A DNA stretch of 64,000 nucleotides from an archaeon (GTDB taxonomy: Archaea; B1Sed10-29; JAVZDC01), in assembly GCA_038874115.1 (NCBI GenBank), contig JAVZDC010000001.1:138871-202870 (forward strand). The letters run 5' to 3'. Position numbers and translations under genes: made by a program. Position 1 is the first letter of the stretch. Each line of letters opens with the position of its first letter. Under the pieces are notes generated by a model. The model worked only from the letters and a program-made list of their open reading frames with translations, searched no databases and was not told the origin of the DNA. Shown piece by piece: positions 1-64,000 of the stretch.

Positions 1-824
1 TCTGGTGGGTTTGCTCCAACAATATAAAACTTTGCATAATCAACTTCCTTTTTTATCAATGGAAATATCTTTTTAGCAAACCAAAGAACTGCGGAAATGT
101 TTGGTGCATAATCCATCCTTCCAAGAAATATTATTCTTCCTTTTTCTCTAATGATGTTTTCATACTTGGAATCGTTAAACTCTGCAAGATCAATCGCAGT
201 TGGGATAAGAGTACTCTTTCTTGAACCTATGTGCTTTTTATCCACGCTGGAAATAAAAATAAGTTCATCGAAAACTTCTGCTTGTTTTTTTTCATAAGCA
301 AACAACCTTGGATAATCAATAAAACAATAAATTTTCCAAAGAATATTTTTCTCTGCTTTCATCCTGCGGAATACATTAAGAGATAAAGAGTCTACATAAT
401 CCAAAACTTTTACTTTTGCGTCTACATATTTTGCATATTCAGCCATCCGCTCCAAACACACCCACAGCACATCAAACTTTTCTTTTCTATTCAATTCCTG
501 TAGCAATTTCACCATGCTTTCATGCTGGTAAAAATTAACTTGAAAAGGTAAAGAAGAAAACAAAAATTTTATTCCTAACTTGATTTGGTTTAAAGATAGG
601 GTAGATGTAACAACGCCTCTTCTTTCTTTTGGTAGTGGAGCCAGATAAACTTCTTTGCAAAATTTTTTCAGATTGTTAATGTGTTCTGGTTTTACTTCTC
701 CGTCATCGAAGGAAACAAAAGTTACATCATGGTCTTTAAGAGCTTCAAGTTGTTGATAAGTTCTTACTGCGTCCCCTCTTGCCCTGGAAGTCGGAAATCT
801 TGGGCACAGATAAAGTATTTTCAC
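1..824 (-). CDS. Glycosyltransferase family 1 (GT4-type), partial. The C-terminus runs off the window; the GTG start at 824 is preceded by GGTGAT.
   Basis: The minus-strand reading is open from 824 to 1 and translates to VKILYLCPRF...RGDAVRTYQQLEAL...GRMDYAPNISAVLWFAKKIFPL, a typical GT1 fold. An SD-like GGTGA sits 5 nt upstream of the GTG. It is not in the ORF track because it is truncated by the window edge. Confidence 0.6.
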   Translation of the reverse strand, partial: MKILYLCPRFPTSRARGDAVRTYQQLEALKDHDVTFVSFDDGEVKPEHINNLKKFCKEVYLAPLPKERRGVVTSTLSLNQIKLGIKFLFSSLPFQVNFYQHESMVKLLQELNRKEKFDVLWVCLERMAEYAKYVDAKVKVLDYVDSLSLNVFRRMKAEKNILWKIYCFIDYPRLFAYEKKQAEVFDELIFISSVDKKHIGSRKSTLIPTAIDLAEFNDSKYENIIREKGRIIFLGRMDYAPNISAVLWFAKKIFPLIKKEVDYAKFYIVGANPP

Positions 825-1018
825 GAAATCACCACAGGAAACATTAACCGAGACACCAGTAGATAATATGCCTAGTAAAAATATAAAGATATCTTGTATA
901 TTAAACACTTCACAAATTTTGGTTTTATAACTTACGCTTAATATAATAAAAATTAAAAGTTGATTGAAAAGTTCAAAAGATGAAAAAATATTTAAAGAAA
1001 AAGCACTATATATGAAGC

Positions 1019-1792
1019 ATGAAAGTAGTTATACTTGCTGGAGGATTCGGAAGCAGATTAAGTGAAGAAACAATTGTTAAACCAAAACCTTTGGTGGAAA
1101 TTGGAGATAAACCGATCTTATGGCACATAATGAAAATTTATTCCCATTATGGGTTTAACGATTTTATCATTTGTTTGGGGTATAAAGGACATATGATAAA
1201 AGAATGGTTCGCAAATTATTTCATTTACAATTCGGATTTGACAATAGATCTAAAAACAAATAAGATGGAAGTGCATGAAAATAATAATGAAGATTGGAAA
1301 GTCACATTAGTGGATACTGGACTATACACTCAAACAGGTGGCAGAATAAAAAGAATTCAAAAATATATCGGAAATCAAAGATTTATGATGACGTATGGAG
1401 ATGGAGTCGCAAATGTAGATATAAAAGCTTTAATAAAATATCATGAATCGCAGGGCAAGATTGCAACATTAACTGCTACCATTCCTGAAGGCAGGTTTGG
1501 AGCGCTACAAATATCTAAAGAAGGGGTTGTCAATTATTTCGGGGAAAAAAAAGATAATTTATCGAATTGGGTAAATGGTGGATTTTTCGTTCTCGAGCCG
1601 AAAATATTCGACTATATCAAAGACGATTCTTCAGTTTTCGAAAAAGATGTTTTGGAAAAATTAGTAGAAGAAAGACAACTCGTAGCGTATAAACATTCCG
1701 GTTTTTGGAAGCCGATGGATAAACTTAGCGACAAACTTAAATTGGAAGAATTATGGAATTCCGGAAACGCGCCTTGGAAAATTTGGCAGTAA
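1019..1792 (+). CDS. rfbF: Glucose-1-phosphate cytidylyltransferase (CDP-glucose pyrophosphorylase)
   Basis: The N-terminus MKVVILAGGFGSRLSEETIVKPKPLVEIGDKPILWHIMKIYSHYGFNDFIICLGYKG is nearly motif-identical to Salmonella RfbF/DdhA, and the 257 aa length fits. Confidence 0.9.
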   Translation: MKVVILAGGFGSRLSEETIVKPKPLVEIGDKPILWHIMKIYSHYGFNDFIICLGYKGHMIKEWFANYFIYNSDLTIDLKTNKMEVHENNNEDWKVTLVDTGLYTQTGGRIKRIQKYIGNQRFMMTYGDGVANVDIKALIKYHESQGKIATLTATIPEGRFGALQISKEGVVNYFGEKKDNLSNWVNGGFFVLEPKIFDYIKDDSSVFEKDVLEKLVEERQLVAYKHSGFWKPMDKLSDKLKLEELWNSGNAPWKIWQ

Positions 1793-1802
1793 GGGTTTTC
1801 GT

Positions 1803-2891
1803 ATGGAATGGGAAGAATTAAAAAATTTTTTTGCTAACAAAAAAGTATGTATAACAGGGCATACCGGATTTAAAGGAAGTTGGTTAACACAAATAATGAT
1901 CCTAGCTGGAGCTGATGTGGTTGGAATTTCGGTAGATCCTCCATCGCAACCAAATTTATTTCAGATTTTAAAATTGAAAGATAAAATAAAACATTATTAC
2001 GCGGATGTTACTGAATACAAGGATATCCAAGCAATCTTTTTGAAAGAAAAACCCGAAATTGTATTTCATCTTGCTGCTCAGCCAATAGTTTTTGAAAGTT
2101 ATAAGAATCCAAGAGATACATTCGAGATAAACACACTCGGAACAACTAACGTATTGGAAGCGATAAGAAATACAAGAAGTGTAAAGTGTGCCGTATTTAT
2201 CACAACGGATAAAGTATATAAAAACAATAATTGGATTTGGCCATATCGAGAAATAGATCAACTTGGTTCTGGGCTAGATCCATATAGCGTATCAAAAGCT
2301 GCGGCAGAGATGATTATAGAAACATATTCCAAAATATATTTTAATCCTGAAAAATACGGGGAAGAACATAACACTTTAATAGCCTCTGCGAGAGCTGGAA
2401 ACGTTGTAGGTGGGGGAGATTGGGCGCCATATCGATTAATAAATGATATAGTTAGAGCAATTTTTGAAAAAAAAGAATTGGTGATTCGAAATCCATATGG
2501 AATTAGACCCTGGAACTATGTTCTCGAAGTATTGGAAGGATACATGATGTTGGCAAAGCGCTTATATATGGGAGAAACCGCTATAGTTGGAGCATGGAAT
2601 TTCGCTCCAAATATTGAAGATCATATAACTGTAAAAGAAATTATTGAAATAGCAAAAACAGTGTTGAATACGGAGATTAAAATCGCTCTGGGAGAAAAAC
2701 AAATGAAGGAAGATTCCATCCTTTTACTGGATTCAACAAAAGCACGAAGAATTTTAGGATGGAAACCAAAATACTCTGCCTATGAGCGATTTACAAATAC
2801 TTTTGAATGGTACGGCAAATATTATTCTCACAAAGAAAATATGGAAGAGTATTCCAATAAAATGATATTGAACTTTTTTGGTGAAACTTAA
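1803..2891 (+). CDS. rfbG: CDP-glucose 4,6-dehydratase
   Basis: An SDR-type VCITGHTGFKGSWL Rossmann motif with collinear similarity to RfbG/DdhB (AAQPIVFESY, RAGNVVGGGDW, IRNPYGIRPW). It starts 11 nt after rfbF. Confidence 0.85.
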   Translation: MEWEELKNFFANKKVCITGHTGFKGSWLTQIMILAGADVVGISVDPPSQPNLFQILKLKDKIKHYYADVTEYKDIQAIFLKEKPEIVFHLAAQPIVFESYKNPRDTFEINTLGTTNVLEAIRNTRSVKCAVFITTDKVYKNNNWIWPYREIDQLGSGLDPYSVSKAAAEMIIETYSKIYFNPEKYGEEHNTLIASARAGNVVGGGDWAPYRLINDIVRAIFEKKELVIRNPYGIRPWNYVLEVLEGYMMLAKRLYMGETAIVGAWNFAPNIEDHITVKEIIEIAKTVLNTEIKIALGEKQMKEDSILLLDSTKARRILGWKPKYSAYERFTNTFEWYGKYYSHKENMEEYSNKMILNFFGET

Positions 2892-3356
2892 ATGTATGAG
2901 ATCGGAAACATTGAAGGTGTAATAATAAGCAGTAGAAAAACCATTTTAGATGATAGGGGATGTATACGACATTTTATGAAATGTACGGACCCTGAGTTTA
3001 AAAAATTTGGAGAAGTCTACTTCTCAGAAATATTTCCGGGGGTAGTTAAAGGTTGGCATCTTCATACAAAAATGGAGCTAAATTATGTTTGTATTAAGGG
3101 GAATATCAAACTTGTTTTATTGGATTTAAGAGAAAAGTCTCCAACTAAAAATAAGTTAATGGAGATCTATCTTGGGGAAAAAGATTATAAGCTAGTAAAA
3201 ATTCCTCCCGGAGTATTAAATGGATTTACTGCTATTGGAGAAGGTTCTGCAATTGTAGCAAATTTTACGGATATGCCTTACGACCCTGACGAAATTAAAC
3301 GCATCGATCCATGGGACAAATCAATAGGTTATAACTGGAAAGTGAAAGACCGATGA
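2892..3356 (+). CDS. RmlC-like cupin sugar-nucleotide 3,5(5)-epimerase
   Basis: RmlC core pattern: GWHLH, KLVLLDLREKSPTKNKLMEIYL and IPPGVLNGFTAI, comparable to RGLHyQ, DVAVDLR-SPTFG and IPpGfAHGF. Its start is adjacent to the rfbG stop. Confidence 0.65.
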   Translation: MYEIGNIEGVIISSRKTILDDRGCIRHFMKCTDPEFKKFGEVYFSEIFPGVVKGWHLHTKMELNYVCIKGNIKLVLLDLREKSPTKNKLMEIYLGEKDYKLVKIPPGVLNGFTAIGEGSAIVANFTDMPYDPDEIKRIDPWDKSIGYNWKVKDR

Positions 3357-4216
3357 AATTTGCAGTAGTCGGCTCGAATGGCCTTCTTGGAACACATCTA
3401 TATCTCAAACTAAAGGAGGTAAATGAGGAAGTTTTTGGCATAAGTAGAACCAAAAGTATTTTTACGAAGTATAACTGCGATGCTGCTTCTTTCGACGCCA
3501 TCGAAAAGATTATTTTAAAAGAGAAACCAGATATTGTAGTTAATTGTGCAAAATATAAAGGAAAGACAGATAATGCCGAAAAAGAAAGAAAAGAAGCGTA
3601 CATTTCCAACGTGGTGATTGTAAAAAATTTGGTAGCCATACAGAAAGAAATCCCTTTTAAATTGATACAAATATCAACTGATTGGATCTACTCCGGATTT
3701 GAGGAAGAAATATATACGGAAGAAAGTATTCCTTATCCTTTAAATTTTTATGGGTTATCTAAATTATTGGCTGAACAAGAAATAATATTTAAATCAAAAG
3801 ATTATCTCATATTGAGAACTACTGGATTATTTGGAGAAGAACATCCGCCAAAAAACTTTTATGCTAGGTTGAAATACTCTTTAGAAAAAAATGAAAAATT
3901 TTACGCTGCTTTTGACCAATATTCTCAACCAATTTCCGCATTAGAACTTTCTAAAATAATATACCAGCTATCAAAACAGAACGAGTGTGGACTTTTTAAC
4001 GCTACTGGCGGTGAATATCTGTCTAGATATGATTTTGCGAAAAAAATTGCAAGATTTCTAGGCTTGAATGAAGCACAAATAGAAAAAATATCATCAGATT
4101 TTAGAGAAATAAGAATACCTAAATATCTCAAAGTGGATAACTCTAAAATCGAAAAAAAACTGGGTAGAAAAATGAAAAATATCGATGAGATGCTTAAAGA
4201 ATTAAAGGTGACATAA
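3353..4216 (+). CDS. RmlD-like NAD(P)-dependent 4-ketoreductase (dTDP-4-dehydrorhamnose reductase family)
   Basis: MKFAVVGSNGLLGTHL Rossmann N-terminus, about 287 aa, typical of the RmlD substrate-binding family. It overlaps the epimerase stop by 4 nt. Confidence 0.6.
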   Translation: MKFAVVGSNGLLGTHLYLKLKEVNEEVFGISRTKSIFTKYNCDAASFDAIEKIILKEKPDIVVNCAKYKGKTDNAEKERKEAYISNVVIVKNLVAIQKEIPFKLIQISTDWIYSGFEEEIYTEESIPYPLNFYGLSKLLAEQEIIFKSKDYLILRTTGLFGEEHPPKNFYARLKYSLEKNEKFYAAFDQYSQPISALELSKIIYQLSKQNECGLFNATGGEYLSRYDFAKKIARFLGLNEAQIEKISSDFREIRIPKYLKVDNSKIEKKLGRKMKNIDEMLKELKVT

Positions 4217-4217
4217 C

Positions 4218-5552
4218 ATGAGAAATATAACATTAAAAAATAAAATGAAAAAACTTGTAAAAGAGTATTATAAAATTGAAGCTCAAAAAAATAAAAAAAG
4301 TGAATTTATATCAGTTACAGGCAAAAAATATGATGATAAAGAATTGTGGAATGGTATCGAAGCTATCTTGAAAGGGTGGTGGACTGAAGGGGAGTATAAT
4401 TTAGCTTTTGAAAACAAGTTAAAAGAATATGTGGGATGTAAATACGCTGTAACAACTAACTCAGGATCATCAGCCAATCTATTAGCTTTTATGTCTTTGA
4501 CTTCGAAAAAACTTGGAGAAAAAAGAATTCTTCCTGGAGATGAAGTAATCACAGTAGCTGCTTGCTTTCCAACCACGGTCTTTCCGATAATCCAAGCAGA
4601 AGCAGTTCCAGTGTTTGTAGATGTAGATCTTGAAACATATAATGCCAAAGTAGATGAGATAAAAAAAGCGATTTCACCAAAAACGAAAGCAATTTTAATG
4701 GCACATACTCTTGGAAACCCTTTTCAACTAGACGAAATTTTAAAGATAAAAGAAAAATATGATTTGTGGCTAATAGAAGATACATGCGATGCTTTGGGGT
4801 CTACTTATGCTGAAAAAAAAGTGGGTAGTTTTGGGGATTTGTCGACTTTCAGTTTTTATCCAGCACATCACATTACTACTATAGAAGGAGGGGCAATACT
4901 CACCAATAATTCTTTAATACACCGCATCGTCCGGTCTTTCAGAGACTGGGGTAGAGATTGCTGGTGCTCGACTGGAAAAAATGATACTTGCGGAAAAAGA
5001 TTTGGTTGGCAGTTAGGCAAGTTGCCATTTGGGTATGATCATAAATACATATATTCTGAGATTGGGTATAATTTAAAGATGACTGATATTCAAGCTGCGA
5101 TTGGATTGGCACAACTTGAGAAAATAGAAAAATTTTCTGCTATCAGGAAAAAAAATTTTAATTACTTAAAATCAAGAATGATTGAACTCGGACTGGATGA
5201 ATACTTTATACTGCCGAAACAAACTCCGAAAAGTGATCCATGTTGGTTTGGCTTTATACTCACCATAAAGGATAAATATGCAGATCTCATCAGAAGAAAC
5301 GAATTACAACAATATCTTTATAATAACAAAATAGATAGCAGAGTACTGTTCGCCGGAAATATAACAAAACAACCAGTTTTCATTGAAAATGAAATTAATT
5401 ACAAAGTGGTTGGGAATTTATCGAACACAGACAGAATAATGAAAAATTCCTTATGGGTCGGGATCCACCAAGGCCTTAATAAAAAGCATATGGAAAAAAT
5501 TGCAAAAAATATTGCTAATTTCATATATGATAAAATGAGGGGAATTAAATGA
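4218..5552 (+). CDS. rfbH: CDP-6-deoxy-D-xylo-4-hexulose 3-dehydrase (E1, PMP-dependent, [2Fe-2S])
   Basis: DegT/DnrJ fold carrying the E1-specific signatures. The active-site Lys is replaced by His (FSFYPAHHITTIEGG) and a Cys cluster with C-x1-C-x7-C spacing is present (RDWGRDCWCSTGKNDTCGKRF). Length is 444 aa. Confidence 0.8.
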   Translation: MRNITLKNKMKKLVKEYYKIEAQKNKKSEFISVTGKKYDDKELWNGIEAILKGWWTEGEYNLAFENKLKEYVGCKYAVTTNSGSSANLLAFMSLTSKKLGEKRILPGDEVITVAACFPTTVFPIIQAEAVPVFVDVDLETYNAKVDEIKKAISPKTKAILMAHTLGNPFQLDEILKIKEKYDLWLIEDTCDALGSTYAEKKVGSFGDLSTFSFYPAHHITTIEGGAILTNNSLIHRIVRSFRDWGRDCWCSTGKNDTCGKRFGWQLGKLPFGYDHKYIYSEIGYNLKMTDIQAAIGLAQLEKIEKFSAIRKKNFNYLKSRMIELGLDEYFILPKQTPKSDPCWFGFILTIKDKYADLIRRNELQQYLYNNKIDSRVLFAGNITKQPVFIENEINYKVVGNLSNTDRIMKNSLWVGIHQGLNKKHMEKIAKNIANFIYDKMRGIK

Positions 5553-6985
5553 AATTTATTGATCTTACGCAATATGCTTACAAACCTCCTAGCATCGAGG
5601 AACTTTGCGGAGAGATATTGGATAAAAGAGATGGTAGAAAAAAAGATTTGGCTGTAATCGTAGCCACAAGCGGATCGCAAGAAATACTTCATGAATTTTT
5701 AAACTTTGTTTCTAAACAATCATACAAAAAGTTTGATGTTATAATAATATACAATACTTTGGATCCGTTTTATAAGAAATTTGATAATAAGTTATCAATA
5801 CTTCACATCATTAGAAAAAAAAATCTAGGTTTTGGAGGAGCAGTTTATCTTGGACAAAAAATAGCAGTAAAAGAAAAATATAAATATATAACTTTTTTCG
5901 ATGTAGATCGGTTTGTTGTAAATCGAGATGCTTTTAAATTAATGATTGCCGAGTTGGAAAAAAACCCAAGGATTTCTGTTGTGATGGGGTTATGCGAATA
6001 TTCGAATAAAAAAGACTATAGATCAGTTGGTCCGTCTGTACTCGGCGGGATATTTAAAAGAGAATTTTTTGAAAATTATGGGTATTATTATCTTCCTTTT
6101 TACTTTGGTATGGAAGATAATGACTTTACGAGGAGGGTGTATTATTCAAAGGGGTATAAAATCTTGAATGAAGTATTGCTCACTCACCCATATCACACTT
6201 TTTTAAATACTCTTCTGTTCCTTTGGAAAAACTCAACAAAAAATATCTTTCCAACGCAAACAAAAATACTTTATACTTTGCCTGAAGTAGCAGGGGTGGC
6301 AAAATATGTGAGTTCCAAAGAGGTTTATGGTGTGGATTCTAGCTCTTGGAGAAAACTAAGGTTTGCAAGAGTAAGACATGCAATATACATATGGCTTCTT
6401 TTATTCAGATTCAATATAGTTTCTCGTCTAATTTTATCAGGTCTGGAAAAAACACTATCTGGTGTCTTACCCGGCCGTTTAAAATATCCAACTGTTATTA
6501 AGATGGGTAAAGATGTAAAACTTAAAATAAAGTTAGAAGAAATAAAGGACCCTCCTGTGTTTGATCAATTTTTCTATTCCGATAGTAAAGAAGTGAGAAA
6601 AATAATTGATGAGCTAAATATCAAATATAAAGAAAAAATTTCGATACCAGTAGACAAAGGGGCATTATCCAACATCAAACCAACAATAACGCTACTTACT
6701 TTTCCATATAAAGGAAAGGTGGCTTTTTATCATTCGACGATAGGATTATTCTGGAGATACTTCTTATTGAGATATATTCCGTTAGCTTTGCGATTAAAAG
6801 AATTTTATGTCATATACCCGGATGGAAAAGTATATAAAGTTTATCCATTTCGACAGGGGATAATCTCTTCGATACTTTGGAGTTTTTTAAAATCAACGTG
6901 GCAAACGTTCCAAGTAATTTATGCGTTTAGGCACATGCCGTCCACATATAAATATGGGTTGGAAACTACAAAACAAAAAGATTAG
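5549..6985 (+). CDS. Glycosyltransferase family 2 with an approximately 230 aa C-terminal extension
   Basis: GT-A motifs are present: LAVIVATSG, GFGGA, the DxD motif FFDVDRF and FYFGMEDNDF. It overlaps the rfbH stop by 4 nt. Confidence 0.6.
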   Translation: MKFIDLTQYAYKPPSIEELCGEILDKRDGRKKDLAVIVATSGSQEILHEFLNFVSKQSYKKFDVIIIYNTLDPFYKKFDNKLSILHIIRKKNLGFGGAVYLGQKIAVKEKYKYITFFDVDRFVVNRDAFKLMIAELEKNPRISVVMGLCEYSNKKDYRSVGPSVLGGIFKREFFENYGYYYLPFYFGMEDNDFTRRVYYSKGYKILNEVLLTHPYHTFLNTLLFLWKNSTKNIFPTQTKILYTLPEVAGVAKYVSSKEVYGVDSSSWRKLRFARVRHAIYIWLLLFRFNIVSRLILSGLEKTLSGVLPGRLKYPTVIKMGKDVKLKIKLEEIKDPPVFDQFFYSDSKEVRKIIDELNIKYKEKISIPVDKGALSNIKPTITLLTFPYKGKVAFYHSTIGLFWRYFLLRYIPLALRLKEFYVIYPDGKVYKVYPFRQGIISSILWSFLKSTWQTFQVIYAFRHMPSTYKYGLETTKQKD

Positions 6986-7034
6986 AATTTTAAATAATAT
7001 TTCTTAAGAAAGATTTAAATACTAGATCCACCGA

Positions 7035-7046
7035 AAAATATATATA
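7035..7046 (+). promoter_or_regulatory. Putative TATA box for a leaderless gar1-tfb transcript
   Basis: aaaatatatata lies about 20-28 nt upstream of the gar1 ATG at 7064. Confidence 0.3.
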
Positions 7047-7063
7047 CTTTACGGGTAGATTAA

Positions 7064-7294
7064 ATGAAAAAGCTAGGTAGAGTACTTTCTATTTCTAATG
7101 ATAATAAATTAATAGTCAAAACAGAACAGGTTGTAAAACTTGGAATGGAAGTATATGATGAAAAAAGAAGGCATGTTGGTACAATCATTGACTTTTTTGG
7201 GCCAGCGTATGGTCCATACGTTGTAGTTAGTGCGGAAAAAGAGAGTAATTTTTTGCTTGGAAAAGATCTTTTCGTAAAAGGAAAAAAAGATTGA
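7064..7294 (+). CDS. gar1: H/ACA ribonucleoprotein complex subunit Gar1
   Basis: The 76 aa product has GKDLFVKGKK and VYDEKRRHVGTIIDFFGPAYGPYVVV, matching the Gar1 beta-barrel signature. It sits immediately upstream of tfb, as in many archaea. Confidence 0.7.
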   Translation: MKKLGRVLSISNDNKLIVKTEQVVKLGMEVYDEKRRHVGTIIDFFGPAYGPYVVVSAEKESNFLLGKDLFVKGKKD

Positions 7295-7309
7295 AAAGGA
7301 GGATTTAAA

Positions 7310-8209
7310 ATGGCGTCTTGTGAATGTGGGGGAGAAATTATAGAAGACTTTGAGAGAGGGGTAAAATATTGCAAAAAATGCGGAAAAGTAATTGAGGAAG
7401 AATTGTTGGATAGAGGGGCAGAATGGAGAGCATATGATTGGTCTCAAAGGACTGAAAAAAGTAGAGCTGGAGCCCCAATAGATATTACAAGACCAAACAA
7501 AGGACTCCCTACTGAAATAGATCGGTTTAACAAAGATTGGAGAAGTGAGAAAATAACTTCTCCGGAAATGAAAAAAAGATTGACTAGCTTGAGAAAATGG
7601 AACAAAATGCTGCAGACATCGTCTTCGGTTGAAAGAAACTTGGCTATTGCGATGGGAGAATTAAGTAAAATTTGCGCTACTCTTGGATTGTCGAACAATA
7701 TAAAAGAAGCTGCTGCAATGCTTTACCGAAAAGCTGTTTCGAAAGGAGTTATCCGAGGAAGATTAATTGAAGCGGTAGTTGCAGCAATCGTGTACATGGT
7801 ATGTAGACAATATGGAATACCAAGAACTTTAGAAGAAATTGCGGAAAAAACAAACTTAAGTAAAAAGGATATTGGCAGAACATACAGATACTTGAAGAAA
7901 GATTTAGGAATAACAATGCCTTTAAGCAATCCAATTCACTACATTCCAAGATTTGCTTCTGAATTAAACTTATATGGAGAGGTCCAAGAAAGGGCGATTA
8001 AGATTTTAGAAGAAGCTATGAAGAAGAAATTAATATCTGGCCGGGGTCCGACTGGAATAGCAGCTGCAGCGATTTATATAGCAAGTGTTCAACTTGGAGA
8101 ACATAGGACTCAAAAAGAAGTTGCAGAAGTTGCGGGGGTCACAGAAGTTACAATCAGGAACAGGTATAGAGAATTAAAAGAACTTTTAAAGTTAGATTTG
8201 CCAAACTAA
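7310..8209 (+). CDS. tfb: Transcription initiation factor IIB (TFB)
   Basis: N-terminal Zn ribbon (CECGG...CKKCG) followed by two cyclin-like repeats; 299 aa. Confidence 0.9.
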   Translation: MASCECGGEIIEDFERGVKYCKKCGKVIEEELLDRGAEWRAYDWSQRTEKSRAGAPIDITRPNKGLPTEIDRFNKDWRSEKITSPEMKKRLTSLRKWNKMLQTSSSVERNLAIAMGELSKICATLGLSNNIKEAAAMLYRKAVSKGVIRGRLIEAVVAAIVYMVCRQYGIPRTLEEIAEKTNLSKKDIGRTYRYLKKDLGITMPLSNPIHYIPRFASELNLYGEVQERAIKILEEAMKKKLISGRGPTGIAAAAIYIASVQLGEHRTQKEVAEVAGVTEVTIRNRYRELKELLKLDLPN

Positions 8210-8210
8210 T

Positions 8211-8229
8211 TTTTTAGTATATTTTTTAC
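8211..8229 (+). terminator. Oligo-T tracts downstream of tfb (archaeal intrinsic terminator-like)
   Basis: tttttagtatattttttac directly follows the tfb stop codon. Confidence 0.3.
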
Positions 8230-8351
8230 TCCCTGCCAAATCAACTAATAAAAATTAATTACTCATCTATAAAGATAAACGAGTAAAGCGGTATTAATCG
8301 GAAAAAATATTTTTGTTACTTGCAAATGTTGAATAATCTTGTTTAAATCAT

Positions 8352-8720
8352 TCAACGACATTCCACTCTAACCGTGGGGAAAACTTCAGAAGATAAATAA
8401 TATTCTCCTGGCTCCAAATCCGGAATGTAAAAACTTTTTAATTCCCCCAGGTTTAGACTCATATTAAAGGACCAATACTTTTTTTGGGACGCAAAATAAG
8501 CAGTAGTATTTATCGGAGCATCTCCACTGTTTCTTAAGAAAATTAATTTGGTTTTTGCATCACAATTAACTACTTGGACTACTGTTGTTTTAACGAATTG
8601 AGCTTGGTGAGAAATAAAAAATAGAGCAACAATTCCGACAATAATAAGTAAAGAAAGCCCTCCAGCTAAAAAAGCTATTTTTTTAATTAAAATAGATTCC
8701 ATAGCTTTAATAAAATACAA
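8352..8720 (-). CDS. Small membrane-anchored protein, hypothetical
   Basis: Single N-terminal TM helix (IAFLAGGLSLLIIVGIVALFFI). It is divergent from the surface protein gene at 8754..10673. Confidence 0.4.
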   Translation of the reverse strand: MYFIKAMESILIKKIAFLAGGLSLLIIVGIVALFFISHQAQFVKTTVVQVVNCDAKTKLIFLRNSGDAPINTTAYFASQKKYWSFNMSLNLGELKSFYIPDLEPGEYYLSSEVFPTVRVECR

Positions 8721-8753
8721 AGATTTTTATTTATTTGCATTTAAAAAAATAAT

Positions 8754-10673
8754 ATGCTTTGGAAAACAACTGCGCTCTCGTTGATCATCTTTTTAATATT
8801 TTGTTTACCTGTTTTTTGTTTAAACGTAGATTTAGAAATGAACCCTGTGAATGGGTCAGCACCGTTGCACGTATATTTGAATGCAGTTATTTCTGAAAAC
8901 CAATCTACTCCTGAAATAATTTGGAATATCGAGGATGAGTCCGGGCATGGGATCAGTATTATTGATCAAGATAAAATAGACAATATTTTCCGGGCAGGAA
9001 CGTATAAAATAAATTTGACTGTTGCAGACTCAACTACAAGAAAAAGTGTGACTAAAATCCTAAAAGTTTTTGAGTCCCAAACAGATGCCATGATTGAAAC
9101 AGACTGTAATTTCCCCCAAGACCCTTATAACTATGTCAACATTTATGCAAAAGTAGCAGAATCCGAAGGAAAAAGTTGCTCTGGAGAATTAACCGCAACC
9201 ATCGATGACATGCTTAATGTTAGTTTTAACAAATATTCTGGTTGCTATTTTTCCAAATACATAATACTTCCTGGAGGATTACATAGGGTAACTTTTCAAT
9301 ATAAACATCCAATAGAAACAAAATTTGCGACTTGCATTTTCAAAGTTCCATACCAAACAAATGTGGATATAAAGATATCTGAGCCAAGAGAAAATAAAAC
9401 GTATGCTGTAAATTCTTTGATTTTTGTTGAAGTTACAGGGTTCGTAAATGGTCGAATAGCAAAAGATGGAAAGATTACCGTATATTATGAAAATGAGAGC
9501 GTTGAATTAAACAATTTTAGAGGAGTTTTTAAAGGTTTTATTAAATTTAGAAACACTGGTCTTCAGAACCTTACCTTTGAGTTTAAGTACGGTCTCCTTG
9601 AAACAAAAAAAGAAATAAAGGTAAATATAAGTGAGACTTCGGAAGATGTGGCTGGAGCTAGAATTAAAACATATTTCCCAGCAAATATAAACACGAATGT
9701 ATCTGAATCATTGAGAGTACAAGTTTATAATTGGAAGGGTCTTTTGGAAGAAAATGCAAGAGTGAAGGCTGAAGTTTATTATGATTCCCAAGTCGTAGAT
9801 ACTTTTGACCTGCCGTTGACTGGAGTATTCTATACAAAAGTTTATAGCTTTAAGCACGCCGGAATATTTACATTAAGAATTACTGCAGAGTTTGAAAATA
9901 ATACATTGGTCGATAAAAAAGAAGTAAAGGTTGGAACGCCTGTTGAAATCTCGAAAGTTGAAAATTTTACAATTATAATTTTAAACCCTCAAGAAAACGA
10001 GACCTATTCAACAGAAGCTAATATAAAAGCTATCGCAAAGATTCTTTTAAATAATTCGCCTATTTCGGCAGCAAACGTGCTATTTAAAGTAGATGATGAA
10101 ATATTGAATTCTACTTACGAAGGGTTTGGAGAATATTCTGCTATTTTGCCCATTCTTCCAGAAGGAATACATTCATTAAGTGTGTTCGCAACATACGGTT
10201 CGGACTTTGTAGCGAATAAAAGCATCGATTTTTCGACAAGTGAGCACCGAGTAATAATAAAAGCAACAAATCCGGGAGAAAATGATGAAGTATTTACTGA
10301 GAAAGGAGGGAAAATTGAACTTATAGCAACTGTTGTTGATGAAACTAATGATATTGCGGTAAATGCTTTGGTACTTGGAGAATTAATTAGCCCAAACGGG
10401 ATGAAAACAAACATTCAATTTTCAATGGATCAAAACTCTGGAAGATATATAGGAATATTTTATCCTTTAGAAACAGGAATTTATCAATTAAAAATCACTG
10501 CTAAAAAGCAAGGTCATGTATCAGATTCGGTTTCTTTAAGATTTAAAATCACAGTTAAAGAAGAAAAAATTTCGTTGCTTGGCTTTTTAACAACTGAAAA
10601 TTTAGTCTTGATTGCGATAGTTTTAGGTATAATTGCGCTTTTATTAATCATATTTAAATTTTTGTTACATTGA
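8754..10673 (+). CDS. Cell-surface protein with Ig-like/beta-sandwich repeats, an N-terminal signal and a C-terminal TM anchor
   Basis: The N-terminus is hydrophobic and the C-terminus LVLIAIVLGIIALLLIIFKFLLH is a TM anchor. NxS/T sequons are frequent; 639 aa. Confidence 0.55.
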   Translation: MLWKTTALSLIIFLIFCLPVFCLNVDLEMNPVNGSAPLHVYLNAVISENQSTPEIIWNIEDESGHGISIIDQDKIDNIFRAGTYKINLTVADSTTRKSVTKILKVFESQTDAMIETDCNFPQDPYNYVNIYAKVAESEGKSCSGELTATIDDMLNVSFNKYSGCYFSKYIILPGGLHRVTFQYKHPIETKFATCIFKVPYQTNVDIKISEPRENKTYAVNSLIFVEVTGFVNGRIAKDGKITVYYENESVELNNFRGVFKGFIKFRNTGLQNLTFEFKYGLLETKKEIKVNISETSEDVAGARIKTYFPANINTNVSESLRVQVYNWKGLLEENARVKAEVYYDSQVVDTFDLPLTGVFYTKVYSFKHAGIFTLRITAEFENNTLVDKKEVKVGTPVEISKVENFTIIILNPQENETYSTEANIKAIAKILLNNSPISAANVLFKVDDEILNSTYEGFGEYSAILPILPEGIHSLSVFATYGSDFVANKSIDFSTSEHRVIIKATNPGENDEVFTEKGGKIELIATVVDETNDIAVNALVLGELISPNGMKTNIQFSMDQNSGRYIGIFYPLETGIYQLKITAKKQGHVSDSVSLRFKITVKEEKISLLGFLTTENLVLIAIVLGIIALLLIIFKFLLH

Positions 10674-10682
10674 AGGGATTGA

Positions 10683-11828
10683 ATGAAACTATTCGTAGAA
10701 AAATTGGTTGAAAATAAAAACGAGTTTGAACTTGTGGAAAGAAAAGGTCTTGGCCATCCAGACACAATATGCGACTCTATTTGTGAAAGTATATCCATCT
10801 CCCTTTGCAAAGAGTATTTGGAGAAATTTGGATTTATTGCTCATCATAACATCGATAAAGGTCTTCTTGCAGCAGGAGAGTCAAGAGTAAGGTTTGGAGG
10901 CGGAGAAGTTACAAAACCCATGAAAATGATAGTAGGAGACAGGGCAACACGAGAATGGAACGGTATTGAAATAGATCTAGATAAAATAATTTATGAAACT
11001 ACGAGAAAATGGTTTTTAGAGAATTTAAGATTTGTAAAACAAGAACATTTTGAAATAGAAAATGTATTAAAGCCAACTTCGCCAGAACTTGCAAGGATTT
11101 TTAAAGAAAAAGATGTTCCTGGCTCAAACGATACTTCTGCAGCTTTCGGATATTATCCTTTGTCTGAACTTGAAAAAATAGTTCTTGATACTGAATTGTA
11201 CTTAAATTCAAAGGATTATAAAAAAAGTTTTCCAGAAACCGGGGAAGACATAAAGATAATGGGGATCAGGAAAAAAAAGGAGGTTGAGCTCACGATAGCA
11301 ATGAGTTTTATAGATTCTTTAATAGAATCAGAAGAAGACTATTTTAGAAAAAAAGAAGAAGTTTTAGAAGATTTAAAAGATAAAACCGGAATTAAAGGTA
11401 TTACGTTGAACAATCTAGATAAAAAGGGCTTTGGGCTTGAAGGAATTTATTTAACTGTGACAGGAACTTCAGCAGAGAGTGGGGATTCTGGCCAAGTTGG
11501 AAGAGGAAACAGAGTAAATGGAGTTATTTCTTTTTACAGACCATTCAGTAGTGAAGCTGCGGCTGGAAAAAATCCTGTAGCACATATAGGTAAAATTTAT
11601 AATGTTTTAAGTCATGTATTGGCTAAAGAGATTTATGAAAAAACAGGGGAGAAAACGTACATTTGGATTGTAAACAAAATTGGAAATCCGATAGACGATC
11701 CACTTATATTAATTCGTCTAAAAGATGTTACTCGTTCGAAAGAAGTAGAGGAAATAATAAACAAATATTTTTCAAACTTGCGTAAATTTTGCTTAGATCT
11801 TGCTAAAGGAAAATATAAAATATGCTGA
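10683..11828 (+). CDS. metK: Archaeal-type S-adenosylmethionine synthetase
   Basis: ERKGLGHPDTICDSI matches the archaeal MAT motif (ERKGxGHPDSICD); 381 aa. Confidence 0.8.
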   Translation: MKLFVEKLVENKNEFELVERKGLGHPDTICDSICESISISLCKEYLEKFGFIAHHNIDKGLLAAGESRVRFGGGEVTKPMKMIVGDRATREWNGIEIDLDKIIYETTRKWFLENLRFVKQEHFEIENVLKPTSPELARIFKEKDVPGSNDTSAAFGYYPLSELEKIVLDTELYLNSKDYKKSFPETGEDIKIMGIRKKKEVELTIAMSFIDSLIESEEDYFRKKEEVLEDLKDKTGIKGITLNNLDKKGFGLEGIYLTVTGTSAESGDSGQVGRGNRVNGVISFYRPFSSEAAAGKNPVAHIGKIYNVLSHVLAKEIYEKTGEKTYIWIVNKIGNPIDDPLILIRLKDVTRSKEVEEIINKYFSNLRKFCLDLAKGKYKIC

Positions 11829-11855
11829 ATTAATTTTATAATGAAAGGTGATCTT

Positions 11856-12251
11856 ATGGCAGATGAATTAAAAACTGTTCCAAATCAACCAGTGGAACCT
11901 GAGGAGGAAGTTGGGGAAAAAGAAGCAGAATCGTTAGTTTTCCCAAATGCAGTGATTGTAAGAGAATTAAGAAAACACATATCAAAAGAAAAATTAATAA
12001 AAAAAGAGGTTAAGATAGCTGTGAACAAATTTTTGGCTGAAATTTTGGCACAGATTGCAAAAGAGATGGATAAATTCCCTTACGCAACAATAGATTACAG
12101 AATGTTTGAAGAATCTATAAAACCATTCAAGCAAGCAAAAGAAATCAAACTTGAAAAAACAAGATTAATAAAACATTTAGACGCGATCATCGAAGACTGC
12201 AACTCAATTAAAAGAGATTTAGAGGAAAAATTTAAAGAGAGTTTAGAATAA
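11856..12251 (+). CDS. Histone-fold domain protein with N- and C-terminal extensions
   Basis: FPNAVIVRELRK...LAEILAQIAKEM...YATIDYRMFEESI aligns with HMfB-type LPIAPIGRIIK...LAKILEEMGRDIA...RKTIKAEDIELA. The start is moved to the ATG at 11856 because a strong SD (AGGTGATC) precedes it; the track ORF begins at 11841. Confidence 0.4.
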   Translation: MADELKTVPNQPVEPEEEVGEKEAESLVFPNAVIVRELRKHISKEKLIKKEVKIAVNKFLAEILAQIAKEMDKFPYATIDYRMFEESIKPFKQAKEIKLEKTRLIKHLDAIIEDCNSIKRDLEEKFKESLE

Positions 12252-12716
12252 TTAAACCAATAAATTTTCCATTTCCATCTTTATTATTTCTCCTGTTTCT
12301 GCATTTATTTTTACAACCACGATTTTAAAATCGCTTGTTATAAAAATAAAATGCCAGATTGGCTTCCCAAGTTCTGCATTTAAAGTTACAAGCAAACTTA
12401 CTTCTTTTTTCCCAATTTTTTTAAATTCTTTAGCCGCTTTTTCTAACATATTCTCTGGGTTTGTTTTTATGAGTTTTTCATCCAAAGAGAACTCGGACAT
12501 CTTGATTGGTTTTTCTGGTTGAGATAGACTATTTAATCGATAATCGAACTGAATAACTAAATTCTTTTCTTGGTTAGCGTACACTAGAATCCAATCATTT
12601 AACCCTTTTGTCCGATCTCGAATGCAATATGCTAAATTAAGATGATATCCAGATTCTAAAATTTGCTCTACTTCTTTATTTTTTTTAGCAAGACTTAAAA
12701 CTTCTTTAAAATGCAT
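12252..12716 (-). CDS. Hypothetical protein
   Basis: 154 aa ORF convergent with the histone-fold gene; the two stop codons abut (TAATTA). Confidence 0.4.
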   Translation of the reverse strand: MHFKEVLSLAKKNKEVEQILESGYHLNLAYCIRDRTKGLNDWILVYANQEKNLVIQFDYRLNSLSQPEKPIKMSEFSLDEKLIKTNPENMLEKAAKEFKKIGKKEVSLLVTLNAELGKPIWHFIFITSDFKIVVVKINAETGEIIKMEMENLLV

Positions 12717-12747
12717 AATTTTTTAAATAACATTAAAACTATTTAAA

Positions 12748-14535
12748 ATGATGAGTTCTCAGAGCCAAGTAAAAATTTTAGATCTTACTAAATATTTGAA
12801 AGGATTGCCAAATGAAAAAAAGACGATAAGCTACATGTTAATAACTGGAATAGTATTCTTTGCAGCAATTATTTCAATTCAAAATAGTTTTCTAAGTGCA
12901 GGTCTTACTACTTTGATTTATATTTGGATGCCTACGATATTCTCTGCATTGTTTATGGTTCCAATAAGTAAGCTTTTAAGAACTCCGATAAACAGAAACC
13001 AGGCTTTTTATCTTTCGTTTGTGTGTATGGCACTAACAGCTACTTTATTGTTATCAGGACTCTACATACAAAAATTCGTTGGGCTAAATTCCATAAATTT
13101 CTTTATTTTTGGGCTTTCGATCACTTTTATTTTTCAAGTTTTAGTATTTTGGTTAATATTTTCATACAGAATAACAAAAAGTTGCCTTATGGCGAGTATT
13201 TATCCTATATTTTGCTTAATCTCAATTGAACTTGGTAGTTTTCTAACAATTTTCCAAACTTTCCCTCCAGAAATCGTTTTTGCTAAATTTCTGATATCTT
13301 TAAGTATCTTTTTAATTGGGATTTGTATTTTCCTTATACTACTTGATGCTCCTGCAAAAGCTAATTTTGGGGTTAGTGCTTGGAGACTTGGGCAAAGTTT
13401 ATTGTCTGAAATACTTTCAGGTAAAAGCGACGTAGAGAAAAAACTTTTAAAACTTGCGGAAAAAACAGATGTCCTTGTTGGCTTGTTAAATTTTAAAACT
13501 AAGAAAAAGAATGAAATATTACTTGTAACTCCGTATATCCATCTTGGGCCTTTTGGTAGTTTAGGTGGAGCAAAATTCTCTGAATTTTTAATTAAAACTA
13601 TTGAACAAAATCCAAATAAAAAAGTAATTATAACGCATGGGACAGCAACACATGATTTAAACCCGATTGGAGAAAAAACCATAGAAAAAATAATTTCTGA
13701 AATTAAAAAAGAATCTGAAAAAATGGAGTATTATGAAACCGCATCTATGCCTGTTTTTTTAAAAATGAACGACTGCCAATTTTTAGCTCAGAAATTTGGC
13801 GACACAATTTTCTCCATATCTTCTTTTGCTCCTAAACCTACTGAAGACATTGACTTTGCGATAGGATTAGCAATGATTGCTCATCTTGGAAAAGCGATAC
13901 ATAGCGATGCTCATAATTCTTGTAGGCCTGGGCATCACACAATATTTTCCGGAGATTTAAGACAATATGAGTTAATAGATGGGGCAAAAAAATTGTCTAC
14001 TTTAATAGGAGACGCGAAATATAAATTGAAAGTTGGATTCTCAAAAGATGATTTTAAAGGATATTCTGAAAGGCATGGGATAGGGAAAGGAGGTTTAAGA
14101 ATATTGGTAACAGAAGTCAACAAAATTAGAACAGCTTATATAGTATTAGACGGAAATAATTTAATTCCAGGTTTAAGAGAAAAAATAATAAAAGAAGCGA
14201 AAAAATATGTTGAATATGCTGAAGTAATGACTTCTGATTCGCATGCAGTAAACACTGGAGATATTGGATATAATCCAATTGGTTTAAAAATACCTGAAAA
14301 GGAAATAATTAATCGGGTGATTAATACTTTGAAAGAAGCTATTAAAAACTTGGATGATTCAGAAATTGGAACAAAAATTATCAAGATAAAAGGAATTCCT
14401 GTTTTTGGCCCACACAAAGCTAGTGAACTAGTCTCAACTATAAATTCCACTGTTGCTTTTTTAAAGATAACAACACCTATCCTAACATGTTTAACGATGG
14501 CGCTTGCTCTTCTAAGTATTTTCGCATTGGGTTAG
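12748..14535 (+). CDS. Polytopic membrane protein with a large His-rich C-terminal domain (DUF2070-like architecture)
   Basis: About 6 N-terminal TM helices plus a roughly 350 aa soluble domain with HGTATHDLNP, SDAHNS and TSDSHAVNT motifs, and a final TM helix. Confidence 0.4.
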   Translation: MMSSQSQVKILDLTKYLKGLPNEKKTISYMLITGIVFFAAIISIQNSFLSAGLTTLIYIWMPTIFSALFMVPISKLLRTPINRNQAFYLSFVCMALTATLLLSGLYIQKFVGLNSINFFIFGLSITFIFQVLVFWLIFSYRITKSCLMASIYPIFCLISIELGSFLTIFQTFPPEIVFAKFLISLSIFLIGICIFLILLDAPAKANFGVSAWRLGQSLLSEILSGKSDVEKKLLKLAEKTDVLVGLLNFKTKKKNEILLVTPYIHLGPFGSLGGAKFSEFLIKTIEQNPNKKVIITHGTATHDLNPIGEKTIEKIISEIKKESEKMEYYETASMPVFLKMNDCQFLAQKFGDTIFSISSFAPKPTEDIDFAIGLAMIAHLGKAIHSDAHNSCRPGHHTIFSGDLRQYELIDGAKKLSTLIGDAKYKLKVGFSKDDFKGYSERHGIGKGGLRILVTEVNKIRTAYIVLDGNNLIPGLREKIIKEAKKYVEYAEVMTSDSHAVNTGDIGYNPIGLKIPEKEIINRVINTLKEAIKNLDDSEIGTKIIKIKGIPVFGPHKASELVSTINSTVAFLKITTPILTCLTMALALLSIFALG

Positions 14536-14538
14536 TGT

Positions 14539-15642
14539 ATGAACATGAAAATCGGGTGGTTTACTGAAACATACTATCCTCAAATGAATGGGGTGGTAAG
14601 CTCCATTCAGAAAACTGGTGCGGAACTTGTAAAAAGAGGGTATGAAATCCACTTGTTTTGCCCAAAAACAAGCGTAAAAAATAGTATTTTTAAAATACAT
14701 GAAGCTTTTTCATTTACTTTCCCACCTTATCCTGAATTTAAAGTTGGTATACCGCTAAAAATGGATTGCCCAAAGATGGATCTTGTGCACACTCACGGAC
14801 CTTTCTTTATGGGAAGGTATGGAGTTAAAATCGCAAAGAAACAAAAAATTCCAAAAATAAGTACTTTTCACACTCTCTTATCAGACTACGTTGAATACAT
14901 TACTCCGATTGGAAAAAGATTTGCAAGATTTTTAACTTGGAAATATTGCGAAATGCATTATTCTAAATACGATAAATTAATTGTACCAAGTAAAGCATTG
15001 GAAAAAGTTCTTGGGGAAAGAGTTAAACGGCCTATCTCCGTTGTCCCTACAGGAGTAGATTTATCCTTTTTTAAACCTGTGGAAAATGCGCGAGAAAAAC
15101 TTGGCTTGCCTGAGGATAAAAAAATATTTTTATCGGTTGGACGATTAAGTTATGAAAAAAATATCGACGTTCTAATTAAAGCGATGGAAAAAATAGATGA
15201 CGGTTTGCTTTTGATAGGGGGAAGAGGGCCTGCTGAAAATTATTTGAAAGAATGCATAAATAAATGTAATGTTTCAGAAAAAGTTAAACTTTTAGGTTTT
15301 ATAGATCAGAAAGATTTGCCTGCATATTATTCTGCAGCAGATTTTTTCTTAATTGCTTCTTTAAGTGAGACTCAAGCAATTGTTGTTTTAGAAGCCATGG
15401 CTTGCGGAACTCCAGTCATAGGTGTAAATTATCTTGCCATCCCTGAATTTATTCAAAATGGAGTAAATGGATTTATATTTAACCCGAACTCTGTAGAAGA
15501 TCTTGCGGATAAAATGAATGAAAAATGTACTCCAACAATGCGAAGAAAAGCTTTAGAAACTGCGCAAAATTACTCGATAGAAAAATGTACGGACATTTTA
15601 GAAAAAATATATGAAGAATTGGTTAACGCAAAAACTACTTGA
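14539..15642 (+). CDS. Glycosyltransferase family 1
   Basis: GT4 pattern: KIGWFTETYYPQMNGV...E(X7)E-like C-terminal half. Confidence 0.7.
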   Translation: MNMKIGWFTETYYPQMNGVVSSIQKTGAELVKRGYEIHLFCPKTSVKNSIFKIHEAFSFTFPPYPEFKVGIPLKMDCPKMDLVHTHGPFFMGRYGVKIAKKQKIPKISTFHTLLSDYVEYITPIGKRFARFLTWKYCEMHYSKYDKLIVPSKALEKVLGERVKRPISVVPTGVDLSFFKPVENAREKLGLPEDKKIFLSVGRLSYEKNIDVLIKAMEKIDDGLLLIGGRGPAENYLKECINKCNVSEKVKLLGFIDQKDLPAYYSAADFFLIASLSETQAIVVLEAMACGTPVIGVNYLAIPEFIQNGVNGFIFNPNSVEDLADKMNEKCTPTMRRKALETAQNYSIEKCTDILEKIYEELVNAKTT

Positions 15643-16840
15643 ATTCTCTTAAAACTCTTTCATAGAAATCGATGGTTTTTTTGGAAATTATTTCCCAATC
15701 GAACTTTTTGAGTGCAATCTCTCTACTTTTCTTCCCCATTTTTTCTCTAAGGGTTTTGTCTCCTAAAAGGATATTTAACTTTTCCGCTAATGCTGCTGAA
15801 GATCTTTTTGGAACAATAAACCCATTCACCCCATTATCGACTATTTCTGGATTCCCACCAGCATCTGTAGCCACTAAAGGCCTCCCACATGCAAGAGCTT
15901 CTAACAAAGAAAATGGTAAAACTTCCCACAAAGATGGCAGAACATAAACATCACAGCTCGAATAGAGAGCTGGCATTTTTTCGTCAGGGATAAATCCTGG
16001 AAATATTACGTTTTTTGAAATACCAAATTTTTTGGCTTTGAGCATCAGAGATTTCAAAGAATTCCCTCTTCCACAGATGACAAGCCTTGTTTTAGGATAC
16101 TCTTTTAAAACTTCAGGGAATGCTTTTAAAAGATAATGGACTCCTTTTTGAGGTATAAGCCTTCCGGTGAAAAGCACAAGATAGTCTAAACCATCTAAAA
16201 AACCATCTCGTAATGATGGCTCAACTGGCTTAAACTTTTCAACATCTATGCCATTGTGAATAACTTCGATTTTATCTGGATTTATTCCTGGATACATACA
16301 AATATCCCATTTTGCGGCTTCGCTCACAGATATTATTCTATATGCTTTTTTCAAGATTTCTATTCCGTATGCTTTTTCATATGAGTACCCTAAAACAGAT
16401 ACTACATGATTAATCCCGAAAGGTCGAGCATTGTGTAATGTTAACACTCCTGGCTTTCCAATTTTTGCTGCAAATTTAATGGAATAAGCAAAATCTGGGA
16501 ACCATCTTCCATGACAATTAAAGACATCAAAATTATATTTCTTATGTAAATCTTCCAATGCTTTTTTAGCAGACGGAGCGACAGTAAGTGGAGGAGGATA
16601 AATTAAAGGCATTGCGACTTGGTAGCTTGGAATTCTGTGAACGTGCATCCCGAAAACTTTTTCTGATTTTTTTGTATTTTTTATTCTAGAAGTTAATACA
16701 TGCACTTCAAACTTCCTGGCCAACCTTTTTCCATTTTCTAAAATATGGTATTCCGTTCCTCCAGAATAAGGGTAAAAAAATGCATTTGAAATACAAAGTT
16801 TAACTTTTCTCATCAAAATATTTTTATGTAACAAAATCAA
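15635..16840 (-). CDS. Glycosyltransferase family 1
   Basis: GT4 pattern: FTGRLIPQKGVHYLLKAF...GRPLVATDAGGNPEIV. It is convergent with 14539..15642 and overlaps it by 8 nt. Confidence 0.7.
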   Translation of the reverse strand: MILLHKNILMRKVKLCISNAFFYPYSGGTEYHILENGKRLARKFEVHVLTSRIKNTKKSEKVFGMHVHRIPSYQVAMPLIYPPPLTVAPSAKKALEDLHKKYNFDVFNCHGRWFPDFAYSIKFAAKIGKPGVLTLHNARPFGINHVVSVLGYSYEKAYGIEILKKAYRIISVSEAAKWDICMYPGINPDKIEVIHNGIDVEKFKPVEPSLRDGFLDGLDYLVLFTGRLIPQKGVHYLLKAFPEVLKEYPKTRLVICGRGNSLKSLMLKAKKFGISKNVIFPGFIPDEKMPALYSSCDVYVLPSLWEVLPFSLLEALACGRPLVATDAGGNPEIVDNGVNGFIVPKRSSAALAEKLNILLGDKTLREKMGKKSREIALKKFDWEIISKKTIDFYERVLREFK

Positions 16841-16940
16841 TAAAAAAGTTACGGAAGTATCAAATTTATAGCAAACATTTTTAAATACAGGTAGAATACT
16901 AAAAATGACACATTTTTTAAATTTTTAAAGAGGTGGAAGA

Positions 16941-17159
16941 ATGGCAGAATTAACACCTAATGAAAAAAAGATTGTGGATGCACTTATTCAGCTTGGAGCA
17001 AAAGATGAAAGTCATTTAAAAACTGCAGACGATGTTATGAGAGCAACAAAATTGCCAAAAGGAATTGTAGGCGGTGCACTCACAGAACTTACGAAAAAAG
17101 GAGTAGTTAAAAGAGTTGCGAGAGAAAAAGCTGCAGGATATTATGTTATATCCCAATAA
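16941..17159 (+). CDS. Small winged-helix-like DNA-binding protein, hypothetical
   Basis: 72 aa; the helix-turn pattern LPKGIVGGALTELTKKGVVKRV is wHTH-like, and it is preceded by an SD-like GAGGTGG. Confidence 0.35.
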   Translation: MAELTPNEKKIVDALIQLGAKDESHLKTADDVMRATKLPKGIVGGALTELTKKGVVKRVAREKAAGYYVISQ

Positions 17160-17168
17160 TGAGATCTT

Positions 17169-18461
17169 ATGCAACCCGATTTAAAACTCTTTTTATTTTT
17201 AATTTTTAGTATTTCTTTTGGTTATTCAATAACGCTTGGCGCGGAAGATGCTGCAAAAAAGATAAGTCCATATGCTTTTTCAGGAGAAGCGTTGGACATA
17301 AAACCCACTCAAGTAGTTTATTTTGAAGGGAAAGAATATTGGGTTGTGGAGCTTAAATCGTTAGGAGAAATATATGCTTTATTTGTGGTAGATGCGAACA
17401 CTGGCGAAATATTCGCTGGGCCAGGTTCTAAAATTCCAATGAAAATACATTACTTGGCAAACAAATTTCAACCAGAAAGTACTTTTGATAGTTATCTTGG
17501 AGAAAGTTTAAGTACAACACGAAATTTTCAGACAAATTTAGAAAGTAAGAAAAGTGAAATAAAAGACCGAGTGCAATCGACAAATATCTCTTTTTCAGAA
17601 TATAATGACTTAATGAATGCGATCGAAAACGGGATAAAAAAAGCTGAAAATTCGGCTCAGATCATAATTACTTTACAAAATGAAATGAGAAACATTACAT
17701 CTGAGGCTGCGTTTAACAAAGTAATAACTGATGTACGCCTTTATTTTGATACTCAGAGTGCTTTCTACGCGTCTTTGGATACAGTTTTAAAAGAATCAGA
17801 AGATTTTAAAGACGAGATTTCTGAGAAGCAAAACAATGGAGAAATTACTCCAGAAATGGCTTTTGTTTTGAAAGGTTCAGCCTCATTCGATTATGGAAAA
17901 ACATTAAAAGATATGAAAGATAAATTGAACTCGACAAAAAACACGATAAACTTATTTCTTGATTCGATAGATGAAAAAGTGGGTTTATTTTATGCAAAAA
18001 TGTTGGCGAGATTGAATGCAAGCGAACCGGAAACACAAAAACAAAAGATGATAGAAAGAATAAATAATCTAATTACAAGGCATTCTTATTTGGTGTCGAG
18101 CGCAAATAAGTTGAGTCAAGATTGCTTAGAAAAACTTAACGTAATTTCTAAATTAAATTCAATCCAAAACTTTTTGACTAAAGCGAGAGAAATATGTGGG
18201 GGATTAAACACTAGCGCATGTCTCGCTCTATCTTCAGAACTAGATAAAATGGAGTTATTGGCAAACCAAGTCAATGCTAGCTTAAAAAAAGGATGCGAGG
18301 AAGAACAGCCTATCGAAGAACAAAAAGAGGGGGTAAACTGGCTTTTGGTTGGGGGGATTATTGCAATTCTTGTCTTCATTTTTATTTTCTTTTATATGAA
18401 AAAAGGAGAGGGGGAGGAACGTGTGGAGCAAAGTTCTCCTTGGGCTTATTTTGAGCGTTAA
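17169..18461 (+). CDS. Secreted coiled-coil surface protein with a C-terminal TM anchor
   Basis: Signal-peptide-like N-terminus, long predicted coiled-coil segment, C-terminal TM WLLVGGIIAILVFIFIFFY. Confidence 0.45.
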   Translation: MQPDLKLFLFLIFSISFGYSITLGAEDAAKKISPYAFSGEALDIKPTQVVYFEGKEYWVVELKSLGEIYALFVVDANTGEIFAGPGSKIPMKIHYLANKFQPESTFDSYLGESLSTTRNFQTNLESKKSEIKDRVQSTNISFSEYNDLMNAIENGIKKAENSAQIIITLQNEMRNITSEAAFNKVITDVRLYFDTQSAFYASLDTVLKESEDFKDEISEKQNNGEITPEMAFVLKGSASFDYGKTLKDMKDKLNSTKNTINLFLDSIDEKVGLFYAKMLARLNASEPETQKQKMIERINNLITRHSYLVSSANKLSQDCLEKLNVISKLNSIQNFLTKAREICGGLNTSACLALSSELDKMELLANQVNASLKKGCEEEQPIEEQKEGVNWLLVGGIIAILVFIFIFFYMKKGEGEERVEQSSPWAYFER

Positions 18462-19152
18462 CGTTGTTTTCAGTGCATTGCTTATTTCAGAAGCGAACAT
18501 AAGTAAAGATAAAATTTATTCTGGAGAAAAAATATCTTTATTTGTAGAGCTAATTTCAACTTCTGACGAAAAAAATTTTATACTTATTCACTCGAATGCA
18601 TTAAGCTTGGATGTGAACCAATCGATTTCAATTAGAAAAGGGGAAAGATACACGAAAGAATTTGAAATTACTATTCCTGAAGGAGTTCATCCTGGAATAT
18701 ATAAAATAAACTTAATTACTTTCAATGATAAAAAAGATGTTTCCCTTGAAATTAAAGAACTTCCAATTAGTTTAAAGTATGAATTTAAACCAGGCGTTCT
18801 TCTGGAAAATGAAAACTGCTCTTTAAATGTTTCAATAATCGCAAAGTCAAACATAAGGAATATTGAGCTGAAACTCGAGCTTCCAAAAGACTTCAAAGCT
18901 TTAACTTATTTAGATTTTCAAGCATCAAAATTGTCATCAAACCAAGAAACAAGTACAACTTTTGGATTTTCACCAATGAAAAGCGGCACTTATACATTAA
19001 TTCTTGAAATGTCTTTCGAGGATGAATTGGGCAAACATAAACAAGTAAAATATATAGGCACAATGGTAGGCCAACAAACAAATCTTGAAATAGTTTTAAT
19101 AATAATTTTAATAGTTTTAGCTGGAATCTTGATACTAAAAAGAATAATTTAG
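18421..19152 (+). CDS. Surface protein with a CARDB/Ig-like domain and a C-terminal TM anchor
   Basis: Signal peptide, the motif YTKEFEITIPEGVHPGIYKINL, and C-terminal TM LEIVLIIILIVLAGILIL. Confidence 0.45.
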   Translation: MWSKVLLGLILSVNVVFSALLISEANISKDKIYSGEKISLFVELISTSDEKNFILIHSNALSLDVNQSISIRKGERYTKEFEITIPEGVHPGIYKINLITFNDKKDVSLEIKELPISLKYEFKPGVLLENENCSLNVSIIAKSNIRNIELKLELPKDFKALTYLDFQASKLSSNQETSTTFGFSPMKSGTYTLILEMSFEDELGKHKQVKYIGTMVGQQTNLEIVLIIILIVLAGILILKRII

Positions 19153-19159
19153 ATCTAAT

Positions 19160-20767
19160 ATGGGGAAAGACTTTTGCTTGAAGAAAACACGGAAAGAAAT
19201 CTATGAGAAATTAAGAAAATACAAACCGGAAATTAATGAAAAAGAAATTTTATTTGATACGCAGTATGGAGATTTTAGTGTGAGGTTAAAAACTGAAGAA
19301 AAAATATCGCTTGATGAAAATTTTGAAAAAGTAGAAAAAGTTGGGGATTATGTTAATTTTTTCTTGAAAAAGAAGGAATTTGCAAAGTGCGTGCTTGATG
19401 AATCTTTAAATGAAAACTTTGGGGAAATGGATGTTGGGATGGGAAAAACAGTAATTATTGATTTTTCGTCTCCAAATATTGCAAGACCTTTACATGCCGG
19501 ACATCTTTCATCAACTATAATTGGGGAGTTTTTAGCAAGGCTGCACGAATTTTGCGGGTTTAAAGTAATAAGATGGAATTATCTTGGAGATTGGGGTACA
19601 ACTCAAGGAAAAATAATTTATGAGTTTAAAAAGTACGGTGATTTAAAAAGATTAGAAAAAGAAAGGTCCAAGTATTTATTGGAACTTTATAGAAAGTTTG
19701 AAGAAGAAAAAACGCCTGAGATTGAAGAAAAAGCAAGACAAGAATTTGCTTCTTTGGAACGTGGGGACTTAGAAAATAAGAAAATGTGGAATCTTTTTAG
19801 ACAGAAAACGATAGAGGATTTAGAAAAAGTTTATGAAAGGTTGGGGGTAAAATTCGATATTTTTGAAGGGGAATCGTCTGTTGCGGAAAAAGCGAAAGAA
19901 ATCATTAGCGAAGCATTAAGTAAAAAGAAAGCCGTTTTAGAAGAAGATAATTCAGTAATAATCCCTTTGGAAGAATATGGACTAACGAATGCTCTTTTAA
20001 GGAAAAAAGACGAGTCCACACTCTATTTATCCCGAGAGATTGCGATGGTTAAAGAAAGGTTTGAAAAATATAATTGTGATGAAATACTGTATGTCGTTGG
20101 AAAAGAACAAAAAATGCATTTTGAGCAACTTAAAAAATGTTTGGAAGTTTTGGGTTACAATTTTTGGGAAAAAATAAAACATATTGATTTTGGTCATTTG
20201 AGATTACAAGGGAAAAAAATGAGTGCTAGGGAAGGGGAACTGGTGTTTGTAGAGGACATTTTGGATGAAGCAAAAAGCAAATGTGAAAAGATTGGAAAAA
20301 ATGCTGAGCTTGTTGGTCTGGGGGCCGTAAAGTTCGCGATTCTAAGCCAAAGTAGAAAAAAGGATATTGACTTTTCTTGGGAAAAAATGACTTCTTTGAG
20401 TGGGGACAGCGGACCTTATTTACAGTATGCGCTGGTAAGGTGTAAGTCGATATTAAAAAAAATATCTCTAGAAGATATAAAAGGGGATATAGAAATTCCA
20501 AATGAGATTGAATTTAAAGTAATAAAACAAATTGCCAAATTCCCAGAGGTTATAGAAAATTCTTTGAAAAATTACGATTCCTCTGAATTATCTCAATACC
20601 TTTTAAAAATTGTTCATGATTTTTCAAAATTTTATGAAACTTGTTCAGTGCTTGGGGCAGAAACGCAAAAAATAAAAAGTTTGAGAGTAAAAATAGTATT
20701 ATCTGTGCACAACATACTTACAAAAGGATTGTTTTTACTTGGTATCCCTATTTTAGAAGAAATGTGA
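19160..20767 (+). CDS. argS: Arginyl-tRNA synthetase
   Basis: Class I HIGH-like PLHAGHLSSTIIG and a DALR-type C-terminus; 535 aa. Confidence 0.8.
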   Translation: MGKDFCLKKTRKEIYEKLRKYKPEINEKEILFDTQYGDFSVRLKTEEKISLDENFEKVEKVGDYVNFFLKKKEFAKCVLDESLNENFGEMDVGMGKTVIIDFSSPNIARPLHAGHLSSTIIGEFLARLHEFCGFKVIRWNYLGDWGTTQGKIIYEFKKYGDLKRLEKERSKYLLELYRKFEEEKTPEIEEKARQEFASLERGDLENKKMWNLFRQKTIEDLEKVYERLGVKFDIFEGESSVAEKAKEIISEALSKKKAVLEEDNSVIIPLEEYGLTNALLRKKDESTLYLSREIAMVKERFEKYNCDEILYVVGKEQKMHFEQLKKCLEVLGYNFWEKIKHIDFGHLRLQGKKMSAREGELVFVEDILDEAKSKCEKIGKNAELVGLGAVKFAILSQSRKKDIDFSWEKMTSLSGDSGPYLQYALVRCKSILKKISLEDIKGDIEIPNEIEFKVIKQIAKFPEVIENSLKNYDSSELSQYLLKIVHDFSKFYETCSVLGAETQKIKSLRVKIVLSVHNILTKGLFLLGIPILEEM

Positions 20768-20773
20768 AAAAAT

Positions 20774-20968
20774 ATGGATGCAAAACAAAATTTTTTAATA
20801 TCAAAAATTCAAAGCTTGGTTGATGAAGAATTTGACAAAGGAAAGTTTAAGCCTTCAGAAAAAGAAAAAATAGTTAAATTGGCAAAAGAAATGGTAATCT
20901 CACAGAAAATAAAAAGATTTGAAGATTTGAGGAGTTTTATACACTCGTGTTTTGAAAAATTAACTTAA
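20774..20968 (+). CDS. Hypothetical small protein
   Basis: 64 aa ORF lying tightly between argS and tRNA-Arg. Confidence 0.3.
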   Translation: MDAKQNFLISKIQSLVDEEFDKGKFKPSEKEKIVKLAKEMVISQKIKRFEDLRSFIHSCFEKLT

Positions 20969-20973
20969 ACTAT

Positions 20974-21048
20974 GGGCCTGTGGCCTAGTTTGGATAAGGC
21001 AGCAGCCTTCTAAGCTGCGGATCGTGGGTTCAAATCCCACCAGGCCCG
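20974..21048 (+). tRNA. tRNA-Arg (anticodon TCT)
   Basis: Manual cloverleaf: acceptor gggcctg/caggccc, D-stem gcct/aggc, anticodon stem gcagc/gctgc with loop cttctaa, and T-arm gtggg-ttcaaat-cccac. Confidence 0.85.
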
Positions 21049-21054
21049 TACTAA

Positions 21055-21127
21055 GCTCCCGTCGTCTAGTGGCCAAGGATACGAGACTCTCACTCTCGTG
21101 ACCGGGGTTCAAATCCCCGCGGGAGCA
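21055..21127 (+). tRNA. tRNA-Glu (anticodon CTC)
   Basis: Acceptor gctcccg/cgggagc, anticodon stem cgaga/tctcg with loop ctctcac, T-arm cgggg-ttcaaat-ccccg. Confidence 0.8.
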
Positions 21128-21144
21128 TTAAAAAAGGTGGTACT

Positions 21145-21591
21145 TTGAAAAAAGTAGACGATTTAGACATTCAAATCTTAAAAATATTAAGAAGAAATTG
21201 CAAACTTTCTTATAGGCAAATTGCAAAAGAACTAAATATAGCTACGAATACGGTTAAAAAAAGAATTGAGAGATTAGAGGATGAAGGAATTATAAAAAGG
21301 TATTCAGCAACTATTGATTTTGGATTACTTGGTTATGGATTAACAGCTTTTGTTGGAATAAGATGTAAAAGAAGTGATGTCTCTAGAATCGCAGAACAAT
21401 TATCAAAAATACCAAATGTCTTTGGAACATATATAGTTACGGGAGAGTTCGACATAGTAGTGAGTTGTTCTTTCACTGATTTGGATGAATTAAATAAATT
21501 TATAACTACGGAATTATCAGATCCAGCAATAGAAATTACGAATACATTTATAGTTTTGCAAACAATAAAAGAAACTCATACATTCTTCTGA
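21145..21591 (+). CDS. Lrp/AsnC family transcriptional regulator
   Basis: N-terminal HTH (LDIQILKILRRNCKLSYRQIAKELNIATNTVKKRIERLEDEGII) plus a RAM domain; 148 aa. Confidence 0.8.
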   Translation: MKKVDDLDIQILKILRRNCKLSYRQIAKELNIATNTVKKRIERLEDEGIIKRYSATIDFGLLGYGLTAFVGIRCKRSDVSRIAEQLSKIPNVFGTYIVTGEFDIVVSCSFTDLDELNKFITTELSDPAIEITNTFIVLQTIKETHTFF

Positions 21592-21600
21592 GGGATAGAA

Positions 21601-22062
21601 ATGGAGGATTTAAAAAGTGATTTTTTAATCTTCCACGCCAAAATTGGCGATTGGCAATGTGTGAAAAGAACAGATATTGATGAAAAAATGGATCCTTTTG
21701 AAATTGCTTTAAGTCTTACAAAGTTAGAAAACTCTTTAGAAAACCAAGCTTGGAAACAAATAGGGAAAAAAATAAACCTTCAAAAATTAGATGAAATAGC
21801 GGCTGAAATTACTGGAGCCAAATTTAATCAAAAAAAGAAAGCATGGGTGCTTGATGAAAAAATAACAAGTGAAAAGATTATGGAAATTTGGAGGAAATTA
21901 AAATCACCGCACGTTTTAAAAAAAATGGATAATTTAGGCAGCAAAGAAGAATATGAAATTTGCAAAACATATTTATACAAAAAAGTTTTTGAAATACTGG
22001 AAATAAAAACAAAAATAGACTTAAAAGTTTTAGAAAAAATAACTCAAAAATCCCAATATTAG
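21601..22062 (+). CDS. Hypothetical protein
   Basis: 153 aa ORF co-directional with and downstream of the Lrp gene. Confidence 0.35.
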   Translation: MEDLKSDFLIFHAKIGDWQCVKRTDIDEKMDPFEIALSLTKLENSLENQAWKQIGKKINLQKLDEIAAEITGAKFNQKKKAWVLDEKITSEKIMEIWRKLKSPHVLKKMDNLGSKEEYEICKTYLYKKVFEILEIKTKIDLKVLEKITQKSQY

Positions 22063-22066
22063 CTAT

Positions 22067-22141
22067 GGGGCTATAGGCTAGTCTGGTCTAGGCTTCCAGC
22101 TTTGGGAGCTGGAGACCCCAGTTCAAATCTGGGTAGCCCCA
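22067..22141 (+). tRNA. tRNA-Pro (anticodon TGG)
   Basis: Acceptor ggggcta/tagcccc, anticodon stem ccagc/gctgg with loop tttggga, T-arm cccag-ttcaaat-ctggg. Confidence 0.8.
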
Positions 22142-22143
22142 TT

Positions 22144-22226
22144 GCAGGGGTAGCCAAGTGGAAAAGGCGCAGGACTTAAGATCCTGTGGGTTAGTCCCTT
22201 CGTGGGTTCAAATCCCACCCCCTGCA
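22144..22226 (+). tRNA. tRNA-Leu (anticodon TAA), type II with a long variable arm
   Basis: Acceptor gcagggg/cccctgc, anticodon stem cagga/tcctg with loop cttaaga, variable hairpin ggg-ttagt-ccc, T-arm gtggg-ttcaaat-cccac. Confidence 0.85.
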
Positions 22227-22327
22227 CCTCTTTTTGCATTTTGCTCGTAAAAATAAGTAGAAAACGATAATCTTTTAAAGATAGAAAAAGTTATATAGTT
22301 TAAAGTTTACCTGGAGAGGAGATTTGA

Positions 22328-23881
22328 ATGAAAAAATATTTTGTTTTAATTTTGACTTTGGTCTTTTTTTCTTTTAGTTTTACGAATGCAAATGCGTATA
22401 CAATTTTAAACGGGGGAATTTGTGAATGTAATTCTTGTACCGATTGTACCGCTGCATTAAACGATAGCGAAAACTGTACTTTAGAAGTAAAATTAGTGGA
22501 AAACATAACAAATTATTCTTCTGATTGCATAAATACAGGCTCAATCTATAACAAAACATTCAATTGCAATGGAAATTTCATAGAAGGAGACAATTCATCT
22601 GATTTTTGGGCTATTAGTTTGTCTGGGACGAACATGACAATAAAAAATTGTAATATAAAACATTTTGGTGTGGGAATATTTATAGGGGACATAAGCCCGG
22701 GTTATTATTCAAACTTAATAACTATTGAAAATAATACAATTTCTGAAAATTACATCGGGATTTGGTTCTTGGGAGTAGGACAAAGCATAATTCGAAATAA
22801 TATCATTTCTGCAAATCTAGAGGATGGTATTCATCTTGCTGTTTCTTGCACTCCTAGCGTTGAATTGCCGCATTCTTATAACACTGAGAACATCCAAATT
22901 TTAAATAACACAATAATTTCAAACCAAAGAGGGTTGAACGCTGAAGGAACTCAAAATAGCATCTTTGTGGATAACATTATTGGAAACAATACTGAATTGG
23001 ATCTACAAGTAAAAGGAGGATATTTTTATTACGGTGATGGAGGACCAAGTTGTACGGCTATCTTCGATGCTTTGAACAACACTTTATCATCCATTAATAT
23101 CTATGATCCAGAACTATCTAGAAAAATTGAATTCTCTGAATACGCAGCCAATATATCCTGGAACGAATCTCTTGAAATCAACGGAGTTTCAAATGCAAAT
23201 ATCCCTCAGGACCCAACAGGATACACAAACATAAGCAAATATTTGAACATAAGCTCAAGCACCGGATGGATATTCTTGAATATCTCTTACAATGAATCAG
23301 AATTAGGTAATATTCCTGAATCAAATCTTTTACTATGGAAACATAACGGAACTGAATGGTTTAATTGCTCCCAGTTTGCATCTTCCTGTGGAGTAGATAC
23401 AAACAATAACATAGTTTACGCAAACATAACTAATTTTGGAAGCATATTTACAATCCTTGGTGGAGAAGTAGATACAACTCCACCACACATAATTTCTGGG
23501 CCTACTGTGAATACAAGTACGAATTCAGCAAATATTTCTTGGGTAACTGATGAATTAGCGAACTATACTTTAGTGTACTCTGATGGATCAAATTCATGGA
23601 CTGTAAGCAACTCATCTTTTAATTACTCTCACTTTGTAATTTTAGAAAACTTAGGCGCGAATACAACATACTACTATAATATAACTATCTGGGATCAAAC
23701 AGGAAATAATTTTACGTACACGGATTACAACTTTACGACTCAAGAAATAAATATTTCGGGTGGCGAAGGGACTGTAGAAGTTACAATAACCGCAGCGCCT
23801 GAAGATGATTTGGAGTTCGCACTCACAGTCATAACATCATTTTTACTTTTATTATTTCTATTTCAGAATAAAAAACAATGA
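22328..23881 (+). CDS. Sequon-rich surface protein: right-handed parallel beta-helix repeats, an FN3-like domain and a C-terminal TM anchor
   Basis: Signal peptide followed by repeated NNxIxxNxxG motifs (NNTISENYIGIWF, NNIISANLEDGIHL, NNTIISNQRGLNA) typical of beta-helix proteins. There are dozens of NxS/T sequons. The C-terminus is FALTVITSFLLLLFLF. Confidence 0.55.
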   Translation: MKKYFVLILTLVFFSFSFTNANAYTILNGGICECNSCTDCTAALNDSENCTLEVKLVENITNYSSDCINTGSIYNKTFNCNGNFIEGDNSSDFWAISLSGTNMTIKNCNIKHFGVGIFIGDISPGYYSNLITIENNTISENYIGIWFLGVGQSIIRNNIISANLEDGIHLAVSCTPSVELPHSYNTENIQILNNTIISNQRGLNAEGTQNSIFVDNIIGNNTELDLQVKGGYFYYGDGGPSCTAIFDALNNTLSSINIYDPELSRKIEFSEYAANISWNESLEINGVSNANIPQDPTGYTNISKYLNISSSTGWIFLNISYNESELGNIPESNLLLWKHNGTEWFNCSQFASSCGVDTNNNIVYANITNFGSIFTILGGEVDTTPPHIISGPTVNTSTNSANISWVTDELANYTLVYSDGSNSWTVSNSSFNYSHFVILENLGANTTYYYNITIWDQTGNNFTYTDYNFTTQEINISGGEGTVEVTITAAPEDDLEFALTVITSFLLLLFLFQNKKQ

Positions 23882-23941
23882 AAAATAAAACTTCCAAAAC
23901 TTTTTTATTATTCAATTTCTTATATTTTAATCTGAGATAAC

Positions 23942-24535
23942 ATGTTCATAGTATTTGAAGGATTAGACGGGTCTGGACAAAGTACCCAAGCAGAATTACT
24001 TTACGAATACCTGACCTCAAGAGGAAAAAAAGTTCTTTTAACTAAAGAACCAACAAACACAATATTTGGGGGGATAGCGAAATCTTGTTTGAAAAAAGAA
24101 TTAAACTTGTCTCCAATGACTCTACAACTTCTTTTTGCAACTGATCGATCCCATCACTTAGAAAAAGAAATACTTCCAGCTCTAGAAACTGGGAAAATAG
24201 TAATATCAGACAGATATTTTTTCTCCTCTATTGCCTACGGAAGTTTAGACGTAGAGATGGATTTTTTGATGAAAATAAATTCAAAGTTCAAAGTTCCTGA
24301 CTTGATCTTTTTCTTAGACGTTCCGCCAAAAATCTGTATTAAAAGAATAAGTAATTCCAGGAATGGTTTCGAATTGTTTGAAGAAGAAAAAAAACTAGAA
24401 AAGGTTAGGGAAAATTATTTAAAAATTTGGAGCAAATTTAAAAACGTTTTTAAGATCGATGGAACCAAGGAAAAAGAAAAAGTTTTTGAAGAAATAAGAG
24501 AAATTATAGATAAGAAAGTATTTAAGGAAAAATGA
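23942..24535 (+). CDS. tmk: Thymidylate kinase
   Basis: P-loop FIVFEGLDGSGQST and the DRY motif (ISDRYFFS). Confidence 0.8.
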   Translation: MFIVFEGLDGSGQSTQAELLYEYLTSRGKKVLLTKEPTNTIFGGIAKSCLKKELNLSPMTLQLLFATDRSHHLEKEILPALETGKIVISDRYFFSSIAYGSLDVEMDFLMKINSKFKVPDLIFFLDVPPKICIKRISNSRNGFELFEEEKKLEKVRENYLKIWSKFKNVFKIDGTKEKEKVFEEIREIIDKKVFKEK

Positions 24536-24544
24536 TCGCCTAAA

Positions 24545-24618
24545 GCCTCGGTAGCTCAGATGGTTAGAGCGCTTGCTTGGTAAGCAAGAGGTCGCGAGTT
24601 CGAATCTCGCCCGAGGCT
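24545..24618 (+). tRNA. tRNA-Thr (anticodon GGT)
   Basis: Acceptor gcctcgg/ccgaggc, D-stem gctc/gagc, anticodon stem cttgc/gcaag with loop ttggtaa, T-arm gcgag-ttcgaat-ctcgc. Confidence 0.85.
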
Positions 24619-25164
24619 TTACTCCTTGAAAGGTATTAACCTGTCTAAATTTTCTTTTTTTCCATAAATTCCTTTTAAGTCGTATGGTTCTTCTGCCGGG
24701 TTGCGCAACTCGAAGAAAATCAACTCTGCGAAAGGTAAACCAGGAGTTAAGTAAAGCTCAAAAGGTCCATCATTTTTAACTTCCAACACAATCTTTCTTG
24801 GAGTCGGTACTCCATGACCTGGATGAACCAACGTAGCAGTTTGATGAACAGAAACTCCAAGTCTGGAGAGAGTAGATTTTCCATTAACGAATGCTCCTAT
24901 TTTTTGAGAAATTGCAACTTTTTCCAAAGTTCTAACCAAAACAAAGGAACCTGGTTTTAAAACAAATTTATCAAGTTCTTTTTCTTCAAAAAACTTAGAG
25001 AAGTCTTTGATTTTCTGAAGATCGATCTTTCCTTTTTTTGGAAGCCCAAACAAAGAATCCAAATGAACAAGATAAGATGCAGGAAGTAAATTTTTTTTAT
25101 CAAAAGGCGAAATAAATATATTTTTTGTTTGAATCTCTGCAAGAATATCTCGATCAGACAACAT
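24619..25164 (-). CDS. dcd: dCTP deaminase (dCTP deaminase/dUTPase family)
   Basis: MLSDRDILAEI N-terminus and jelly-roll motifs (PASYLVHLD, VLEVKNDGPFELYLTPGLPFAELIFFEL). Confidence 0.7.
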   Translation of the reverse strand: MLSDRDILAEIQTKNIFISPFDKKNLLPASYLVHLDSLFGLPKKGKIDLQKIKDFSKFFEEKELDKFVLKPGSFVLVRTLEKVAISQKIGAFVNGKSTLSRLGVSVHQTATLVHPGHGVPTPRKIVLEVKNDGPFELYLTPGLPFAELIFFELRNPAEEPYDLKGIYGKKENLDRLIPFKE

Positions 25165-25297
25165 AAAAATAAAAAAATTAAAGAAGTATTTTAATGTTTC
25201 TGTAAGAATTAAAAATCAAAAAAATAAAAAAGAGTGAGATTGGAGTCGTATTTATTATATTTGATTAAAAAATATATAAAATTTACTGTTTTGGAAG

Positions 25298-25369
25298 TGG
25301 ACCCGGCGGGATTTGAACCCGCGCCCTCCCGCTTGCAAAGCGGGCGATCTTCCGCTGATCTACAGGCCC
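25298..25369 (-). tRNA. tRNA-Ala (anticodon TGC)
   Basis: The reverse complement folds as gggcctg-ta-gatc..gatc-g-cccgc-tttgcaa-gcggg-agggc-gcggg-ttcaaat-cccgc-cgggtcc-a. The Ala identity element, a G3:U70 wobble, is present. Confidence 0.8.
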
Positions 25370-25398
25370 TTTAGATAATAAAACTTTGAAATTTGTAT

Positions 25399-26049
25399 TT
25401 AAGCGTTTTGGATCATGTGAATTTTTTCAAAAACTTCGTCCAAGTCCACTTGGGTATTCATGCATCCTGCTCTAGTGAGAGGTACCCCTTGAGCAGGGAT
25501 AGAAAAGTCCATACACAACTCCAAACCTTGTTTTACCTCGGGGATACACGCTACTCCTAAAATTGCTTTTGGCTTTTCTTTTAAAATTATTCTTTTTATG
25601 AAAGATGATCCAGGCACAATAAATACTTTATACCCTAAATCTTCTGCCTCTTTTTTAATTTTATTTGCTAAACAAGATACATTACAAGAAATACATTCTA
25701 TTCCTTTTTCAGGTGACAGTTTTGCTATGCATTTTGAGTCCCTTAAACACTGTGGTAAAAAAAGTATTCGGTTTTGGTATGGTGTTTTTAAATACGACTG
25801 TTCAAAAATCTTGTTAGCTAAAAAAATTTCAAAAATATCTATTTCTCTTCCAGAAATATTGAAAAACTTTAGGAAGAATTTTATCGGAGTTTCTAAAGTC
25901 AAAAGAATAAAAATTAACAACTTTGCATGTTTTGTTCCTTTTTTAATTGCATAAGCAGTCCAAATCGAAACAATAAGTAAAAATAATATAACCGCGACCA
26001 AAATTCCAGCAAAAACTATTCCAAGAATTTCAAAAACATTCATTAGCAA
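25399..26049 (-). CDS. Membrane protein with conserved Cys motifs (DUF116-like)
   Basis: N-terminal TM helices and a C-terminal domain containing CxxC and other Cys residues (CIAKL...CISCNVSC...GVACIPE...AGCM). Confidence 0.4.
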   Translation of the reverse strand: MLMNVFEILGIVFAGILVAVILFLLIVSIWTAYAIKKGTKHAKLLIFILLTLETPIKFFLKFFNISGREIDIFEIFLANKIFEQSYLKTPYQNRILFLPQCLRDSKCIAKLSPEKGIECISCNVSCLANKIKKEAEDLGYKVFIVPGSSFIKRIILKEKPKAILGVACIPEVKQGLELCMDFSIPAQGVPLTRAGCMNTQVDLDEVFEKIHMIQNA

Positions 26050-26414
26050 GTCACATGAATTAAAGCTATTGTTTTTTTATGTGGCGCTATTTCATTATAA
26101 ACTTTTATGGCTTTTGGAGTTTCATATTGAAGTACCTCAATTTTTTTCTTAGCTAAAAGTTCTATTGCATCATCTGTCAATTTAGCCACGCCAGTTTGTC
26201 CATTTCCAAAAACAAATACTTTAACTCCTTTTTCAAGATGAGGTTCTAATTCTTCAGCACATACGTAGTGAGAAGTTCCAAACTTTTTTTCAGCTAAAGA
26301 TCTATCTCGAATCTCAACATCTCCTTTTAAGTTGACCCAAATGTCGCAATCATATACTGTGTCCTTATACTTAACTTTCCCAAAAGAAGTCCAAACAAAC
26401 ATAAAATCAATCAA
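26043..26414 (-). CDS. Hypothetical protein (possible Mth938-like alpha/beta domain)
   Basis: 123 aa; the assignment rests on weak pattern similarity only. Confidence 0.3.
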   Translation of the reverse strand: MIDFMFVWTSFGKVKYKDTVYDCDIWVNLKGDVEIRDRSLAEKKFGTSHYVCAEELEPHLEKGVKVFVFGNGQTGVAKLTDDAIELLAKKKIEVLQYETPKAIKVYNEIAPHKKTIALIHVTC

Positions 26415-26719
26415 CGCATACCATGGGTGTATCTAACATAAGTGCCGTCTGGACCGCTAATGACAACTAACTCTTTATTTTTCATAATTTCCATCGGATC
26501 ATAGTCGCTTGGTTTTGCTTTTGTTGATCTTCCCGGGTCCGCAATATTAATTATTTCAGCAATTTCTTCCAAAGATAACGCCATTCCAGGAAAGTGTTTA
26601 ACTACCGCAATAACTTCTGCAACTTTTGTTGGTTTTGGAGCATTTTTGATGCTTAATAAAACATTATCGTCTAATCTTTTCATAATTTCAGATCTAAGTT
26701 CTAAAACCACATTCGTCAC
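26411..26719 (-). CDS. Hypothetical protein
   Basis: 102 aa ORF in an operon-like arrangement with its neighbours. Confidence 0.3.
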   Translation of the reverse strand: MTNVVLELRSEIMKRLDDNVLLSIKNAPKPTKVAEVIAVVKHFPGMALSLEEIAEIINIADPGRSTKAKPSDYDPMEIMKNKELVVISGPDGTYVRYTHGMR

Positions 26720-26720
26720 C

Positions 26721-26882
26721 TCAAATAAATTTAAATAAGATTTCTAAAATGATGACTACTGATGCAAGGATAATAACACTCAATGGCTTTATTTTAAGCC
26801 CTCCCCCTCCAGTTTCAAAAAACCTTAAAATACCTGCAGAACTTGCCGGAGCTGTGTAAGATTCAGATTTTATTCCTTTCAT
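26721..26882 (-). CDS. secG: Preprotein translocase subunit SecG / Sec61-beta
   Basis: Minus-strand translation gives MKGIKSESYTAPASSAGILRFFETGGGGLKIKPLSVIILASVVIILEILFKFI (53 aa). SSAGILRFFE plus a C-terminal TM helix match archaeal Sec61-beta (SAGLIRYxDE). It is below the 60 aa cutoff of the ORF track. Confidence 0.6.
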   Translation of the reverse strand: MKGIKSESYTAPASSAGILRFFETGGGGLKIKPLSVIILASVVIILEILFKFI

Positions 26883-26991
26883 GTTTTTATTTATTTTTTT
26901 ACTTTTATATAAACCTTTTTATTTTAGGTGGTTTTCTAAGCATGTAACTTTTAAAGGCAAATATTTTAAATAAAGTGTATATTAAAAATAC

Positions 26992-28359
26992 ATGGGTTGG
27001 AAAGAAGATCTTCCGAAAGCAATAGTATTATGTTTACTTGTATTTGTGATGTTATACTTATTAGTGAAGTTCGGGTGGCTTGCACCTGGCGACATTCCTG
27101 GTTTTTGTGGAGTTTATTATGCGATTGAAGGACAACCAAATATAGCTATAGTTTATGGAGAAGATGGTACTGGAGATCCAGAAGCTTTAAGAAATTTAAT
27201 TGCGGAAACTACTCACAAATTTCCGACTTTGATTCCTTTGGACAATGTATATTCCAGCCAAGTTCTTGAACCGTATGCCTTAGTAATAGTAGATCGGGCG
27301 AAAAAGGTAGACACAGCAAAACTTTATGCATTTAAAGATTATGTTGTTAAAGGTAAAAAATTGGTTTGGATTGGTGATGCTGGGACGGAGTTGGGAGAAA
27401 ACGATTATATTTGTAAAAAAATAACTTGGAGATATTTGCCTGCTTTTGAAGTCCGTCTTGGAATGGAATATAAATGTAGCATGATTTCTTCTGAAGGGGA
27501 TCGAAAAAACTGTGAAGAGGGGGCGTGTGAACAAATAACTGACCCTTCGAATAAACAAATTTGTCTTCTTGCTAAACTTCAAAAAGAATCTGGAACAAGT
27601 GGGACCCAAGTAGTATGTTCACAAGAATGGTTTGAAGAAACCCCAACAGTCCCAAAAGACTTTAAGGAAAAAAATGTTGGAATTTGCGGAAGGAGTTTTG
27701 CAGAAATTGTATTGAAATTTATTGAATTTAATCAATCGATTTATGAATCGGTGAATAAGTCCCCAGTAACTTTATGCCCTACAGAAAAAGAACCTTTCAG
27801 AGTAGAGGGAGCTGAATCTATAATTGCTTGTTTAGAAACATTAAAGAAAGAGAATAAACCACCTACATTAAACAGCATAAAAGAAACTTGTGTTTATTCC
27901 TTTACTGGAACTTACCAGTACGCTTTAAATCCTTGGAATAGAGGACCATCCAAAACACCAAGCGGGATTGTAGAAGGGTTAGACTTTAGCTTTATACTTG
28001 GAATGGACTACGTTTCTGACTATTATGCTAAGAGTGCGTCTGGCATTTGGTTTGAACCTGTTGATATGAATCATCCTTTGCTTGCAGGGACAGGATACGA
28101 AGCTAAAACGCAATACGCTGGAGAAGCACACTTTGGAATCGTAAATATTGAAAGATTTTCCCACAGAAGTTCATCTGTACTTAATTTAAGAATAAGTGGC
28201 AAAGTTTATCCTGGGATCGTAGTGTCCAATCCATCTGGACCTAGTCCTTTGAAAAGAGGGAATGTGATTTATATAGCATACCCTCCAGAAGAACTGGCTG
28301 GGGAAACGAAAGCGGGAAGTAATTTATTGTATAACATAATAAAATATTCCACCTGCTAG
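26992..28359 (+). CDS. Membrane-anchored extracytoplasmic protein, paralog 1 of a tandem triplet
   Basis: N-terminal TM (AIVLCLLVFVMLYLLV). The ectodomain contains ALVIVDRAKKVDTAKLYAFKDYVVKGKKLVWIGDAG, resembling a flavodoxin-like or class I GATase-like alpha/beta core, and ends in NVIYIAYPPEE. Confidence 0.45.
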   Translation: MGWKEDLPKAIVLCLLVFVMLYLLVKFGWLAPGDIPGFCGVYYAIEGQPNIAIVYGEDGTGDPEALRNLIAETTHKFPTLIPLDNVYSSQVLEPYALVIVDRAKKVDTAKLYAFKDYVVKGKKLVWIGDAGTELGENDYICKKITWRYLPAFEVRLGMEYKCSMISSEGDRKNCEEGACEQITDPSNKQICLLAKLQKESGTSGTQVVCSQEWFEETPTVPKDFKEKNVGICGRSFAEIVLKFIEFNQSIYESVNKSPVTLCPTEKEPFRVEGAESIIACLETLKKENKPPTLNSIKETCVYSFTGTYQYALNPWNRGPSKTPSGIVEGLDFSFILGMDYVSDYYAKSASGIWFEPVDMNHPLLAGTGYEAKTQYAGEAHFGIVNIERFSHRSSSVLNLRISGKVYPGIVVSNPSGPSPLKRGNVIYIAYPPEELAGETKAGSNLLYNIIKYSTC

Positions 28360-28392
28360 AAAAAAATTTAAATATATAAAACAAATTAAAAA

Positions 28393-29220
28393 GTGAGTGT
28401 GATCGAAATGGCTGCGGATTGGGAAGATTATGAAGAAGGACGTGGATTGAAAAGATATGAAATAACAATACCTCTTTTGCTATTGATATTTGTATTTTTC
28501 ATAATTGCTTGGAAATTTAATTGGCTTGTTGGGCTTCCAGTGATAGGAGAAATTTTATATCCGAAAGCAATAAATGTTTTAATCGTTGGTAACGATTTAT
28601 CAATACAACAATCTCTTCAACAAATGCAAATAGGACTTCCAATAAACTATCATGTTCTGTCTGCTAATGAAATTCAAAATATAATATCCTCTGATTATTT
28701 GAAAAAATATGACTTGGTAATACTAACTGAATATGCGGGAAATAATCCGGGAGAACTTCCACAAATGTTTAGAAGCCACTTGGTTAAATATTTACAAGGG
28801 GGAGGAAAGTTAATCCTATATGGGGTTGCAGGAAGTATTGATCCTGAATCTCCGACAACAGATGGATGGAAACAAGAAGGTTTAAACATTTACATTCCAG
28901 TAACATGTACATCTAGACCTTGCCAAAAAGAAACTTTCTCTGCTGCAGATTTGATAATTTTAATTAGACAACCTGAGCATAGAATAGTAAAAGAATTTGG
29001 ATATTCAACAAACTTTAGTGATTCCCCTATCGAAATAACAAAAGTTAACCCTGAAAACGAGGAGGTATTTGTAATTAAAGATAATTTGACAAGAGTTGTG
29101 TATCCTGGAGTTGTAGAAAAATCATTTGGTATAACTGGAAAAACGGTGTATTTCTCATACCATCCATCAAAGCACCCAGTTATATTTAAAAACACGATAT
29201 CATATTTATTTGGGAGGTAA
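28393..29220 (+). CDS. Membrane-anchored extracytoplasmic protein, paralog 2
   Basis: N-terminal YEITIPLLLLIFVFFII TM; ectodomain with INVLIVGND...YDLVILTEYAG...GGGKLILYGVAGSIDPESP; ends in VYFSYHP...ISYLFGR. Confidence 0.45.
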   Translation: MSVIEMAADWEDYEEGRGLKRYEITIPLLLLIFVFFIIAWKFNWLVGLPVIGEILYPKAINVLIVGNDLSIQQSLQQMQIGLPINYHVLSANEIQNIISSDYLKKYDLVILTEYAGNNPGELPQMFRSHLVKYLQGGGKLILYGVAGSIDPESPTTDGWKQEGLNIYIPVTCTSRPCQKETFSAADLIILIRQPEHRIVKEFGYSTNFSDSPIEITKVNPENEEVFVIKDNLTRVVYPGVVEKSFGITGKTVYFSYHPSKHPVIFKNTISYLFGR

Positions 29221-29224
29221 TTGA

Positions 29225-30103
29225 ATGAGTGCGGAGTATTATGACTATTATGGAAATGGTGGATTTAGAAAATATTTAGAAGGGATAATTCCATTGCTGC
29301 TTTTAGCGATCATTGGGATTGTACTTTTAGGAAAAACAACATCGATCTTTTGTAATGTGCCAGTGCTTAACTCGGTATTTTGCCCAGTCAAAATAACCAA
29401 AATTGCTGTAATTGGAGACTTTGAAGCGAAAAACGTCGAAAATCCAACAGAAGTGAAAGCTCCAGAGTTCAAGAATTGGCTAGATCTCGAAGGCCCAAAT
29501 TGGAAAGTGTATTATGAAGTTTTTCCAGCAGAAGTGTTTCAATATTCAAAAGAAGCATTGCTTAAAAACTATGACATAGTGGTCATGGTGGGAGAGAGAA
29601 ACTTTACAAGAGCAGTAAAGGATGCGATAGGATGGTATGTAGACAATGGTGGAAAATTAATAATAATTGGAGATGCTGGGATATATGATCCTGGAGACGT
29701 TTTTGTGAATGGCTGGGGTGGAGAATTGTCCCGCGCGGCTCCAGTACAACTTATAGATGCAACAGGATATCAACTGAAAGAACCTGTGTTGCGTATTATG
29801 GACATCGAACACCCAATATACAAAGAAACTGCTTATGGAATTGGTGGAGCAAACTTTTCCAAATTAAAGGACAAACCGAGTTGCTATCAAGAACTAAAGA
29901 TAATTAGAATAATTCCAAATCAAGGAAAAACGATCGCAGTACTCAAAGGGAAAGACCAGCAAAATAAACCTAAGTTAGAACCAGCAGTTATAGATTCTGG
30001 AGCACTTTGGGGCGGCAGAGTAATATACTTTGCATACGACCCGGGATGCACTCCAAACGCGCTATTGAACACAATAAGATACTTAAGCGGAAAAGCAAGA
30101 TAA
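29225..30103 (+). CDS. Membrane-anchored extracytoplasmic protein, paralog 3
   Basis: N-terminal YLEGIIPLLLLAIIGIVLL TM; ectodomain with IAVIGDF...YDIVVMVGE...NGGKLIIIGDAGIYDPGDV; ends in VIYFAYDPG...IRYLSGKA. It is clearly homologous to paralog 2. Confidence 0.45.
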   Translation: MSAEYYDYYGNGGFRKYLEGIIPLLLLAIIGIVLLGKTTSIFCNVPVLNSVFCPVKITKIAVIGDFEAKNVENPTEVKAPEFKNWLDLEGPNWKVYYEVFPAEVFQYSKEALLKNYDIVVMVGERNFTRAVKDAIGWYVDNGGKLIIIGDAGIYDPGDVFVNGWGGELSRAAPVQLIDATGYQLKEPVLRIMDIEHPIYKETAYGIGGANFSKLKDKPSCYQELKIIRIIPNQGKTIAVLKGKDQQNKPKLEPAVIDSGALWGGRVIYFAYDPGCTPNALLNTIRYLSGKAR

Positions 30104-30112
30104 AATCTTTTT

Positions 30113-31861
30113 TTAATTTTTTTCTAATTCCACTCTTTTTTGTTTCTTATACATCTCTAAAATCTCTTGAACTGTAGTGGAGTCCTCCGGATTTTTATCG
30201 AACCTATGAGAAATCATTCTTGGAAAACGAAGCGCTAAGCCAGTTTCTTTTTCTCTAGCGCAAGTATGAAGCGGGCTTTTTGATATTTCATCTGCAGCTA
30301 AAGTGATTACATACTTTGGTTCAACCCAAACATCCGGAGCGAGAATTGAATTTACACGAGAAGGTTTTTTACTCACTTTAATTTTATCCAACATTTCTTT
30401 TAATTCTCTCATTTGATCCTCGGTAAAACCAGAACCAACTTTTGCGATAGTTACAAATTCATCTTTCTTATCGTCATACACTCCAGTAAGAAGCCCACCA
30501 AGACCAAATTCAACTCTTGCACCCCGACCAAAATAATATCCAAGAATAACAACATCAATAGTATCTTGCAATTCTCCTTTATAACTTCTTTTAAGTTTGA
30601 TCCAAGCAAATTTCCTTGCCCCTGCGATGTAAGGTGCACTTAGGTCTTTAGCAATTAAACCTTCCAAGCCTCGGGTTACATAATCGTTAAAAGTTGCTTC
30701 AAGTTCTTCTACAGAGTTAACGATTTTCATCTCAGAAATTTTTAAAATTCCTTTAGAATGCGCTAACATTTTTTCTAAAATTTTTCTTCGCTCAAGATAT
30801 GGCTTCTTTAATAAATTTTTCCCATCAAGGTATAAAACATCAAAAACAAATAGATTTAAAGGTAACTTTTCTGTAATTTTTTCAATGTCATACTTTCTTT
30901 TCCTCTGCATGGTAATTTGGAATGAATAATATTCGCCGGTTTGCTCGTTATAAGTCAAAGCTTCTCCTTCAAAAACAATTTGCTCATAAGGCAACTTTTT
31001 CGTTTCTTCAACTATCTCTGGAAACATATTTGTCAAATCTTCCAATCTTCTTGAAAAAATTTTGACTTTATCTGAAAGTTTATGAACTTGAAGCCTAACC
31101 CCATCGTATTTGGCCTCAGCAGCACATCTTCCAAGCTTTTTAAAAATTTCTTCAGCACTTGGCAATCTTTCAGCTAACGCAGGTCTTATTGGAATTCCAG
31201 GAGAGATCGAAATGTTCTCTAAAGCTTCCAAACCGCCCTTCCAAAAAATTTCTGCTATCAAACCTAAATCAGGACAAATATTGTAAGCATCTTCTAATTT
31301 TTCTCTTAATTTTTTGTGCCCTGCAGCCATAACGGATATAGCATCCAAAACTGTCGGATCTCCGATGCCTAACCTTAAATTTCCTGTCGGAATTCTTGCC
31401 AAATACCTCGCTTCTAATGGAGAAGCATTATTAAATAATTCGGCTAAAAGCCTTATCTTTAATTCTTGAGACCTTTCTCCAGTCCTTGTAGCAATTTTAT
31501 AAAAATTATTAAAAACGTGCTCCACAGTTAATTTTTCAAAAAAGAAACTTTTTTGTTTCTTTTTAGAGACTAACTTTTCAGCAACTAAACCAAGGTCTCC
31601 TAAAGACTTGTATTCGGATTCAACCTCTTTTTTAGAAAATCCGGTAGCTAAAGCAATGCTCTCCTCCACAAACTTTTCCCCAACACCTAGCTCTATGCCT
31701 TCAAAAGGAGAAGCAACTCTACATTGAAGAAGATAAATGATTTTACGAATTTCCTCCTGCGATGCTTTTTTTAAAAGCTCTGCAAGAATGTTTGTCATCT
31801 CTAAACGTGAAGAAGTTAATTCCAAAGAATTAAAGCATTTGGCTAAGACTTCGAAATCCAT
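30113..31861 (-). CDS. lig: ATP-dependent DNA ligase
   Basis: Adenylation motif I AEAKYDGVRLQVHK (KxDG) plus an OB domain; 582 aa. Confidence 0.85.
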   Translation of the reverse strand: MDFEVLAKCFNSLELTSSRLEMTNILAELLKKASQEEIRKIIYLLQCRVASPFEGIELGVGEKFVEESIALATGFSKKEVESEYKSLGDLGLVAEKLVSKKKQKSFFFEKLTVEHVFNNFYKIATRTGERSQELKIRLLAELFNNASPLEARYLARIPTGNLRLGIGDPTVLDAISVMAAGHKKLREKLEDAYNICPDLGLIAEIFWKGGLEALENISISPGIPIRPALAERLPSAEEIFKKLGRCAAEAKYDGVRLQVHKLSDKVKIFSRRLEDLTNMFPEIVEETKKLPYEQIVFEGEALTYNEQTGEYYSFQITMQRKRKYDIEKITEKLPLNLFVFDVLYLDGKNLLKKPYLERRKILEKMLAHSKGILKISEMKIVNSVEELEATFNDYVTRGLEGLIAKDLSAPYIAGARKFAWIKLKRSYKGELQDTIDVVILGYYFGRGARVEFGLGGLLTGVYDDKKDEFVTIAKVGSGFTEDQMRELKEMLDKIKVSKKPSRVNSILAPDVWVEPKYVITLAADEISKSPLHTCAREKETGLALRFPRMISHRFDKNPEDSTTVQEILEMYKKQKRVELEKN

Positions 31862-31911
31862 AAATTTTAAAAAATACTAAATTATAAAAAGATATCCATG
31901 CGAGGGATAAT

Positions 31912-32478
31912 TTGACGAATAAAAAGCCGGTAATAGTTGGAATCGATCCTGGATCTACGATCGGAATAGCAATTTTAAATTTCAATGGTGAAATAATCGA
32001 TCTAATGAGTGGAAAGAACTTAAGTTTGAAAGACATTGTTTTTGCGTTACAAGAATATGAACCAACGATAATCGGCACAGATAGAGTACCCGCACCAAAA
32101 ATAATTAAAAAACTATGCTCTATCTTTAAAGCTAAACTTTATCTTCCAAAAAGGCCTTTGGAAAGATTGGAAAAAAGTAAAATAATTCAAGGATACAATT
32201 TTAAAAATCAACATGAAGCTGATGCATTGGCAAGTGCGTTAAAAGCATACATGAGCTTTTCTGGAAAGATAAGACAAATAAAAAAACAAGAAGGAGCGAA
32301 TTTTGAAAATATGATAAAAAAGAGGCTTTTTGAAAAAAGATCTAGCGAAAGCTTTTTAATGGCTAAAAGTAATAATAAAAACAAGGAGGTAGATAGCGAT
32401 GACGGAGAATCAAAGCGTGATTTACATCGGAAAAAAAGGGCTAATGAAATACATTTTGGCAGCAACTCAGGCGTTTAA
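31912..32478 (+). CDS. RuvC/YqgF-like RNase H-fold domain protein
   Basis: VIVGIDPGSTIGIAIL has a catalytic-Asp context and HEADALASALKAY resembles the RuvC-family C-terminal motif. The 3' 80 nt overlap the Alba gene. Confidence 0.35.
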   Translation: MTNKKPVIVGIDPGSTIGIAILNFNGEIIDLMSGKNLSLKDIVFALQEYEPTIIGTDRVPAPKIIKKLCSIFKAKLYLPKRPLERLEKSKIIQGYNFKNQHEADALASALKAYMSFSGKIRQIKKQEGANFENMIKKRLFEKRSSESFLMAKSNNKNKEVDSDDGESKRDLHRKKRANEIHFGSNSGV

Positions 32479-32674
32479 CGCCGGTGCAAACGAAATTACG
32501 ATAAAAGCTAGAGGAAAATTAATATCTAGAGCAGTAGATGTAGCGGAAATTATAAAAAATAAATTTATGAAAGAAATAAAAGTCAAAGACATAAAAATAG
32601 GTACTGAAGAGGTTCAAAATTCAGATGGAAGCAAATCCCTTGTCTCAAACATCGAAATTGTTCTTTCAAAGTAA
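32399..32674 (+). CDS. albA: DNA/RNA-binding protein Alba
   Basis: VIYIGKKGLMKYILAATQAFNAGANEITIKARGKLISRAVDVAEII matches the Alba consensus (vIGKKPVMNYV...IKARGRAISKAVD). A strong SD (AAGGAGGT) lies 8 nt upstream of the ATG. Confidence 0.8.
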   Translation: MTENQSVIYIGKKGLMKYILAATQAFNAGANEITIKARGKLISRAVDVAEIIKNKFMKEIKVKDIKIGTEEVQNSDGSKSLVSNIEIVLSK

Positions 32675-32693
32675 AAATCTTTTTTTACTTTTT

Positions 32694-35102
32694 TTATCCT
32701 TTTTGCAGTATTGGTTTTGCAAAGATAAAATATATTGCTACTCCTATTAACACTAGAACAATACAAAGAATCAGGATTATTTTTTCATCAAGTACACTTT
32801 CCTGAAAAGAAGTTTGATTTTGACTTGTAACATTATTTTGTCCTTCGGAAGTTTTATTACCTTGAATATTTGCGGAATAATTTTGCAAAGCGATTGCAAA
32901 CCAAGAGAAATTAGATAACCTTGCTTTAAAAGTATAAAAAATATCATTTTCCCCTATCTTCTCAATCGGGATGTCGTACCAAGAGTTATTGAAATACTTC
33001 AATAAAATTATATCTTGCCAAGAAGCATTTCTTTGAGAAAGCCAGGACTTTGAGACGTTAAATTGCAAGGATAAATTACTTAAAATGGATGAGTTCGTTA
33101 TTTGAATGTCAAAAAACAAATAAACTGAATTATTTGGTGCAATAATCGATTGTGGTTTCTGGAACGATTCGGTATATTGGAATGAAACATTTCCAGAGGA
33201 GTTAAACCAAAATTCAAACAAAAATACTGTTTTGTTTTCCAAAGTAATGTTCTTTATCTCTCCTTTCTGTCCAGAGATTATTTTTGTTTGGTTTTGAGAT
33301 GCATTTCCAGACTGGTTTGTTCCCCCTCCGCCGTTACTTTGTTGCTGTTGCTCATTTGAAATAACTGCAATCGTTGTGCTGTTTGAGACTTGAGACATTT
33401 TACAAACAATTGGGCCTGAAACCGTACAATCATCTGTGGTTGCTGAAAAAGTGAGTAATAAAGTCCCCGCTACCTGAGGAATACAATTATACGTGTAAGA
33501 ATGCTCTGATTCATTCGCAGATACTAAATAACAAACGCCATTATTGAAAGTATAAGTTGGAGTAACAGATTTCTGTCCATACTTACTCCAAACAATCACT
33601 GTAAAAGTAGATCCTTTTGTCAAAGATACATAAGAAGTATTTGCGCTAATGTTTAAAAAATCGTTCAAGTTAAAACTAGAACTCACATTCGTGTAAGTAT
33701 TTTCATAAGAAAGTTTTAAAACATATATTCCACTCGGCCAGGATTGTGATCTTATTTCATATTTTTGAGAAATTAAAGCCGATGTATTTTCATCTAAAAG
33801 TGTAGAGTTCGGATAGTATACTCTGTACGAGAAGTTTGTATTTGGTGCTTGAATCCCATTTTGCGAAATATTTGAAACATTTAAGAAAAGAGAAGTTTTA
33901 TTGAAGTATACAGAACCAATATAATTTAAAGAATAATTGATTTCTCCAATCAAACCATATAAAGAACCGTTTTCATGCACTGTAATGTTTAATTGTATAA
34001 AATTAAAGGGTAAGTTATTTGGTCCAACTTCTTGAAAGGATTCTTTTGAGTTCGCAAAAGAAGAATAATCCATATACCAAGTGTTGTTGTATTTAGAAAA
34101 AACTACCTGGGAAAAACTAGTATATGGCCATGTTGATTGATTTGGAAGCCCAATCCCGAGAGCTAAAGGCAAATATTGAGCGTTTGAAGAAAAATTAAGA
34201 TACAACAAAGCTTGATTCGAAATTAAAAAATAATTTTGAGGCGGAGTTAAACTCGAAGGGTTCAATGCTTTTAAAAGAATACTGGAAGGTTCTGACTTCC
34301 AAGTTTTTAGTACCGCATAATATTTATCGATTCCGATTAAAGCAGAAAGATTGAAAAAAGTAACATCTATTAAAAAAATGTCTGCTGCGCTGCTATTATA
34401 AATAGAACATCTAAGCAAATTTATTTCAGAAGTTTGATTAACAAATATACCAATTGTAGAATTTGATACTATGTTCTCAATGATGGAACCATTCGTTGCA
34501 TTTTCAATATAAAACCCAAATTCTGCAAGACTAATGGAATTATGTAAAAAAGTGAAATTTTCCAAGTTTTTGAGGAACACGGGTTTAGAAACATGATTAA
34601 AAATATTTAAGTACGCTTCTACTCGTCCATTGGATTCAGAAAATATTCCGTACGATAAATTTTCGAACGCATTTGAAGAAATATTAAGCACTGCATTAAT
34701 GGCAAGTATTCCATAAGAGCTATTTGTAAAATTATTGTTTACACTAGATATCGGTACTTCATTTCCCGAATTAGAAATATTTATAGCGGTAGAAAAGTTT
34801 TGAAAATTACAATTTAAAAAAGAAATGTTGTTTTTACCTTCTATTAGTAAGCCTAGATTTGAACCATTTCCAAATATGAAAGTATAATTGCAATCAAATA
34901 TAAGTCCGGATGAATTTAAAACAAAAATTGGGGAAGCATTTGAAAAGACTGGCTCAGTACAGTTCAAAGTCACGTTTGTGTTGATGAAATATGTATCTTC
35001 TCCACTACTTGGACAAAAAGCATCTGAATTCACAGGAATCTCTACACAAATCCCGGAAAAAAGCATGAAAAGGAATATAGAAAATATTTTCAAATTTTTC
35101 AT
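32694..35102 (-). CDS. Large sequon-rich surface (S-layer-like) glycoprotein candidate with beta-helix repeats, a signal peptide and a C-terminal TM anchor
   Basis: 802 aa with N-terminal MKNLKIFSIFLFMLFSGICVEIPVNS and C-terminal ILILCIVLVLIGVAIYFIFAK. It has an extreme density of NxS/T sequons and parallel beta-helix-like repeats (NSISLAEFGFYIENATNGSIIENIVSNSTIGIFVNQTS). Confidence 0.55.
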   Translation of the reverse strand: MKNLKIFSIFLFMLFSGICVEIPVNSDAFCPSSGEDTYFINTNVTLNCTEPVFSNASPIFVLNSSGLIFDCNYTFIFGNGSNLGLLIEGKNNISFLNCNFQNFSTAINISNSGNEVPISSVNNNFTNSSYGILAINAVLNISSNAFENLSYGIFSESNGRVEAYLNIFNHVSKPVFLKNLENFTFLHNSISLAEFGFYIENATNGSIIENIVSNSTIGIFVNQTSEINLLRCSIYNSSAADIFLIDVTFFNLSALIGIDKYYAVLKTWKSEPSSILLKALNPSSLTPPQNYFLISNQALLYLNFSSNAQYLPLALGIGLPNQSTWPYTSFSQVVFSKYNNTWYMDYSSFANSKESFQEVGPNNLPFNFIQLNITVHENGSLYGLIGEINYSLNYIGSVYFNKTSLFLNVSNISQNGIQAPNTNFSYRVYYPNSTLLDENTSALISQKYEIRSQSWPSGIYVLKLSYENTYTNVSSSFNLNDFLNISANTSYVSLTKGSTFTVIVWSKYGQKSVTPTYTFNNGVCYLVSANESEHSYTYNCIPQVAGTLLLTFSATTDDCTVSGPIVCKMSQVSNSTTIAVISNEQQQQSNGGGGTNQSGNASQNQTKIISGQKGEIKNITLENKTVFLFEFWFNSSGNVSFQYTESFQKPQSIIAPNNSVYLFFDIQITNSSILSNLSLQFNVSKSWLSQRNASWQDIILLKYFNNSWYDIPIEKIGENDIFYTFKARLSNFSWFAIALQNYSANIQGNKTSEGQNNVTSQNQTSFQESVLDEKIILILCIVLVLIGVAIYFIFAKPILQKG

Positions 35103-35200
35103 ATTTTAATTATTACGGAGTTAAAGGCTATAAATGTTACTCTAAATCACGAAAGGTTTTTATATTTGAAAATATTAAATATAACAACGACGGTGACGGT

Positions 35201-35866
35201 GTGAACGTTGAATTAAAGATGCACTCTGGAGAATTAGAATATATTTGTGATTTGAGAAAGATATCAAATACATCTGAAAAAGAATTTGAAATAAATACGA
35301 TTTTTAAAATCATTCAAGCTTTTAGACCAAGAGACGTAAAAATACAAATTGATGATGCGTTTAAAAAAATAGACAAATTAACTTTTAACCCGACAATATC
35401 AGGACCAAATATTTTATTAAAAGATTGTTTTGGAAGAGCTTTTTCAATGTGGTTTAAACCAGTATTTTATATTCCTCTCCAAAATACTGCAAACCCTTTT
35501 GTAGTGGATCTAATCATCTTCAGAGATTTAAATAAATCCATGTATGCTTTTGACATTGAACTTCAAAGAAAACTTTACATGTATGAATTTTTATCTGACG
35601 CTATGCTTAAAGATATTAGTGCTCACCTTTTAAGCTTGCTAAAAACTCCGCTAATTTTGGTGAGTATTAAAAAAGAAATGAATCTGGAAAACTTAAAGGA
35701 ATTGGTAATTTTGAAAAATGCGATAAAACCAAAGAAAACGATAATTATTTGCGAAAGTAAGATTTCCGATGAGTTGCGTAAATATATTCCAGCAGAAATC
35801 AAAATATTAGATGATTTTAAAAATTCGGAAAAAGAATTGGAAATGATTATTCGAGAATATACTTGA
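35201..35866 (+). CDS. Hypothetical protein
   Basis: 221 aa ORF with no recognisable motif. Confidence 0.3.
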   Translation: MNVELKMHSGELEYICDLRKISNTSEKEFEINTIFKIIQAFRPRDVKIQIDDAFKKIDKLTFNPTISGPNILLKDCFGRAFSMWFKPVFYIPLQNTANPFVVDLIIFRDLNKSMYAFDIELQRKLYMYEFLSDAMLKDISAHLLSLLKTPLILVSIKKEMNLENLKELVILKNAIKPKKTIIICESKISDELRKYIPAEIKILDDFKNSEKELEMIIREYT

Positions 35867-36115
35867 TTATTTTTCTATCAACTCACGAGCTGATAAATGA
35901 AGTAAAATCTCTGTTACGTTCGGGACCTTATCTTCCAATGCGATTTTTGCTTCATTCCAAGTAAGTTTCCGTTGTAATTTTCTTTGTTCTTCAAAAATTA
36001 TATCACAAGCGATTTCCCAATTTTCTGGAGTTGAATGTTCCGTGGTTTCTTTCTTTGAACTTTGCTCAATGCTATCGTTAATTACATATTTTTTTGTAAA
36101 CCTTAGATTTCTCAT
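35867..36115 (-). CDS. Hypothetical small protein
   Basis: 82 aa; overlaps the start region of 36112..36795 by 4 nt, which looks operon-like. Confidence 0.3.
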   Translation of the reverse strand: MRNLRFTKKYVINDSIEQSSKKETTEHSTPENWEIACDIIFEEQRKLQRKLTWNEAKIALEDKVPNVTEILLHLSARELIEK

Positions 36116-36795
36116 AAATATTCCTCCTTTATTCTTTTTTGAATTTCTTCAATCGGGAGAAAAGTTACCCCTAATGGAATTCTTAATGTTTCGGCTATTT
36201 TTATCGCCAATTTATCTACGTTTGAAATATTGTGAAAGATAACTAACGCAGGTTTTAGCTTTGTAATTCTAATCGCAATCATCGGGCTTCGCCCCAATGT
36301 CACATTTGTAAAAAGTAATGCCCGTTCTGTTGTGGAACCATATATTTTTATGAAGTCGTCAGCAGGTAAATCTAATATTGCTTTTATTGAATCTACTAAA
36401 GTAAATCCGTATAAAAGTCTGCTCGAACTCTCCTCCTTTAAAGTCAATAAATCTGCGCGTATTGTTGAACAAAAAGAAGAAATTGTACACGGCTTTGAAA
36501 ATTCTAAAGCGGTGAAAATATCGCTTGTCTTTTCTCCTGCAAATTTTTTAACTACCCACCCTCCATGCTGCATATCTATTTGAATCAAAGCATTTACAAA
36601 TCTTTTTATAACGGATATTCCTGGACTCTTTCTACGATTTCCCTCGTAATCGGAAATCGTACTTGGACTTATATTCAAATATTTCGCTAATTCAATTTGA
36701 TTTATTCCAAAAATTTCTCTCCATTTTTTCATACATGCTCCTGGATTATTGGACAAAGCTATTTCTCCTGCAATTTTAACTAAAAAGTCATCCAT
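36112..36795 (-). CDS. HTH (XRE-type) transcriptional regulator with a C-terminal uncharacterised domain
   Basis: HTH region IFGINQIELAKYLNISPSTISDYEGNRR; 227 aa, an architecture common among archaeal predicted regulators. Confidence 0.5.
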   Translation of the reverse strand: MDDFLVKIAGEIALSNNPGACMKKWREIFGINQIELAKYLNISPSTISDYEGNRRKSPGISVIKRFVNALIQIDMQHGGWVVKKFAGEKTSDIFTALEFSKPCTISSFCSTIRADLLTLKEESSSRLLYGFTLVDSIKAILDLPADDFIKIYGSTTERALLFTNVTLGRSPMIAIRITKLKPALVIFHNISNVDKLAIKIAETLRIPLGVTFLPIEEIQKRIKEEYL

Positions 36796-37009
36796 ACCTT
36801 AAATATTGAACATTCTGCAATAAAAAACTTTTGTAAAAAATGAGGGAGGAGAGGAGAAAGGAAGGTCCACCGGGCCAAAAAGAGGAAGGAAACTATCCTC
36901 TCCAAAAAAGTAGATATTTTATTTTATGTGGAGGGGATATATAAAGCTTTCGGTTTGCATGAACGTTTGATGCTTCAAATTAAAAAAGGGTGATCAAATG
37001 TTAACCTGC

Positions 37010-37258
37010 TTATTTTGGAAAATTTACTACGATATATTTCCCTACCGCTCTCACATTTTCGAAAGGAATTCTTAATAGATCGTCTTCGACATAATTTTCC
37101 AAATCTCTTGAAACTTGGTCGACTCGTACAAGTAAAGCAGATATTGCTCCTCCAAGTTCAAAATCAAGATCTTCAACAACGCCAAGATCCATCCCGGTGG
37201 TGGAGACCACAGTTTTTCCGATTAGAGATTTTCCCGTAACTACGTTCATTCCAGTCAC
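37010..37258 (-). CDS. PRC-barrel domain protein
   Basis: 82 aa with LIGKTVVSTTGMDLGVVEDLDFELGGAISALLV, matching the PRC-barrel pattern. Confidence 0.45.
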   Translation of the reverse strand: MTGMNVVTGKSLIGKTVVSTTGMDLGVVEDLDFELGGAISALLVRVDQVSRDLENYVEDDLLRIPFENVRAVGKYIVVNFPK

Positions 37259-37491
37259 CTCAAAATAATTATATCATCTATCGCAACTACTCTTTCAAAA
37301 CTAAACAAATGCTCTTTTAAAGCTTTCCTTAAATCTTCCTTAGGCATTCCTTTAAAAGCACTTAAATCTTCTGTTGTTATGTATTTTATTTTACCATCTT
37401 TTGTGTCAATTAAAACTTCTTTTGCAATTCCTAAAAAAGTACTGGATTCCGAATAGATCGGTTTTTGATAGATATCCGTAAGTTTGTACAT
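37255..37491 (-). CDS. PRC-barrel domain protein
   Basis: 78 aa with MYKLTDIYQKPIYSESSTFLGIAKEVLIDTKDGKIKYI. It is in tandem with the previous gene and overlaps it by 4 nt. Confidence 0.45.
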   Translation of the reverse strand: MYKLTDIYQKPIYSESSTFLGIAKEVLIDTKDGKIKYITTEDLSAFKGMPKEDLRKALKEHLFSFERVVAIDDIIILR

Positions 37492-37525
37492 ATTATCACC
37501 CTTAAATATAATTTAAATCAAAACT

Positions 37526-38404
37526 TTAAAAATCTTTTCTAATTTTCGAAAAATTACTTCTATTTAAAACCGCTTCTAAAATTTTATCGAAATCCGAAGT
37601 TTTAACCCCTGCGGCACCAGGGTGCCCCCCACCACCGAACTTGGCAAATATTTTTGCTAGATTAAAACCTTGTCGGATTAACCTATTCGCAACTCTCCCT
37701 TGTACTCTTTTTGCTTTTTTGTTAAAAACTAAAGAGATATCAAATAAATCGCGCATTTTCTCCAATACGCTTGATTCGAAACTTCCAACATAAGTCCAAG
37801 CAACAACATAATCTTCAATTTTTTTGTATGAAATTCTGGAAAAAGCGGCAATTATTGCTTTTATCTCGGGCTCTGTATACTTCTTTTCCAAAAGCTTCAA
37901 AACTTCTTCAAAACTCGTCTTTCTCAAAAAAAACAATAAGTTTTCAAAGGTTGAGTTTTTTGCCGCGTAGAAAAAAGCAGAATCAAATACTATGGCTGCT
38001 GCGCAAATACGAGCAAGTTTTTCGTCTAAAAATTCAAAAACAACATCTTTTCCAAAAAAATCTAAAAGAACTTCTACAGTGGAGGTACTCTCACTTTTTA
38101 TAAAAGAATCTACTCCTTTCGGAAGTTTTTTTGGTTGATGATGGTCTATCAGTAAAACAGGTGCTTTCAAAGATAATTTTTCAAAATCCAAAGCGTTTGT
38201 ATCTAAAACAAGATAAAGATCTGGTTTTGGGCAAGAATTGAAAGAAATAGAGTATATTTTGGATAATTTTTCAACCTCGCTGGAAGGTTTTTCGAAATTA
38301 ATAAAAACTTTATGCCCGCATATTTCAAAGATTTTTTTGCATAGAATCGCACTTGCCAATCCATCCAAGTCTACGGGTTCATGCGTCTGAATCTCTATAT
38401 TCAA
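37526..38404 (-). CDS. DHH/DHHA1 family phosphoesterase (NrnA-like nanoRNase / pAp phosphatase-like)
   Basis: Motif I VDLDG, motif III LLIDHHQP (the DHH motif), and the C-terminal DHHA1 GGGHPGAAG signature. Confidence 0.7.
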   Translation of the reverse strand: MNIEIQTHEPVDLDGLASAILCKKIFEICGHKVFINFEKPSSEVEKLSKIYSISFNSCPKPDLYLVLDTNALDFEKLSLKAPVLLIDHHQPKKLPKGVDSFIKSESTSTVEVLLDFFGKDVVFEFLDEKLARICAAAIVFDSAFFYAAKNSTFENLLFFLRKTSFEEVLKLLEKKYTEPEIKAIIAAFSRISYKKIEDYVVAWTYVGSFESSVLEKMRDLFDISLVFNKKAKRVQGRVANRLIRQGFNLAKIFAKFGGGGHPGAAGVKTSDFDKILEAVLNRSNFSKIRKDF

Positions 38405-38695
38405 CTAGTCACCTTGCTCTGCCAATCTTTTCGCAATCTTTTCTTCTTGTTTTTTCAAAAAGTCGATCTTTGCAGATAAATCATTTTTTTGTGCCTCAAG
38501 ATCTTTGATAATGTTTTCTTTAGAATCCTCGAGCAAAAACGTACCTATCGATTTATATACTTTTCCAGTGCTTTTATTCAATTCCTTAATTGATAAATCG
38601 ATCTGATTTAATTCTTGTTGGAAAAATTGCCTTTGACTGGCTAAAATCTGCAATTGTCTCTGAGATTCCTCAATTTCTTTATTGTCTTTCATCAA
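38405..38695 (-). CDS. pfdB: Prefoldin beta subunit
   Basis: 96 aa coiled-coil/beta-hairpin/coiled-coil (QILASQRQFFQQELNQIDLSIKELN...VYKSIGTFLLE...). This is its position in the conserved archaeal superoperon. Confidence 0.65.
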   Translation of the reverse strand: MMKDNKEIEESQRQLQILASQRQFFQQELNQIDLSIKELNKSTGKVYKSIGTFLLEDSKENIIKDLEAQKNDLSAKIDFLKKQEEKIAKRLAEQGD

Positions 38696-39149
38696 ACCAC
38701 CTCAAAGAATATTTTAGTTTTAAAACCTCTTTTTTCCCATCGATAATTTTTATTTCTGTGTCTGTAGCATCAAATTTTGGCCCTTCTTCAAAACTTTCTT
38801 GATCGAATATTTTTAAAAAATTTTCTTTCATGGGTCCAATGAATTGAATATTTTCAAACTTTTTAATGGTTTCTATATATTTATAGCCGTGAACGATCAA
38901 TTCTGCAAGATAGTTCCAATTATCGAGCTGAACTTTAATAATTCTAACAAGATAAGGATTGCCTTTTTTTGTAGAGATTATTGCTATTCTTGTACACCCT
39001 TTTAATCTAGCACGGTCTACAAGATCGAAAACTCCTTTTTTTCCACGTGGTTCAAATATCGATAAAGGGAAACAATTACTCAAAAATTTTGCGAACTTCA
39101 GCGTATTTTTGCATGTTTTTCTAGTAGTTGTAATTAAAAGCATCTTCAA
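38679..39149 (-). CDS. Brix-domain (Imp4-like) ribosome biogenesis protein
   Basis: 156 aa with MLLITTTRKTCKNTLKFAKFL...RGKKGVFDLV...NPYLVRII, the Brix-like pattern; located between rpoP and pfdB as in the superoperon. Confidence 0.5.
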   Translation of the reverse strand: MKMLLITTTRKTCKNTLKFAKFLSNCFPLSIFEPRGKKGVFDLVDRARLKGCTRIAIISTKKGNPYLVRIIKVQLDNWNYLAELIVHGYKYIETIKKFENIQFIGPMKENFLKIFDQESFEEGPKFDATDTEIKIIDGKKEVLKLKYSLRWFDERQ

Positions 39150-39274
39150 TCGGTCTTTATTTTTCTAACGACTGGAGGCCTTTCCTTTAGAAGCATTTTT
39201 CCTCCACAGTTTGGGCATTTAACTTGAGAAATATTTTGAGTCCTTTTCCCGCAAAGTATGCAAACCCAAGCCAA
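39146..39274 (-). CDS. rpoP: DNA-directed RNA polymerase subunit P (Rpo12/RpoP), Zn ribbon
   Basis: Minus-strand translation gives (M)AWVCILCGKRTQNISQVKCPNCGGKMLLKERPPVVRKIKTD, with CxxC...CxxC spacing and the ILYKpRP-like tail of RpoP. A TTG start is preceded by GGTGA. It lies immediately 3' of rpl37ae and is below the ORF-track size cutoff. Confidence 0.55.
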   Translation of the reverse strand: MAWVCILCGKRTQNISQVKCPNCGGKMLLKERPPVVRKIKTD

Positions 39275-39275
39275 A

Positions 39276-39605
39276 TCACTCACCTTTTATACTTTCTTTT
39301 GATTCTTCATAGGTTTTTTCTTTACTTTTAATTAATTCTTCTATATTTAATTTCTCTTTCCCTTCCACAATTCTTTCAATAAGCTCTCCAAGTTCTGTCT
39401 TTGGAGACCAAGCCCCTCCAGCAAAGAAATAACCACATTTTGTACATTCCCATACTGCATAAGATACTCGTTTAACTCCCTTTTTCTCACATTTCGGACA
39501 AACATAGCGGCTTGATTTTTTCTCTTCGATACTTGCCACTATTTTTTTCAAAGAAGATCCGTACCTGGACCCAAATCTGCTTGCGGACTTAAGTTTTGTC
39601 GCCAT
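39276..39605 (-). CDS. rpl37ae: Ribosomal protein L37ae with a C-terminal extension
   Basis: RFGSRYGSSLKK plus the Zn ribbon CPKCEKKG...CTKCG. Confidence 0.8.
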   Translation of the reverse strand: MATKLKSASRFGSRYGSSLKKIVASIEEKKSSRYVCPKCEKKGVKRVSYAVWECTKCGYFFAGGAWSPKTELGELIERIVEGKEKLNIEELIKSKEKTYEESKESIKGE

Positions 39606-39613
39606 CGTACCAC

Positions 39614-40417
39614 CTAAATCTTAAATAAAGATCTCAATTCTGCCCCTTTGCTTATAGATATGTTGAGCATAGTTTTTAATTCTTCCTCTGTAAAATCACC
39701 AGGTCCTCCTTTCTGCATTGCGCATAGTTTTCCATCCTTAGTAGTAGTAATAGTAAGCCTTGCGTCTGCTGTGCATTCTTCATCAAAAGTCGGATCAAGC
39801 AAAAGCGAGTTTTCAATTTTTACAAATGTTGTAGAACATGGTATGTCAACCATGGGGAGTTTTTGATCAGTGTGTTTCTCATAGATTATTTTATCGTCTT
39901 TAATTTCTGGAAAATAACAATTGTATAAAGCATTAACAGCCGCAACGGAACTTGCATCAAATAAATTTCCGTCGTGATCTAAAACATAAATGTCAATAAA
40001 CACGTTCCAAACTTTCTCTCCTGGAACTATGCATAGTTTTTCTAGATCGATACATTTTGATTCCCTTATCCCACGATCCACAACCCTTGCAAGTTCGATT
40101 GAATTTTCGTCCGGAGGCCCAGCTGTAAAGTACTCTGACGCAATTGGATCCAATTCAGCGCCAACCATTAACATGCCCGATGCCGGTGTATCTGGAAACG
40201 GCTCCTCGATGGAAAGCTTAATTCCTGCCAATACTTTCGTATTTCCTAATTTAACTAAACAACTTCCTTCAGCTTTTGGAATATATCCGGGAATTATTTC
40301 TAATTTACGATAAGATAAAAAAGGTCTATCGTCTAATCTTTTACCTAAGCGAACATTTTGCCGTACGATATCATTTTTTAAAAGTTGTATACTTTCAAAC
40401 TTTTCCATTAGAATCAC
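39614..40417 (-). CDS. rrp42: Exosome complex RNase PH-like subunit Rrp42
   Basis: 267 aa RNase PH fold, downstream partner of Rrp41; RLDDRPFLSYRKLEI motif. Confidence 0.75.
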   Translation of the reverse strand: MILMEKFESIQLLKNDIVRQNVRLGKRLDDRPFLSYRKLEIIPGYIPKAEGSCLVKLGNTKVLAGIKLSIEEPFPDTPASGMLMVGAELDPIASEYFTAGPPDENSIELARVVDRGIRESKCIDLEKLCIVPGEKVWNVFIDIYVLDHDGNLFDASSVAAVNALYNCYFPEIKDDKIIYEKHTDQKLPMVDIPCSTTFVKIENSLLLDPTFDEECTADARLTITTTKDGKLCAMQKGGPGDFTEEELKTMLNISISKGAELRSLFKI

Positions 40418-41147
40418 CTAATTCAAAAAATTTGTCTTTCAATACCTTCTTTTGCATTTCATATACTTGCATTGCCCCAGAAATTGCCAATTCTTTTAGT
40501 TTTAAAAACTCATCTAAAGTCAAAATTCCATCTAATTGCATGAGTAGAATGTTTTTATTTCGCGGATCGATAGCTATTGGAAAATCCGCTTGCCCATAAA
40601 TATCTTCTTCTGAACAAATATCTAAAACCAATTGACCTTCTACTTTTCCCGCAGTGCAAGCCGGAACCAAAGTACGCATTGGAATCCCAGCATCTGCTAA
40701 AGCTAAACTTGATGCTGTTATCGCAGCACATCGTGTTCCTGCATCTGCCTGCAAGATATCAACATATACCTGTATTTCGGTTTTTGGAAATTGATTTGAA
40801 AAGATTACTTTTTCAAAAACATCTCTTGAAACTTTAGATATTTCTATACTTCTTCTGTCCGGACCTGGCCTTTTCCTTTCAGAAACTGAGAAGGAAAGCA
40901 TAGAATAGGAGTACCTTATTTTTGCTTTATATGGATCTTGCTCATGACGAGGCAAACATTCTTTTGGTCCATACACTGCGGCTAGAATTTTGTTTTTTCC
41001 CCATTCCACATAAGCTGAACCATCCGCATTATTTAACACTCCAACTTCCATTTTGATTGGTCTTAATTCGTCGAATCTTCTTCCATCCACTCTTCTACCA
41101 TTCTGAATTAAAGGAACTTCAGATTTCAAACCACCCATAACAAACAC
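40395..41147 (-). CDS. rrp41: Exosome complex exonuclease Rrp41 (RNase PH)
   Basis: RVDGRRFDELRP phosphate-binding motif; 250 aa. Confidence 0.8.
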   Translation of the reverse strand: MFVMGGLKSEVPLIQNGRRVDGRRFDELRPIKMEVGVLNNADGSAYVEWGKNKILAAVYGPKECLPRHEQDPYKAKIRYSYSMLSFSVSERKRPGPDRRSIEISKVSRDVFEKVIFSNQFPKTEIQVYVDILQADAGTRCAAITASSLALADAGIPMRTLVPACTAGKVEGQLVLDICSEEDIYGQADFPIAIDPRNKNILLMQLDGILTLDEFLKLKELAISGAMQVYEMQKKVLKDKFFELGDSNGKV

Positions 41148-41756
41148 CTACTTTTTAGATAAATTTACTTTCTCTTTTTCCAAAAAATCAATAATTTTTT
41201 CAGTCAATCCTTCTAAGTGTGCTTCCTGCTTGATTTTTTGAATGGCTTTTTCAACCAAAATCAAATTCTCGCCAGAAATACACACTCTACCATTAGCTCC
41301 AACATAAATGGAACACCCGGTTTTTTCTCTCAAAAGATTTATCATCGAATTCTTTTTCCCGATTACTCTTGGGATTTTAGCTGGATTTACTTCGATTAAA
41401 TTCCCTGAAATACTTCGCTCTCTCGTTAAAACTGCAGATTTAACTTCAGTTATTTCTGAAACAACGGCAATGATGATGGATCCTTCGGGATATTTTCTCT
41501 CAGTTTCCAAGATCGCCTCATATGGAGAATTTATATCGACGTAATAGCCACCGAACTTTTCTTCTTTAATTATTCCGATAACAATATCATTTTGTTTTGG
41601 AATATACTTTTGTTTTAAAGGAGATAATCTTATTTGGCCTTCTTTTTCGACAAGCAAACCGTAGATTGAAGAATATACTTTTCCACCTTCTGAATAGGTA
41701 TATTCTTTCAATCTTGGGTCTACTTCTTCTCCAGGAACTACAAATTCTCTTCTCAT
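41148..41756 (-). CDS. rrp4: Exosome complex RNA-binding subunit Rrp4 (S1 + KH)
   Basis: N-terminal VVPGEEV, a central S1 region, and a KH GxxG motif (VIGKKNSMINLL). Confidence 0.7.
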   Translation of the reverse strand: MRREFVVPGEEVDPRLKEYTYSEGGKVYSSIYGLLVEKEGQIRLSPLKQKYIPKQNDIVIGIIKEEKFGGYYVDINSPYEAILETERKYPEGSIIIAVVSEITEVKSAVLTRERSISGNLIEVNPAKIPRVIGKKNSMINLLREKTGCSIYVGANGRVCISGENLILVEKAIQKIKQEAHLEGLTEKIIDFLEKEKVNLSKK

Positions 41757-41768
41757 AAAAACTACACG

Positions 41769-42473
41769 TTAATAATCTACTGTTTCAACAATTTTACACT
41801 CGTTTTCTCCAGAAGTTAAACTATTTAAATTATCATAAAAATCGGCTTGCATTCCAGCCGGTATTTCAACAAGGGCGAAAAATGATCCATCTTTGCCCCA
41901 TTCTTCTTTAATTGGTCTTTGGGACTTTATAAAACTATATGCTTTGGAAGCGTATTGAGCAGGAATTTTTACTGCTATTTTGAAAGAAGCCATTTTTATT
42001 GGAAGAATCTTTTTCAAAGAGGTTAGTATTTCTTTGGCTTGAACGTCTGCTGGTTTAAAAGGATCTATTTTTACTTTTATTTGTTCCAATGCGGTCTCGA
42101 TGCGCATAGGAGGAATAGGAGTTTTTGTTTGTGCATCGATTGCATTCCTGCTTATAATTGAAATTATTTGCTTTCTTTTTTCCTCAATCATTTTTCTTTT
42201 TTGTTCAGTAGTTATCTGAATTTCTCCCTCGATAATTATTCTCGATATTATTTTTTGCGGGTCTGTTGTTCCAAAAACTTTAGATAGATCTGCAGCAGTT
42301 GCTTTTGTCCCTTCTCTTACACTCGAGTAAATATCAAAACTTGCTACAACTTGATCCAAAGGGAGATTCTTTTTTTCTCTAAACTCATACGCTGCGTTTG
42401 GGTCTACTAATATTTCGAAACACAAATCTCCTTTTATGTATCTTGCAAGTACTGTTTTATTTAAAGGCACCAT
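41769..42473 (-). CDS. Shwachman-Bodian-Diamond syndrome protein (SBDS) ortholog
   Basis: FYSH-domain N-terminus VLARYIKGDLCFEILVDPNAAYEFREKK; located between psmA and rrp4 as in the superoperon. Confidence 0.7.
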   Translation of the reverse strand: MVPLNKTVLARYIKGDLCFEILVDPNAAYEFREKKNLPLDQVVASFDIYSSVREGTKATAADLSKVFGTTDPQKIISRIIIEGEIQITTEQKRKMIEEKRKQIISIISRNAIDAQTKTPIPPMRIETALEQIKVKIDPFKPADVQAKEILTSLKKILPIKMASFKIAVKIPAQYASKAYSFIKSQRPIKEEWGKDGSFFALVEIPAGMQADFYDNLNSLTSGENECKIVETVDY

Positions 42474-42479
42474 AGAAAT

Positions 42480-43211
42480 TCATTTTTTTCTAAGTTTTTG
42501 AATCTCTTTATCTAAAGTATTTTTCTCTAAAAAAGTTATTTTCTTTGTTTTTTCATCTATTACAGCAATATCAACATTATCCCCTGATAGTTGTTTATTC
42601 TTTAAATACAAACAATTTAAAATTAATTCCAAGGCAGAATCATATGGAAGTTTTTCTTTATATTTTTTCTCCAAGAAAGCTTCGACTTCGCTCTCCCCAG
42701 AACCTATGGCGCAAGCATAAGTTTCATAAAAACCTCCGCTTGGGTCTGTTTTAAAAAGATGCTTTCCTTCGCCATCCACACCTGCGACCAGTAAAGCTGC
42801 TCCAAAAGGTCTTGTTCCTCCAAATTGAGTGTATTCTTGAACCAAATCGCAAATTGATTTTGTTAAGTACTCCGTGTCAATCGGTCGTTTATAGATCATT
42901 TTTTCTCTTTGAGCGATATATCTTCCATAATCGACTAACCTACGTGCATCTGCGACTAAACCGGAAGTTGCAATTCCAAGATGGTCATCTACTTTAAAAA
43001 TCTTTTGCATAGACTGTAATTTTATTAAAGGGCTTTCCAAAGTCTTTTCCGCAGCCAATAATACTCCAGCATCGTAAATTAAACCAATCGAAGTCGCTCC
43101 TCTTCTTACAGCTTCTCTCGCATATTCCACTTGAAAAAGTCTTCCATCCGGACTAAAAACAGTTATGGCGCGATCATACGCGGATGCTGCGGCAGGATAC
43201 ATTAATACCAC
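42480..43211 (-). CDS. psmA: Proteasome alpha subunit
   Basis: N-terminal YDRAITVFSPDGRLFQVEYAREAV, the alpha-subunit signature. Confidence 0.85.
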   Translation of the reverse strand: MVLMYPAAASAYDRAITVFSPDGRLFQVEYAREAVRRGATSIGLIYDAGVLLAAEKTLESPLIKLQSMQKIFKVDDHLGIATSGLVADARRLVDYGRYIAQREKMIYKRPIDTEYLTKSICDLVQEYTQFGGTRPFGAALLVAGVDGEGKHLFKTDPSGGFYETYACAIGSGESEVEAFLEKKYKEKLPYDSALELILNCLYLKNKQLSGDNVDIAVIDEKTKKITFLEKNTLDKEIQKLRKK

Positions 43212-43518
43212 CTCTTGCTTTCTTCAAAGTACCAGAAACATTTAGAATAATAATTCCAGAGTTTTTATTATTAACGTTGCTTAAAAAAGATAATGCTGCC
43301 ATTACATCATATAGATGAGTTGAATTACATTTCAAAATTCCATATTTTTTAGAATTATCATACCCAAAAATTTTGATATTTGCTTCAGCATATCCAAAAA
43401 CTCCCAAATTCTCAAGAAGAGTTTTTTGAACCGCTTGAACAATTTCTTTTGGTTCAAAATCAACTCCTTCCTCTTTAATTATTTGAAACACTATGTAACG
43501 AGACTTATTTTCTTTCAA
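43174..43518 (-). CDS. RNase P protein subunit Pop5 (Rnp2)
   Basis: 114 aa with RYIVFQI...SGTLKKAR, the Pop5 pattern; it overlaps the psmA start. Confidence 0.6.
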   Translation of the reverse strand: MKENKSRYIVFQIIKEEGVDFEPKEIVQAVQKTLLENLGVFGYAEANIKIFGYDNSKKYGILKCNSTHLYDVMAALSFLSNVNNKNSGIIILNVSGTLKKARGGINVSCRSIRV

Positions 43519-44026
43519 TCAACCACCTTGGACATTCAGAGATCGCCCATTTTGCTTGAGAGTATTCTAAACCGAATAGCATCCCAAAGCAAATAATCTC
43601 TCTTGGGGAACGCATCTGCAACACATTGAAGGCATTTGAAACAAACAAAATATTTACCTCTTTTTTTAAAGCATCAAAGACTACTTTTCTTCCAGCTTCT
43701 AAAAGCTTAGCCCGTTCTATGGGTATTTTTGTTAAAAATTTTAAAAAAGAAATTCCAAGACAAATTTCTTTCCTACGCATTCCAGCTAGTATTTCGTTAT
43801 TTAGGAAAGTCCCTTTTTCATCAAAAGGATCAAGCAATACATCTACATTTAAAGTAACTGCTTTTTTTGATTCATCAATATTTTTTGGTTGAAAGAAATT
43901 AATCTTTCCTTGAACTTTTTTCAAATCTGATAAAAGAATGCTTTCCTCAAGAAAAGCACGTGTATATCCAAATTTAGGCGCGTTTTCTACACACTCCTTA
44001 GAATGGACAAGAGCATCAAAGAACAT
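43505..44026 (-). CDS. RNase P protein subunit Rpp30 (Rnp3), short form
   Basis: Superoperon position upstream of pop5; TIM-barrel-like pattern with C-terminal NAFNVLQMRSPREII. Confidence 0.5.
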   Translation of the reverse strand: MFFDALVHSKECVENAPKFGYTRAFLEESILLSDLKKVQGKINFFQPKNIDESKKAVTLNVDVLLDPFDEKGTFLNNEILAGMRRKEICLGISFLKFLTKIPIERAKLLEAGRKVVFDALKKEVNILFVSNAFNVLQMRSPREIICFGMLFGLEYSQAKWAISECPRWLIERK

Positions 44027-44039
44027 CTTTCACCAAGAA

Positions 44040-44615
44040 CTAAAAAGATTTTCTTTTAATTCGTTTTCCAACTCTTTGTCTCATAAGACCTCTTGCTTTT
44101 CTTCCAGCAGAGGTCAATCCTCTAAAAGCTCTGCCACGGACATTGCAAATCCAAGAAAGGTTGGGATCGCTAGCTATTCTTGGATGATTTCTATCCACTA
44201 AAATGACTTCATAATAAGTATAAGTACCATCTTTTCCAACGTTATACGAATTTAAAACTTCCATATTTCTATATTTTCTCGCTGCTTTTTGCTCTGCGAT
44301 CGCTTGTAAAGATAAATGAGGTTTGTATTTATTTACTCCCATCTTACTTGGCCTTCTTCTAGCTTCAGGCCTAGGTCTTAAGCGCCCACCTCTCCTGACT
44401 TTAACTCGAACAACTACGATTCCTTGAATTGCTTTGTAACCTAGTGCTCTTGCACGTACTGGGTTTGAAGGTTTCTCACATCTAACAATCGTAGGTTCTT
44501 TTCTCCATTGAATCAACCTTTCTCTTTGTTCTGGAGTAATTTCTTTATATGCTTTTTGAAAACTTTGTTGAATATATTTTAAAACATTCATTATTTCACC
44601 CTCATAACGTAACAT
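44040..44615 (-). CDS. rpl15e: Ribosomal protein L15e
   Basis: Basic protein with PRPEARRRPSKMGV...NPGKTWIC-like stretches typical of L15e. Confidence 0.8.
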   Translation of the reverse strand: MLRYEGEIMNVLKYIQQSFQKAYKEITPEQRERLIQWRKEPTIVRCEKPSNPVRARALGYKAIQGIVVVRVKVRRGGRLRPRPEARRRPSKMGVNKYKPHLSLQAIAEQKAARKYRNMEVLNSYNVGKDGTYTYYEVILVDRNHPRIASDPNLSWICNVRGRAFRGLTSAGRKARGLMRQRVGKRIKRKSF

Positions 44616-45130
44616 TTTCCAGGAAGTTTTTTAGCTGCCCTTTCCAATCCTTCTTTTGCTAATTTTTCATATTTTTGATAAGTTATCACTGCAAATATTG
44701 GTTGATCTTTTTTTACATTCACTCCTCTTCCAGTAGGAATTCCAAAAGCATGCCTCATTCCGGATGAAAGTCTGTCTGCACCTGCTCCTGTAAGCATCTT
44801 ATGTTCTCTTAAACATTGATGAGGATATGTTAAGACTCTAAAATGATATTCGTCTTGGTTCTTAAATTCTCTTTCAAAATACTTGTTAGCAATAAGTCTT
44901 GCAGCCTCAAGAGCATTATCTCTTATTAAAACATCAAGTTTAGGGGCTAAAATGTATTTTACTTCTCCTTGACTTGGATTTAACCCGCCCATCACAAAAA
45001 GTCTTACTTTTGTATCTGGCACCCCTACAATATAAGCTTTTTCTACTACTCTTTTTGCGGTTCTAGTCCAAGCTCTTTTTGGCTTTGGAGTCTTCAAGTT
45101 ATTAACAGTTCGTCCTGGTCTAAGAGCCAT
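44591..45130 (-). CDS. rpl10e: Ribosomal protein L10e (uL16)
   Basis: MALRPGRTV...HFRVLTYPHQCLREHKM. Confidence 0.8.
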   Translation of the reverse strand: MALRPGRTVNNLKTPKPKRAWTRTAKRVVEKAYIVGVPDTKVRLFVMGGLNPSQGEVKYILAPKLDVLIRDNALEAARLIANKYFEREFKNQDEYHFRVLTYPHQCLREHKMLTGAGADRLSSGMRHAFGIPTGRGVNVKKDQPIFAVITYQKYEKLAKEGLERAAKKLPGKCYVMRVK

Positions 45131-45141
45131 ACGTAATCACC

Positions 45142-45366
45142 TTAAGGAGAAAGATAAAGAATATTGTCTCCACGAATTAAAGCGGAACCAAGTTTTACTT
45201 TTACCGTATTGTTTTCCAATTCCTCTGCGTCTTGCAAAACTAAATTTAAATGCTGATCGAAAGCAACTAAAGTTCCCCTAATTTGCTTGTTTCCTTTCAA
45301 AAACACCAATATTGGTTTGTTCGTCGCTTGGCTTAGCAAATCGAACGGTCTAGAAATTTGACTCAT
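45142..45366 (-). CDS. Sm-like archaeal protein (SmAP/LSm)
   Basis: 74 aa with Sm1/Sm2 motifs (VFLKGNKQIRGTLVAFDQHLNLVL...IRGDNILYL). Confidence 0.8.
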   Translation of the reverse strand: MSQISRPFDLLSQATNKPILVFLKGNKQIRGTLVAFDQHLNLVLQDAEELENNTVKVKLGSALIRGDNILYLSP

Positions 45367-45372
45367 TTTCTG

Positions 45373-46143
45373 TCACCTTTTAAATAATTTTAATAGTTTT
45401 TTAAATATGTTTTCTTTTTCAACTTTTGGCGCATACTGGCTGCCAGTTAAATATGCCGCAATTTTAAATATTTCTTGAGAAACCGGATGAGTTGGGTTTT
45501 GAGCAACTATTGGTTTTCCACTCAACGTTGCTTCTCTTACCAAACCTTCTTCTTTTATATGTCCTAAAATTGGAACCTGAAGCAAAGAAGTGATTTCTTT
45601 ATCTTTTAACTCTCTTTTTACTCCTTTGATTAAATTAACAACTACCCCGATCACTTCGCTTCCAAGTTTTTCAGCAACAATTTTTGTTTTATACGCATCT
45701 GCCAAACTCATGTGTTCTGGAGTTACGACTAAAATAACCTCTTTACCTGCTGAAAGGCAAGCTTGCGTATCACGTCCGATACCTGCAGGACAATCTAAAA
45801 GCACAAAATCTGCCTTTACTGCAAGTTGAGTCAAAATATTCACCAATTTTTCCGGATCAACTCTTCGATATTGACTGGGCGCGATACCTGCCGGGACAAA
45901 TTTTATGTTTTGAGCTATATCATAAATAGCATCATCAAGTTTCGCTTCTTCGTTTAATACATCTTGCAAGGTTATGGGTCGTCCTTCCATTCCAAGTACA
46001 AGCTCTAAGTTTGCCATGTCCAAATCAGCATCCACGAGTAATACTTTTTTATCGAAATTTGCTAAAGCAAACCCTAGATTGGCAGTAAGCATTGTTTTTC
46101 CTACCCCGCCTTTTCCGGAAGCTATAGCAATAACCCGTGCCAT
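45373..46143 (-). CDS. MinD/ParA-family P-loop ATPase
   Basis: Deviant Walker A IAIASGKGGVGKT; 256 aa. Confidence 0.8.
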   Translation of the reverse strand: MARVIAIASGKGGVGKTMLTANLGFALANFDKKVLLVDADLDMANLELVLGMEGRPITLQDVLNEEAKLDDAIYDIAQNIKFVPAGIAPSQYRRVDPEKLVNILTQLAVKADFVLLDCPAGIGRDTQACLSAGKEVILVVTPEHMSLADAYKTKIVAEKLGSEVIGVVVNLIKGVKRELKDKEITSLLQVPILGHIKEEGLVREATLSGKPIVAQNPTHPVSQEIFKIAAYLTGSQYAPKVEKENIFKKLLKLFKR

Positions 46144-46530
46144 TTAATCACTCAGAAGTTTCGAATATAGATTTATTTTCTCTAAAGCGCATCTTGCTTC
46201 TAAAGAATTCACCTCTCCAGAAGAAAGTATTTCATAAAATTCTTTGGTAGCTTTGTCCTGGCAATATATCGCATATTTGTTATTATCTTTTATTAATATA
46301 AAGTTTACCTGAGGGAACTGTTCTTTTAATTTTTCAATAAAACCAAACTGCCCATTAACTTTCGAAATATTTAAAAAATTGAACATTTCAGATACATCTT
46401 TATATATCTCTTTTTTAGAAGATATTTTTTTATGGTTTTGACTAATCAATTGTCTTAATAGTTCCATTCTTTCCTTTTCAATCTCTTGTTTTGTCTTTAT
46501 ATTCAAAAACCGTCTAATTCTCTGCAACAT
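46144..46530 (-). CDS. Hypothetical protein co-transcribed with the MinD-like ATPase
   Basis: 128 aa; its stop abuts the minD-like start. Confidence 0.35.
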   Translation of the reverse strand: MLQRIRRFLNIKTKQEIEKERMELLRQLISQNHKKISSKKEIYKDVSEMFNFLNISKVNGQFGFIEKLKEQFPQVNFILIKDNNKYAIYCQDKATKEFYEILSSGEVNSLEARCALEKINLYSKLLSD

Positions 46531-46540
46531 AAGTAGTTCA

Positions 46541-47029
46541 CTAAATTTTCAAAGATGCGAGCCCAAACTTTTTCAAAAGTTGAAGTTTCTCTTTATCCTC
46601 TTCTTCTTTTGGCAATAATTCTTCCTCATAAGAATAATTAAAACTTTGAGGAAAGCTTAGTTCATCACATTTCAAAGGTTTCTTTAACACGCACTCTCCA
46701 TTTAAAGTTAATATCAATTGAAGTTGGTATGAAGTTAAAGTAAACGAATCCAAAGTACCAAAGTTACTTATAAATGCATTCAAACACCTATTTAAAGCTT
46801 GCTCTCCAACAAACCTTTTATTAAAATAAAAATATTCGTAATCGCAAGCAACTAAGCTTCCTTTATCCAGAACCAAAGTAGCTTCTTCAAACCCAAACTT
46901 TCCTTTTATTGTAAGACGTATAAAACCAACAAAATTTAACTCTTTTAATTTCTTAAAAAATTCATGCGGATCTAATTCCGAAAGCTTTCTTCCTTTTTCC
47001 AAAATTTCTCCTGCTGAAATATTCATCAA
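46541..47029 (-). CDS. Hypothetical protein (possible roadblock/LC7-like fold)
   Basis: 162 aa; EATLVLDKGSLVACDYE resembles the roadblock allvDkdGlvIAs motif, which is weak evidence. Confidence 0.3.
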   Translation of the reverse strand: MMNISAGEILEKGRKLSELDPHEFFKKLKELNFVGFIRLTIKGKFGFEEATLVLDKGSLVACDYEYFYFNKRFVGEQALNRCLNAFISNFGTLDSFTLTSYQLQLILTLNGECVLKKPLKCDELSFPQSFNYSYEEELLPKEEEDKEKLQLLKKFGLASLKI

Positions 47030-47093
47030 GCCACCGTGTTTAATTTAAGTTTTTATATATTATTTTTATATTGGGATGATTATTTAAAAAAGT

Positions 47094-48077
47094 ATGGATG
47101 GAAAAACCATCGTATACATGATTTTAACAAGTATTGTAGTCTTTAGCGCAATATTTTTCATTTCTGACGCAAGGAATGTTCTCGAGGTATGGAGCAAAAT
47201 AGAACTGAAATATTTAATCGCTGCTTGTTTGTTCGAAGTAGCATCAATATTTACTTTTTTTCTAAGATGGAGATTTATCCTTATAAAATCTAAAATCTCT
47301 TTTTCAAATTTAAAACTTTTGTTAATAAGTATGTCTGGGATTGCTTTTTCAAATTTAACTCCTAGCTCAAGGTTCGGTGGAGAACCTACACGAGCTTATT
47401 TTTTGAAAAAACACTCTGATTCGAGTGGAACAAAAGCCCTCGCAAGTGTTGTTGGGGAAAGAGTTTTTGATGGGTTTGTCTTTACATTTTTATGCGGTGC
47501 CATACTTGCGTATTACCTTGTAAAAGATCCATTTAATTTAATAATTCTCCCTGTTTTATTGTCCTTTTTGTTTTCTGTGTCTTTAATATTAATCACAATT
47601 CATGCATCAAACAAACAAAAATTTGCTGAAAGAATTGTTTTCTTTTTCTTAAAAATATTTTCAAAAATTTTAAAGAAAAACTATCCGAAAAACTTATTGA
47701 GAAAGGATATAAAAAAGTATCAAGAAGAATTTAAAAGAATAATAAAAAATAAAGAACTTTGGGTATGTGGACTCCTTTATTCATGCGTGCTTTGGCTTTT
47801 GGATATATTCAAACTGTGGTTAATATTTCAAGCAGTTAATCTAAACGTTAACTTTTTCGTTATTGCTTATGCCTTGATCTTTGCATCCCTTCTTGCAGCA
47901 ATTCCTTTGTTGCCTGGGGGATTAGGTGTTTTTGAAAGTACAATGATAATAATTTATATGGCAAATGGATTAACATTAAGTATATCTGGCTCCGTAACTA
48001 TAATACATAGGATTATTACGTTATGGATGCCAACCTTGCTTGGTTTGATAGCATCCTATTTGCTTATAAAGAAATAA
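47094..48077 (+). CDS. UPF0104 / lysylphosphatidylglycerol-synthase-TM-like integral membrane protein
   Basis: Polytopic membrane protein with the PGGLGVFE motif characteristic of this family. Confidence 0.5.
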   Translation: MDGKTIVYMILTSIVVFSAIFFISDARNVLEVWSKIELKYLIAACLFEVASIFTFFLRWRFILIKSKISFSNLKLLLISMSGIAFSNLTPSSRFGGEPTRAYFLKKHSDSSGTKALASVVGERVFDGFVFTFLCGAILAYYLVKDPFNLIILPVLLSFLFSVSLILITIHASNKQKFAERIVFFFLKIFSKILKKNYPKNLLRKDIKKYQEEFKRIIKNKELWVCGLLYSCVLWLLDIFKLWLIFQAVNLNVNFFVIAYALIFASLLAAIPLLPGGLGVFESTMIIIYMANGLTLSISGSVTIIHRIITLWMPTLLGLIASYLLIKK

Positions 48078-48090
48078 CGGGTGATTTAAA

Positions 48091-48486
48091 ATGGAGAACG
48101 TGACTTATGGCATAATAAAAGATTTAAAAGAAGGCAAACTTGTTTTGATCGATGGAGAACCATGTAAAGTAGTGGAGATAAGTCTTTCTAAAACTGGAAA
48201 GCATGGGGCTGAAAAAGCCAGAGTAGATGCTATTTCTTTGTTTACGAACAGAAAAAAAACATTGATGAAACCTGCGGATGCGCAAATTGAAATACCTATC
48301 CTTGAAAGAAAGAACGTACAAATAGTTGCTTCTTTGGGAGATAAAGTACAAGTTATGGATATGCAAACTTATGAAGTTTATGAAATAGAATGTCCAGAGG
48401 ATTTAAAAGATAAAATAGTTCCTGGGGCTGAAGCTGAAGTTGTGGAAATTATGGGTAAAAGAATACTCTCCAGGATAAAAAAATAG
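48091..48486 (+). CDS. Translation initiation factor 5A (aIF5A)
   Basis: Hypusine loop SKTGKHGAEKAR; 131 aa. Confidence 0.85.
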   Translation: MENVTYGIIKDLKEGKLVLIDGEPCKVVEISLSKTGKHGAEKARVDAISLFTNRKKTLMKPADAQIEIPILERKNVQIVASLGDKVQVMDMQTYEVYEIECPEDLKDKIVPGAEAEVVEIMGKRILSRIKK

Positions 48487-48596
48487 TGTTGTTTTTTATT
48501 AAGTTTGGTATTTTTTGGAAAATTTTTATCTATTTTTTACTTCTCAAAAATGTAAAAGATAAAAAAGGGATTTGTGGAAAAAGAAGAAAAAAGGTT

Positions 48597-48839
48597 TTAG
48601 GAAATATTTGAGAGGATGTTTTCTCCTTCTTGAGTGGATGAATTTTCAAGAATCGAGCTTAAATAGTCTAAAGCTTCTTGTTCGCTAGAAAACGTAGGGG
48701 ACTGATTTGCGCCATGTGTGCTGGGGCCTTGTTGTTGCGATTGTTGAGTTAAAGGTTGTTTCGCAGGCATAAGTAAAAAGATACCGATAACTGCTATGAC
48801 TAAAATTGCTAAACCAGCTAAAAGGTAAATGTTTTTCAT
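48597..48839 (-). CDS. Small membrane-anchored Gln/Ser-rich protein
   Basis: N-terminal TM LAGLAILVIAVIGIFLL followed by a low-complexity tail. Confidence 0.3.
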   Translation of the reverse strand: MKNIYLLAGLAILVIAVIGIFLLMPAKQPLTQQSQQQGPSTHGANQSPTFSSEQEALDYLSSILENSSTQEGENILSNIS

Positions 48840-48854
48840 TTATCTCACTCCGCT

Positions 48855-49769
48855 TCAGTCTCTGATCTTGCCTCCTATCTTGCCCCATATTTTAGATACT
48901 GGCAGGTCAGGAATGGAGATTTCTGTAGAACCTGGCTGGCCTGCTACGCATTTTGATTTACAATAAGCAAGGCATGCAAACTGTTTTGTAGTTGTTAAAT
49001 TGCCTCCTTTGCATTCATTCTTACATTGAGATATGCATTGCTCTTCTTTAACTGGCTGCGGACTTGGAAGTTCTCCGCAGAGCTTAGTATCGTTCTTAAA
49101 CTTGATGCAGTATTCTTTCAGTCTTGCCTTGCATGATTCATCTTCTAGATTTGTAAGACAGTATGCAGCTACAACCGCCTTGCATCTAACGTCATCTTTG
49201 TTTTCTTCACAAAAAGCTTTTATGTTGTGCTGTGGGGCGATAGATTTTAAGGTTTCGCATTCCACTGAGGTGCTATTTTCACAATACTTGAAAGCAGTTA
49301 GTTCTGGGTCGTATATCTTTAGCGGAACATGGAATTTATACAAGTACAAGTAGTATTCTTTTCCGTTTAAAGTTAATTCGCCGACCCAAAAGACTGCAAA
49401 GTTCTTCTCAAATCTTGAAACTAAAAACGAACCAACTGCGGAACCTGTTTGTTTATCATAGATTTCTGCAGTAAATGTAAGGTTAGAATACTCTACATTT
49501 TTCAAAAAGTATTTTTTCTCGTCCAAAAAGATCACACCAAGTTTTGCTTCTCCAGTTGCCAAACCTACTTTTGCTCCAATAACTCTTACTGCATAAAAAT
49601 CTAGTTTGTCATCTGGGTTTACAGCAATTCCAAAGGCAGCGAGAGGAATCGACTTTATTTTTAATGCAATCTCTTCACTTCCTCCGTTAACTGGGGTTCC
49701 CATATTTGATTGAGCGAAGCATAAACTCGCCAATAACAAGAAAGTCAGACCCCATAAAATCTTTTTCAA
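48855..49769 (-). CDS. Secreted Cys-rich protein
   Basis: Signal peptide MKKILWGLTFLLLASLCFA and a C-terminal region with more than 15 Cys (CKNECKGG...CLAYCKSKC). Confidence 0.4.
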   Translation of the reverse strand: MKKILWGLTFLLLASLCFAQSNMGTPVNGGSEEIALKIKSIPLAAFGIAVNPDDKLDFYAVRVIGAKVGLATGEAKLGVIFLDEKKYFLKNVEYSNLTFTAEIYDKQTGSAVGSFLVSRFEKNFAVFWVGELTLNGKEYYLYLYKFHVPLKIYDPELTAFKYCENSTSVECETLKSIAPQHNIKAFCEENKDDVRCKAVVAAYCLTNLEDESCKARLKEYCIKFKNDTKLCGELPSPQPVKEEQCISQCKNECKGGNLTTTKQFACLAYCKSKCVAGQPGSTEISIPDLPVSKIWGKIGGKIRD

Positions 49770-49894
49770 TTACATCACCTCCTAAAATAAACATCATCTC
49801 CTTTTTAATTGATAACATAATCTTTTTAAATACTTTTCTCCATATTAAATTAGTCTTTTTTTAATATCAACCGTGGACCTTTGAGTGGGAATTA

Positions 49895-51343
49895 ATGGCA
49901 GACGAAGGATTTTTTATGGAAAAAGAGAAAAACTTCAGCGAATGGTATAATGAAATTTTACGAAAAGCTGAACTTATCGATCAAAGATACAATATAAAAG
50001 GTTTTATAGTGCATCAACCCAATGCAGCGATTACTGAAAAGATAATTTATAGAATTTACGAAGAAGAATTAGAGAAAAAAGGACATTTGCCAACAAGATT
50101 TCCAGCTTTAATCCCTGAAGACAATTTTGAAATTGAGAAAAAGCATGCAGAAGGGTTTAAACCTGGAGTTTTTTGGGTGACACAAGGAGCGGATACTAAG
50201 TTTACAACCAAATATGCTTTAAGGCCAACTAGCGAAACTGCAATGTATAGAATGTTTTCTTTTTGGATAAGATCTTGGAAAGATATGCCACTAAAAGTAT
50301 ACCAAAGTTGTCAAGTCTGGAGATATGAGACAAAGGCGACAAAACCTTTAATTAGAGATCGAGAATTTTATTGGATTGAAGCTCATTGTGCATTTGCTAC
50401 AAAAGAAGAGGCTGAAAGACAAGTTTTTGAAGATATGGAAACTACGCGAAAGGTATTGTACGAAAAGCTTGGGATACCTTTCTTATTTTTTAGAAGGCCG
50501 GAATGGGATAAATTTGCTGGAGCTGAATATACTTTTGGAACAGACACGTTATTATCTGATGGATACGTGTTCCAACTTCCTTCTACTCACTTCTTAGGGC
50601 AAAGATTCGCAAAAGCATTTAACGTGCAATTTTTAAATAAAAACGATGAGAAAGAGTATGCTTGGCAAACTTGTTATGGGCCTGGAATTTCAAGAATATT
50701 TGCTGCTTTGATATCTATTCACGGGGATGATCGAGGACTTGTTTTTCCTTTTGAATTAGCTCCAACGCAAGTAGTTATAATACCTATTCTTGGAAAAGAA
50801 AATGAAAAAGTTTTGGAAAAATGTAGGGAGTTAGAAACTAAGTTAAAAGAAAAATACAGGGTTGTTCTTGATTTGAGTGAAAAACAGCCTGGTGAAAAGT
50901 TTTATTATTGGGAAACGAGAGGAACATCAGTTAGGATAGAAATTGGGGCTAAAGAAGTGGCTGAGGATTCTCTCACAGTATTTAGGAGGGATTTATTTAA
51001 AAAAGAAAAAATTAAAAGTTCAGAAATCGAAAAGTATTTGGAATTTGTGGAAAAAGATTCTTTGGAAATTTTGAGGAAAAGGGCTGAGGAGAAATTTAAA
51101 AGCAGGTTGTTTGAAGCTAAATCCCTTGAAGAACTTAAAGAAAAAATAAAGAATGGAGGGATTGGAAGAGTTATGTTTTGCTCAGTAAACATGGATGGGG
51201 AAAATTGCGCAGATATACTTAAAGCAGAGACTGGCGGGGCTGAAGTTAGAGGAACATTACTTGAAGAAGAAAAAGCTGAAGGGAATTGCATTGTTTGCGG
51301 AAAACCTGCTAAATACGTTGTATATGTAGCCAAATCATATTGA
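49895..51343 (+). CDS. proS: Prolyl-tRNA synthetase (archaeal/eukaryal type)
   Basis: Class II motifs, 482 aa, and a C-terminal Zn-binding region ending in the conserved Tyr (VVYVAKSY). Confidence 0.8.
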   Translation: MADEGFFMEKEKNFSEWYNEILRKAELIDQRYNIKGFIVHQPNAAITEKIIYRIYEEELEKKGHLPTRFPALIPEDNFEIEKKHAEGFKPGVFWVTQGADTKFTTKYALRPTSETAMYRMFSFWIRSWKDMPLKVYQSCQVWRYETKATKPLIRDREFYWIEAHCAFATKEEAERQVFEDMETTRKVLYEKLGIPFLFFRRPEWDKFAGAEYTFGTDTLLSDGYVFQLPSTHFLGQRFAKAFNVQFLNKNDEKEYAWQTCYGPGISRIFAALISIHGDDRGLVFPFELAPTQVVIIPILGKENEKVLEKCRELETKLKEKYRVVLDLSEKQPGEKFYYWETRGTSVRIEIGAKEVAEDSLTVFRRDLFKKEKIKSSEIEKYLEFVEKDSLEILRKRAEEKFKSRLFEAKSLEELKEKIKNGGIGRVMFCSVNMDGENCADILKAETGGAEVRGTLLEEEKAEGNCIVCGKPAKYVVYVAKSY

Positions 51344-53646
51344 GGAGAAGTATGGATCATACTTGGGATATTAAGAAAGAATTGGAAATTGCTGCTCTTT
51401 GGGAAAAAGAAAGACTGTATAAATTTGATAAAAAGAGTGCAAAGAGAGTTTGTATCATAGATACTCCTCCCCCATATCCTTCTGGAGGGTGGCATATAGG
51501 AGCTGTTTGTGCTTACAGTGGATACATAGATGTTTATGCTAGAGCTCAAAGGATGCTTGGGTACGACGTTTTATTTCCTTTCGGGTTGGATAGAAACGGA
51601 ATAAACATTGAAAAAGTAGTTGAAAAGAAAACTGGAAAACCATTGAAAGAATGGGATCGGGAAGAATTTCTGAAAGTATGCAAAGAAGAAATAGATAAAA
51701 TAAGTAAGGATATTATTGAGATTGCTAAAAGAATGGGTCTTTCAGCTAATTTTGAAGATATTTATGAAACTGACTCGCCAGAATATAGAAGAATAAGTCA
51801 GGCTCTGTTTATTGATCTTTGGAATAAAAATTTGATCTACGAAGATAATAGGCCTTCATTTTATTGCCCTGCCTGTGGAACGACTATCGCTGAAGCTGAA
51901 ATATATTATGAAGAAAAGAAGAATATTTTGAATTACATCGCTTGGAAAATAAAAGAGACTGGGGAAAAGATTTTAATCGCAACAACAAGACCTGAATTAT
52001 TGTGTGCCTGCGGGGTAGTGCTCGTACATCCTGATGATGACAGATATAAACATTTAATTGGAAAACATGCGATAATTCCGATATATGGAAGAGAGGTTGA
52101 AATAAAAGCCCATAAGGTTGTTGATTCAAGTTTTGGTACGGGAATAGTAATGATGTGTTCTTATGGAGACTTAACTGATGTTCAAATATTTAGAGAACTT
52201 CAGTTAAAACCAATCCCTGCGATAAATGAAGAAGGAAGAATGACTAACTTTGCTGGAAAATATGCGGGAAAAACTGTAGAGGAGGCTAGGGAAGCAATAA
52301 TAAAAGATTTAAAGGAAATTGGGGCCTTGGAAAAACAAGAAGAAATTATTAGTAGAAGTCCAATTTGCGAGAGGTCAAAAACACCAATCGAGATAATATT
52401 AACAAAGGCTCTTTATTTGAAACAACTAGAGTTTAAGGAAGAATTGAAAAAGAAAGTTGAAGAAATGGAGATTTATACAAAAACACATAAACAATCTTTA
52501 TTGAATTGGATAGATTCTTTAAGTATAGACTGGGCGATCAGCAGGGATAGATATTACCATACTGAAATTCCTCTTTGGTATTGTAAAAAATGCGGCAAGG
52601 CGATAGTGCCACAACCTGGAAAATACTACAGACCTTGGAAGGAAAAATGCCCAGTGGAAAAATGTGAATGCGGAAGCACAGAATTCATTGGAGACCAAAG
52701 AGTATTTGATACTTGGATGGATTCCAGTATTTCCAATTTATTCGTAAGTTTGTATTTACGGGATGATGAATTCTTTAACAAGAATTTTGAAAATTGTGTC
52801 AGAATCCAGGGAAGAGACATTATTAGGACTTGGCTTTATTATACTTTATTAAAAAGTTACCTCTGTCTTGGAAAAAGACCTTTTAAGAAAGTATTAGTTC
52901 ATGGGATTGGGTTAGATGTTAGCGGAAGAAAAATGTCAAAGAGTTTGGGAAACGTAATTGATCCAAAATATTTAATAGATAAATATGGAGCTGATGCAAT
53001 AAGATTGTGGATTTGCGGAGAAACAAAACCTGGGGAAGACTTTAGAATTTCTGAGGAAAGAATTGCTGGTGCGGTGAAAACTATCATTAAAATATACAAC
53101 ATAGCCAAATACACTTCAAACTTTGAGGATATTCAGAAACCTGGAGACTTAAAACCAACAGATCAATGGATATTAAGCGAGCTTGATGCTCTTTTAGGAA
53201 AATGTTTGGAAAGTTATGAAAAGTTTGATTTCTTTACGGTTGCTAATTCGATTAAAAACTTTATTTGGTCTGTTTATGCACCACATTATTTAGAAATGTC
53301 AAAAGCTAGGGCTTATAAAAAAGATCCTTCTGCTGCGTACACTTTACATACATGCCTTAAAACAATATTAAAACTTTTAGCCCCAATCTCTCCATTCTTT
53401 ACTGATTACATCTACAGACAACTCTACGGTAGAAGCGTACATTCTGAAACTTTCCCTGTGTTTGAAAACATGAAAAGTTTGGGAGTTACGGAAAAATTGA
53501 TAGAATTTAATTCGCAAGTATGGAAAGCTAAGAAAGAAAAAAATATACCTTTAAACCAAAGCATAAAAGATGTAAAAATACCTCCTGAGCTAAAGCCATT
53601 TGAAGATGATTTGGTTAGTATGCATAAAATCGAGGGAATAAAATGA
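51340..53646 (+). CDS. valS: Class Ia aminoacyl-tRNA synthetase, most likely valyl-tRNA synthetase (LeuRS not excluded)
   Basis: DTPPPYPSGGWHIGAVCAY (HIGH region), editing-domain motif ATTRPELLCACGVVLVHPDDDRYKHLIGK, and KMSKSLGNVIDP; 768 aa. Confidence 0.55.
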   Translation: MRRSMDHTWDIKKELEIAALWEKERLYKFDKKSAKRVCIIDTPPPYPSGGWHIGAVCAYSGYIDVYARAQRMLGYDVLFPFGLDRNGINIEKVVEKKTGKPLKEWDREEFLKVCKEEIDKISKDIIEIAKRMGLSANFEDIYETDSPEYRRISQALFIDLWNKNLIYEDNRPSFYCPACGTTIAEAEIYYEEKKNILNYIAWKIKETGEKILIATTRPELLCACGVVLVHPDDDRYKHLIGKHAIIPIYGREVEIKAHKVVDSSFGTGIVMMCSYGDLTDVQIFRELQLKPIPAINEEGRMTNFAGKYAGKTVEEAREAIIKDLKEIGALEKQEEIISRSPICERSKTPIEIILTKALYLKQLEFKEELKKKVEEMEIYTKTHKQSLLNWIDSLSIDWAISRDRYYHTEIPLWYCKKCGKAIVPQPGKYYRPWKEKCPVEKCECGSTEFIGDQRVFDTWMDSSISNLFVSLYLRDDEFFNKNFENCVRIQGRDIIRTWLYYTLLKSYLCLGKRPFKKVLVHGIGLDVSGRKMSKSLGNVIDPKYLIDKYGADAIRLWICGETKPGEDFRISEERIAGAVKTIIKIYNIAKYTSNFEDIQKPGDLKPTDQWILSELDALLGKCLESYEKFDFFTVANSIKNFIWSVYAPHYLEMSKARAYKKDPSAAYTLHTCLKTILKLLAPISPFFTDYIYRQLYGRSVHSETFPVFENMKSLGVTEKLIEFNSQVWKAKKEKNIPLNQSIKDVKIPPELKPFEDDLVSMHKIEGIK

Positions 53647-56408
53647 ATGCTGAAGAAATAAGAAAATATTGGAAAGAATATGGAATTCCGGAAAAAGCTT
53701 TAAAGTTAAATAAAGGAAGAAAAAAATTCTATTTCTTGGATGGCCCACCATATGCAAGTGGAGCGATTCATATAGGTACTGCTTTGAACAAAATTTTGAA
53801 AGACTACTATATAAGATTCTTTAGAATGCAAGGGTTTGACGTTCATGCCCAACCAGGATATGATTGTCACGGAGTTCCGATTGAATTGAGAGTAGAAAAA
53901 GAGCTTGGGTTGAAAAACAAAAAAGAAATTGAAAAATATGGCGTTGAAAAGTTTATTGAGAAATGTAAACATTATGCTACCAATAACATAGGTACGATGA
54001 GTTCTGATTTTAAATATGTTGGAGTTTGGATGGGTTGGGATAATCCATACTTAACTTTATCCAAAGAATATATAGAAAATGTTTGGTTGATAATAAAAAA
54101 AGCCCATGAAAAAGGACTTCTATATAAAGGGCTTTATCCCGTTCATGTTTGCCCAAGATGTGAAACTGTTGTTGCATACAATGAAATAGTATACAAAACT
54201 GTTACCGAGAATTCAATCTATGTGAAATTTAGATTAAAAGATAATGAGTTTTTCATAGTGTGGACAACAACTCCTTGGACTTTACCTGCGAATACGGGAA
54301 TAATGGTTCATCCTGATTTTGATTATGCTAAAGTAGAGGTGGACGGGGAAGTTTGGATAATGGCTGAAGAGCTTTTGGAAGGTTTGAGTAGAAAATTTGG
54401 AAAAGAATGGAAGATTTTGGAGGTTATGAAAGGAGAAAAATTAGTTGGGCTCGAATATGAAAGCTTGTTTAAAGATTTAGAGGTTCAAAAAAATGTAAAG
54501 GCCAAAGTTGTTGGATCAAGACAATACGTCACCTTGGAAAAAGGTACAGGTCTTGTACATTGTGCTCCCGGACATGGGCTTGAAGATTATGAGGTTGGGA
54601 AAGAGAACGGGATTAAAATTTTGTGTCCTGTTAAGTTGGATGGAACTTATGATGAAACTGTGGGTAAATGGGCTGGAAGATATGTAAAAAGTTGTGATTC
54701 TGAAATAATTGAAGAATTGGATAAAAGAGGGATGCTTGTCCATGTTGAAACTGTTTCTCATGAATACCCGATGTGTTGGAGATGTGAAAGTCCTCTACTT
54801 TTTGTATGTATTCCTCAATGGTTCCTTAGGATAACTTCTATAAAAGAAAAAGTTTTAGAAGAAGCGAAAAAAATAAATTGGGTTCCAAAATGGGCCGGAA
54901 AAAGATTTGAAGATTGGTTAAATAACATAGGAGATTGGCCGATTACTAGACAAAGATATTGGGGTACACCTGCTCCAATTTGGGAATGTGAAAATTGTGG
55001 GAACATAAAAGTAATTAGTAAAGCTGAGGAACTTCCTGAAAAGTTGGAGGAGTATCATAAACCAAAAATAGATGAAATAGTTTTCGAATGCTCTTGCGGA
55101 GGAAAAATGAAAAGAATACCTGATGTTTTGGATGTATGGATGGACTCTGCCGCAGCGCCTTGGGCTTCTTTAAATTATGTTCAAAACAAAGAAGATTTCG
55201 AAAGATTGAAACCTGTGGATTTGGTGATAGAAGGGGCTGATCAGATAAGAGGGTGGTGGAATTCAGTACATTTGGCCTCCATAATAGTTTTTGATGAAAC
55301 ATTATGGCGTAATATTGTTTGGCACGGTTTTGTTTTGGAAGAACATGGGAAATCAAAGCTTTCCAAGTCTAAAGGAGGGGTAACTCCTTATGAATTTGCT
55401 AAAGAATATCCAATTGATTTACTAAGACTTTACCTTTTAAGCATGGATTCCAGCGTTGATTTTAACTTGGATTGGGAAAAGATAGATGATTTGAATAAAG
55501 ATTTGGTTGTTTTTGAAAATATTTTCAAGTTCTACAAGACTTATTGCTCAAAGGAAAAATTAGGTAAAGATTTGAAGCTTGAAGATAAATGGATTATTTC
55601 AAAATTCCATAGTTTAATTGAAAAAGTAAAAGAACATTCTGAAAAATTTGAACATTCCAAAGCTGTTAATCTCATCTTAGAATTCACTGTAAATGAGCTC
55701 AGTAGGAAGTATATAAAACTAGTAAGGGAAAGAATAAAAGAAGAAAATTCTTGTGTATCTGGAGTCCTAACATACATTCTAAATAATTTGATAAAATTGT
55801 ATGCTCCAATTTTACCTATACTTTCAGAAAAATACTATTTAGAACTTTTCAAAGAAAAAGAAAGTATTCATTTTGAAGAGTTTCCTAAAGTTGGGGAAAT
55901 TGATGAAAATTTAGAAGAAAAATTTGAAATTGCATTTCAAGCTTTAGAGAATTGTTTAGCTGCAAGAAACATAATTAAAATGAACATTAGGCAACCTTTA
56001 AGAAGAATGTACGTTGTGTGCGAGGTGGATTTAAGTAATTTTGAAGAAATTTTAAAAAGACAGTGTAATGTTGAAGAAGTATTGTTTAATGAAGAACCGA
56101 AAGAATTAGAGAAATATGTTGTCGTAGAGGAAAAAGGAGTGAAGGTTTATTTGGATAAAGAAATTAATGAAAGTTTATTAAAGAAAGGGTTTACAAGAGA
56201 GATTATTAGGAGAGTTCAACAAGCAAGGAAAAACATGGGTTTGGTTCCACAAGACAAGATAAAATTAAAAATAAACGTGGGAGGCTTTGAAGAAGAGGAA
56301 TTAAAGAATAAAACGAATACTGTCGAATTGGAATATGGGGAAAATGATGGGTTTGAATTTGATGTTGGAGGGAAAAAAGTAAAAATAAAAATATGGAAAA
56401 TTGAGTGA
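53643..56408 (+). CDS. ileS: Isoleucyl-tRNA synthetase
   Basis: FLDGPPYASGAIHIGTALNKILKD, GYDCHGVPIE, editing motif WTTTPWTLPAN, WPITRQRYWGTPAPIWEC and KLSKSKGG; 921 aa. Confidence 0.75.
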   Translation: MNAEEIRKYWKEYGIPEKALKLNKGRKKFYFLDGPPYASGAIHIGTALNKILKDYYIRFFRMQGFDVHAQPGYDCHGVPIELRVEKELGLKNKKEIEKYGVEKFIEKCKHYATNNIGTMSSDFKYVGVWMGWDNPYLTLSKEYIENVWLIIKKAHEKGLLYKGLYPVHVCPRCETVVAYNEIVYKTVTENSIYVKFRLKDNEFFIVWTTTPWTLPANTGIMVHPDFDYAKVEVDGEVWIMAEELLEGLSRKFGKEWKILEVMKGEKLVGLEYESLFKDLEVQKNVKAKVVGSRQYVTLEKGTGLVHCAPGHGLEDYEVGKENGIKILCPVKLDGTYDETVGKWAGRYVKSCDSEIIEELDKRGMLVHVETVSHEYPMCWRCESPLLFVCIPQWFLRITSIKEKVLEEAKKINWVPKWAGKRFEDWLNNIGDWPITRQRYWGTPAPIWECENCGNIKVISKAEELPEKLEEYHKPKIDEIVFECSCGGKMKRIPDVLDVWMDSAAAPWASLNYVQNKEDFERLKPVDLVIEGADQIRGWWNSVHLASIIVFDETLWRNIVWHGFVLEEHGKSKLSKSKGGVTPYEFAKEYPIDLLRLYLLSMDSSVDFNLDWEKIDDLNKDLVVFENIFKFYKTYCSKEKLGKDLKLEDKWIISKFHSLIEKVKEHSEKFEHSKAVNLILEFTVNELSRKYIKLVRERIKEENSCVSGVLTYILNNLIKLYAPILPILSEKYYLELFKEKESIHFEEFPKVGEIDENLEEKFEIAFQALENCLAARNIIKMNIRQPLRRMYVVCEVDLSNFEEILKRQCNVEEVLFNEEPKELEKYVVVEEKGVKVYLDKEINESLLKKGFTREIIRRVQQARKNMGLVPQDKIKLKINVGGFEEEELKNKTNTVELEYGENDGFEFDVGGKKVKIKIWKIE

Positions 56409-56414
56409 TTCCAT

Positions 56415-56687
56415 TTGAAGGCTATATTATTTTGGAAAAGAAAAATAAGTATAAAAGAACTTTACGGTGATTTTGTATTGTTTATGACTGGTGGAGCTCT
56501 TGGAATGCTTTTTATGTTTTTCTTTGATATCCATCATTGCTTATATCCTGGGCACACATGTTTCCCTCCAGATACGTTTCTCCTAACTTCGATGACTCCT
56601 TACATAATTAGTTTTTTTGTAGGAGGAATTTTGGGCATATTTGTTTTTAAAATTGCTTTATTCTGCTACGCACTTATGAGCTCTTGA
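56415..56687 (+). CDS. Small membrane protein, hypothetical
   Basis: 90 aa with 2 TM segments. Confidence 0.3.
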   Translation: MKAILFWKRKISIKELYGDFVLFMTGGALGMLFMFFFDIHHCLYPGHTCFPPDTFLLTSMTPYIISFFVGGILGIFVFKIALFCYALMSS

Positions 56688-56789
56688 ATAAGTAGATAAT
56701 TTCCTCGAAAAATCTTTACTTTCTTATTTGGCAGTCTTCGACAAGTTAAATATCTTTCTTTATCAAAAATATTGTGCTAAATATAAAGC

Positions 56790-57485
56790 TTAAATTCTTT
56801 TTCTTCGACCCTTGAAAAGCTGACCTGCTGCACTAAAACCAATAAGAACACGTCCAAGACGTGTTGTAATACCTTGTCTCTCCTTGGAAACAGATCCTAT
56901 GTGCGATAACCCTCTCATAAGACGCGTTTTTATAGATTTTTCTTTTGCTTCCGCTGCCAATCTTTCTTCTTCCATTCTTTTTTGGCTTAGTTCTTCCCAT
57001 TCCCGCCTTGCTTTTTCCCTTATCATTTCTATCCTTTTGGTATCGGCTAATCTCCCAACCTCAGCAGTCTTTTGGATTTTTTCCAATATTCCTAAAATGC
57101 GCTTTCCTTCTTCCTCGCGGTATTCATATAATGATTTTTGACGAATTAAATCCTCAAATTTTTTCGCCGCTTCTTCAACCTCTTTCCAGGTTTGAGGGTC
57201 CTTCCAGGCTGCTCTATATCTAGTTAGAAAATGCCTAGCTACTTTCTCTAAAAGCTCTTTTTCAGCTTTGTTCTCCTGTATTCTTCTCTCAACTATTTTC
57301 CTAAAACCTTCATCCGCACGTGCTCCTTCTTCACGTAACCATTCTTCCAGCGCAATTCCAGTCTGGTTGAGCACCCAAATTCTCTCCTCCAAATCATATG
57401 CAAATTTTTGAAATTTGGCTTTTCTGCGTGCCCACTCTCTTATTTTACGTTCCTCTTTAGATTCTTCAACCTTTTTAGCCTGCAT
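56790..57485 (-). CDS. Arg/Glu-rich coiled-coil protein, compositionally atypical
   Basis: 231 aa. GC content is locally elevated, it uses CGN arginine codons, and its R>K bias is unlike neighbouring K-rich genes. Confidence 0.4.
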   Translation of the reverse strand: MQAKKVEESKEERKIREWARRKAKFQKFAYDLEERIWVLNQTGIALEEWLREEGARADEGFRKIVERRIQENKAEKELLEKVARHFLTRYRAAWKDPQTWKEVEEAAKKFEDLIRQKSLYEYREEEGKRILGILEKIQKTAEVGRLADTKRIEMIREKARREWEELSQKRMEEERLAAEAKEKSIKTRLMRGLSHIGSVSKERQGITTRLGRVLIGFSAAGQLFKGRRKRI

Positions 57486-57706
57486 ACATTTCCCCTCGGA
57501 TTGCTGTTTAAATCATGGATTAAGTCTTAAAAACTAGTATTTACTAACAAATTTGGCAAAGGTAAAATAAAGAAAAGCTTAAAAATCCGATAGTGAATAT
57601 ATAAATTATATAAATATCTTAGAAATGCTGGGTGCAAATTTTGCAATTTTTCTAAGATTTTTAACGTGCTATATTATTTTTAATTAAATATTCAAGAGGT
57701 GGTTTA

Positions 57707-59353
57707 ATGAACGATCAGATGGGAGCACAACCTGTAATTATCTTACCTGAAAAAACTTCAAGACTTTTGGGTAAAACTGCTCAAAAAATGAATATTGCAG
57801 TAGCAAAAGCTGTTGCTGAAGCAGTAAGGTCAACCTTGGGGCCAAAAGGAATGGATAAAATGTTAGTGGATGAACTCGGAGATGTAACGATAACAAACGA
57901 TGGAGCAACGATCCTTAAAGAAATGCACATAGAACATCCAGTTGGAAAAATGATGGTTGAGGTTGCAAAAACACAAGACGAAGAAACGGGGGACGGAACA
58001 ACTTCTGCTGTTGTAATGGCTGGGGAGCTTTTAAGGAGAGCTGAAGATCTTTTAGACCAAAATATCCATCCAAGTACTTTAATTAATGGGTATAAATTGG
58101 CGTCTGAGAAAGCTCAAGAAGAGCTTCCAAAAATTGCTGAACCAGTAGATATAAAAGATACAAAAAATTTGCTTGAGGTTGCTAAAACAACCATGGCTTC
58201 AAAAGGAACTACAGGAACTTCAAAAGAGAAGCTTGCACAAATTGTCGTAGATGCTATTCAAAGAGTTGCTGAAAAAGTGGATGGTGGATGGGTAATTAAT
58301 GAAGATTATATAAAAATAGAGAAAAAACAAGGAGGAAGCTTAGATGACTCAGAGCTTATAAACGGAATAGTAATCGATAAAGAAAGAGTACACTCCGGAA
58401 TGCCTAAAAAAGTTGAAAATGCGAAAATCGCGTTACTCGACTGTGCTTTGGAAATAGAGAAAACGGAAACTGATGCAAGAATAAACATTAGCTCTCCTGA
58501 ACAATTACAACAATTCTTAGATCAAGAGGAAAAAATATTGGAGGGCATGGTAGAAAGAATAGCAAAAACTGGTGCTAATGTCGTTTTCTGCCAAAAAGGA
58601 ATTGATGATTTGGCCCAACATTACTTAGCTAAAAAAGGAATTTATGCTGTTAGAAGGGTTAAGAAATCGGATCTGGATAAACTTGCAAGAGCTACTGGGG
58701 GGAATATAGTTACGAACATTAAAGACTTGGAGTCTAAAGATTTGGGAAAAGCAGGCATTGTTGAAGAATTAAAAATTGCAGGAGAAACGATGACTTTTGT
58801 TAGAGAATGTGAAAATCCAAAAGCAGTCACAATATTAATAAGAGGAGGGACAGAGCATGTCGTTGCTGAAGCTGAAAGAGCGGTTGAAGATGCAATTGGA
58901 GCAGTTTCCTCTGCAGTTGAGATGGGTAAAATAGTGGTTGGCGGAGGTGCTGTTGAAGTTGAATTGGCAATGAAATTAAGAGAATACGCGAAAGAAGTTG
59001 GTGGAAGAGAACAATTAGCTATAGAAGCATTTGCAGACAGTTTAGAAATCATCCCTAGGACCTTGGCTGAAAGCGCAGGAATGGACCCAATAGACACGTT
59101 AGTGAAACTAAGAGCACAACATGCCAAAGGTAACAAATACATGGGAATCCATGTATTCCATGCAAAAATCGAAAATATGAAAGAAAACAACGTTCTTGAA
59201 CCAATGAAAGTTAAAAAACAAGCGATTGCAAGCGCGGCAGAAGCTGCGGAGATGATTTTAAAGATCGATGACGTTATAGCTGCAAGCAGGGAGAAAACTC
59301 CGCCTGTAGGACCAAAAGGAGAGGGGATGGGTGGAGGAGAAATGATGGACTAA
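57707..59353 (+). CDS. ths: Thermosome subunit (group II chaperonin)
   Basis: ATPase motifs GPKGMDKM and ITNDGATIL, and a C-terminal [10 protein letters not shown] tail. A strong SD (AGAGGTGG) precedes the ATG. Confidence 0.9.
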
Positions 59354-59390
59354 AGTAAAATATATAAAATCCTTTTTCTTTTTTTTTATT

Positions 59391-59717
59391 ATGCTGTTTA
59401 CGATCGTAATTTACAATGCTGATTTTGCAAAAAATCTTGCGAATTTATTGGTCGAAAATGTAGCCAACGCGCAAGTAAGGGTTAAAAAAGCATCGGATTT
59501 GTTTGATTGCTTAGCATTATTAAAACAAAGTATTTCTTCAGACTACTTAATTCTTATTGGAGAGATAGAAAAAAAGTATGAGGGGGCGTTCTATACTGGA
59601 TTAGCAGTTTTGCAGGCGGATACAGGTAAATCGATAATTAAAAAAATCTTCTCTGAAGATGAACAACCTCCAAGTTTAGAAGAAATTTTAGAAGATATTT
59701 TAAATAAAATCAGATAG
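59391..59717 (+). CDS. Hypothetical protein
   Basis: 108 aa ORF downstream of the thermosome gene. Confidence 0.3.
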   Translation: MLFTIVIYNADFAKNLANLLVENVANAQVRVKKASDLFDCLALLKQSISSDYLILIGEIEKKYEGAFYTGLAVLQADTGKSIIKKIFSEDEQPPSLEEILEDILNKIR

Positions 59718-60341
59718 CTTTTTTTGCTTAGAATTTAATTTGGAAATAGTTGACCAAGATTCTCTTACGTATTCCGGATAATTTCCTTTTAAAGACTCTA
59801 GAAACTTTATAGTTCTTGGGTCCGAAGGGTAACCGCTTCCAAAATCGTATTTTATTGATTCTTTAATGGCTTGTATTTCTTCATCTCTTTTCACTTTTGC
59901 TAAAATCGATGCTGCTGAGACTTCAGGATAACGTACGTCTGCTTTATGTCTTGCGACTATGATTCCGGAAAAATTAAAATGTTTCATTATCCTTCTTGAA
60001 AAGTTCTCTTCATCCGGGTCTGGAGCATCAATAGTTACTTTTTGTACTTTTTTATCAATTTTCTTCAAAATCTCCGCAATTTTAATGGCCTCGAGTTCGT
60101 TTAAAGATACTTTCTTTTCATCAATTTCTTTTGGAGATATTTTAACAATATAATATTCTTTAGCAAGAGTTAGAATTTTAGGAACTAATTCTTCTCTTTT
60201 GGCCTGGGTCAAAAGCTTTGAATCCTTTACTCCTATCTTTTTAAGTTTTAAAATATCGTTTTGATCAAAAACTATACATGCGATTACCATTGGTCCAATG
60301 CATGGCCCTCTTCCTGCTTCATCAATCCCTGCAACAAGCAT
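59700..60341 (-). CDS. rnhB: Ribonuclease HII
   Basis: MLVAGIDEAGRGPCIGPMVIA with the catalytic DEAGRG motif. Confidence 0.85.
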   Translation of the reverse strand: MLVAGIDEAGRGPCIGPMVIACIVFDQNDILKLKKIGVKDSKLLTQAKREELVPKILTLAKEYYIVKISPKEIDEKKVSLNELEAIKIAEILKKIDKKVQKVTIDAPDPDEENFSRRIMKHFNFSGIIVARHKADVRYPEVSAASILAKVKRDEEIQAIKESIKYDFGSGYPSDPRTIKFLESLKGNYPEYVRESWSTISKLNSKQKKLSDFI

Positions 60342-60371
60342 ATTTAATTATGAAAAAGTTATATATAAAGC

Positions 60372-61385
60372 ATGGATGAGATTAAACTTTTAAAAATTAA
60401 AGAAGGAGAAACTTGGTTAAAAGTTCCAGATTTAAACGTGTATAAAAAGCCAGAATACGCGCCAGTCTTTTATAACCCAGAGATGGCTTTTGATAGAAAC
60501 GTGAGTGTAGAATTTTTGAGAATTGTTAAACCTAAAAAAGTTTTGGATTTACTCTGCGGAATAGGAGCAAGAGGAATTAGGTATGCTAAAGAAGTTGGGG
60601 TTAATGTTATATGTAATGATGCATGCGAAAAAGCTATAGAAATTGCGAAGGAAAATGCAGGAATAAATGGGGTAGAAGTTGAATTTTCAAATGAAGAAGC
60701 GAACAGATTTCTATTGAAAAATATGGAAAAATTCGAATATATAGACATAGATCCCTTTGGATCCCCAGTTTATTTTCTAAATAATTCTTTCTTACGTATT
60801 ATTCCAAAAGGCGGATATTTAATGTGTACTGCTACAGATACTGGAACTTTATGTGGGAAGTTTGCAAAAAGGACTTTTAAAAGATATTTTGTAAAATCTG
60901 GGAAAAATTCTGCTGAGCATGAAATAGGTGTGAGAACTTTGATAGGCTGCATAGTGAGATTTGGGTTAATGTATGACATTAGTGTGAAAGTACAGTATGC
61001 GTACGCAAGAAAACATTATTATAGAGTATGTGTAAAAACTATGGGGAGTAAGGATTTGGAGAAAAACATGGAGAAAATTGGTTTTTATAAAGGCATAGGT
61101 CCTATTTGGCTTGGAGAACTTGGGGAAAAAGAGATTATAGAAAAGCTTGGAGAAGATAAAATATTTAAATACTTGAAAGAAGAATGCGAATTTGAAAAGC
61201 CATACGTGGATATACGAAAAGAATTTCCTAAAAACCCTGTGAAGATAGAAAAAGTTGTGGAAACTTTAAAAGAGCAAGGTTATAAAGCAAGTAGGACTCA
61301 TTTTTGTCCTACTGGGATAAAAACAGATGCGAGTTTTGAGGATTTAAAGAAAATTTTGGAAGATTTATCTGAAAAAGGAACTTGA
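60372..61385 (+). CDS. trm1: tRNA (guanine26-N2)-dimethyltransferase Trm1
   Basis: FYNPEMAFDRNVSV and DLLCGIGARGIRYA SAM-binding motifs, plus DIDPFGSP. Confidence 0.8.
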   Translation: MDEIKLLKIKEGETWLKVPDLNVYKKPEYAPVFYNPEMAFDRNVSVEFLRIVKPKKVLDLLCGIGARGIRYAKEVGVNVICNDACEKAIEIAKENAGINGVEVEFSNEEANRFLLKNMEKFEYIDIDPFGSPVYFLNNSFLRIIPKGGYLMCTATDTGTLCGKFAKRTFKRYFVKSGKNSAEHEIGVRTLIGCIVRFGLMYDISVKVQYAYARKHYYRVCVKTMGSKDLEKNMEKIGFYKGIGPIWLGELGEKEIIEKLGEDKIFKYLKEECEFEKPYVDIRKEFPKNPVKIEKVVETLKEQGYKASRTHFCPTGIKTDASFEDLKKILEDLSEKGT

Positions 61386-62027
61386 AATAGCAACAACTAA
61401 AAGAATAAGAACTATGAAGAAAGCTAAAACTTTGGCAAACTTCACAATTTTTTCATGTTCTGCTCCACCAGTTTCTTTCTTTTTTTCTTCTTTGGATTCT
61501 TCTTTCTTTTTTGTTTCCTCTACTTTCTTTTCTTCTTTCTTCTCCTCAAGTTTCTTTTCCTCTTTTGCTAATTCCTCCTTCTTTTCTTCAACTGATTTCT
61601 TTTTTTCCTCAACTTCAGCTTTCTTTTCAACTTCTAACTTTTGGAATATTATAGGAATTACTTCTTCTTTCTTTTTAATTTCGACACGTTTAGCTTTTTC
61701 CTTAATTTCTTTTGGTAGTTTTTCTAACAACAAACTTAAAAGAAGATATTCGTTAGATAAGTGAGTGTGAGTTTCATGAAGTTTTTCATCATATTCTTCT
61801 TTTAATTTTTTAAATATCGCTTCTTTTTTATCTTCCAAAGATCGATATCTTTCGAAAAGGGGCACCAGTTTTTCAAAATCTAATTTTTCTTGTTTTTTTT
61901 CTAAAATATGAGCCACAGCTGCAGCTAGTTTTTCCTTTTCTTTAATCTTTGACTTCTCAATCGCATTTATATATTTTTTACAGGATTCTTGCAGTCTTTT
62001 TTCAATCTCAACCATTCTTTCACGCAA
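61365..62027 (-). CDS. Lys/Glu-rich coiled-coil protein with a C-terminal TM anchor
   Basis: Highly charged KE repeats; C-terminal VLAFFIVLILLVVAISSSFF. Confidence 0.4.
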   Translation of the reverse strand: MRERMVEIEKRLQESCKKYINAIEKSKIKEKEKLAAAVAHILEKKQEKLDFEKLVPLFERYRSLEDKKEAIFKKLKEEYDEKLHETHTHLSNEYLLLSLLLEKLPKEIKEKAKRVEIKKKEEVIPIIFQKLEVEKKAEVEEKKKSVEEKKEELAKEEKKLEEKKEEKKVEETKKKEESKEEKKKETGGAEHEKIVKFAKVLAFFIVLILLVVAISSSFFR

Positions 62028-62139
62028 TGTTTTTTCTATAAATAGGGAATATCTATGGAAATATTTAAGCTTTTGTTTAATTTCTAGTTTTAAGAGAATT
62101 AAAGATCATTTACAATACGTGATATGAGGATAATTTTAC

Positions 62140-63765
62140 TTACTTCCTCTTAAATTTCTTAATAAATTCTTCCTCTTTAGATTTAATTCTTTCTATGTCC
62201 TCTTGATCAAAACAACCTTTTAAACTTTCAAGAATATTCAAACCTCTTTCCAGCCAATTCGGATATTCCTCCAGGCGCTCTTTGAAAGGAGCTGCTTTTT
62301 CGATCAATCTTCTGTTTTTTACCAGTACTTCAGCGGTTATTCTTGCGAGTTCTCTTTTAAGCATTGCTCGATCTTCTTGAGAAGCACTTCTGTACTTTTC
62401 CAATGCTTCGTTTAAATTATTTTTGATTAATCCTTCCACTTCTTGTGCAAGCTCTTTCACTTTTTGATCTTCAATAGAAACACTTCGTTTCATCTCTTCC
62501 TCCAGTTTTTCCCAGTCTGCAATAACTGATTCGGCGCTGCGTACTGTTTCTTCAAACTCCTTCCTCTTTTCTTCGACAGTTTTTGGACCCTCCGGCTTTT
62601 TTTCTTCTTCTTTTGATGGTGCTGGTGGTAGAACTGGCTTTTTTTTCCCGATTTGATCAAGCTGAAGTTTATATTGTGCTAAAAATTGCTCTGCTTTTCC
62701 CAGAGTTTCTTTCGCCTCTTTTAAAGTTTTATCTAGATCCTCGAAATTTATTTCTGGAATTTTTGGCAGCTCAAACTTCTTTTCAGGAGTTTTTGGACCT
62801 TCCGGAGCGCTTGAAGGCCTTTTTTCAGGTGCAGTCTCCTTTTCTTCGCGTCTTTGTTTGATTTCCTCTCCAAGACTATGATATAATTGTAAAGTTTTAT
62901 CCTGTATTTCTTTTAAATCTTCTGTGAACTTAGAAAAATAATTAACTGCCCTTGTAGTTTCGTTTAAATATTTATCAATCTCATTTGCAAGTTCTGAATG
63001 CTTAGGATAAATAGTTTTTAAATCGTCGGCAATCCTCTTGAGTTGTTCAAGTCTTTTCGAAAAAGTATTCGCTTGTTCTAAATATACAGGAACAATAGCA
63101 TAAACATCTCTAGTTTTATATTTTTCAAGCTCAGACAAGAATTCTGAAATTTGTTTTCTTATGTTTTTAAGATCCTTTTCTTTTACCTGTTTTGGCTCCT
63201 GAACTTTCTTAAGAGAATCTTCAACACGTGTATTAAGACTTTTTATAGTTTCTTTTGTTAATTCTACACCCTTTAGAAGATTTTTATTAACTTGCGCTAT
63301 TTGAAATAGATTCAATTTGATAAAATGACTTAACAATGTATCATACTTCCCTGCTTTAAAATCTCTATAAACTCCTTGGTGTTCTTCTAAAGCCTTAGAA
63401 ATACGAGCTAATTTATCTTGCTCAGCAGATAATTCTTCTTTAGAAAGATAAGCAGCTTGCGGCCCAACCACTTTATCATATTGTTCTGCATACTTGGATT
63501 GTAATTCTTCCAATCGCTCGACCAATCGATCTAAATGTCCTGTTTTTATAAGGCGTAAAACAGATCCATGAATATTAAAGTGCCTATTTAGTTCTTCAAG
63601 TTTATCGTGCAATTTCTTTTGTTCCTCTGGAGTTAAAGTACGCATGTAACGGGGGTTTGTAACTTTATCAAAAACATCTGCATATTCACTTTGAAGTTTC
63701 TTTATTTTCTTATTTAACTCACTTTCAAATTCAGACGAAACCCTTTTTTGATATCTTACAGCCAT
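62140..63765 (-). CDS. Large coiled-coil protein with an internal proline-rich repeat
   Basis: 541 aa; heptad-rich, with repeated APEGPKTPEKK / KKPEGPKTVEEK modules. Confidence 0.45.
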   Translation of the reverse strand: MAVRYQKRVSSEFESELNKKIKKLQSEYADVFDKVTNPRYMRTLTPEEQKKLHDKLEELNRHFNIHGSVLRLIKTGHLDRLVERLEELQSKYAEQYDKVVGPQAAYLSKEELSAEQDKLARISKALEEHQGVYRDFKAGKYDTLLSHFIKLNLFQIAQVNKNLLKGVELTKETIKSLNTRVEDSLKKVQEPKQVKEKDLKNIRKQISEFLSELEKYKTRDVYAIVPVYLEQANTFSKRLEQLKRIADDLKTIYPKHSELANEIDKYLNETTRAVNYFSKFTEDLKEIQDKTLQLYHSLGEEIKQRREEKETAPEKRPSSAPEGPKTPEKKFELPKIPEINFEDLDKTLKEAKETLGKAEQFLAQYKLQLDQIGKKKPVLPPAPSKEEEKKPEGPKTVEEKRKEFEETVRSAESVIADWEKLEEEMKRSVSIEDQKVKELAQEVEGLIKNNLNEALEKYRSASQEDRAMLKRELARITAEVLVKNRRLIEKAAPFKERLEEYPNWLERGLNILESLKGCFDQEDIERIKSKEEEFIKKFKRK

Positions 63766-63829
63766 GTCCTTTCCCTCTATTTATCATTTTATTTTTATGG
63801 CTTTTTAAAGATTTCCTTTTGTGAAAGAA

Positions 63830-64000
63830 TTATGTGAAGGAAGCAACAACTGCCACCAGTACTCCTACTACTAAAAGAAGAAGGATTATTTTCATTATAT
63901 CTTCGCTTAGGCCCGGGGATGGACCTAAACTAACCGCTGGACCTTCCACAACCGCTCCTCCACTTGGTACAATACCCCTGCCAAACCCTTTTCGCAAAGG
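63830..64000 (-). CDS. C-terminal fragment of a surface protein: Gly/Pro/Ser linker plus a C-terminal TM anchor
   Basis: Minus-strand frame is open from the window edge: ...GRGIVPSGGAVVEGPAVSLGPSPGLSEDIMKIILLLLVVGVLVAVVASFT*. The GC-rich linker stands out in AT-rich DNA. Confidence 0.35.
   Translation of the reverse strand, partial: PLRKGFGRGIVPSGGAVVEGPAVSLGPSPGLSEDIMKIILLLLVVGVLVAVVASFT

Follow-up and report, generated by a model that had tools for sequence, protein, structure and literature searches.

Described 3,6-dideoxyhexose systems and the archaeal locus

The usual view of 3,6-dideoxyhexoses is that they are rare sugars characteristic of Salmonella and Yersinia. CDP-4-keto-6-deoxyglucose also feeds pathways without E1, in which WbcA/WbcB make 6-deoxy-D-gulose and AltA/AltB (L-altrose branch) make 6-deoxy-L-altrose. 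In the ddhABC(D)/rfbFGH(I) clusters of Yersinia pseudotuberculosis and Salmonella enterica, the core pathway uses RfbF/DdhA, RfbG/DdhB and RfbH/DdhC (E1), the last with His at the position of the PLP-binding Lys and a C-X57-C-X-C-X7-C motif whose four Cys are the [2Fe-2S] cluster ligands (PMC8987622, Agnihotri 2004 cited there); tailoring is by Prt, Abe or Tyv SDR enzymes, and a glycosyltransferase gene comes after the sugar genes. The asc cluster of Y. pseudotuberculosis O:5a (AscA-F) joins an epimerase and a 4-reductase to the ddh core, giving an L-series 3,6-dideoxyhexose, and includes the E3 gene ascD. SpnQ, the TDP-4-keto-2,6-dideoxyglucose 3-dehydrase of the spinosyn forosamine pathway, is an E1 homologue with the [2Fe-2S] motif that has no dedicated E3 in its actinomycete natural-product cluster and works with general ferredoxin or flavodoxin reductase pairs, whereas ColD has no [2Fe-2S] cluster and ColD-type enzymes deoxygenate C3 without Fe-S or reductase (PMC8987622). 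In a survey of 12,939 genomes the pathway was called only where an E3 homologue was present, and most rare sugars were reported to be missing from Archaea (PMC7725333).

Compared with the Yersinia and Salmonella systems, the window (the whole 64-kb stretch of DNA analyzed here) encodes the same three core enzymes at equivalog level, the same E1 signatures and likewise a glycosyltransferase after the sugar genes, but it differs in its archaeal host, in the absence of DdhD/E3, in identities of only 39-58% to the Yersinia enzymes, and in tailoring by a cupin and an RmlD-like reductase. Coordinates and family searches agree with the preliminary description of five contiguous co-directional genes for RfbF, RfbG, a cupin, a reductase and RfbH: five plus-strand ORFs lie tightly packed within positions 1019-5552, exactly where they had been placed, with gaps of 10, 0, -4 and 1 nt between successive ORFs from RfbF to RfbH. 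The operon has a sixth gene (5549-6985, plus strand) for a GT2-family glycosyltransferase of 478 aa (Pfam Glycos_transf_2, 36 bits across residues 36-162), the presumed transferase of the sugar product; its start overlaps the RfbH stop by 4 nt and the two are translationally coupled. We lean modestly towards reading these six genes as a DPANN operon for E3-independent CDP-deoxyhexose synthesis in which the GT2 enzyme would transfer the product to a surface glycan.

RfbF (glucose-1-phosphate cytidylyltransferase, 257 aa; 1019-1792, plus strand) scored 413 bits against the NCBIfam equivalog TIGR02623 (cut-off 300) and carries the nucleotide-binding motif GGFGSRL at residues 8-14. RfbG (CDP-glucose 4,6-dehydratase of the SDR family, 362 aa; 1803-2891, plus strand) scored 418 bits against the equivalog TIGR02622 (cut-off 278), with intact SDR motifs (GHTGFKG at residues 19-25, YSVSK at 161-165). 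Equivalog-level RfbF and RfbG adjoining an E1 place the locus in the CDP-glucose branch, in which RfbF would form CDP-glucose and RfbG would convert it to CDP-4-keto-6-deoxy-D-glucose.

RfbH is an E1-type enzyme

RfbH (444 aa; 4218-5552, plus strand) scored 636 bits against NF011936 (cut-off 423) and 320 bits against PF01041. It matched Yersinia E1 (PDB 3BCX) at E = 7e-147 and 493 bits, versus 1.5e-58 and 202 bits for ColD, and its catalytic region aligns to 3BCX gap-free with a constant offset of +3. H217, within YPAHH at residues 214-218, corresponds to His220 of 3BCX and replaces the PLP-binding Lys; the H220K mutant entry 3BB8 differs from 3BCX at precisely this position. C190, C248, C250 and C258 correspond to C193, C251, C253 and C261 of 3BCX and form a C190-X57-C248-X-C250-X7-C258 motif, with three Cys in CWCSTGKNDTC (248-258) and the fourth in DTCDALG (188-194). 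Both hallmarks first noticed in this protein, His for the PLP Lys and the C-x1-C-x7-C motif, are thus confirmed by alignment to 3BCX. H217 and the four Cys are also invariant among 27 archaeal and CPR relatives. On these residues RfbH is a PMP- and [2Fe-2S]-dependent CDP-4-keto-6-deoxyglucose 3-dehydrase of the E1 type, with predicted C3 deoxygenation activity.

RfbH might instead work without a reductant, by ColD-like hydrolysis with glutamate-driven PMP regeneration, or be a nonfunctional relic. ColD offers a precedent for catalysis without Fe-S or reductase, and no partner reductase is visible. Against this, the four Cys of the cluster, which ColD lacks, are invariant among those relatives, and RfbH is far closer to E1 than to ColD by score; the occurrence of identical copies in four MAGs, and identities of 55-68% between phyla, point to selection. 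We therefore consider a reductant-free or defunct RfbH very unlikely.

Absence of E3 and the likely electron donor

No E3/DdhD match was found in the window or in L001-L005 (5.8 kb upstream) with a jackhmmer profile seeded with Yersinia DdhD, a search that covered ∼70 kb of the MAG genome, and no FNR motif occurs in the window, in keeping with the earlier statement that no E3 partner lies there. The one window ORF with a ferredoxin-type Cys pattern encodes a secreted beta-helix protein. A missing E3 is not, however, a distinguishing feature of this cluster, because 61 of 80 sampled species rfbH loci have no E3 nearby (19 of 80 do) and SpnQ-like enzymes have already been described. Among the 60 sampled loci that have ≥5 kb of flanking sequence in each direction, 44 likewise had no E3, and no E3-type gene was present at any of five other archaeal and six CPR rfbH loci. 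No alternative redox gene was enriched close to rfbH among the E3-less loci.

The cluster could still operate as in Yersinia and Salmonella if a DdhD-type reductase were encoded elsewhere in the genome: the sequence read comprises the window (64 kb) and a further 5.8 kb upstream, and 54 of 73 bacterial rfbH loci have no adjacent E3, which may mean that partners are often unlinked. Where E3 does occur among the sampled loci, however, it is always <10 kb from rfbH, usually directly upstream of rfbF, and it was found within 10 kb at none of 12 archaeal or CPR loci. The hosts, moreover, belong to DPANN, CPR and methanogen lineages, in which plant-type Fer2-FNR fusion reductases are, to our knowledge, uncommon. 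We judge a distant classical E3 improbable.

In the arrangement that we find most likely, RfbH would deoxygenate C3 as an E1-type enzyme and draw on a general ferredoxin. SpnQ, with which RfbH is compared on the published description (PMC8987622), is the precedent, although its substrate is of the dTDP-2,6-dideoxy type and RfbH is an equivalog in a CDP context. To remove the 3-OH, RfbH would use PMP together with His217 and a [2Fe-2S] cluster coordinated by C190, C248, C250 and C258, with two electrons supplied by a general low-potential donor such as housekeeping ferredoxin, and no dedicated E3 (DdhD). Extended to DPANN, Methanococcales and CPR, this becomes a shared E3-independent 3,6-dideoxyhexose route in which housekeeping ferredoxin would reduce the E1 cluster directly, and which would be completed here by a Tyr-less, noncanonical cupin epimerase and an RmlD-like reductase; we put this forward tentatively, at somewhat below even confidence.

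Intact E1-type clusters lacking E3 are thus found in the DPANN archaeon of the window, in two methanogens available in culture and in most of the bacterial loci sampled. Should they be active, the distribution of these sugars is wider than has been assumed, and E1 can dispense with E3, the partner that textbooks assign to it. An E3-independent archaeal route, if real, would provide the first archaeal 3,6-dideoxyhexose, and genome surveys that require E3 would have greatly underestimated the spread of these sugars. In agreement with the preliminary description, no characterized archaeal 3,6-dideoxyhexose was found in the searchable literature.

Cupin, reductase and the sugar product

The third gene (2892-3356, plus strand) encodes an RmlC-fold cupin of 154 aa from an uncharacterized subfamily, presumed to be a CDP-4-keto sugar epimerase. 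Its match to the RmlC model TIGR01221 (40 bits, cut-off 156) is at family level only. RmlC uses a His base, a Tyr acid and a Lys (PMC9095892); the cupin has His56, but in the alignment with Mycobacterium tuberculosis RmlC the Tyr is replaced by N124 and the Lys by N64, and both Asn are invariant within the subfamily of the cupin. Canonical RmlC identity was therefore rejected on the score below the equivalog cut-off and the replacement of both residues: of the "RmlC-like epimerase" described earlier, the fold and family stand. WbcA (5BUV), the CDP-4-keto-6-deoxyglucose epimerase of Y. enterocolitica O:8, is only 21% identical to the cupin and keeps the full RmlC active-site set (PMC9095892), in contrast to the cupin, where Asn replaces both Tyr and Lys. 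The "dTDP sugar isomerase" 3EJK of Desulfovibrio desulfuricans G20, a structural genomics entry, has Lys where the cupin has His56; as 3EJK is uncharacterized, it carries no functional information for the cupin.

The fourth gene (3353-4216, plus strand) encodes an NAD(P)H-dependent reductase of 287 aa, presumed to be a C4 ketoreductase. It matched Pfam RmlD_sub_bind with 171 bits and the RmlD equivalog TIGR01214 with 161 bits (cut-off 224), at family level only, has an intact fold and intact SDR motifs (GSNGLLG at residues 7-13, STD at 108-110, YGLSK at 133-137), and found its best PDB match in 2GGS. It is an RmlD-like enzyme whose substrate is probably CDP-linked.

In the proposed pathway the cupin would epimerize the 4-keto intermediate, at C5 because this is the sole stereocenter adjoining the keto group after C3 deoxygenation, and the reductase would reduce C4. 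The resulting CDP-3,6-dideoxyhexose would probably have L configuration, like ascarylose or colitose, and the GT2 enzyme would transfer its sugar to a surface glycan. The likeness to AscE/AscF drawn at the outset holds for gene-set logic, that is by gene types only, and is otherwise weak: asc has its E3, none being near here, and the ascarylose analogy is unproven because the cupin lacks the RmlC Tyr and Lys and cupin-reductase pairs occur in methanogen cassettes without RfbH.

Those cassettes allow a different division of labor, with cupin and reductase making a CDP-6-deoxyhexose from CDP-4-keto-6-deoxyglucose, in the manner of WbcA/WbcB and AltA/AltB, while RfbH either feeds a separate D-series 3,6-dideoxyhexose via the same reductase or contributes little. 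The nearest relatives of the cupin are methanogen proteins from cassettes with a reductase and without RfbH, the pair occurring in this way in Methanomicrobiales, so the pair may act on a 3-hydroxy intermediate in a 6-deoxyhexose branch. The nearest characterized structural neighbors of the cupin, moreover, are C3 epimerases (WbcA, GDP-heptose 3-epimerase), an activity that would have no target in a 3-deoxy sugar, C3 being already deoxygenated. RfbH nonetheless lies inside the operon, coupled to GT2, with every catalytic residue kept; RfbH and this cupin subfamily occur together in at least four other lineages; and the operon has just one transferase gene. We regard such a branched scheme as unlikely, if the most serious competitor to a single route through RfbH.

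Recurrence, genomic context and origin

Most of what was read from the window is correct but amounts to routine annotation of a cluster already annotated and recurring in other archaea: an identical protein has been named RfbH by NCBI in four MAGs, and E3-less RfbH clusters also occur in Methanococcus aeolicus, Methanocaldococcus villosus, Woesearchaeota, Nanoarchaeia, Micrarchaeota and CPR bacteria. A member of the Patescibacteria (L036) has all five gene types in identical order; RfbF, RfbG and RfbH accompany the cupin subfamily in Nanoarchaeia (L010) and a bacterial MAG (L019), and in another Patescibacteria locus (L012) a distance of 6.6 kb separates the cupin from RfbH. A GT2 gene also stands 3' of the sugar genes in M. 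aeolicus, M. villosus, Woesearchaeota and Methanomicrobiales cassettes.

The preliminary description suggested acquisition from bacteria and called RfbF and RfbG almost motif-identical to enterobacterial proteins, which is overstated at identities to Yersinia of 58% (RfbF) and 39% (RfbG). Recent transfer from enterobacteria-like bacteria has in its favor that the first descriptions of the pathway came from bacteria, that all three enzymes retain recognizable identity to those of Yersinia (51.5% for RfbH), and that the RfbH clade is shared with CPR bacteria, whose presence there implies inter-domain exchange at some time. The nearest homologues of all three are nevertheless archaeal (identity to Methanococcales: RfbF, 67-69%; RfbG, 55-56%; RfbH, 58%), as are those of the cupin, and each falls in an archaeal or archaeal plus CPR clade in neighbor-joining (NJ) trees, which were built without bootstrap support and with some archaeal sequences picked because they were top matches. 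In GC, GC3 and codon usage the operon departs by no more than about 1.4 SD from the 58 other genes of the window, with GC flat at about 0.33. Native codon usage and the grouping of the enzymes with archaeal homologues give no support to recent bacterial acquisition; given also the recurrence of the genes in several archaeal groups, which largely bears out the commonness across archaeal lineages that the preliminary description had named as refuting its view, we consider it scarcely credible.

The flanks are archaeal as well. Genes for TFB, Gar1, an archaeal AdoMet synthetase and Topo VI-B, all core genes, adjoin the cluster, and the thermosome is closest to DPANN/Micrarchaeota, by which the host is a DPANN-type archaeon. 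Divergent from the operon lies the 3' part of a GT1-family glycosyltransferase gene (3-908, minus strand) whose start is beyond the window edge; this fragment gives only a weak Glyco_trans_1_4 match, and the full gene in L001-L005 encodes 402-430 aa (Pfam Glycos_transf_1), with a second GT1 gene next to it. The 110-nt AT-rich divergent intergenic region (909-1018) presumably holds the operon promoter, and an A-rich stretch with TATTTAAA was read by eye ∼30 nt upstream of the RfbF ATG, in a genome of 33% GC.

A six-gene operon encoding an E1-type enzyme

Five open reading frames of 257, 362, 154, 287 and 444 aa lie on the + strand at 1019-5552, spaced by 10, 0, -4 and 1 nt, the coordinates being those of the preliminary description of this DNA. 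A sixth open reading frame on the same strand, at 5549-6985, encodes a GT2 glycosyltransferase of 478 aa and has a 4-nt overlap with the RfbH stop codon; the cluster is therefore a six-gene operon. On the upstream side, an AT-rich gap of 110 nt separates the operon from the end of a divergently oriented GT1 gene, next to which longer public contigs carry a second GT1 gene. Under the curated equivalog cut-offs of NCBIfam, the glucose-1-phosphate cytidylyltransferase RfbF (413 bits, cut-off 300), the CDP-glucose 4,6-dehydratase RfbG (418 bits, cut-off 278) and RfbH (636 bits, cut-off 423) all scored above threshold. The cupin, at 40 bits (RmlC cut-off 156), and the RmlD-like reductase, at 161 bits (RmlD cut-off 224), were assigned at family level only; the reductase retained its GxxGxxG and S/T-Y-K motifs. 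The original gene calls were thus right, and the E1 hallmarks reported with them were borne out by comparison with structures. The 444-aa RfbH matched the crystallised E1 of Yersinia pseudotuberculosis (3BCX) at E = 7e-147, and ColD, which is without an iron-sulfur cluster (PMC8987622), at only 1.5e-58. In the alignment to 3BCX, offset by a constant +3 across the catalytic region, RfbH His217 fell on E1 His220 (exactly the residue at which the H220K mutant entry 3BB8 differs), and C190, C248, C250 and C258 fell on C193, C251, C253 and C261 (spacing X57, X1, X7). When 27 relatives from archaea and CPR were aligned, neither His217 nor any of the four cysteines varied.

Origin and distribution of the cluster

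Neighbor-joining trees without support values, for which some archaeal sequences had been picked because they were top hits, grouped RfbF and RfbG each with sequences from Methanococcales and Nanoarchaeia, and RfbH with Woesearchaeota in a ten-member archaeal and CPR clade. Identity was higher to Methanococcales than to Yersinia for RfbF (67-69% versus 58%), RfbG (55-56% versus 39%) and RfbH (58% versus 51.5%). GC content was flat at ∼0.33 over the whole window, and GC, GC3 and codon usage of the six operon genes lay at most ∼1.4 SD from the window's other genes, which rules out a compositional island. Thus, while gene calls and E1 signatures of the preliminary description stood, its proposal of a horizontal transfer from bacteria is not supported, and these sequence comparisons argue against a recent one. 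Given the archaeal grouping and native composition, the resemblance to the enzymes of enterobacteria is therefore a sign of strong conservation within the families; an exchange between archaea and CPR bacteria in the distant past is likely.

The identical RfbH protein is deposited at NCBI as 'MAG: lipopolysaccharide biosynthesis protein RfbH [archaeon]' and occurs on contigs of four assemblies, one of them a 350-kb contig of GCA_038882915.1. The cluster, annotated before, adds one more member to an enzyme system already known. It is flanked by genes for TFB, Gar1, an archaeal-type AdoMet synthetase and Topo VI-B, and the nearest proteins to the thermosome (57707-59353) come from DPANN, Micrarchaeota and Diapherotrites. 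The host is a DPANN-type archaeon and, with a best thermosome match of only 71% identity, has no close sequenced relative beyond the four near-identical MAGs.

An RfbH cluster is not unusual in an archaeon. Relatives at 54-60% identity were found in the cultured Methanococcus aeolicus Nankai-3 and Methanocaldococcus villosus, as well as in Woesearchaeota, Micrarchaeota, Nanoarchaeia, Promethearchaeota and many CPR bacteria. The clusters of M. aeolicus (7240-13358 of fetched locus L006) and M. villosus (7244-13340 of L007) share the order RfbF-SDR (298-299 aa)-RfbG-RfbH-SDR (341-345 aa)-GT2, with no E3 partner reductase found in either; this layout is reminiscent of ddh-prt/abe-tyv clusters in Salmonella and Yersinia. 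Both species are convenient for testing whether archaea make 3,6-dideoxyhexoses. The cluster of a Woesearchaeota MAG (GCA_038871545.1; 5547-14067 of L008) reads RfbF-RfbG-SDR-split transketolase (N and C halves)-RfbH-GT2, which looks like a pathway to a branched-chain dideoxy sugar of the yersiniose kind, here in a DPANN archaeon. A methyltransferase gene and a radical SAM/SPASM gene were also observed after GT2 in this locus.

Absence of an E3 partner

As previously reported, no E3 was found in the window, whether by Fer2 and FNR motifs, single-sequence phmmer or a jackhmmer profile; the only matches to the cysteine pattern were secreted Cys-rich proteins, and no ferredoxin-like gene was seen in the window. 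A genuine DdhD (329 aa, 2Fe-2S ferredoxin plus FNR module), recovered directly upstream of ddhA in two Yersinia loci, was used to build an E3 profile that was run over all fetched loci, with no E3 detected across the window and the 5.8 kb preceding it. Among the matches listed, E3-type genes occurred in 19 of 80 species loci (a sample, not a census) and, among the 60 loci flanked by 5 kb or more on each side, in 16; they were present in 19 of 73 bacterial loci, and in none of the five other archaeal and six CPR loci. SpnQ, an E1-type enzyme with a [2Fe-2S] motif and no dedicated E3, is served by general ferredoxin or flavodoxin reductase pairs (PMC8987622). With this precedent, and with E3-less loci common, the absence of E3 is real but neither rare nor mechanistically unprecedented, and does not distinguish this cluster.

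The most economical reading would be that RfbH is reduced by a housekeeping low-potential donor; alternatively, an E3 gene could lie elsewhere in the genome, beyond the window and the 5.8 kb upstream. When all neighbors within 7 kb of rfbH were clustered across 85 loci, no gene family was both common and specific to E3-less loci, and no redox-partner candidate emerged; what was confined to E3-less loci was a methyltransferase family and further rare families. One frequent family of ∼600 aa was rejected as a redox partner because it is a TPP enzyme (Pfam TPP_enzyme_N/M/C). Its presence within 7 kb of rfbH in 31 of the 85 loci, about one-third of those sampled (e.g., 4799-6619 of L011), suggests that the E1 product is commonly converted to branched-chain derivatives. 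The sole Fe-S-type gene seen near the cluster, outside the window and 4.6 kb upstream of RfbF (1486-2148 of L001, a longer public contig), encodes a 220-aa protein with HTH_5 and weak 4Fe-4S ferredoxin motifs, and probably serves in regulation, not as an electron donor.

The searchable literature yielded no account of an archaeal 3,6-dideoxyhexose. One survey, covering 303 archaeal and 12,636 bacterial genomes, classed tyvelose, paratose and abequose as rare sugars, mostly of Salmonella and Yersinia, and reported that Archaea lack most rare sugars (PMC7725333). According to its supplement, an E3 homologue at ≥50% identity was required (PMC7725333), and E3-less clusters would therefore have been missed. 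The occurrence of intact E3-less E1 clusters in archaea, CPR and most sampled bacteria is of some general value, and the point is testable in cultured M. aeolicus.

Cupin and predicted sugar product

In HMMER alignments to RmlC structures, the catalytic Tyr is matched by cupin N124 and the Lys by N64; both positions are invariant Asn across the cupin subfamily, which keeps a W-H-x-H motif instead. These substitutions, together with the score below cut-off, rule out a canonical RmlC. In RmlC-type enzymes a His base and a Tyr acid act (PMC9095892). Residue 130 is Tyr in the window protein (2892-3356) and His in at least 90% of the subfamily; in either form it could be the missing general acid.

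The nearest cupin relatives (57-64% identity, ∼149 aa) are from Methanomicrobiales, where three fetched cassettes (6230-10361 of L091, 6230-10422 of L092, and L090) encode a CDP-like nucleotidyltransferase, a dehydratase, the 149-aa cupin and an RmlD-like reductase, followed by GT2. In these cassettes the nucleotidyltransferase and the dehydratase fall short of the CDP equivalog cut-offs (232 versus 300 bits; 189 versus 278), and RfbH is absent from all three, so cupin and reductase form a module that also occurs apart from E1. For the window, a 6-deoxyhexose branch like that of WbcA or AltA/AltB (PMC5399914) is a serious alternative. On the other side, three other lineages combine RfbF, RfbG and RfbH with a cupin of this subfamily: one Patescibacteria locus (L036) has exactly the gene order of the window, and a Nanoarchaeia locus (L010) and a bacterial MAG (L019) have variants of the gene set. 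In a second Patescibacteria locus (L012), 6.6 kb separate the cupin and RfbH. This recurrence supports a functional link of the cupin with the three enzymes. Since C5 is the sole epimerisable center beside the keto group after C3 deoxygenation, an L-series 3,6-dideoxyhexose is the simplest prediction for the product; the more specific parallel drawn earlier with AscE/AscF of ascarylose synthesis is unproven.

A second glycosylation patch at 12748-16840 comprises a DUF2070 membrane protein (12748-14535) and two GT4 glycosyltransferases (14539-15642, + strand; 15635-16840, - strand), which are convergent with overlapping 3' ends. Large proteins with N-terminal hydrophobic signals are encoded at 8754-10673 (639 aa, no Pfam match), 22328-23881 (517 aa, a right-handed beta-helix) and 32694-35102 (802 aa, - strand), and it is possible that these are surface proteins and targets of the glycan.

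Follow-up and report, generated by a model that had tools for sequence, protein, structure and literature searches.

The three consecutive genes A, B and C encode paralogs that diverged long ago and belong to an archaeal protein family not described before. Each product is predicted from its sequence to be a type II (N-in, C-out) single-pass membrane protein, with a short cytoplasmic tail, one TM helix and an outer domain, and structure models place this domain in the GATase1-like fold of ThuA, STM3548, GH42 domain B and the GldG/IFT52 'GIFT' domains. Tentatively, and with somewhat less than even confidence, the three are taken to assemble into a module without catalytic activity, probably a hetero-oligomer, that lies on the outer membrane face and is accessory to a membrane export machine. 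The genes lie in a window of 64 kb, the whole stretch of DNA that was analysed, from a DPANN, Micrarchaeota-like archaeon. DPANN genomes are tiny with most of their conserved membrane proteins still unassigned, such that genes retained together in many of their lineages probably have a central function. The present work assigns one set of this kind to a defined fold group, as outward-facing proteins that are unlikely to be enzymes. No description of the family was found in the literature on ThuA, GldG or DUF4350 in DPANN lineages.

Table 1. Features of the A-B-C locus (nucleotide positions in the 64-kb window)
Feature	Position	Strand	Residues	Remarks
Sec61-beta (archaeal SecG, 'secG')	26721-26882	-	53 aa	Pfam Sec61_beta E 9.5e-9, above threshold
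Divergent intergenic region	26883-26991	.		109 bp with two back-to-back TATA-like boxes; sequence reading
TATA-like box TATATAAAAG	26901-26910	-		~20-28 nt before Sec61-beta ATG
TATA-like box TTTTAAATA	26964-26972	+		~24 nt before gene A ATG
Gene A	26992-28359	+	455 aa	ORF
Gene A TM helix	27019-27075	+	aa 10-28	
Gene A insert	27397-27936	+	~aa 136-315	Cys-rich, mostly helical; splits the GATase1-like ectodomain
TATA-like box TTTAAATATATAA	28367-28379	+		Between A and B; sequence reading
Gene B	28408-29220	+	270 aa	From ATG 28408; the ORF lister gave GTG 28393, 275 aa (28393-29220)
Gene B TM helix	28462-28518	+		Followed by the GATase1-like ectodomain
Shine-Dalgarno-like motif GGAGG	29213-29217	+		7 nt 5' of gene C ATG; sequence reading
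Gene C	29225-30103	+	292 aa	ORF
Gene C TM helix	29276-29332	+	aa 18-36	Carries the E19-x-x-I-P23 motif
Gene C GATase1-like ectodomain	29387-30094	+	aa ~55-290	
Gene C ectodomain strain-level divergence hotspot	29400-30000	+		Comparison with locus L096

The three co-directional ORFs of the original prediction were recovered with their coordinates and lengths (Table 1), the start of gene B having since been revised. The most likely start of B is the ATG, in keeping with the NCBI gene model (P0031) and with the N-termini of orthologs, with the TATA-like box TTTAAATATATAA lying upstream as a candidate internal promoter that may serve B and C. The stop codon of B (29218-29220) is 4 nt from the start of C, and tight or overlapping B/C junctions are also found in the related loci L001-L006, with spacings of 0-12 nt or an overlap. 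The triplet had been described as lying downstream of secG; since Sec61-beta is encoded on the opposite strand, the triplet is divergent from it and not downstream. From the usual spacing of archaeal TATA boxes, TTTTAAATA and TATATAAAAG in the region between the two are putative promoters.

The homology of A, B and C is well beyond chance. B and C align over their full length with 25% identity (BLASTP E 1e-14), with A matching B at E 8e-5 and C at 0.004. Among the 261 ORFs of the window a profile of B and C matches A (HMM E 1.2e-10), a profile of A matches C at 7e-9 and B at 1.7e-5, and the family profiles found no further paralog; hhalign of the A family against the B+C family gave 98.4% (E 8e-15). 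For gene A the significance at the sequence level comes from the TM helix and the first ~130 residues only, and the relationship of its C-terminal half to B and C rests on the strength of the structure model. The motifs originally quoted were all located: B contains VLIVGND, YDLVIL and GGKLILYGVAG, B and C share E-x-x-I-P-L-L-L-L where the TM helix begins, and the C-termini are conserved (V.YF.Y.P ... YL.G). The proposed family signature of an N-terminal E-x-x-I-P TM helix, GG-K-L-I ... G-W ... P-V ... H-P-I ... Y-F-x-Y-D-P and an even number of ectodomain cysteines was found, with B and C carrying all family motifs (in C, GDAG at 149-152, G163-W164, P173, H196-P-I and Y268-F-A-Y-D-P) and A carrying the TM helix, the GG/GDAG part and a C-terminal Y-x-A-Y-P-P. 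An alignment of the gene A homologs (n=15, 35-98% identity) indicated that the insert of A varies in length and is absent in P0029/P0030. A recent tandem duplication is ruled out by the 25% identity of B and C and by the fixed gene order in all related loci.

The short N-terminal tail, single TM helix and outer domain had been predicted for all three proteins, as had their exposed location, and both predictions are borne out by several features. Lys and Arg are biased to the N-terminal side of the TM helix (2.3 vs 0.65 on the C-terminal side), and of 125 family members 98% have an even number of cysteines C-terminal to the helix (12 in gene A), consistent with an outer domain that would be disulfide-bonded and disulfide-rich. 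In the homolog P0160, the domain comes after a signal peptide and is joined through a TM helix to an ABC ATPase in the cytoplasm, in keeping with a location of the domain outside the cell. Compared with the pattern of class III (pilin-like) signal peptides, the conserved E-G/I-I-P site was rejected as such a signal, having Pro at +3, with B lacking Gly or Ala at -1.

The original prediction of a class I glutamine-amidotransferase-like or flavodoxin-like alpha/beta core proved right, as the AF2 models of A (pLDDT 83.2) and C (pLDDT 82.7, pTM 0.78) match ThuA-like proteins, STM3548 and the GH42 trimerisation domain, with Foldseek E values of 1e-8 to 1e-5. The model of C matches 2gk3 (2.8e-8), 1t0b (1e-6) and 4pxy (3.9e-6), with TM-scores to target of 0.53-0.60 overall and 0.59-0.60 for the ThuA-like 1t0b/4pxy, and for the model of A the GH42 middle domain and ThuA-like proteins were recovered with E values of 2e-5 to 1e-4. 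STM1381 (3soz) was also among the matches, and subunit A of GMP synthase (2a9v) was a weak partial match. Searching PDB sequences with the family profile recovered 2gk3 (E 3.8e-5) and 3rht (E 1.8e-3). The best structural and profile matches are STM3548 (PF07090; 2gk3, 3rht) and the ThuA-like proteins (PF06283; 1t0b, 4pxy), which share with A, B and C the alpha/beta fold and the order of motifs, namely a YD-x-V-I-L strand, a GG-x-L-I strand, Trp then PV, and HP-I-x-x-G. However, these proteins are soluble, with STM3548 annotated as cytoplasmic, whereas A, B and C lie outside on an N-terminal TM tether, are disulfide-rich and occur as two or three fixed paralogs. Nor do the proteins belong to a well-known housekeeping family, with no Pfam or NCBIfam model reaching threshold for A, B or C. 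The matches below threshold among the 125 members all fall in one fold group (ThuA 46, ABC_transp_aux 23, GH42M 12, GATase1_like 5, DUF4350 3), with B and C scoring 17.4 and 16.4 bits against ThuA (PF06283; gathering threshold 33.4) and A not matching it, and with none of the three touching PF07090 (GATase1_like).

The family comprises 237 cluster representatives at E <=1e-3 among 1.84 billion, and every named source genome is a DPANN archaeon; loci L016-L095 were placed in archaea by their neighbour genes only. The metagenome scan took a sub-family alignment as its query. The order A-B-C is fixed in eight related loci (L001-L007 and L096; ~40% identity), and in more distant archaeal contigs the common form, found at many further loci, is a pair of an A-like and a C-like gene. 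For all 83 of the non-A family genes in these distant loci the C profile gives a higher score than the B profile, indicating from sequence comparison that B is a lineage-specific extra paralog. Within each locus the paralogs are single-copy and the neighbourhood is of housekeeping type. Counting lineages as independent at 60% identity, Sec61-beta is immediately upstream and head-to-head in 13 of 21, and it is so in all 13 pair-type loci with enough upstream sequence, with the gene beyond it varying by lineage (IleRS-like, deoxyhypusine synthase, thermosome, adenylate kinase and others). The triplet loci L001 and L003 have no Sec61-beta upstream, and in one large sub-lineage (L016-L043) a single family gene is flanked by those for enolase and ribosomal protein L1, and Sec61-beta is not in the vicinity. 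Alba is immediately downstream in 11 of 26 lineages. L001 is the only locus to have a vWA gene upstream, on the opposite strand.

In the mechanism proposed, the A, B and C paralogs would assemble into a hetero-oligomeric module at the outer face of the cytoplasmic membrane, with a role in binding or scaffolding and not as an enzyme. Formation of a complex is proposed from the fixed A-B-C order, the close or overlapping B/C junctions, the Shine-Dalgarno-like motif before C and the recurrence of A-like and C-like pairs. An oligomer-assembly role is also suggested by domain B of GH42 beta-galactosidases (PF08532), the domain that mediates trimer formation in these enzymes, which has the same fold and is represented by 5e9a, 4uzs and 5xb7 among the top Foldseek matches; in A, B and C the domain differs in standing alone, with no glycosidase barrel, and in being membrane-tethered. 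The module would be accessory to a membrane export machine, for which the Sec translocon is the most likely partner since the head-to-head arrangement with Sec61-beta is kept while other neighbours change, and in some distant homologs an ABC-2 exporter could take this place. It would probably handle exported (glyco)proteins or envelope glycans via its near-invariant Trp and Tyr residues. Alba has no obvious link to export yet is also kept, such that the Sec61-beta/family/Alba block could reflect inheritance of a gene string instead of a functional unit. The linkage to Sec61-beta is directly testable; if it is functional, the family would represent an accessory of archaeal protein export or envelope assembly that had gone unrecognised, and if it is not, the family would still be a compact, conserved surface marker of DPANN archaea.

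The alternative that survives best, although it is unlikely, is that the three proteins serve as auxiliary subunits of GldG type for an ABC-2 exporter whose genes lie elsewhere in the genome, with the ectodomains on the outer face of the permease helping the export or hand-over of a lipid or glycan. GldG/ABC_transp_aux (PF09822, TIGR03521) and the GIFT domain of IFT52 resemble the family in having an accessory ectodomain that belongs to this fold group and is non-catalytic. Gene C has faint matches to ABC_transp_aux (E 1.5e-4) and TIGR03521 (E 0.059), with weak ABC_transp_aux matches in 23 of the 125 members, but the scores are far under the family thresholds (21.6 vs 34.7 bits for PF09822; 12 vs 389.9 bits for TIGR03521). 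In two distant homologs there is a physical link to ABC-2 transporters: the ABC ATPase fusion P0160 is encoded beside an ABC-2 permease gene (L010), and ABC_tran and ABC2_membrane genes come directly after P0141 (L015), an arrangement like that of GldG with GldA/GldF. This link is seen in only these 2 of 29 lineages, no ABC gene was found beside any triplet or pair locus, and the 64-kb window was found to contain no ABC transporter, AglB, vWA or MoxR gene. Moreover, GldG-type proteins are anchored at both ends and much larger than the singly anchored A, B and C. The comparison with GldG and GldA/GldF draws in part on an analysis of arCOG01314/DUF4350 (PF14258), a protein of archaea that is anchored in the membrane and has a flavodoxin-like, GldG-like domain outside the cell. 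It is predicted to take part in a complex for secretion or membrane remodelling and to form homo- or hetero-oligomers serving the secretion system (Makarova et al., 2015; PMC5898192). This protein resembles A, B and C in being archaeal and extracytoplasmic with a GldG/GH42-middle-domain-like fold, but it has a signal peptide, a C-terminal TM helix and MoxR ATPase and vWA partners where the family has an N-terminal anchor, Sec61-beta and Alba, and only 3 of the 125 members match DUF4350, weakly.

The tandem arrangement of exposed proteins had originally been read as a sign of host or cell interaction; in such a reading A, B and C could be fast-evolving surface adhesins or receptors for the attachment of an episymbiont to its host, or virus targets. 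In favour of this, the domain would lie outside and the organism is a DPANN archaeon, but the paralogs are old, the family is deeply conserved with one set per locus in fixed order among housekeeping genes, the window holds no copy-number expansion, the triplet is under purifying selection (omega 0.09-0.22, with 0.18 even in the hotspot described next) and A and B are 98-99% identical between the two strains compared there, making this role rather improbable. A further point in its favour is a hotspot in the ectodomain of C, where comparison with L096 (95.5% identity over 14.6 kb) revealed 132 mismatches in 600 nt against a background of ~8 per 200 nt. Within codons 151-255 of C, dS is 1.4 and dN 0.25 with an omega of 0.18, the neighbouring genes having a dS of 0.08-0.2. 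Local positive selection was rejected because dS is saturated too, and recombination with a divergent allele fits better, such that the hotspot looks like an allele imported between strains; this one observation favours an exposed, contested surface. The allelic variation of gene C may serve studies of strain-level ecology.

Surface enzymology had also been considered, and a similarly low probability is attached to A, B and C being membrane-tethered ThuA-like ecto-enzymes acting on sugars or envelope glycans, with conserved acidic and His residues replacing the amidotransferase triad. ThuA is the commonest weak Pfam match (best E 7.5e-8), the A family always has D150 of the GDAG elbow, which is also common in C, conservation of H196 and E257 is ~76%, and genes for glycan synthesis are present elsewhere in the window. 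However, no candidate catalytic residue is invariant, with D150, H196 and E/D257 spanning 50-76%, and B has lost the Asp of the elbow, which reads G-D-A-G in A and C but G-V-A-G (YGVAG) in B. Across the 125 members the nucleophile Cys of class I amidotransferases at the elbow after the fourth strand, together with its His-Glu pair, was not found. The nucleophile position is held by D (51%), N (21%), V, I or others and is followed by A or S, and Cys in the elbow occurs at its last position only, in 18% of members. Only G163, W164, P173 and Y268 (gene C numbering) are conserved at >=90%. The catalytic Cys-His-Glu machinery is absent from the family, and its members are unlikely to be enzymes. 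Catalysis is not known to have been demonstrated in the GATase1-like domain of the closest relatives of solved structure, STM3548, GH42 domain B and IFT52, which also counts against an ecto-enzyme.

A more specific form of the proposed export module, in which A and C (and B) are extracytoplasmic accessory subunits of the Sec translocon in DPANN, is a long shot. Here a GIFT-fold module at the SecYE-beta exit would receive exports and check their glycans, in parallel to, and perhaps distantly related to, OST48/Wbp1, a subunit of the eukaryotic oligosaccharyltransferase that carries a GIFT domain (PMC7226087). OST48/Wbp1 likewise has a domain of this fold group that is membrane-anchored and non-catalytic, and it sits beside the Sec61 translocon, as the family gene lies beside that for Sec61-beta. 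The anchor is C-terminal in OST48/Wbp1 and N-terminal in A, B and C, with the likeness at the level of the fold group only, and no archaeal OST48 has been reported (PMC11417166). A specific kinship is unsupported, with no OST48/Wbp1 chain recovered in the profile search of PDB sequences at E <=10 or among the 50 best Foldseek matches. If true, it would be the first time that a lineage-specific accessory complex of the translocon is described in archaea, leaving aside the OST/TRAP homologs of Asgard and TACK.

Least probable of all is that the three paralogs are membrane anchors or spacers for an S-layer or pseudo-periplasm, forming a stalk that keeps the surface layer at a set distance, as the AF2 models of A and C contain no coiled-coil or long stalk and no surface-layer gene is adjacent in a conserved manner across the loci, even though type II anchors with a compact disulfide-bonded ectodomain, kept together as three paralogs, would suit such a role and genes for large surface proteins with an abundance of glycosylation sequons lie close by (22328-23881 and 32694-35102).

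Genes A, B and C encode homologous type II membrane proteins with an outward-facing, disulfide-bonded GATase1-like domain that lacks a catalytic Cys. All three ORFs of the original prediction are present, and the similarity it had seen between their products is significant on formal alignment. B and C align over their full length (25% identity, BLASTP E 1e-14), with A matching B at E 8e-5 and C at E 0.004; the HMM built from B and C orthologs matches A at E 1.2e-10, the one built from A orthologs matches C at E 7e-9 and B at E 1.7e-5, and profile-profile comparison matches the A family to the B+C family with 98.4% probability (E 8e-15). Neither HMM detected a further paralog among the 261 ORFs of the window. 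The significant sequence match of A is limited to the TM helix and the first ~130 residues, with its C-terminal part predicted by the structure model to complete the GATase1-like domain. Gene B probably starts at the ATG at 28408, giving 270 residues, since the NCBI model and ortholog N-termini agree on this start, which a TATA-like box at 28367-28379, a predicted promoter, precedes by ~35 nt. The gap between B and C is 4 nt, with a GGAGG motif ahead of C. The triplet had been placed downstream of secG; that gene encodes Sec61-beta and is transcribed divergently from the triplet across a 109 bp spacer containing two TATA-like boxes, with a predicted promoter at 26964-26972.

Positions of genes and other features in the window and in homologous loci
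Feature	Source	Positions	Strand or orientation	Remarks
Glycan synthesis cluster	window	1019-6985
GT4 gene pair	window	14539-16840	convergent
Beta-helix protein	window	22328-23881	plus	517 aa
Smaller mismatch peak	window	25200-25400		24 per 200 nt
tRNA-Ala	window	25297-25369
102-aa protein	window	26411-26719	minus
Sec61-beta	window	26721-26882	minus	Pfam E 9.5e-9
Gene A	window	26992-28359	co-directional with B, C	ORF, 455 aa
Gene B	window	28393-29220	co-directional with A, C	ORF, 275 aa
Gene C	window	29225-30103	co-directional with A, B	ORF, 292 aa
Mismatch hotspot in C	window	29400-30000		132 per 600 nt
DUF460 ORF	window	31912-32478
Alba	window	32399-32674
Smaller mismatch peak	window	32400-32600		24 per 200 nt
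Sequon-rich protein	window	32694-35102	minus	802 aa
Triplet without Sec61-beta	L001	458-5788
Split A gene	L005	3806-5093
P0160 locus	L010	4694-8319
P0141 locus	L015	2216-7666
Sec61-beta/A-like/C-like/Alba block	L049	5590-8014
Sec61-beta/A-like/C-like/Alba block	L092	5408-8068

A single strongly hydrophobic segment is present in each protein and lies near the N-terminus. Across a 125-member set of the family, Lys plus Arg within 12 residues of the TM helix average 2.26 on the N-terminal vs 0.65 on the C-terminal side, and 98% of members (100% in the A family, with a mean of 9.1 Cys) carry an even number of Cys beyond the helix. In the distant homolog P0160 a signal peptide that looks cleavable is followed by the domain, a TM helix and a cytoplasmic ABC ATPase, while P0101, also distant, has a signal peptide and then Cys. 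The charge bias, even Cys counts and these layouts together place the domain outside the cell.

Good-quality AlphaFold2 models built from ortholog alignments (A, pLDDT 83.2; C, pLDDT 82.7, pTM 0.78) both fall into the glutamine-amidotransferase-1-like group when compared with the PDB by Foldseek, matching STM3548 (2gk3, E 2.8e-8), STM1381 (3soz), ThuA-like proteins (1t0b, 4jqs/4pxy) and the middle, trimerisation domain of GH42 beta-galactosidase with TM-scores of 0.53-0.60 relative to targets of ~245 residues. The 125-sequence profile matched the PDB sequences 2gk3 (E 3.8e-5) and 3rht 'GATase1-like' (E 1.8e-3), then GH42, ThuA-like proteins and IFT52. A, B and C all score below threshold with every Pfam and NCBIfam model; weak Pfam matches among the 125 members were to ThuA (46), ABC_transp_aux (23), GLMA_2nd (15), GH42M (12), GATase1_like (5) and DUF4350 (3). 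As the weak and structural matches all lie in this fold group, the initial guess of a flavodoxin-like or class I glutamine-amidotransferase-like alpha/beta core held, and the family forms an unmodelled branch within the GATase1-like group, with STM3548/GATase1_like and ThuA-like proteins as its closest solved relatives. A carries a Cys-rich, mostly helical mid-domain insert of ~180 residues, its length differing among orthologs and short A-like proteins being without it. Belonging to a known fold group, the family is genuine, conserved and as yet undescribed, our literature searches having found no account of it; its architecture and gene linkage are distinct, and its function is one that we infer.

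Profile searching of 1.84 billion cluster representatives gave 237 members at E up to 1e-3. The A-B-C order on one strand is kept in every related locus with enough sequence (L001-L007 and L096, the order in L096 being assigned by homology to proteins P0016, P0031 and P0002), with B/C junctions tight or overlapping and orthologs only 36-46% identical. The triplet is thus an ancient paralogy of distinct subunits maintained in fixed order over a long time, and did not arise by recent amplification. Among 80 metagenome loci of a more distant sub-family the usual layout is an A-like gene (310-380 aa, without the large insert) ahead of a C-like gene, with a lone C-like gene in some lineages. The C profile outscored the B profile for 83 of the 83 non-A genes in these loci, so that the old split is that between A and C, with B as an additional paralog specific to its lineage. 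The A gene of a Micrarchaeota MAG (L005) is present as two overlapping ORFs, the result of a frameshift (a pseudogene) or of misassembly.

Grouping of the loci at 60% identity gave 29 lineages. Of the 21 lineages with a readable upstream region, 13 have Sec61-beta as the directly upstream, oppositely oriented gene, as do 13 of 13 pair-type loci with enough upstream sequence, while Alba lies directly downstream in 11 of 26 lineages, with Sec61-beta (minus), A-like, C-like and Alba genes recurring as a block in L013 and L044-L094. Since the gene beyond Sec61-beta varies (an IleRS-like synthetase in 9 loci, deoxyhypusine synthase in 6, others being thermosome, AdoMet decarboxylase, an ATP-grasp protein, adenylate kinase and a MazE-like protein, with DUF498 and a 102-aa protein in the window's own group), this conserved junction outlasts the surrounding synteny. 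Exceptions are a large sub-lineage with the family gene between enolase and ribosomal protein L1, and two triplet loci without Sec61-beta upstream. Upstream genes in one of these, L001, encode a vWA-domain protein (on the opposite strand), a protein of 880 aa that matches nothing in Pfam, and a DUF2268 protein. The 102-aa protein, which lies between DUF498 and Sec61-beta and has no Pfam match, keeps this position in L002, L004, L005 and L006 at 53-59% identity.

Linkage to ABC-2 transporters is occasional, with an ABC-2 permease gene adjoining the ATPase-fused P0160 in L010 and ABC_tran and ABC2_membrane genes directly following P0141 (778 aa) in L015. DNA ligase lies near P0141, as in the window. 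These two loci favour the rival reading of A, B and C as GldG-like accessories of an ABC-2 transporter; set against it are the rarity of this linkage, seen in 2 of 29 lineages, and a window with no ABC ATPase gene. The window also has no vWA, MoxR or AglB gene. In the closest described archaeal analogue, arCOG01314/DUF4350, the extracellular domain is GldG-like, and membership of a secretion complex alongside MoxR and vWA proteins has been predicted for it (PMC5898192), but the protein is anchored in the opposite way to A, B and C and has different neighbours; the vWA neighbour in L001 recalls its context, in that one locus only.

Selection was assessed against L096 (GCA_038885235), 95.5% identical to the window over 14.6 kb. 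A (omega 0.087, dS 0.075, dN 0.0066), B (omega 0.154, dS 0.104, dN 0.0159) and C (omega 0.218, dS 0.52, dN 0.113) are all under purifying selection, with neighbouring genes at omega 0.03-0.23, dS 0.03-0.2 and dN 0-0.03. The two strains share 98-99% identity in A and B, while C contains a mismatch hotspot (~22% vs ~8 per 200 nt, ~4%, elsewhere) in which dS is saturated. Codons 151-255 of C gave omega 0.18, dS 1.4 and dN 0.25; so high a dS at a low omega argues for a divergent ectodomain allele imported by recombination over local positive selection. An exposed domain with such a hotspot is what surface proteins facing a host or virus, another rival reading, might display; the purifying selection on all three genes and their fixed order weigh on the other side. 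Among the flanking genes tested outside the triplet, omega was highest (0.23, next to 0.22 for C) in a large putative surface protein of 517 aa with a right-handed beta-helix domain. Two smaller mismatch peaks lie around tRNA-Ala and its flanks and where the DUF460 ORF overlaps the Alba start.

At the position of the amidotransferase nucleophilic Cys, A and C have GDAG and B has GVAG, and family-wide this elbow residue is Asp (51%) or Asn (21%), then Val, Ile, Arg or Gly. Only G163, W164, P173 and Y268 (C numbering) are at least 90% conserved. The HP-I-x-x-G and W...PV motifs, common to the family, STM3548 and 3rht, look like fold-group hallmarks and not a catalytic triad, and judged from these residues an amidotransferase-type activity is probably absent. 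ThuA-like ecto-enzymes, a further rival, would agree with the 46 weak ThuA matches, and less well with this elbow. Sugar binding would be in keeping with the near-invariant Trp and Tyr.

We propose that the paralogs form a hetero-oligomer, in view of their co-inheritance, tight coupling, the divergence of B and the trimerisation that this fold mediates in GH42 enzymes, and that this module may assist a membrane export machine in a non-catalytic, accessory role, possibly binding glycans or exported glycoproteins. Taken with the fold and paralogy, the whole proposal is tentative, somewhat short of an even chance, its structural and evolutionary part being highly probable. The Sec translocon would be the most likely partner in the window's lineage, a Sec link being in itself rather doubtful. 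The GIFT domain of eukaryotic OST48/Wbp1 acts beside Sec61 (PMC7226087); neither the profile search of PDB sequences (E up to 10) nor the 50 best Foldseek hits showed specific similarity of the family to OST48, and no archaeal OST48 has been reported (PMC11417166). S-layer anchors, the weakest rival, would share the single helix and outward-facing domain; against them stand AlphaFold2 models with neither a coiled coil nor a long stalk, and loci that keep no surface-layer gene as a conserved neighbour.

The window (G+C ~33%) carries archaeal housekeeping genes for Alba, ATP-dependent DNA ligase, Sec61-beta, TFIIB, thermosome, proteasome and exosome subunits and several tRNA synthetases, and its source is a DPANN archaeon, since the more distant relatives of A, B and C belong to Candidatus Micrarchaeota, Candidatus Iainarchaeum and a 'Nanobdellati archaeon'. 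It also encodes a large putative surface protein of 802 aa with no Pfam match, very abundant N-x-S/T sequons and a C-terminal TM helix. Elsewhere in the window are two GT4 glycosyltransferase genes beside a DUF2070 membrane protein, and a sugar-nucleotide/glycan synthesis cluster with nucleotidyl transferase, 4,6-dehydratase, 3,5-epimerase, RmlD-like reductase, DegT aminotransferase and GT2 genes.
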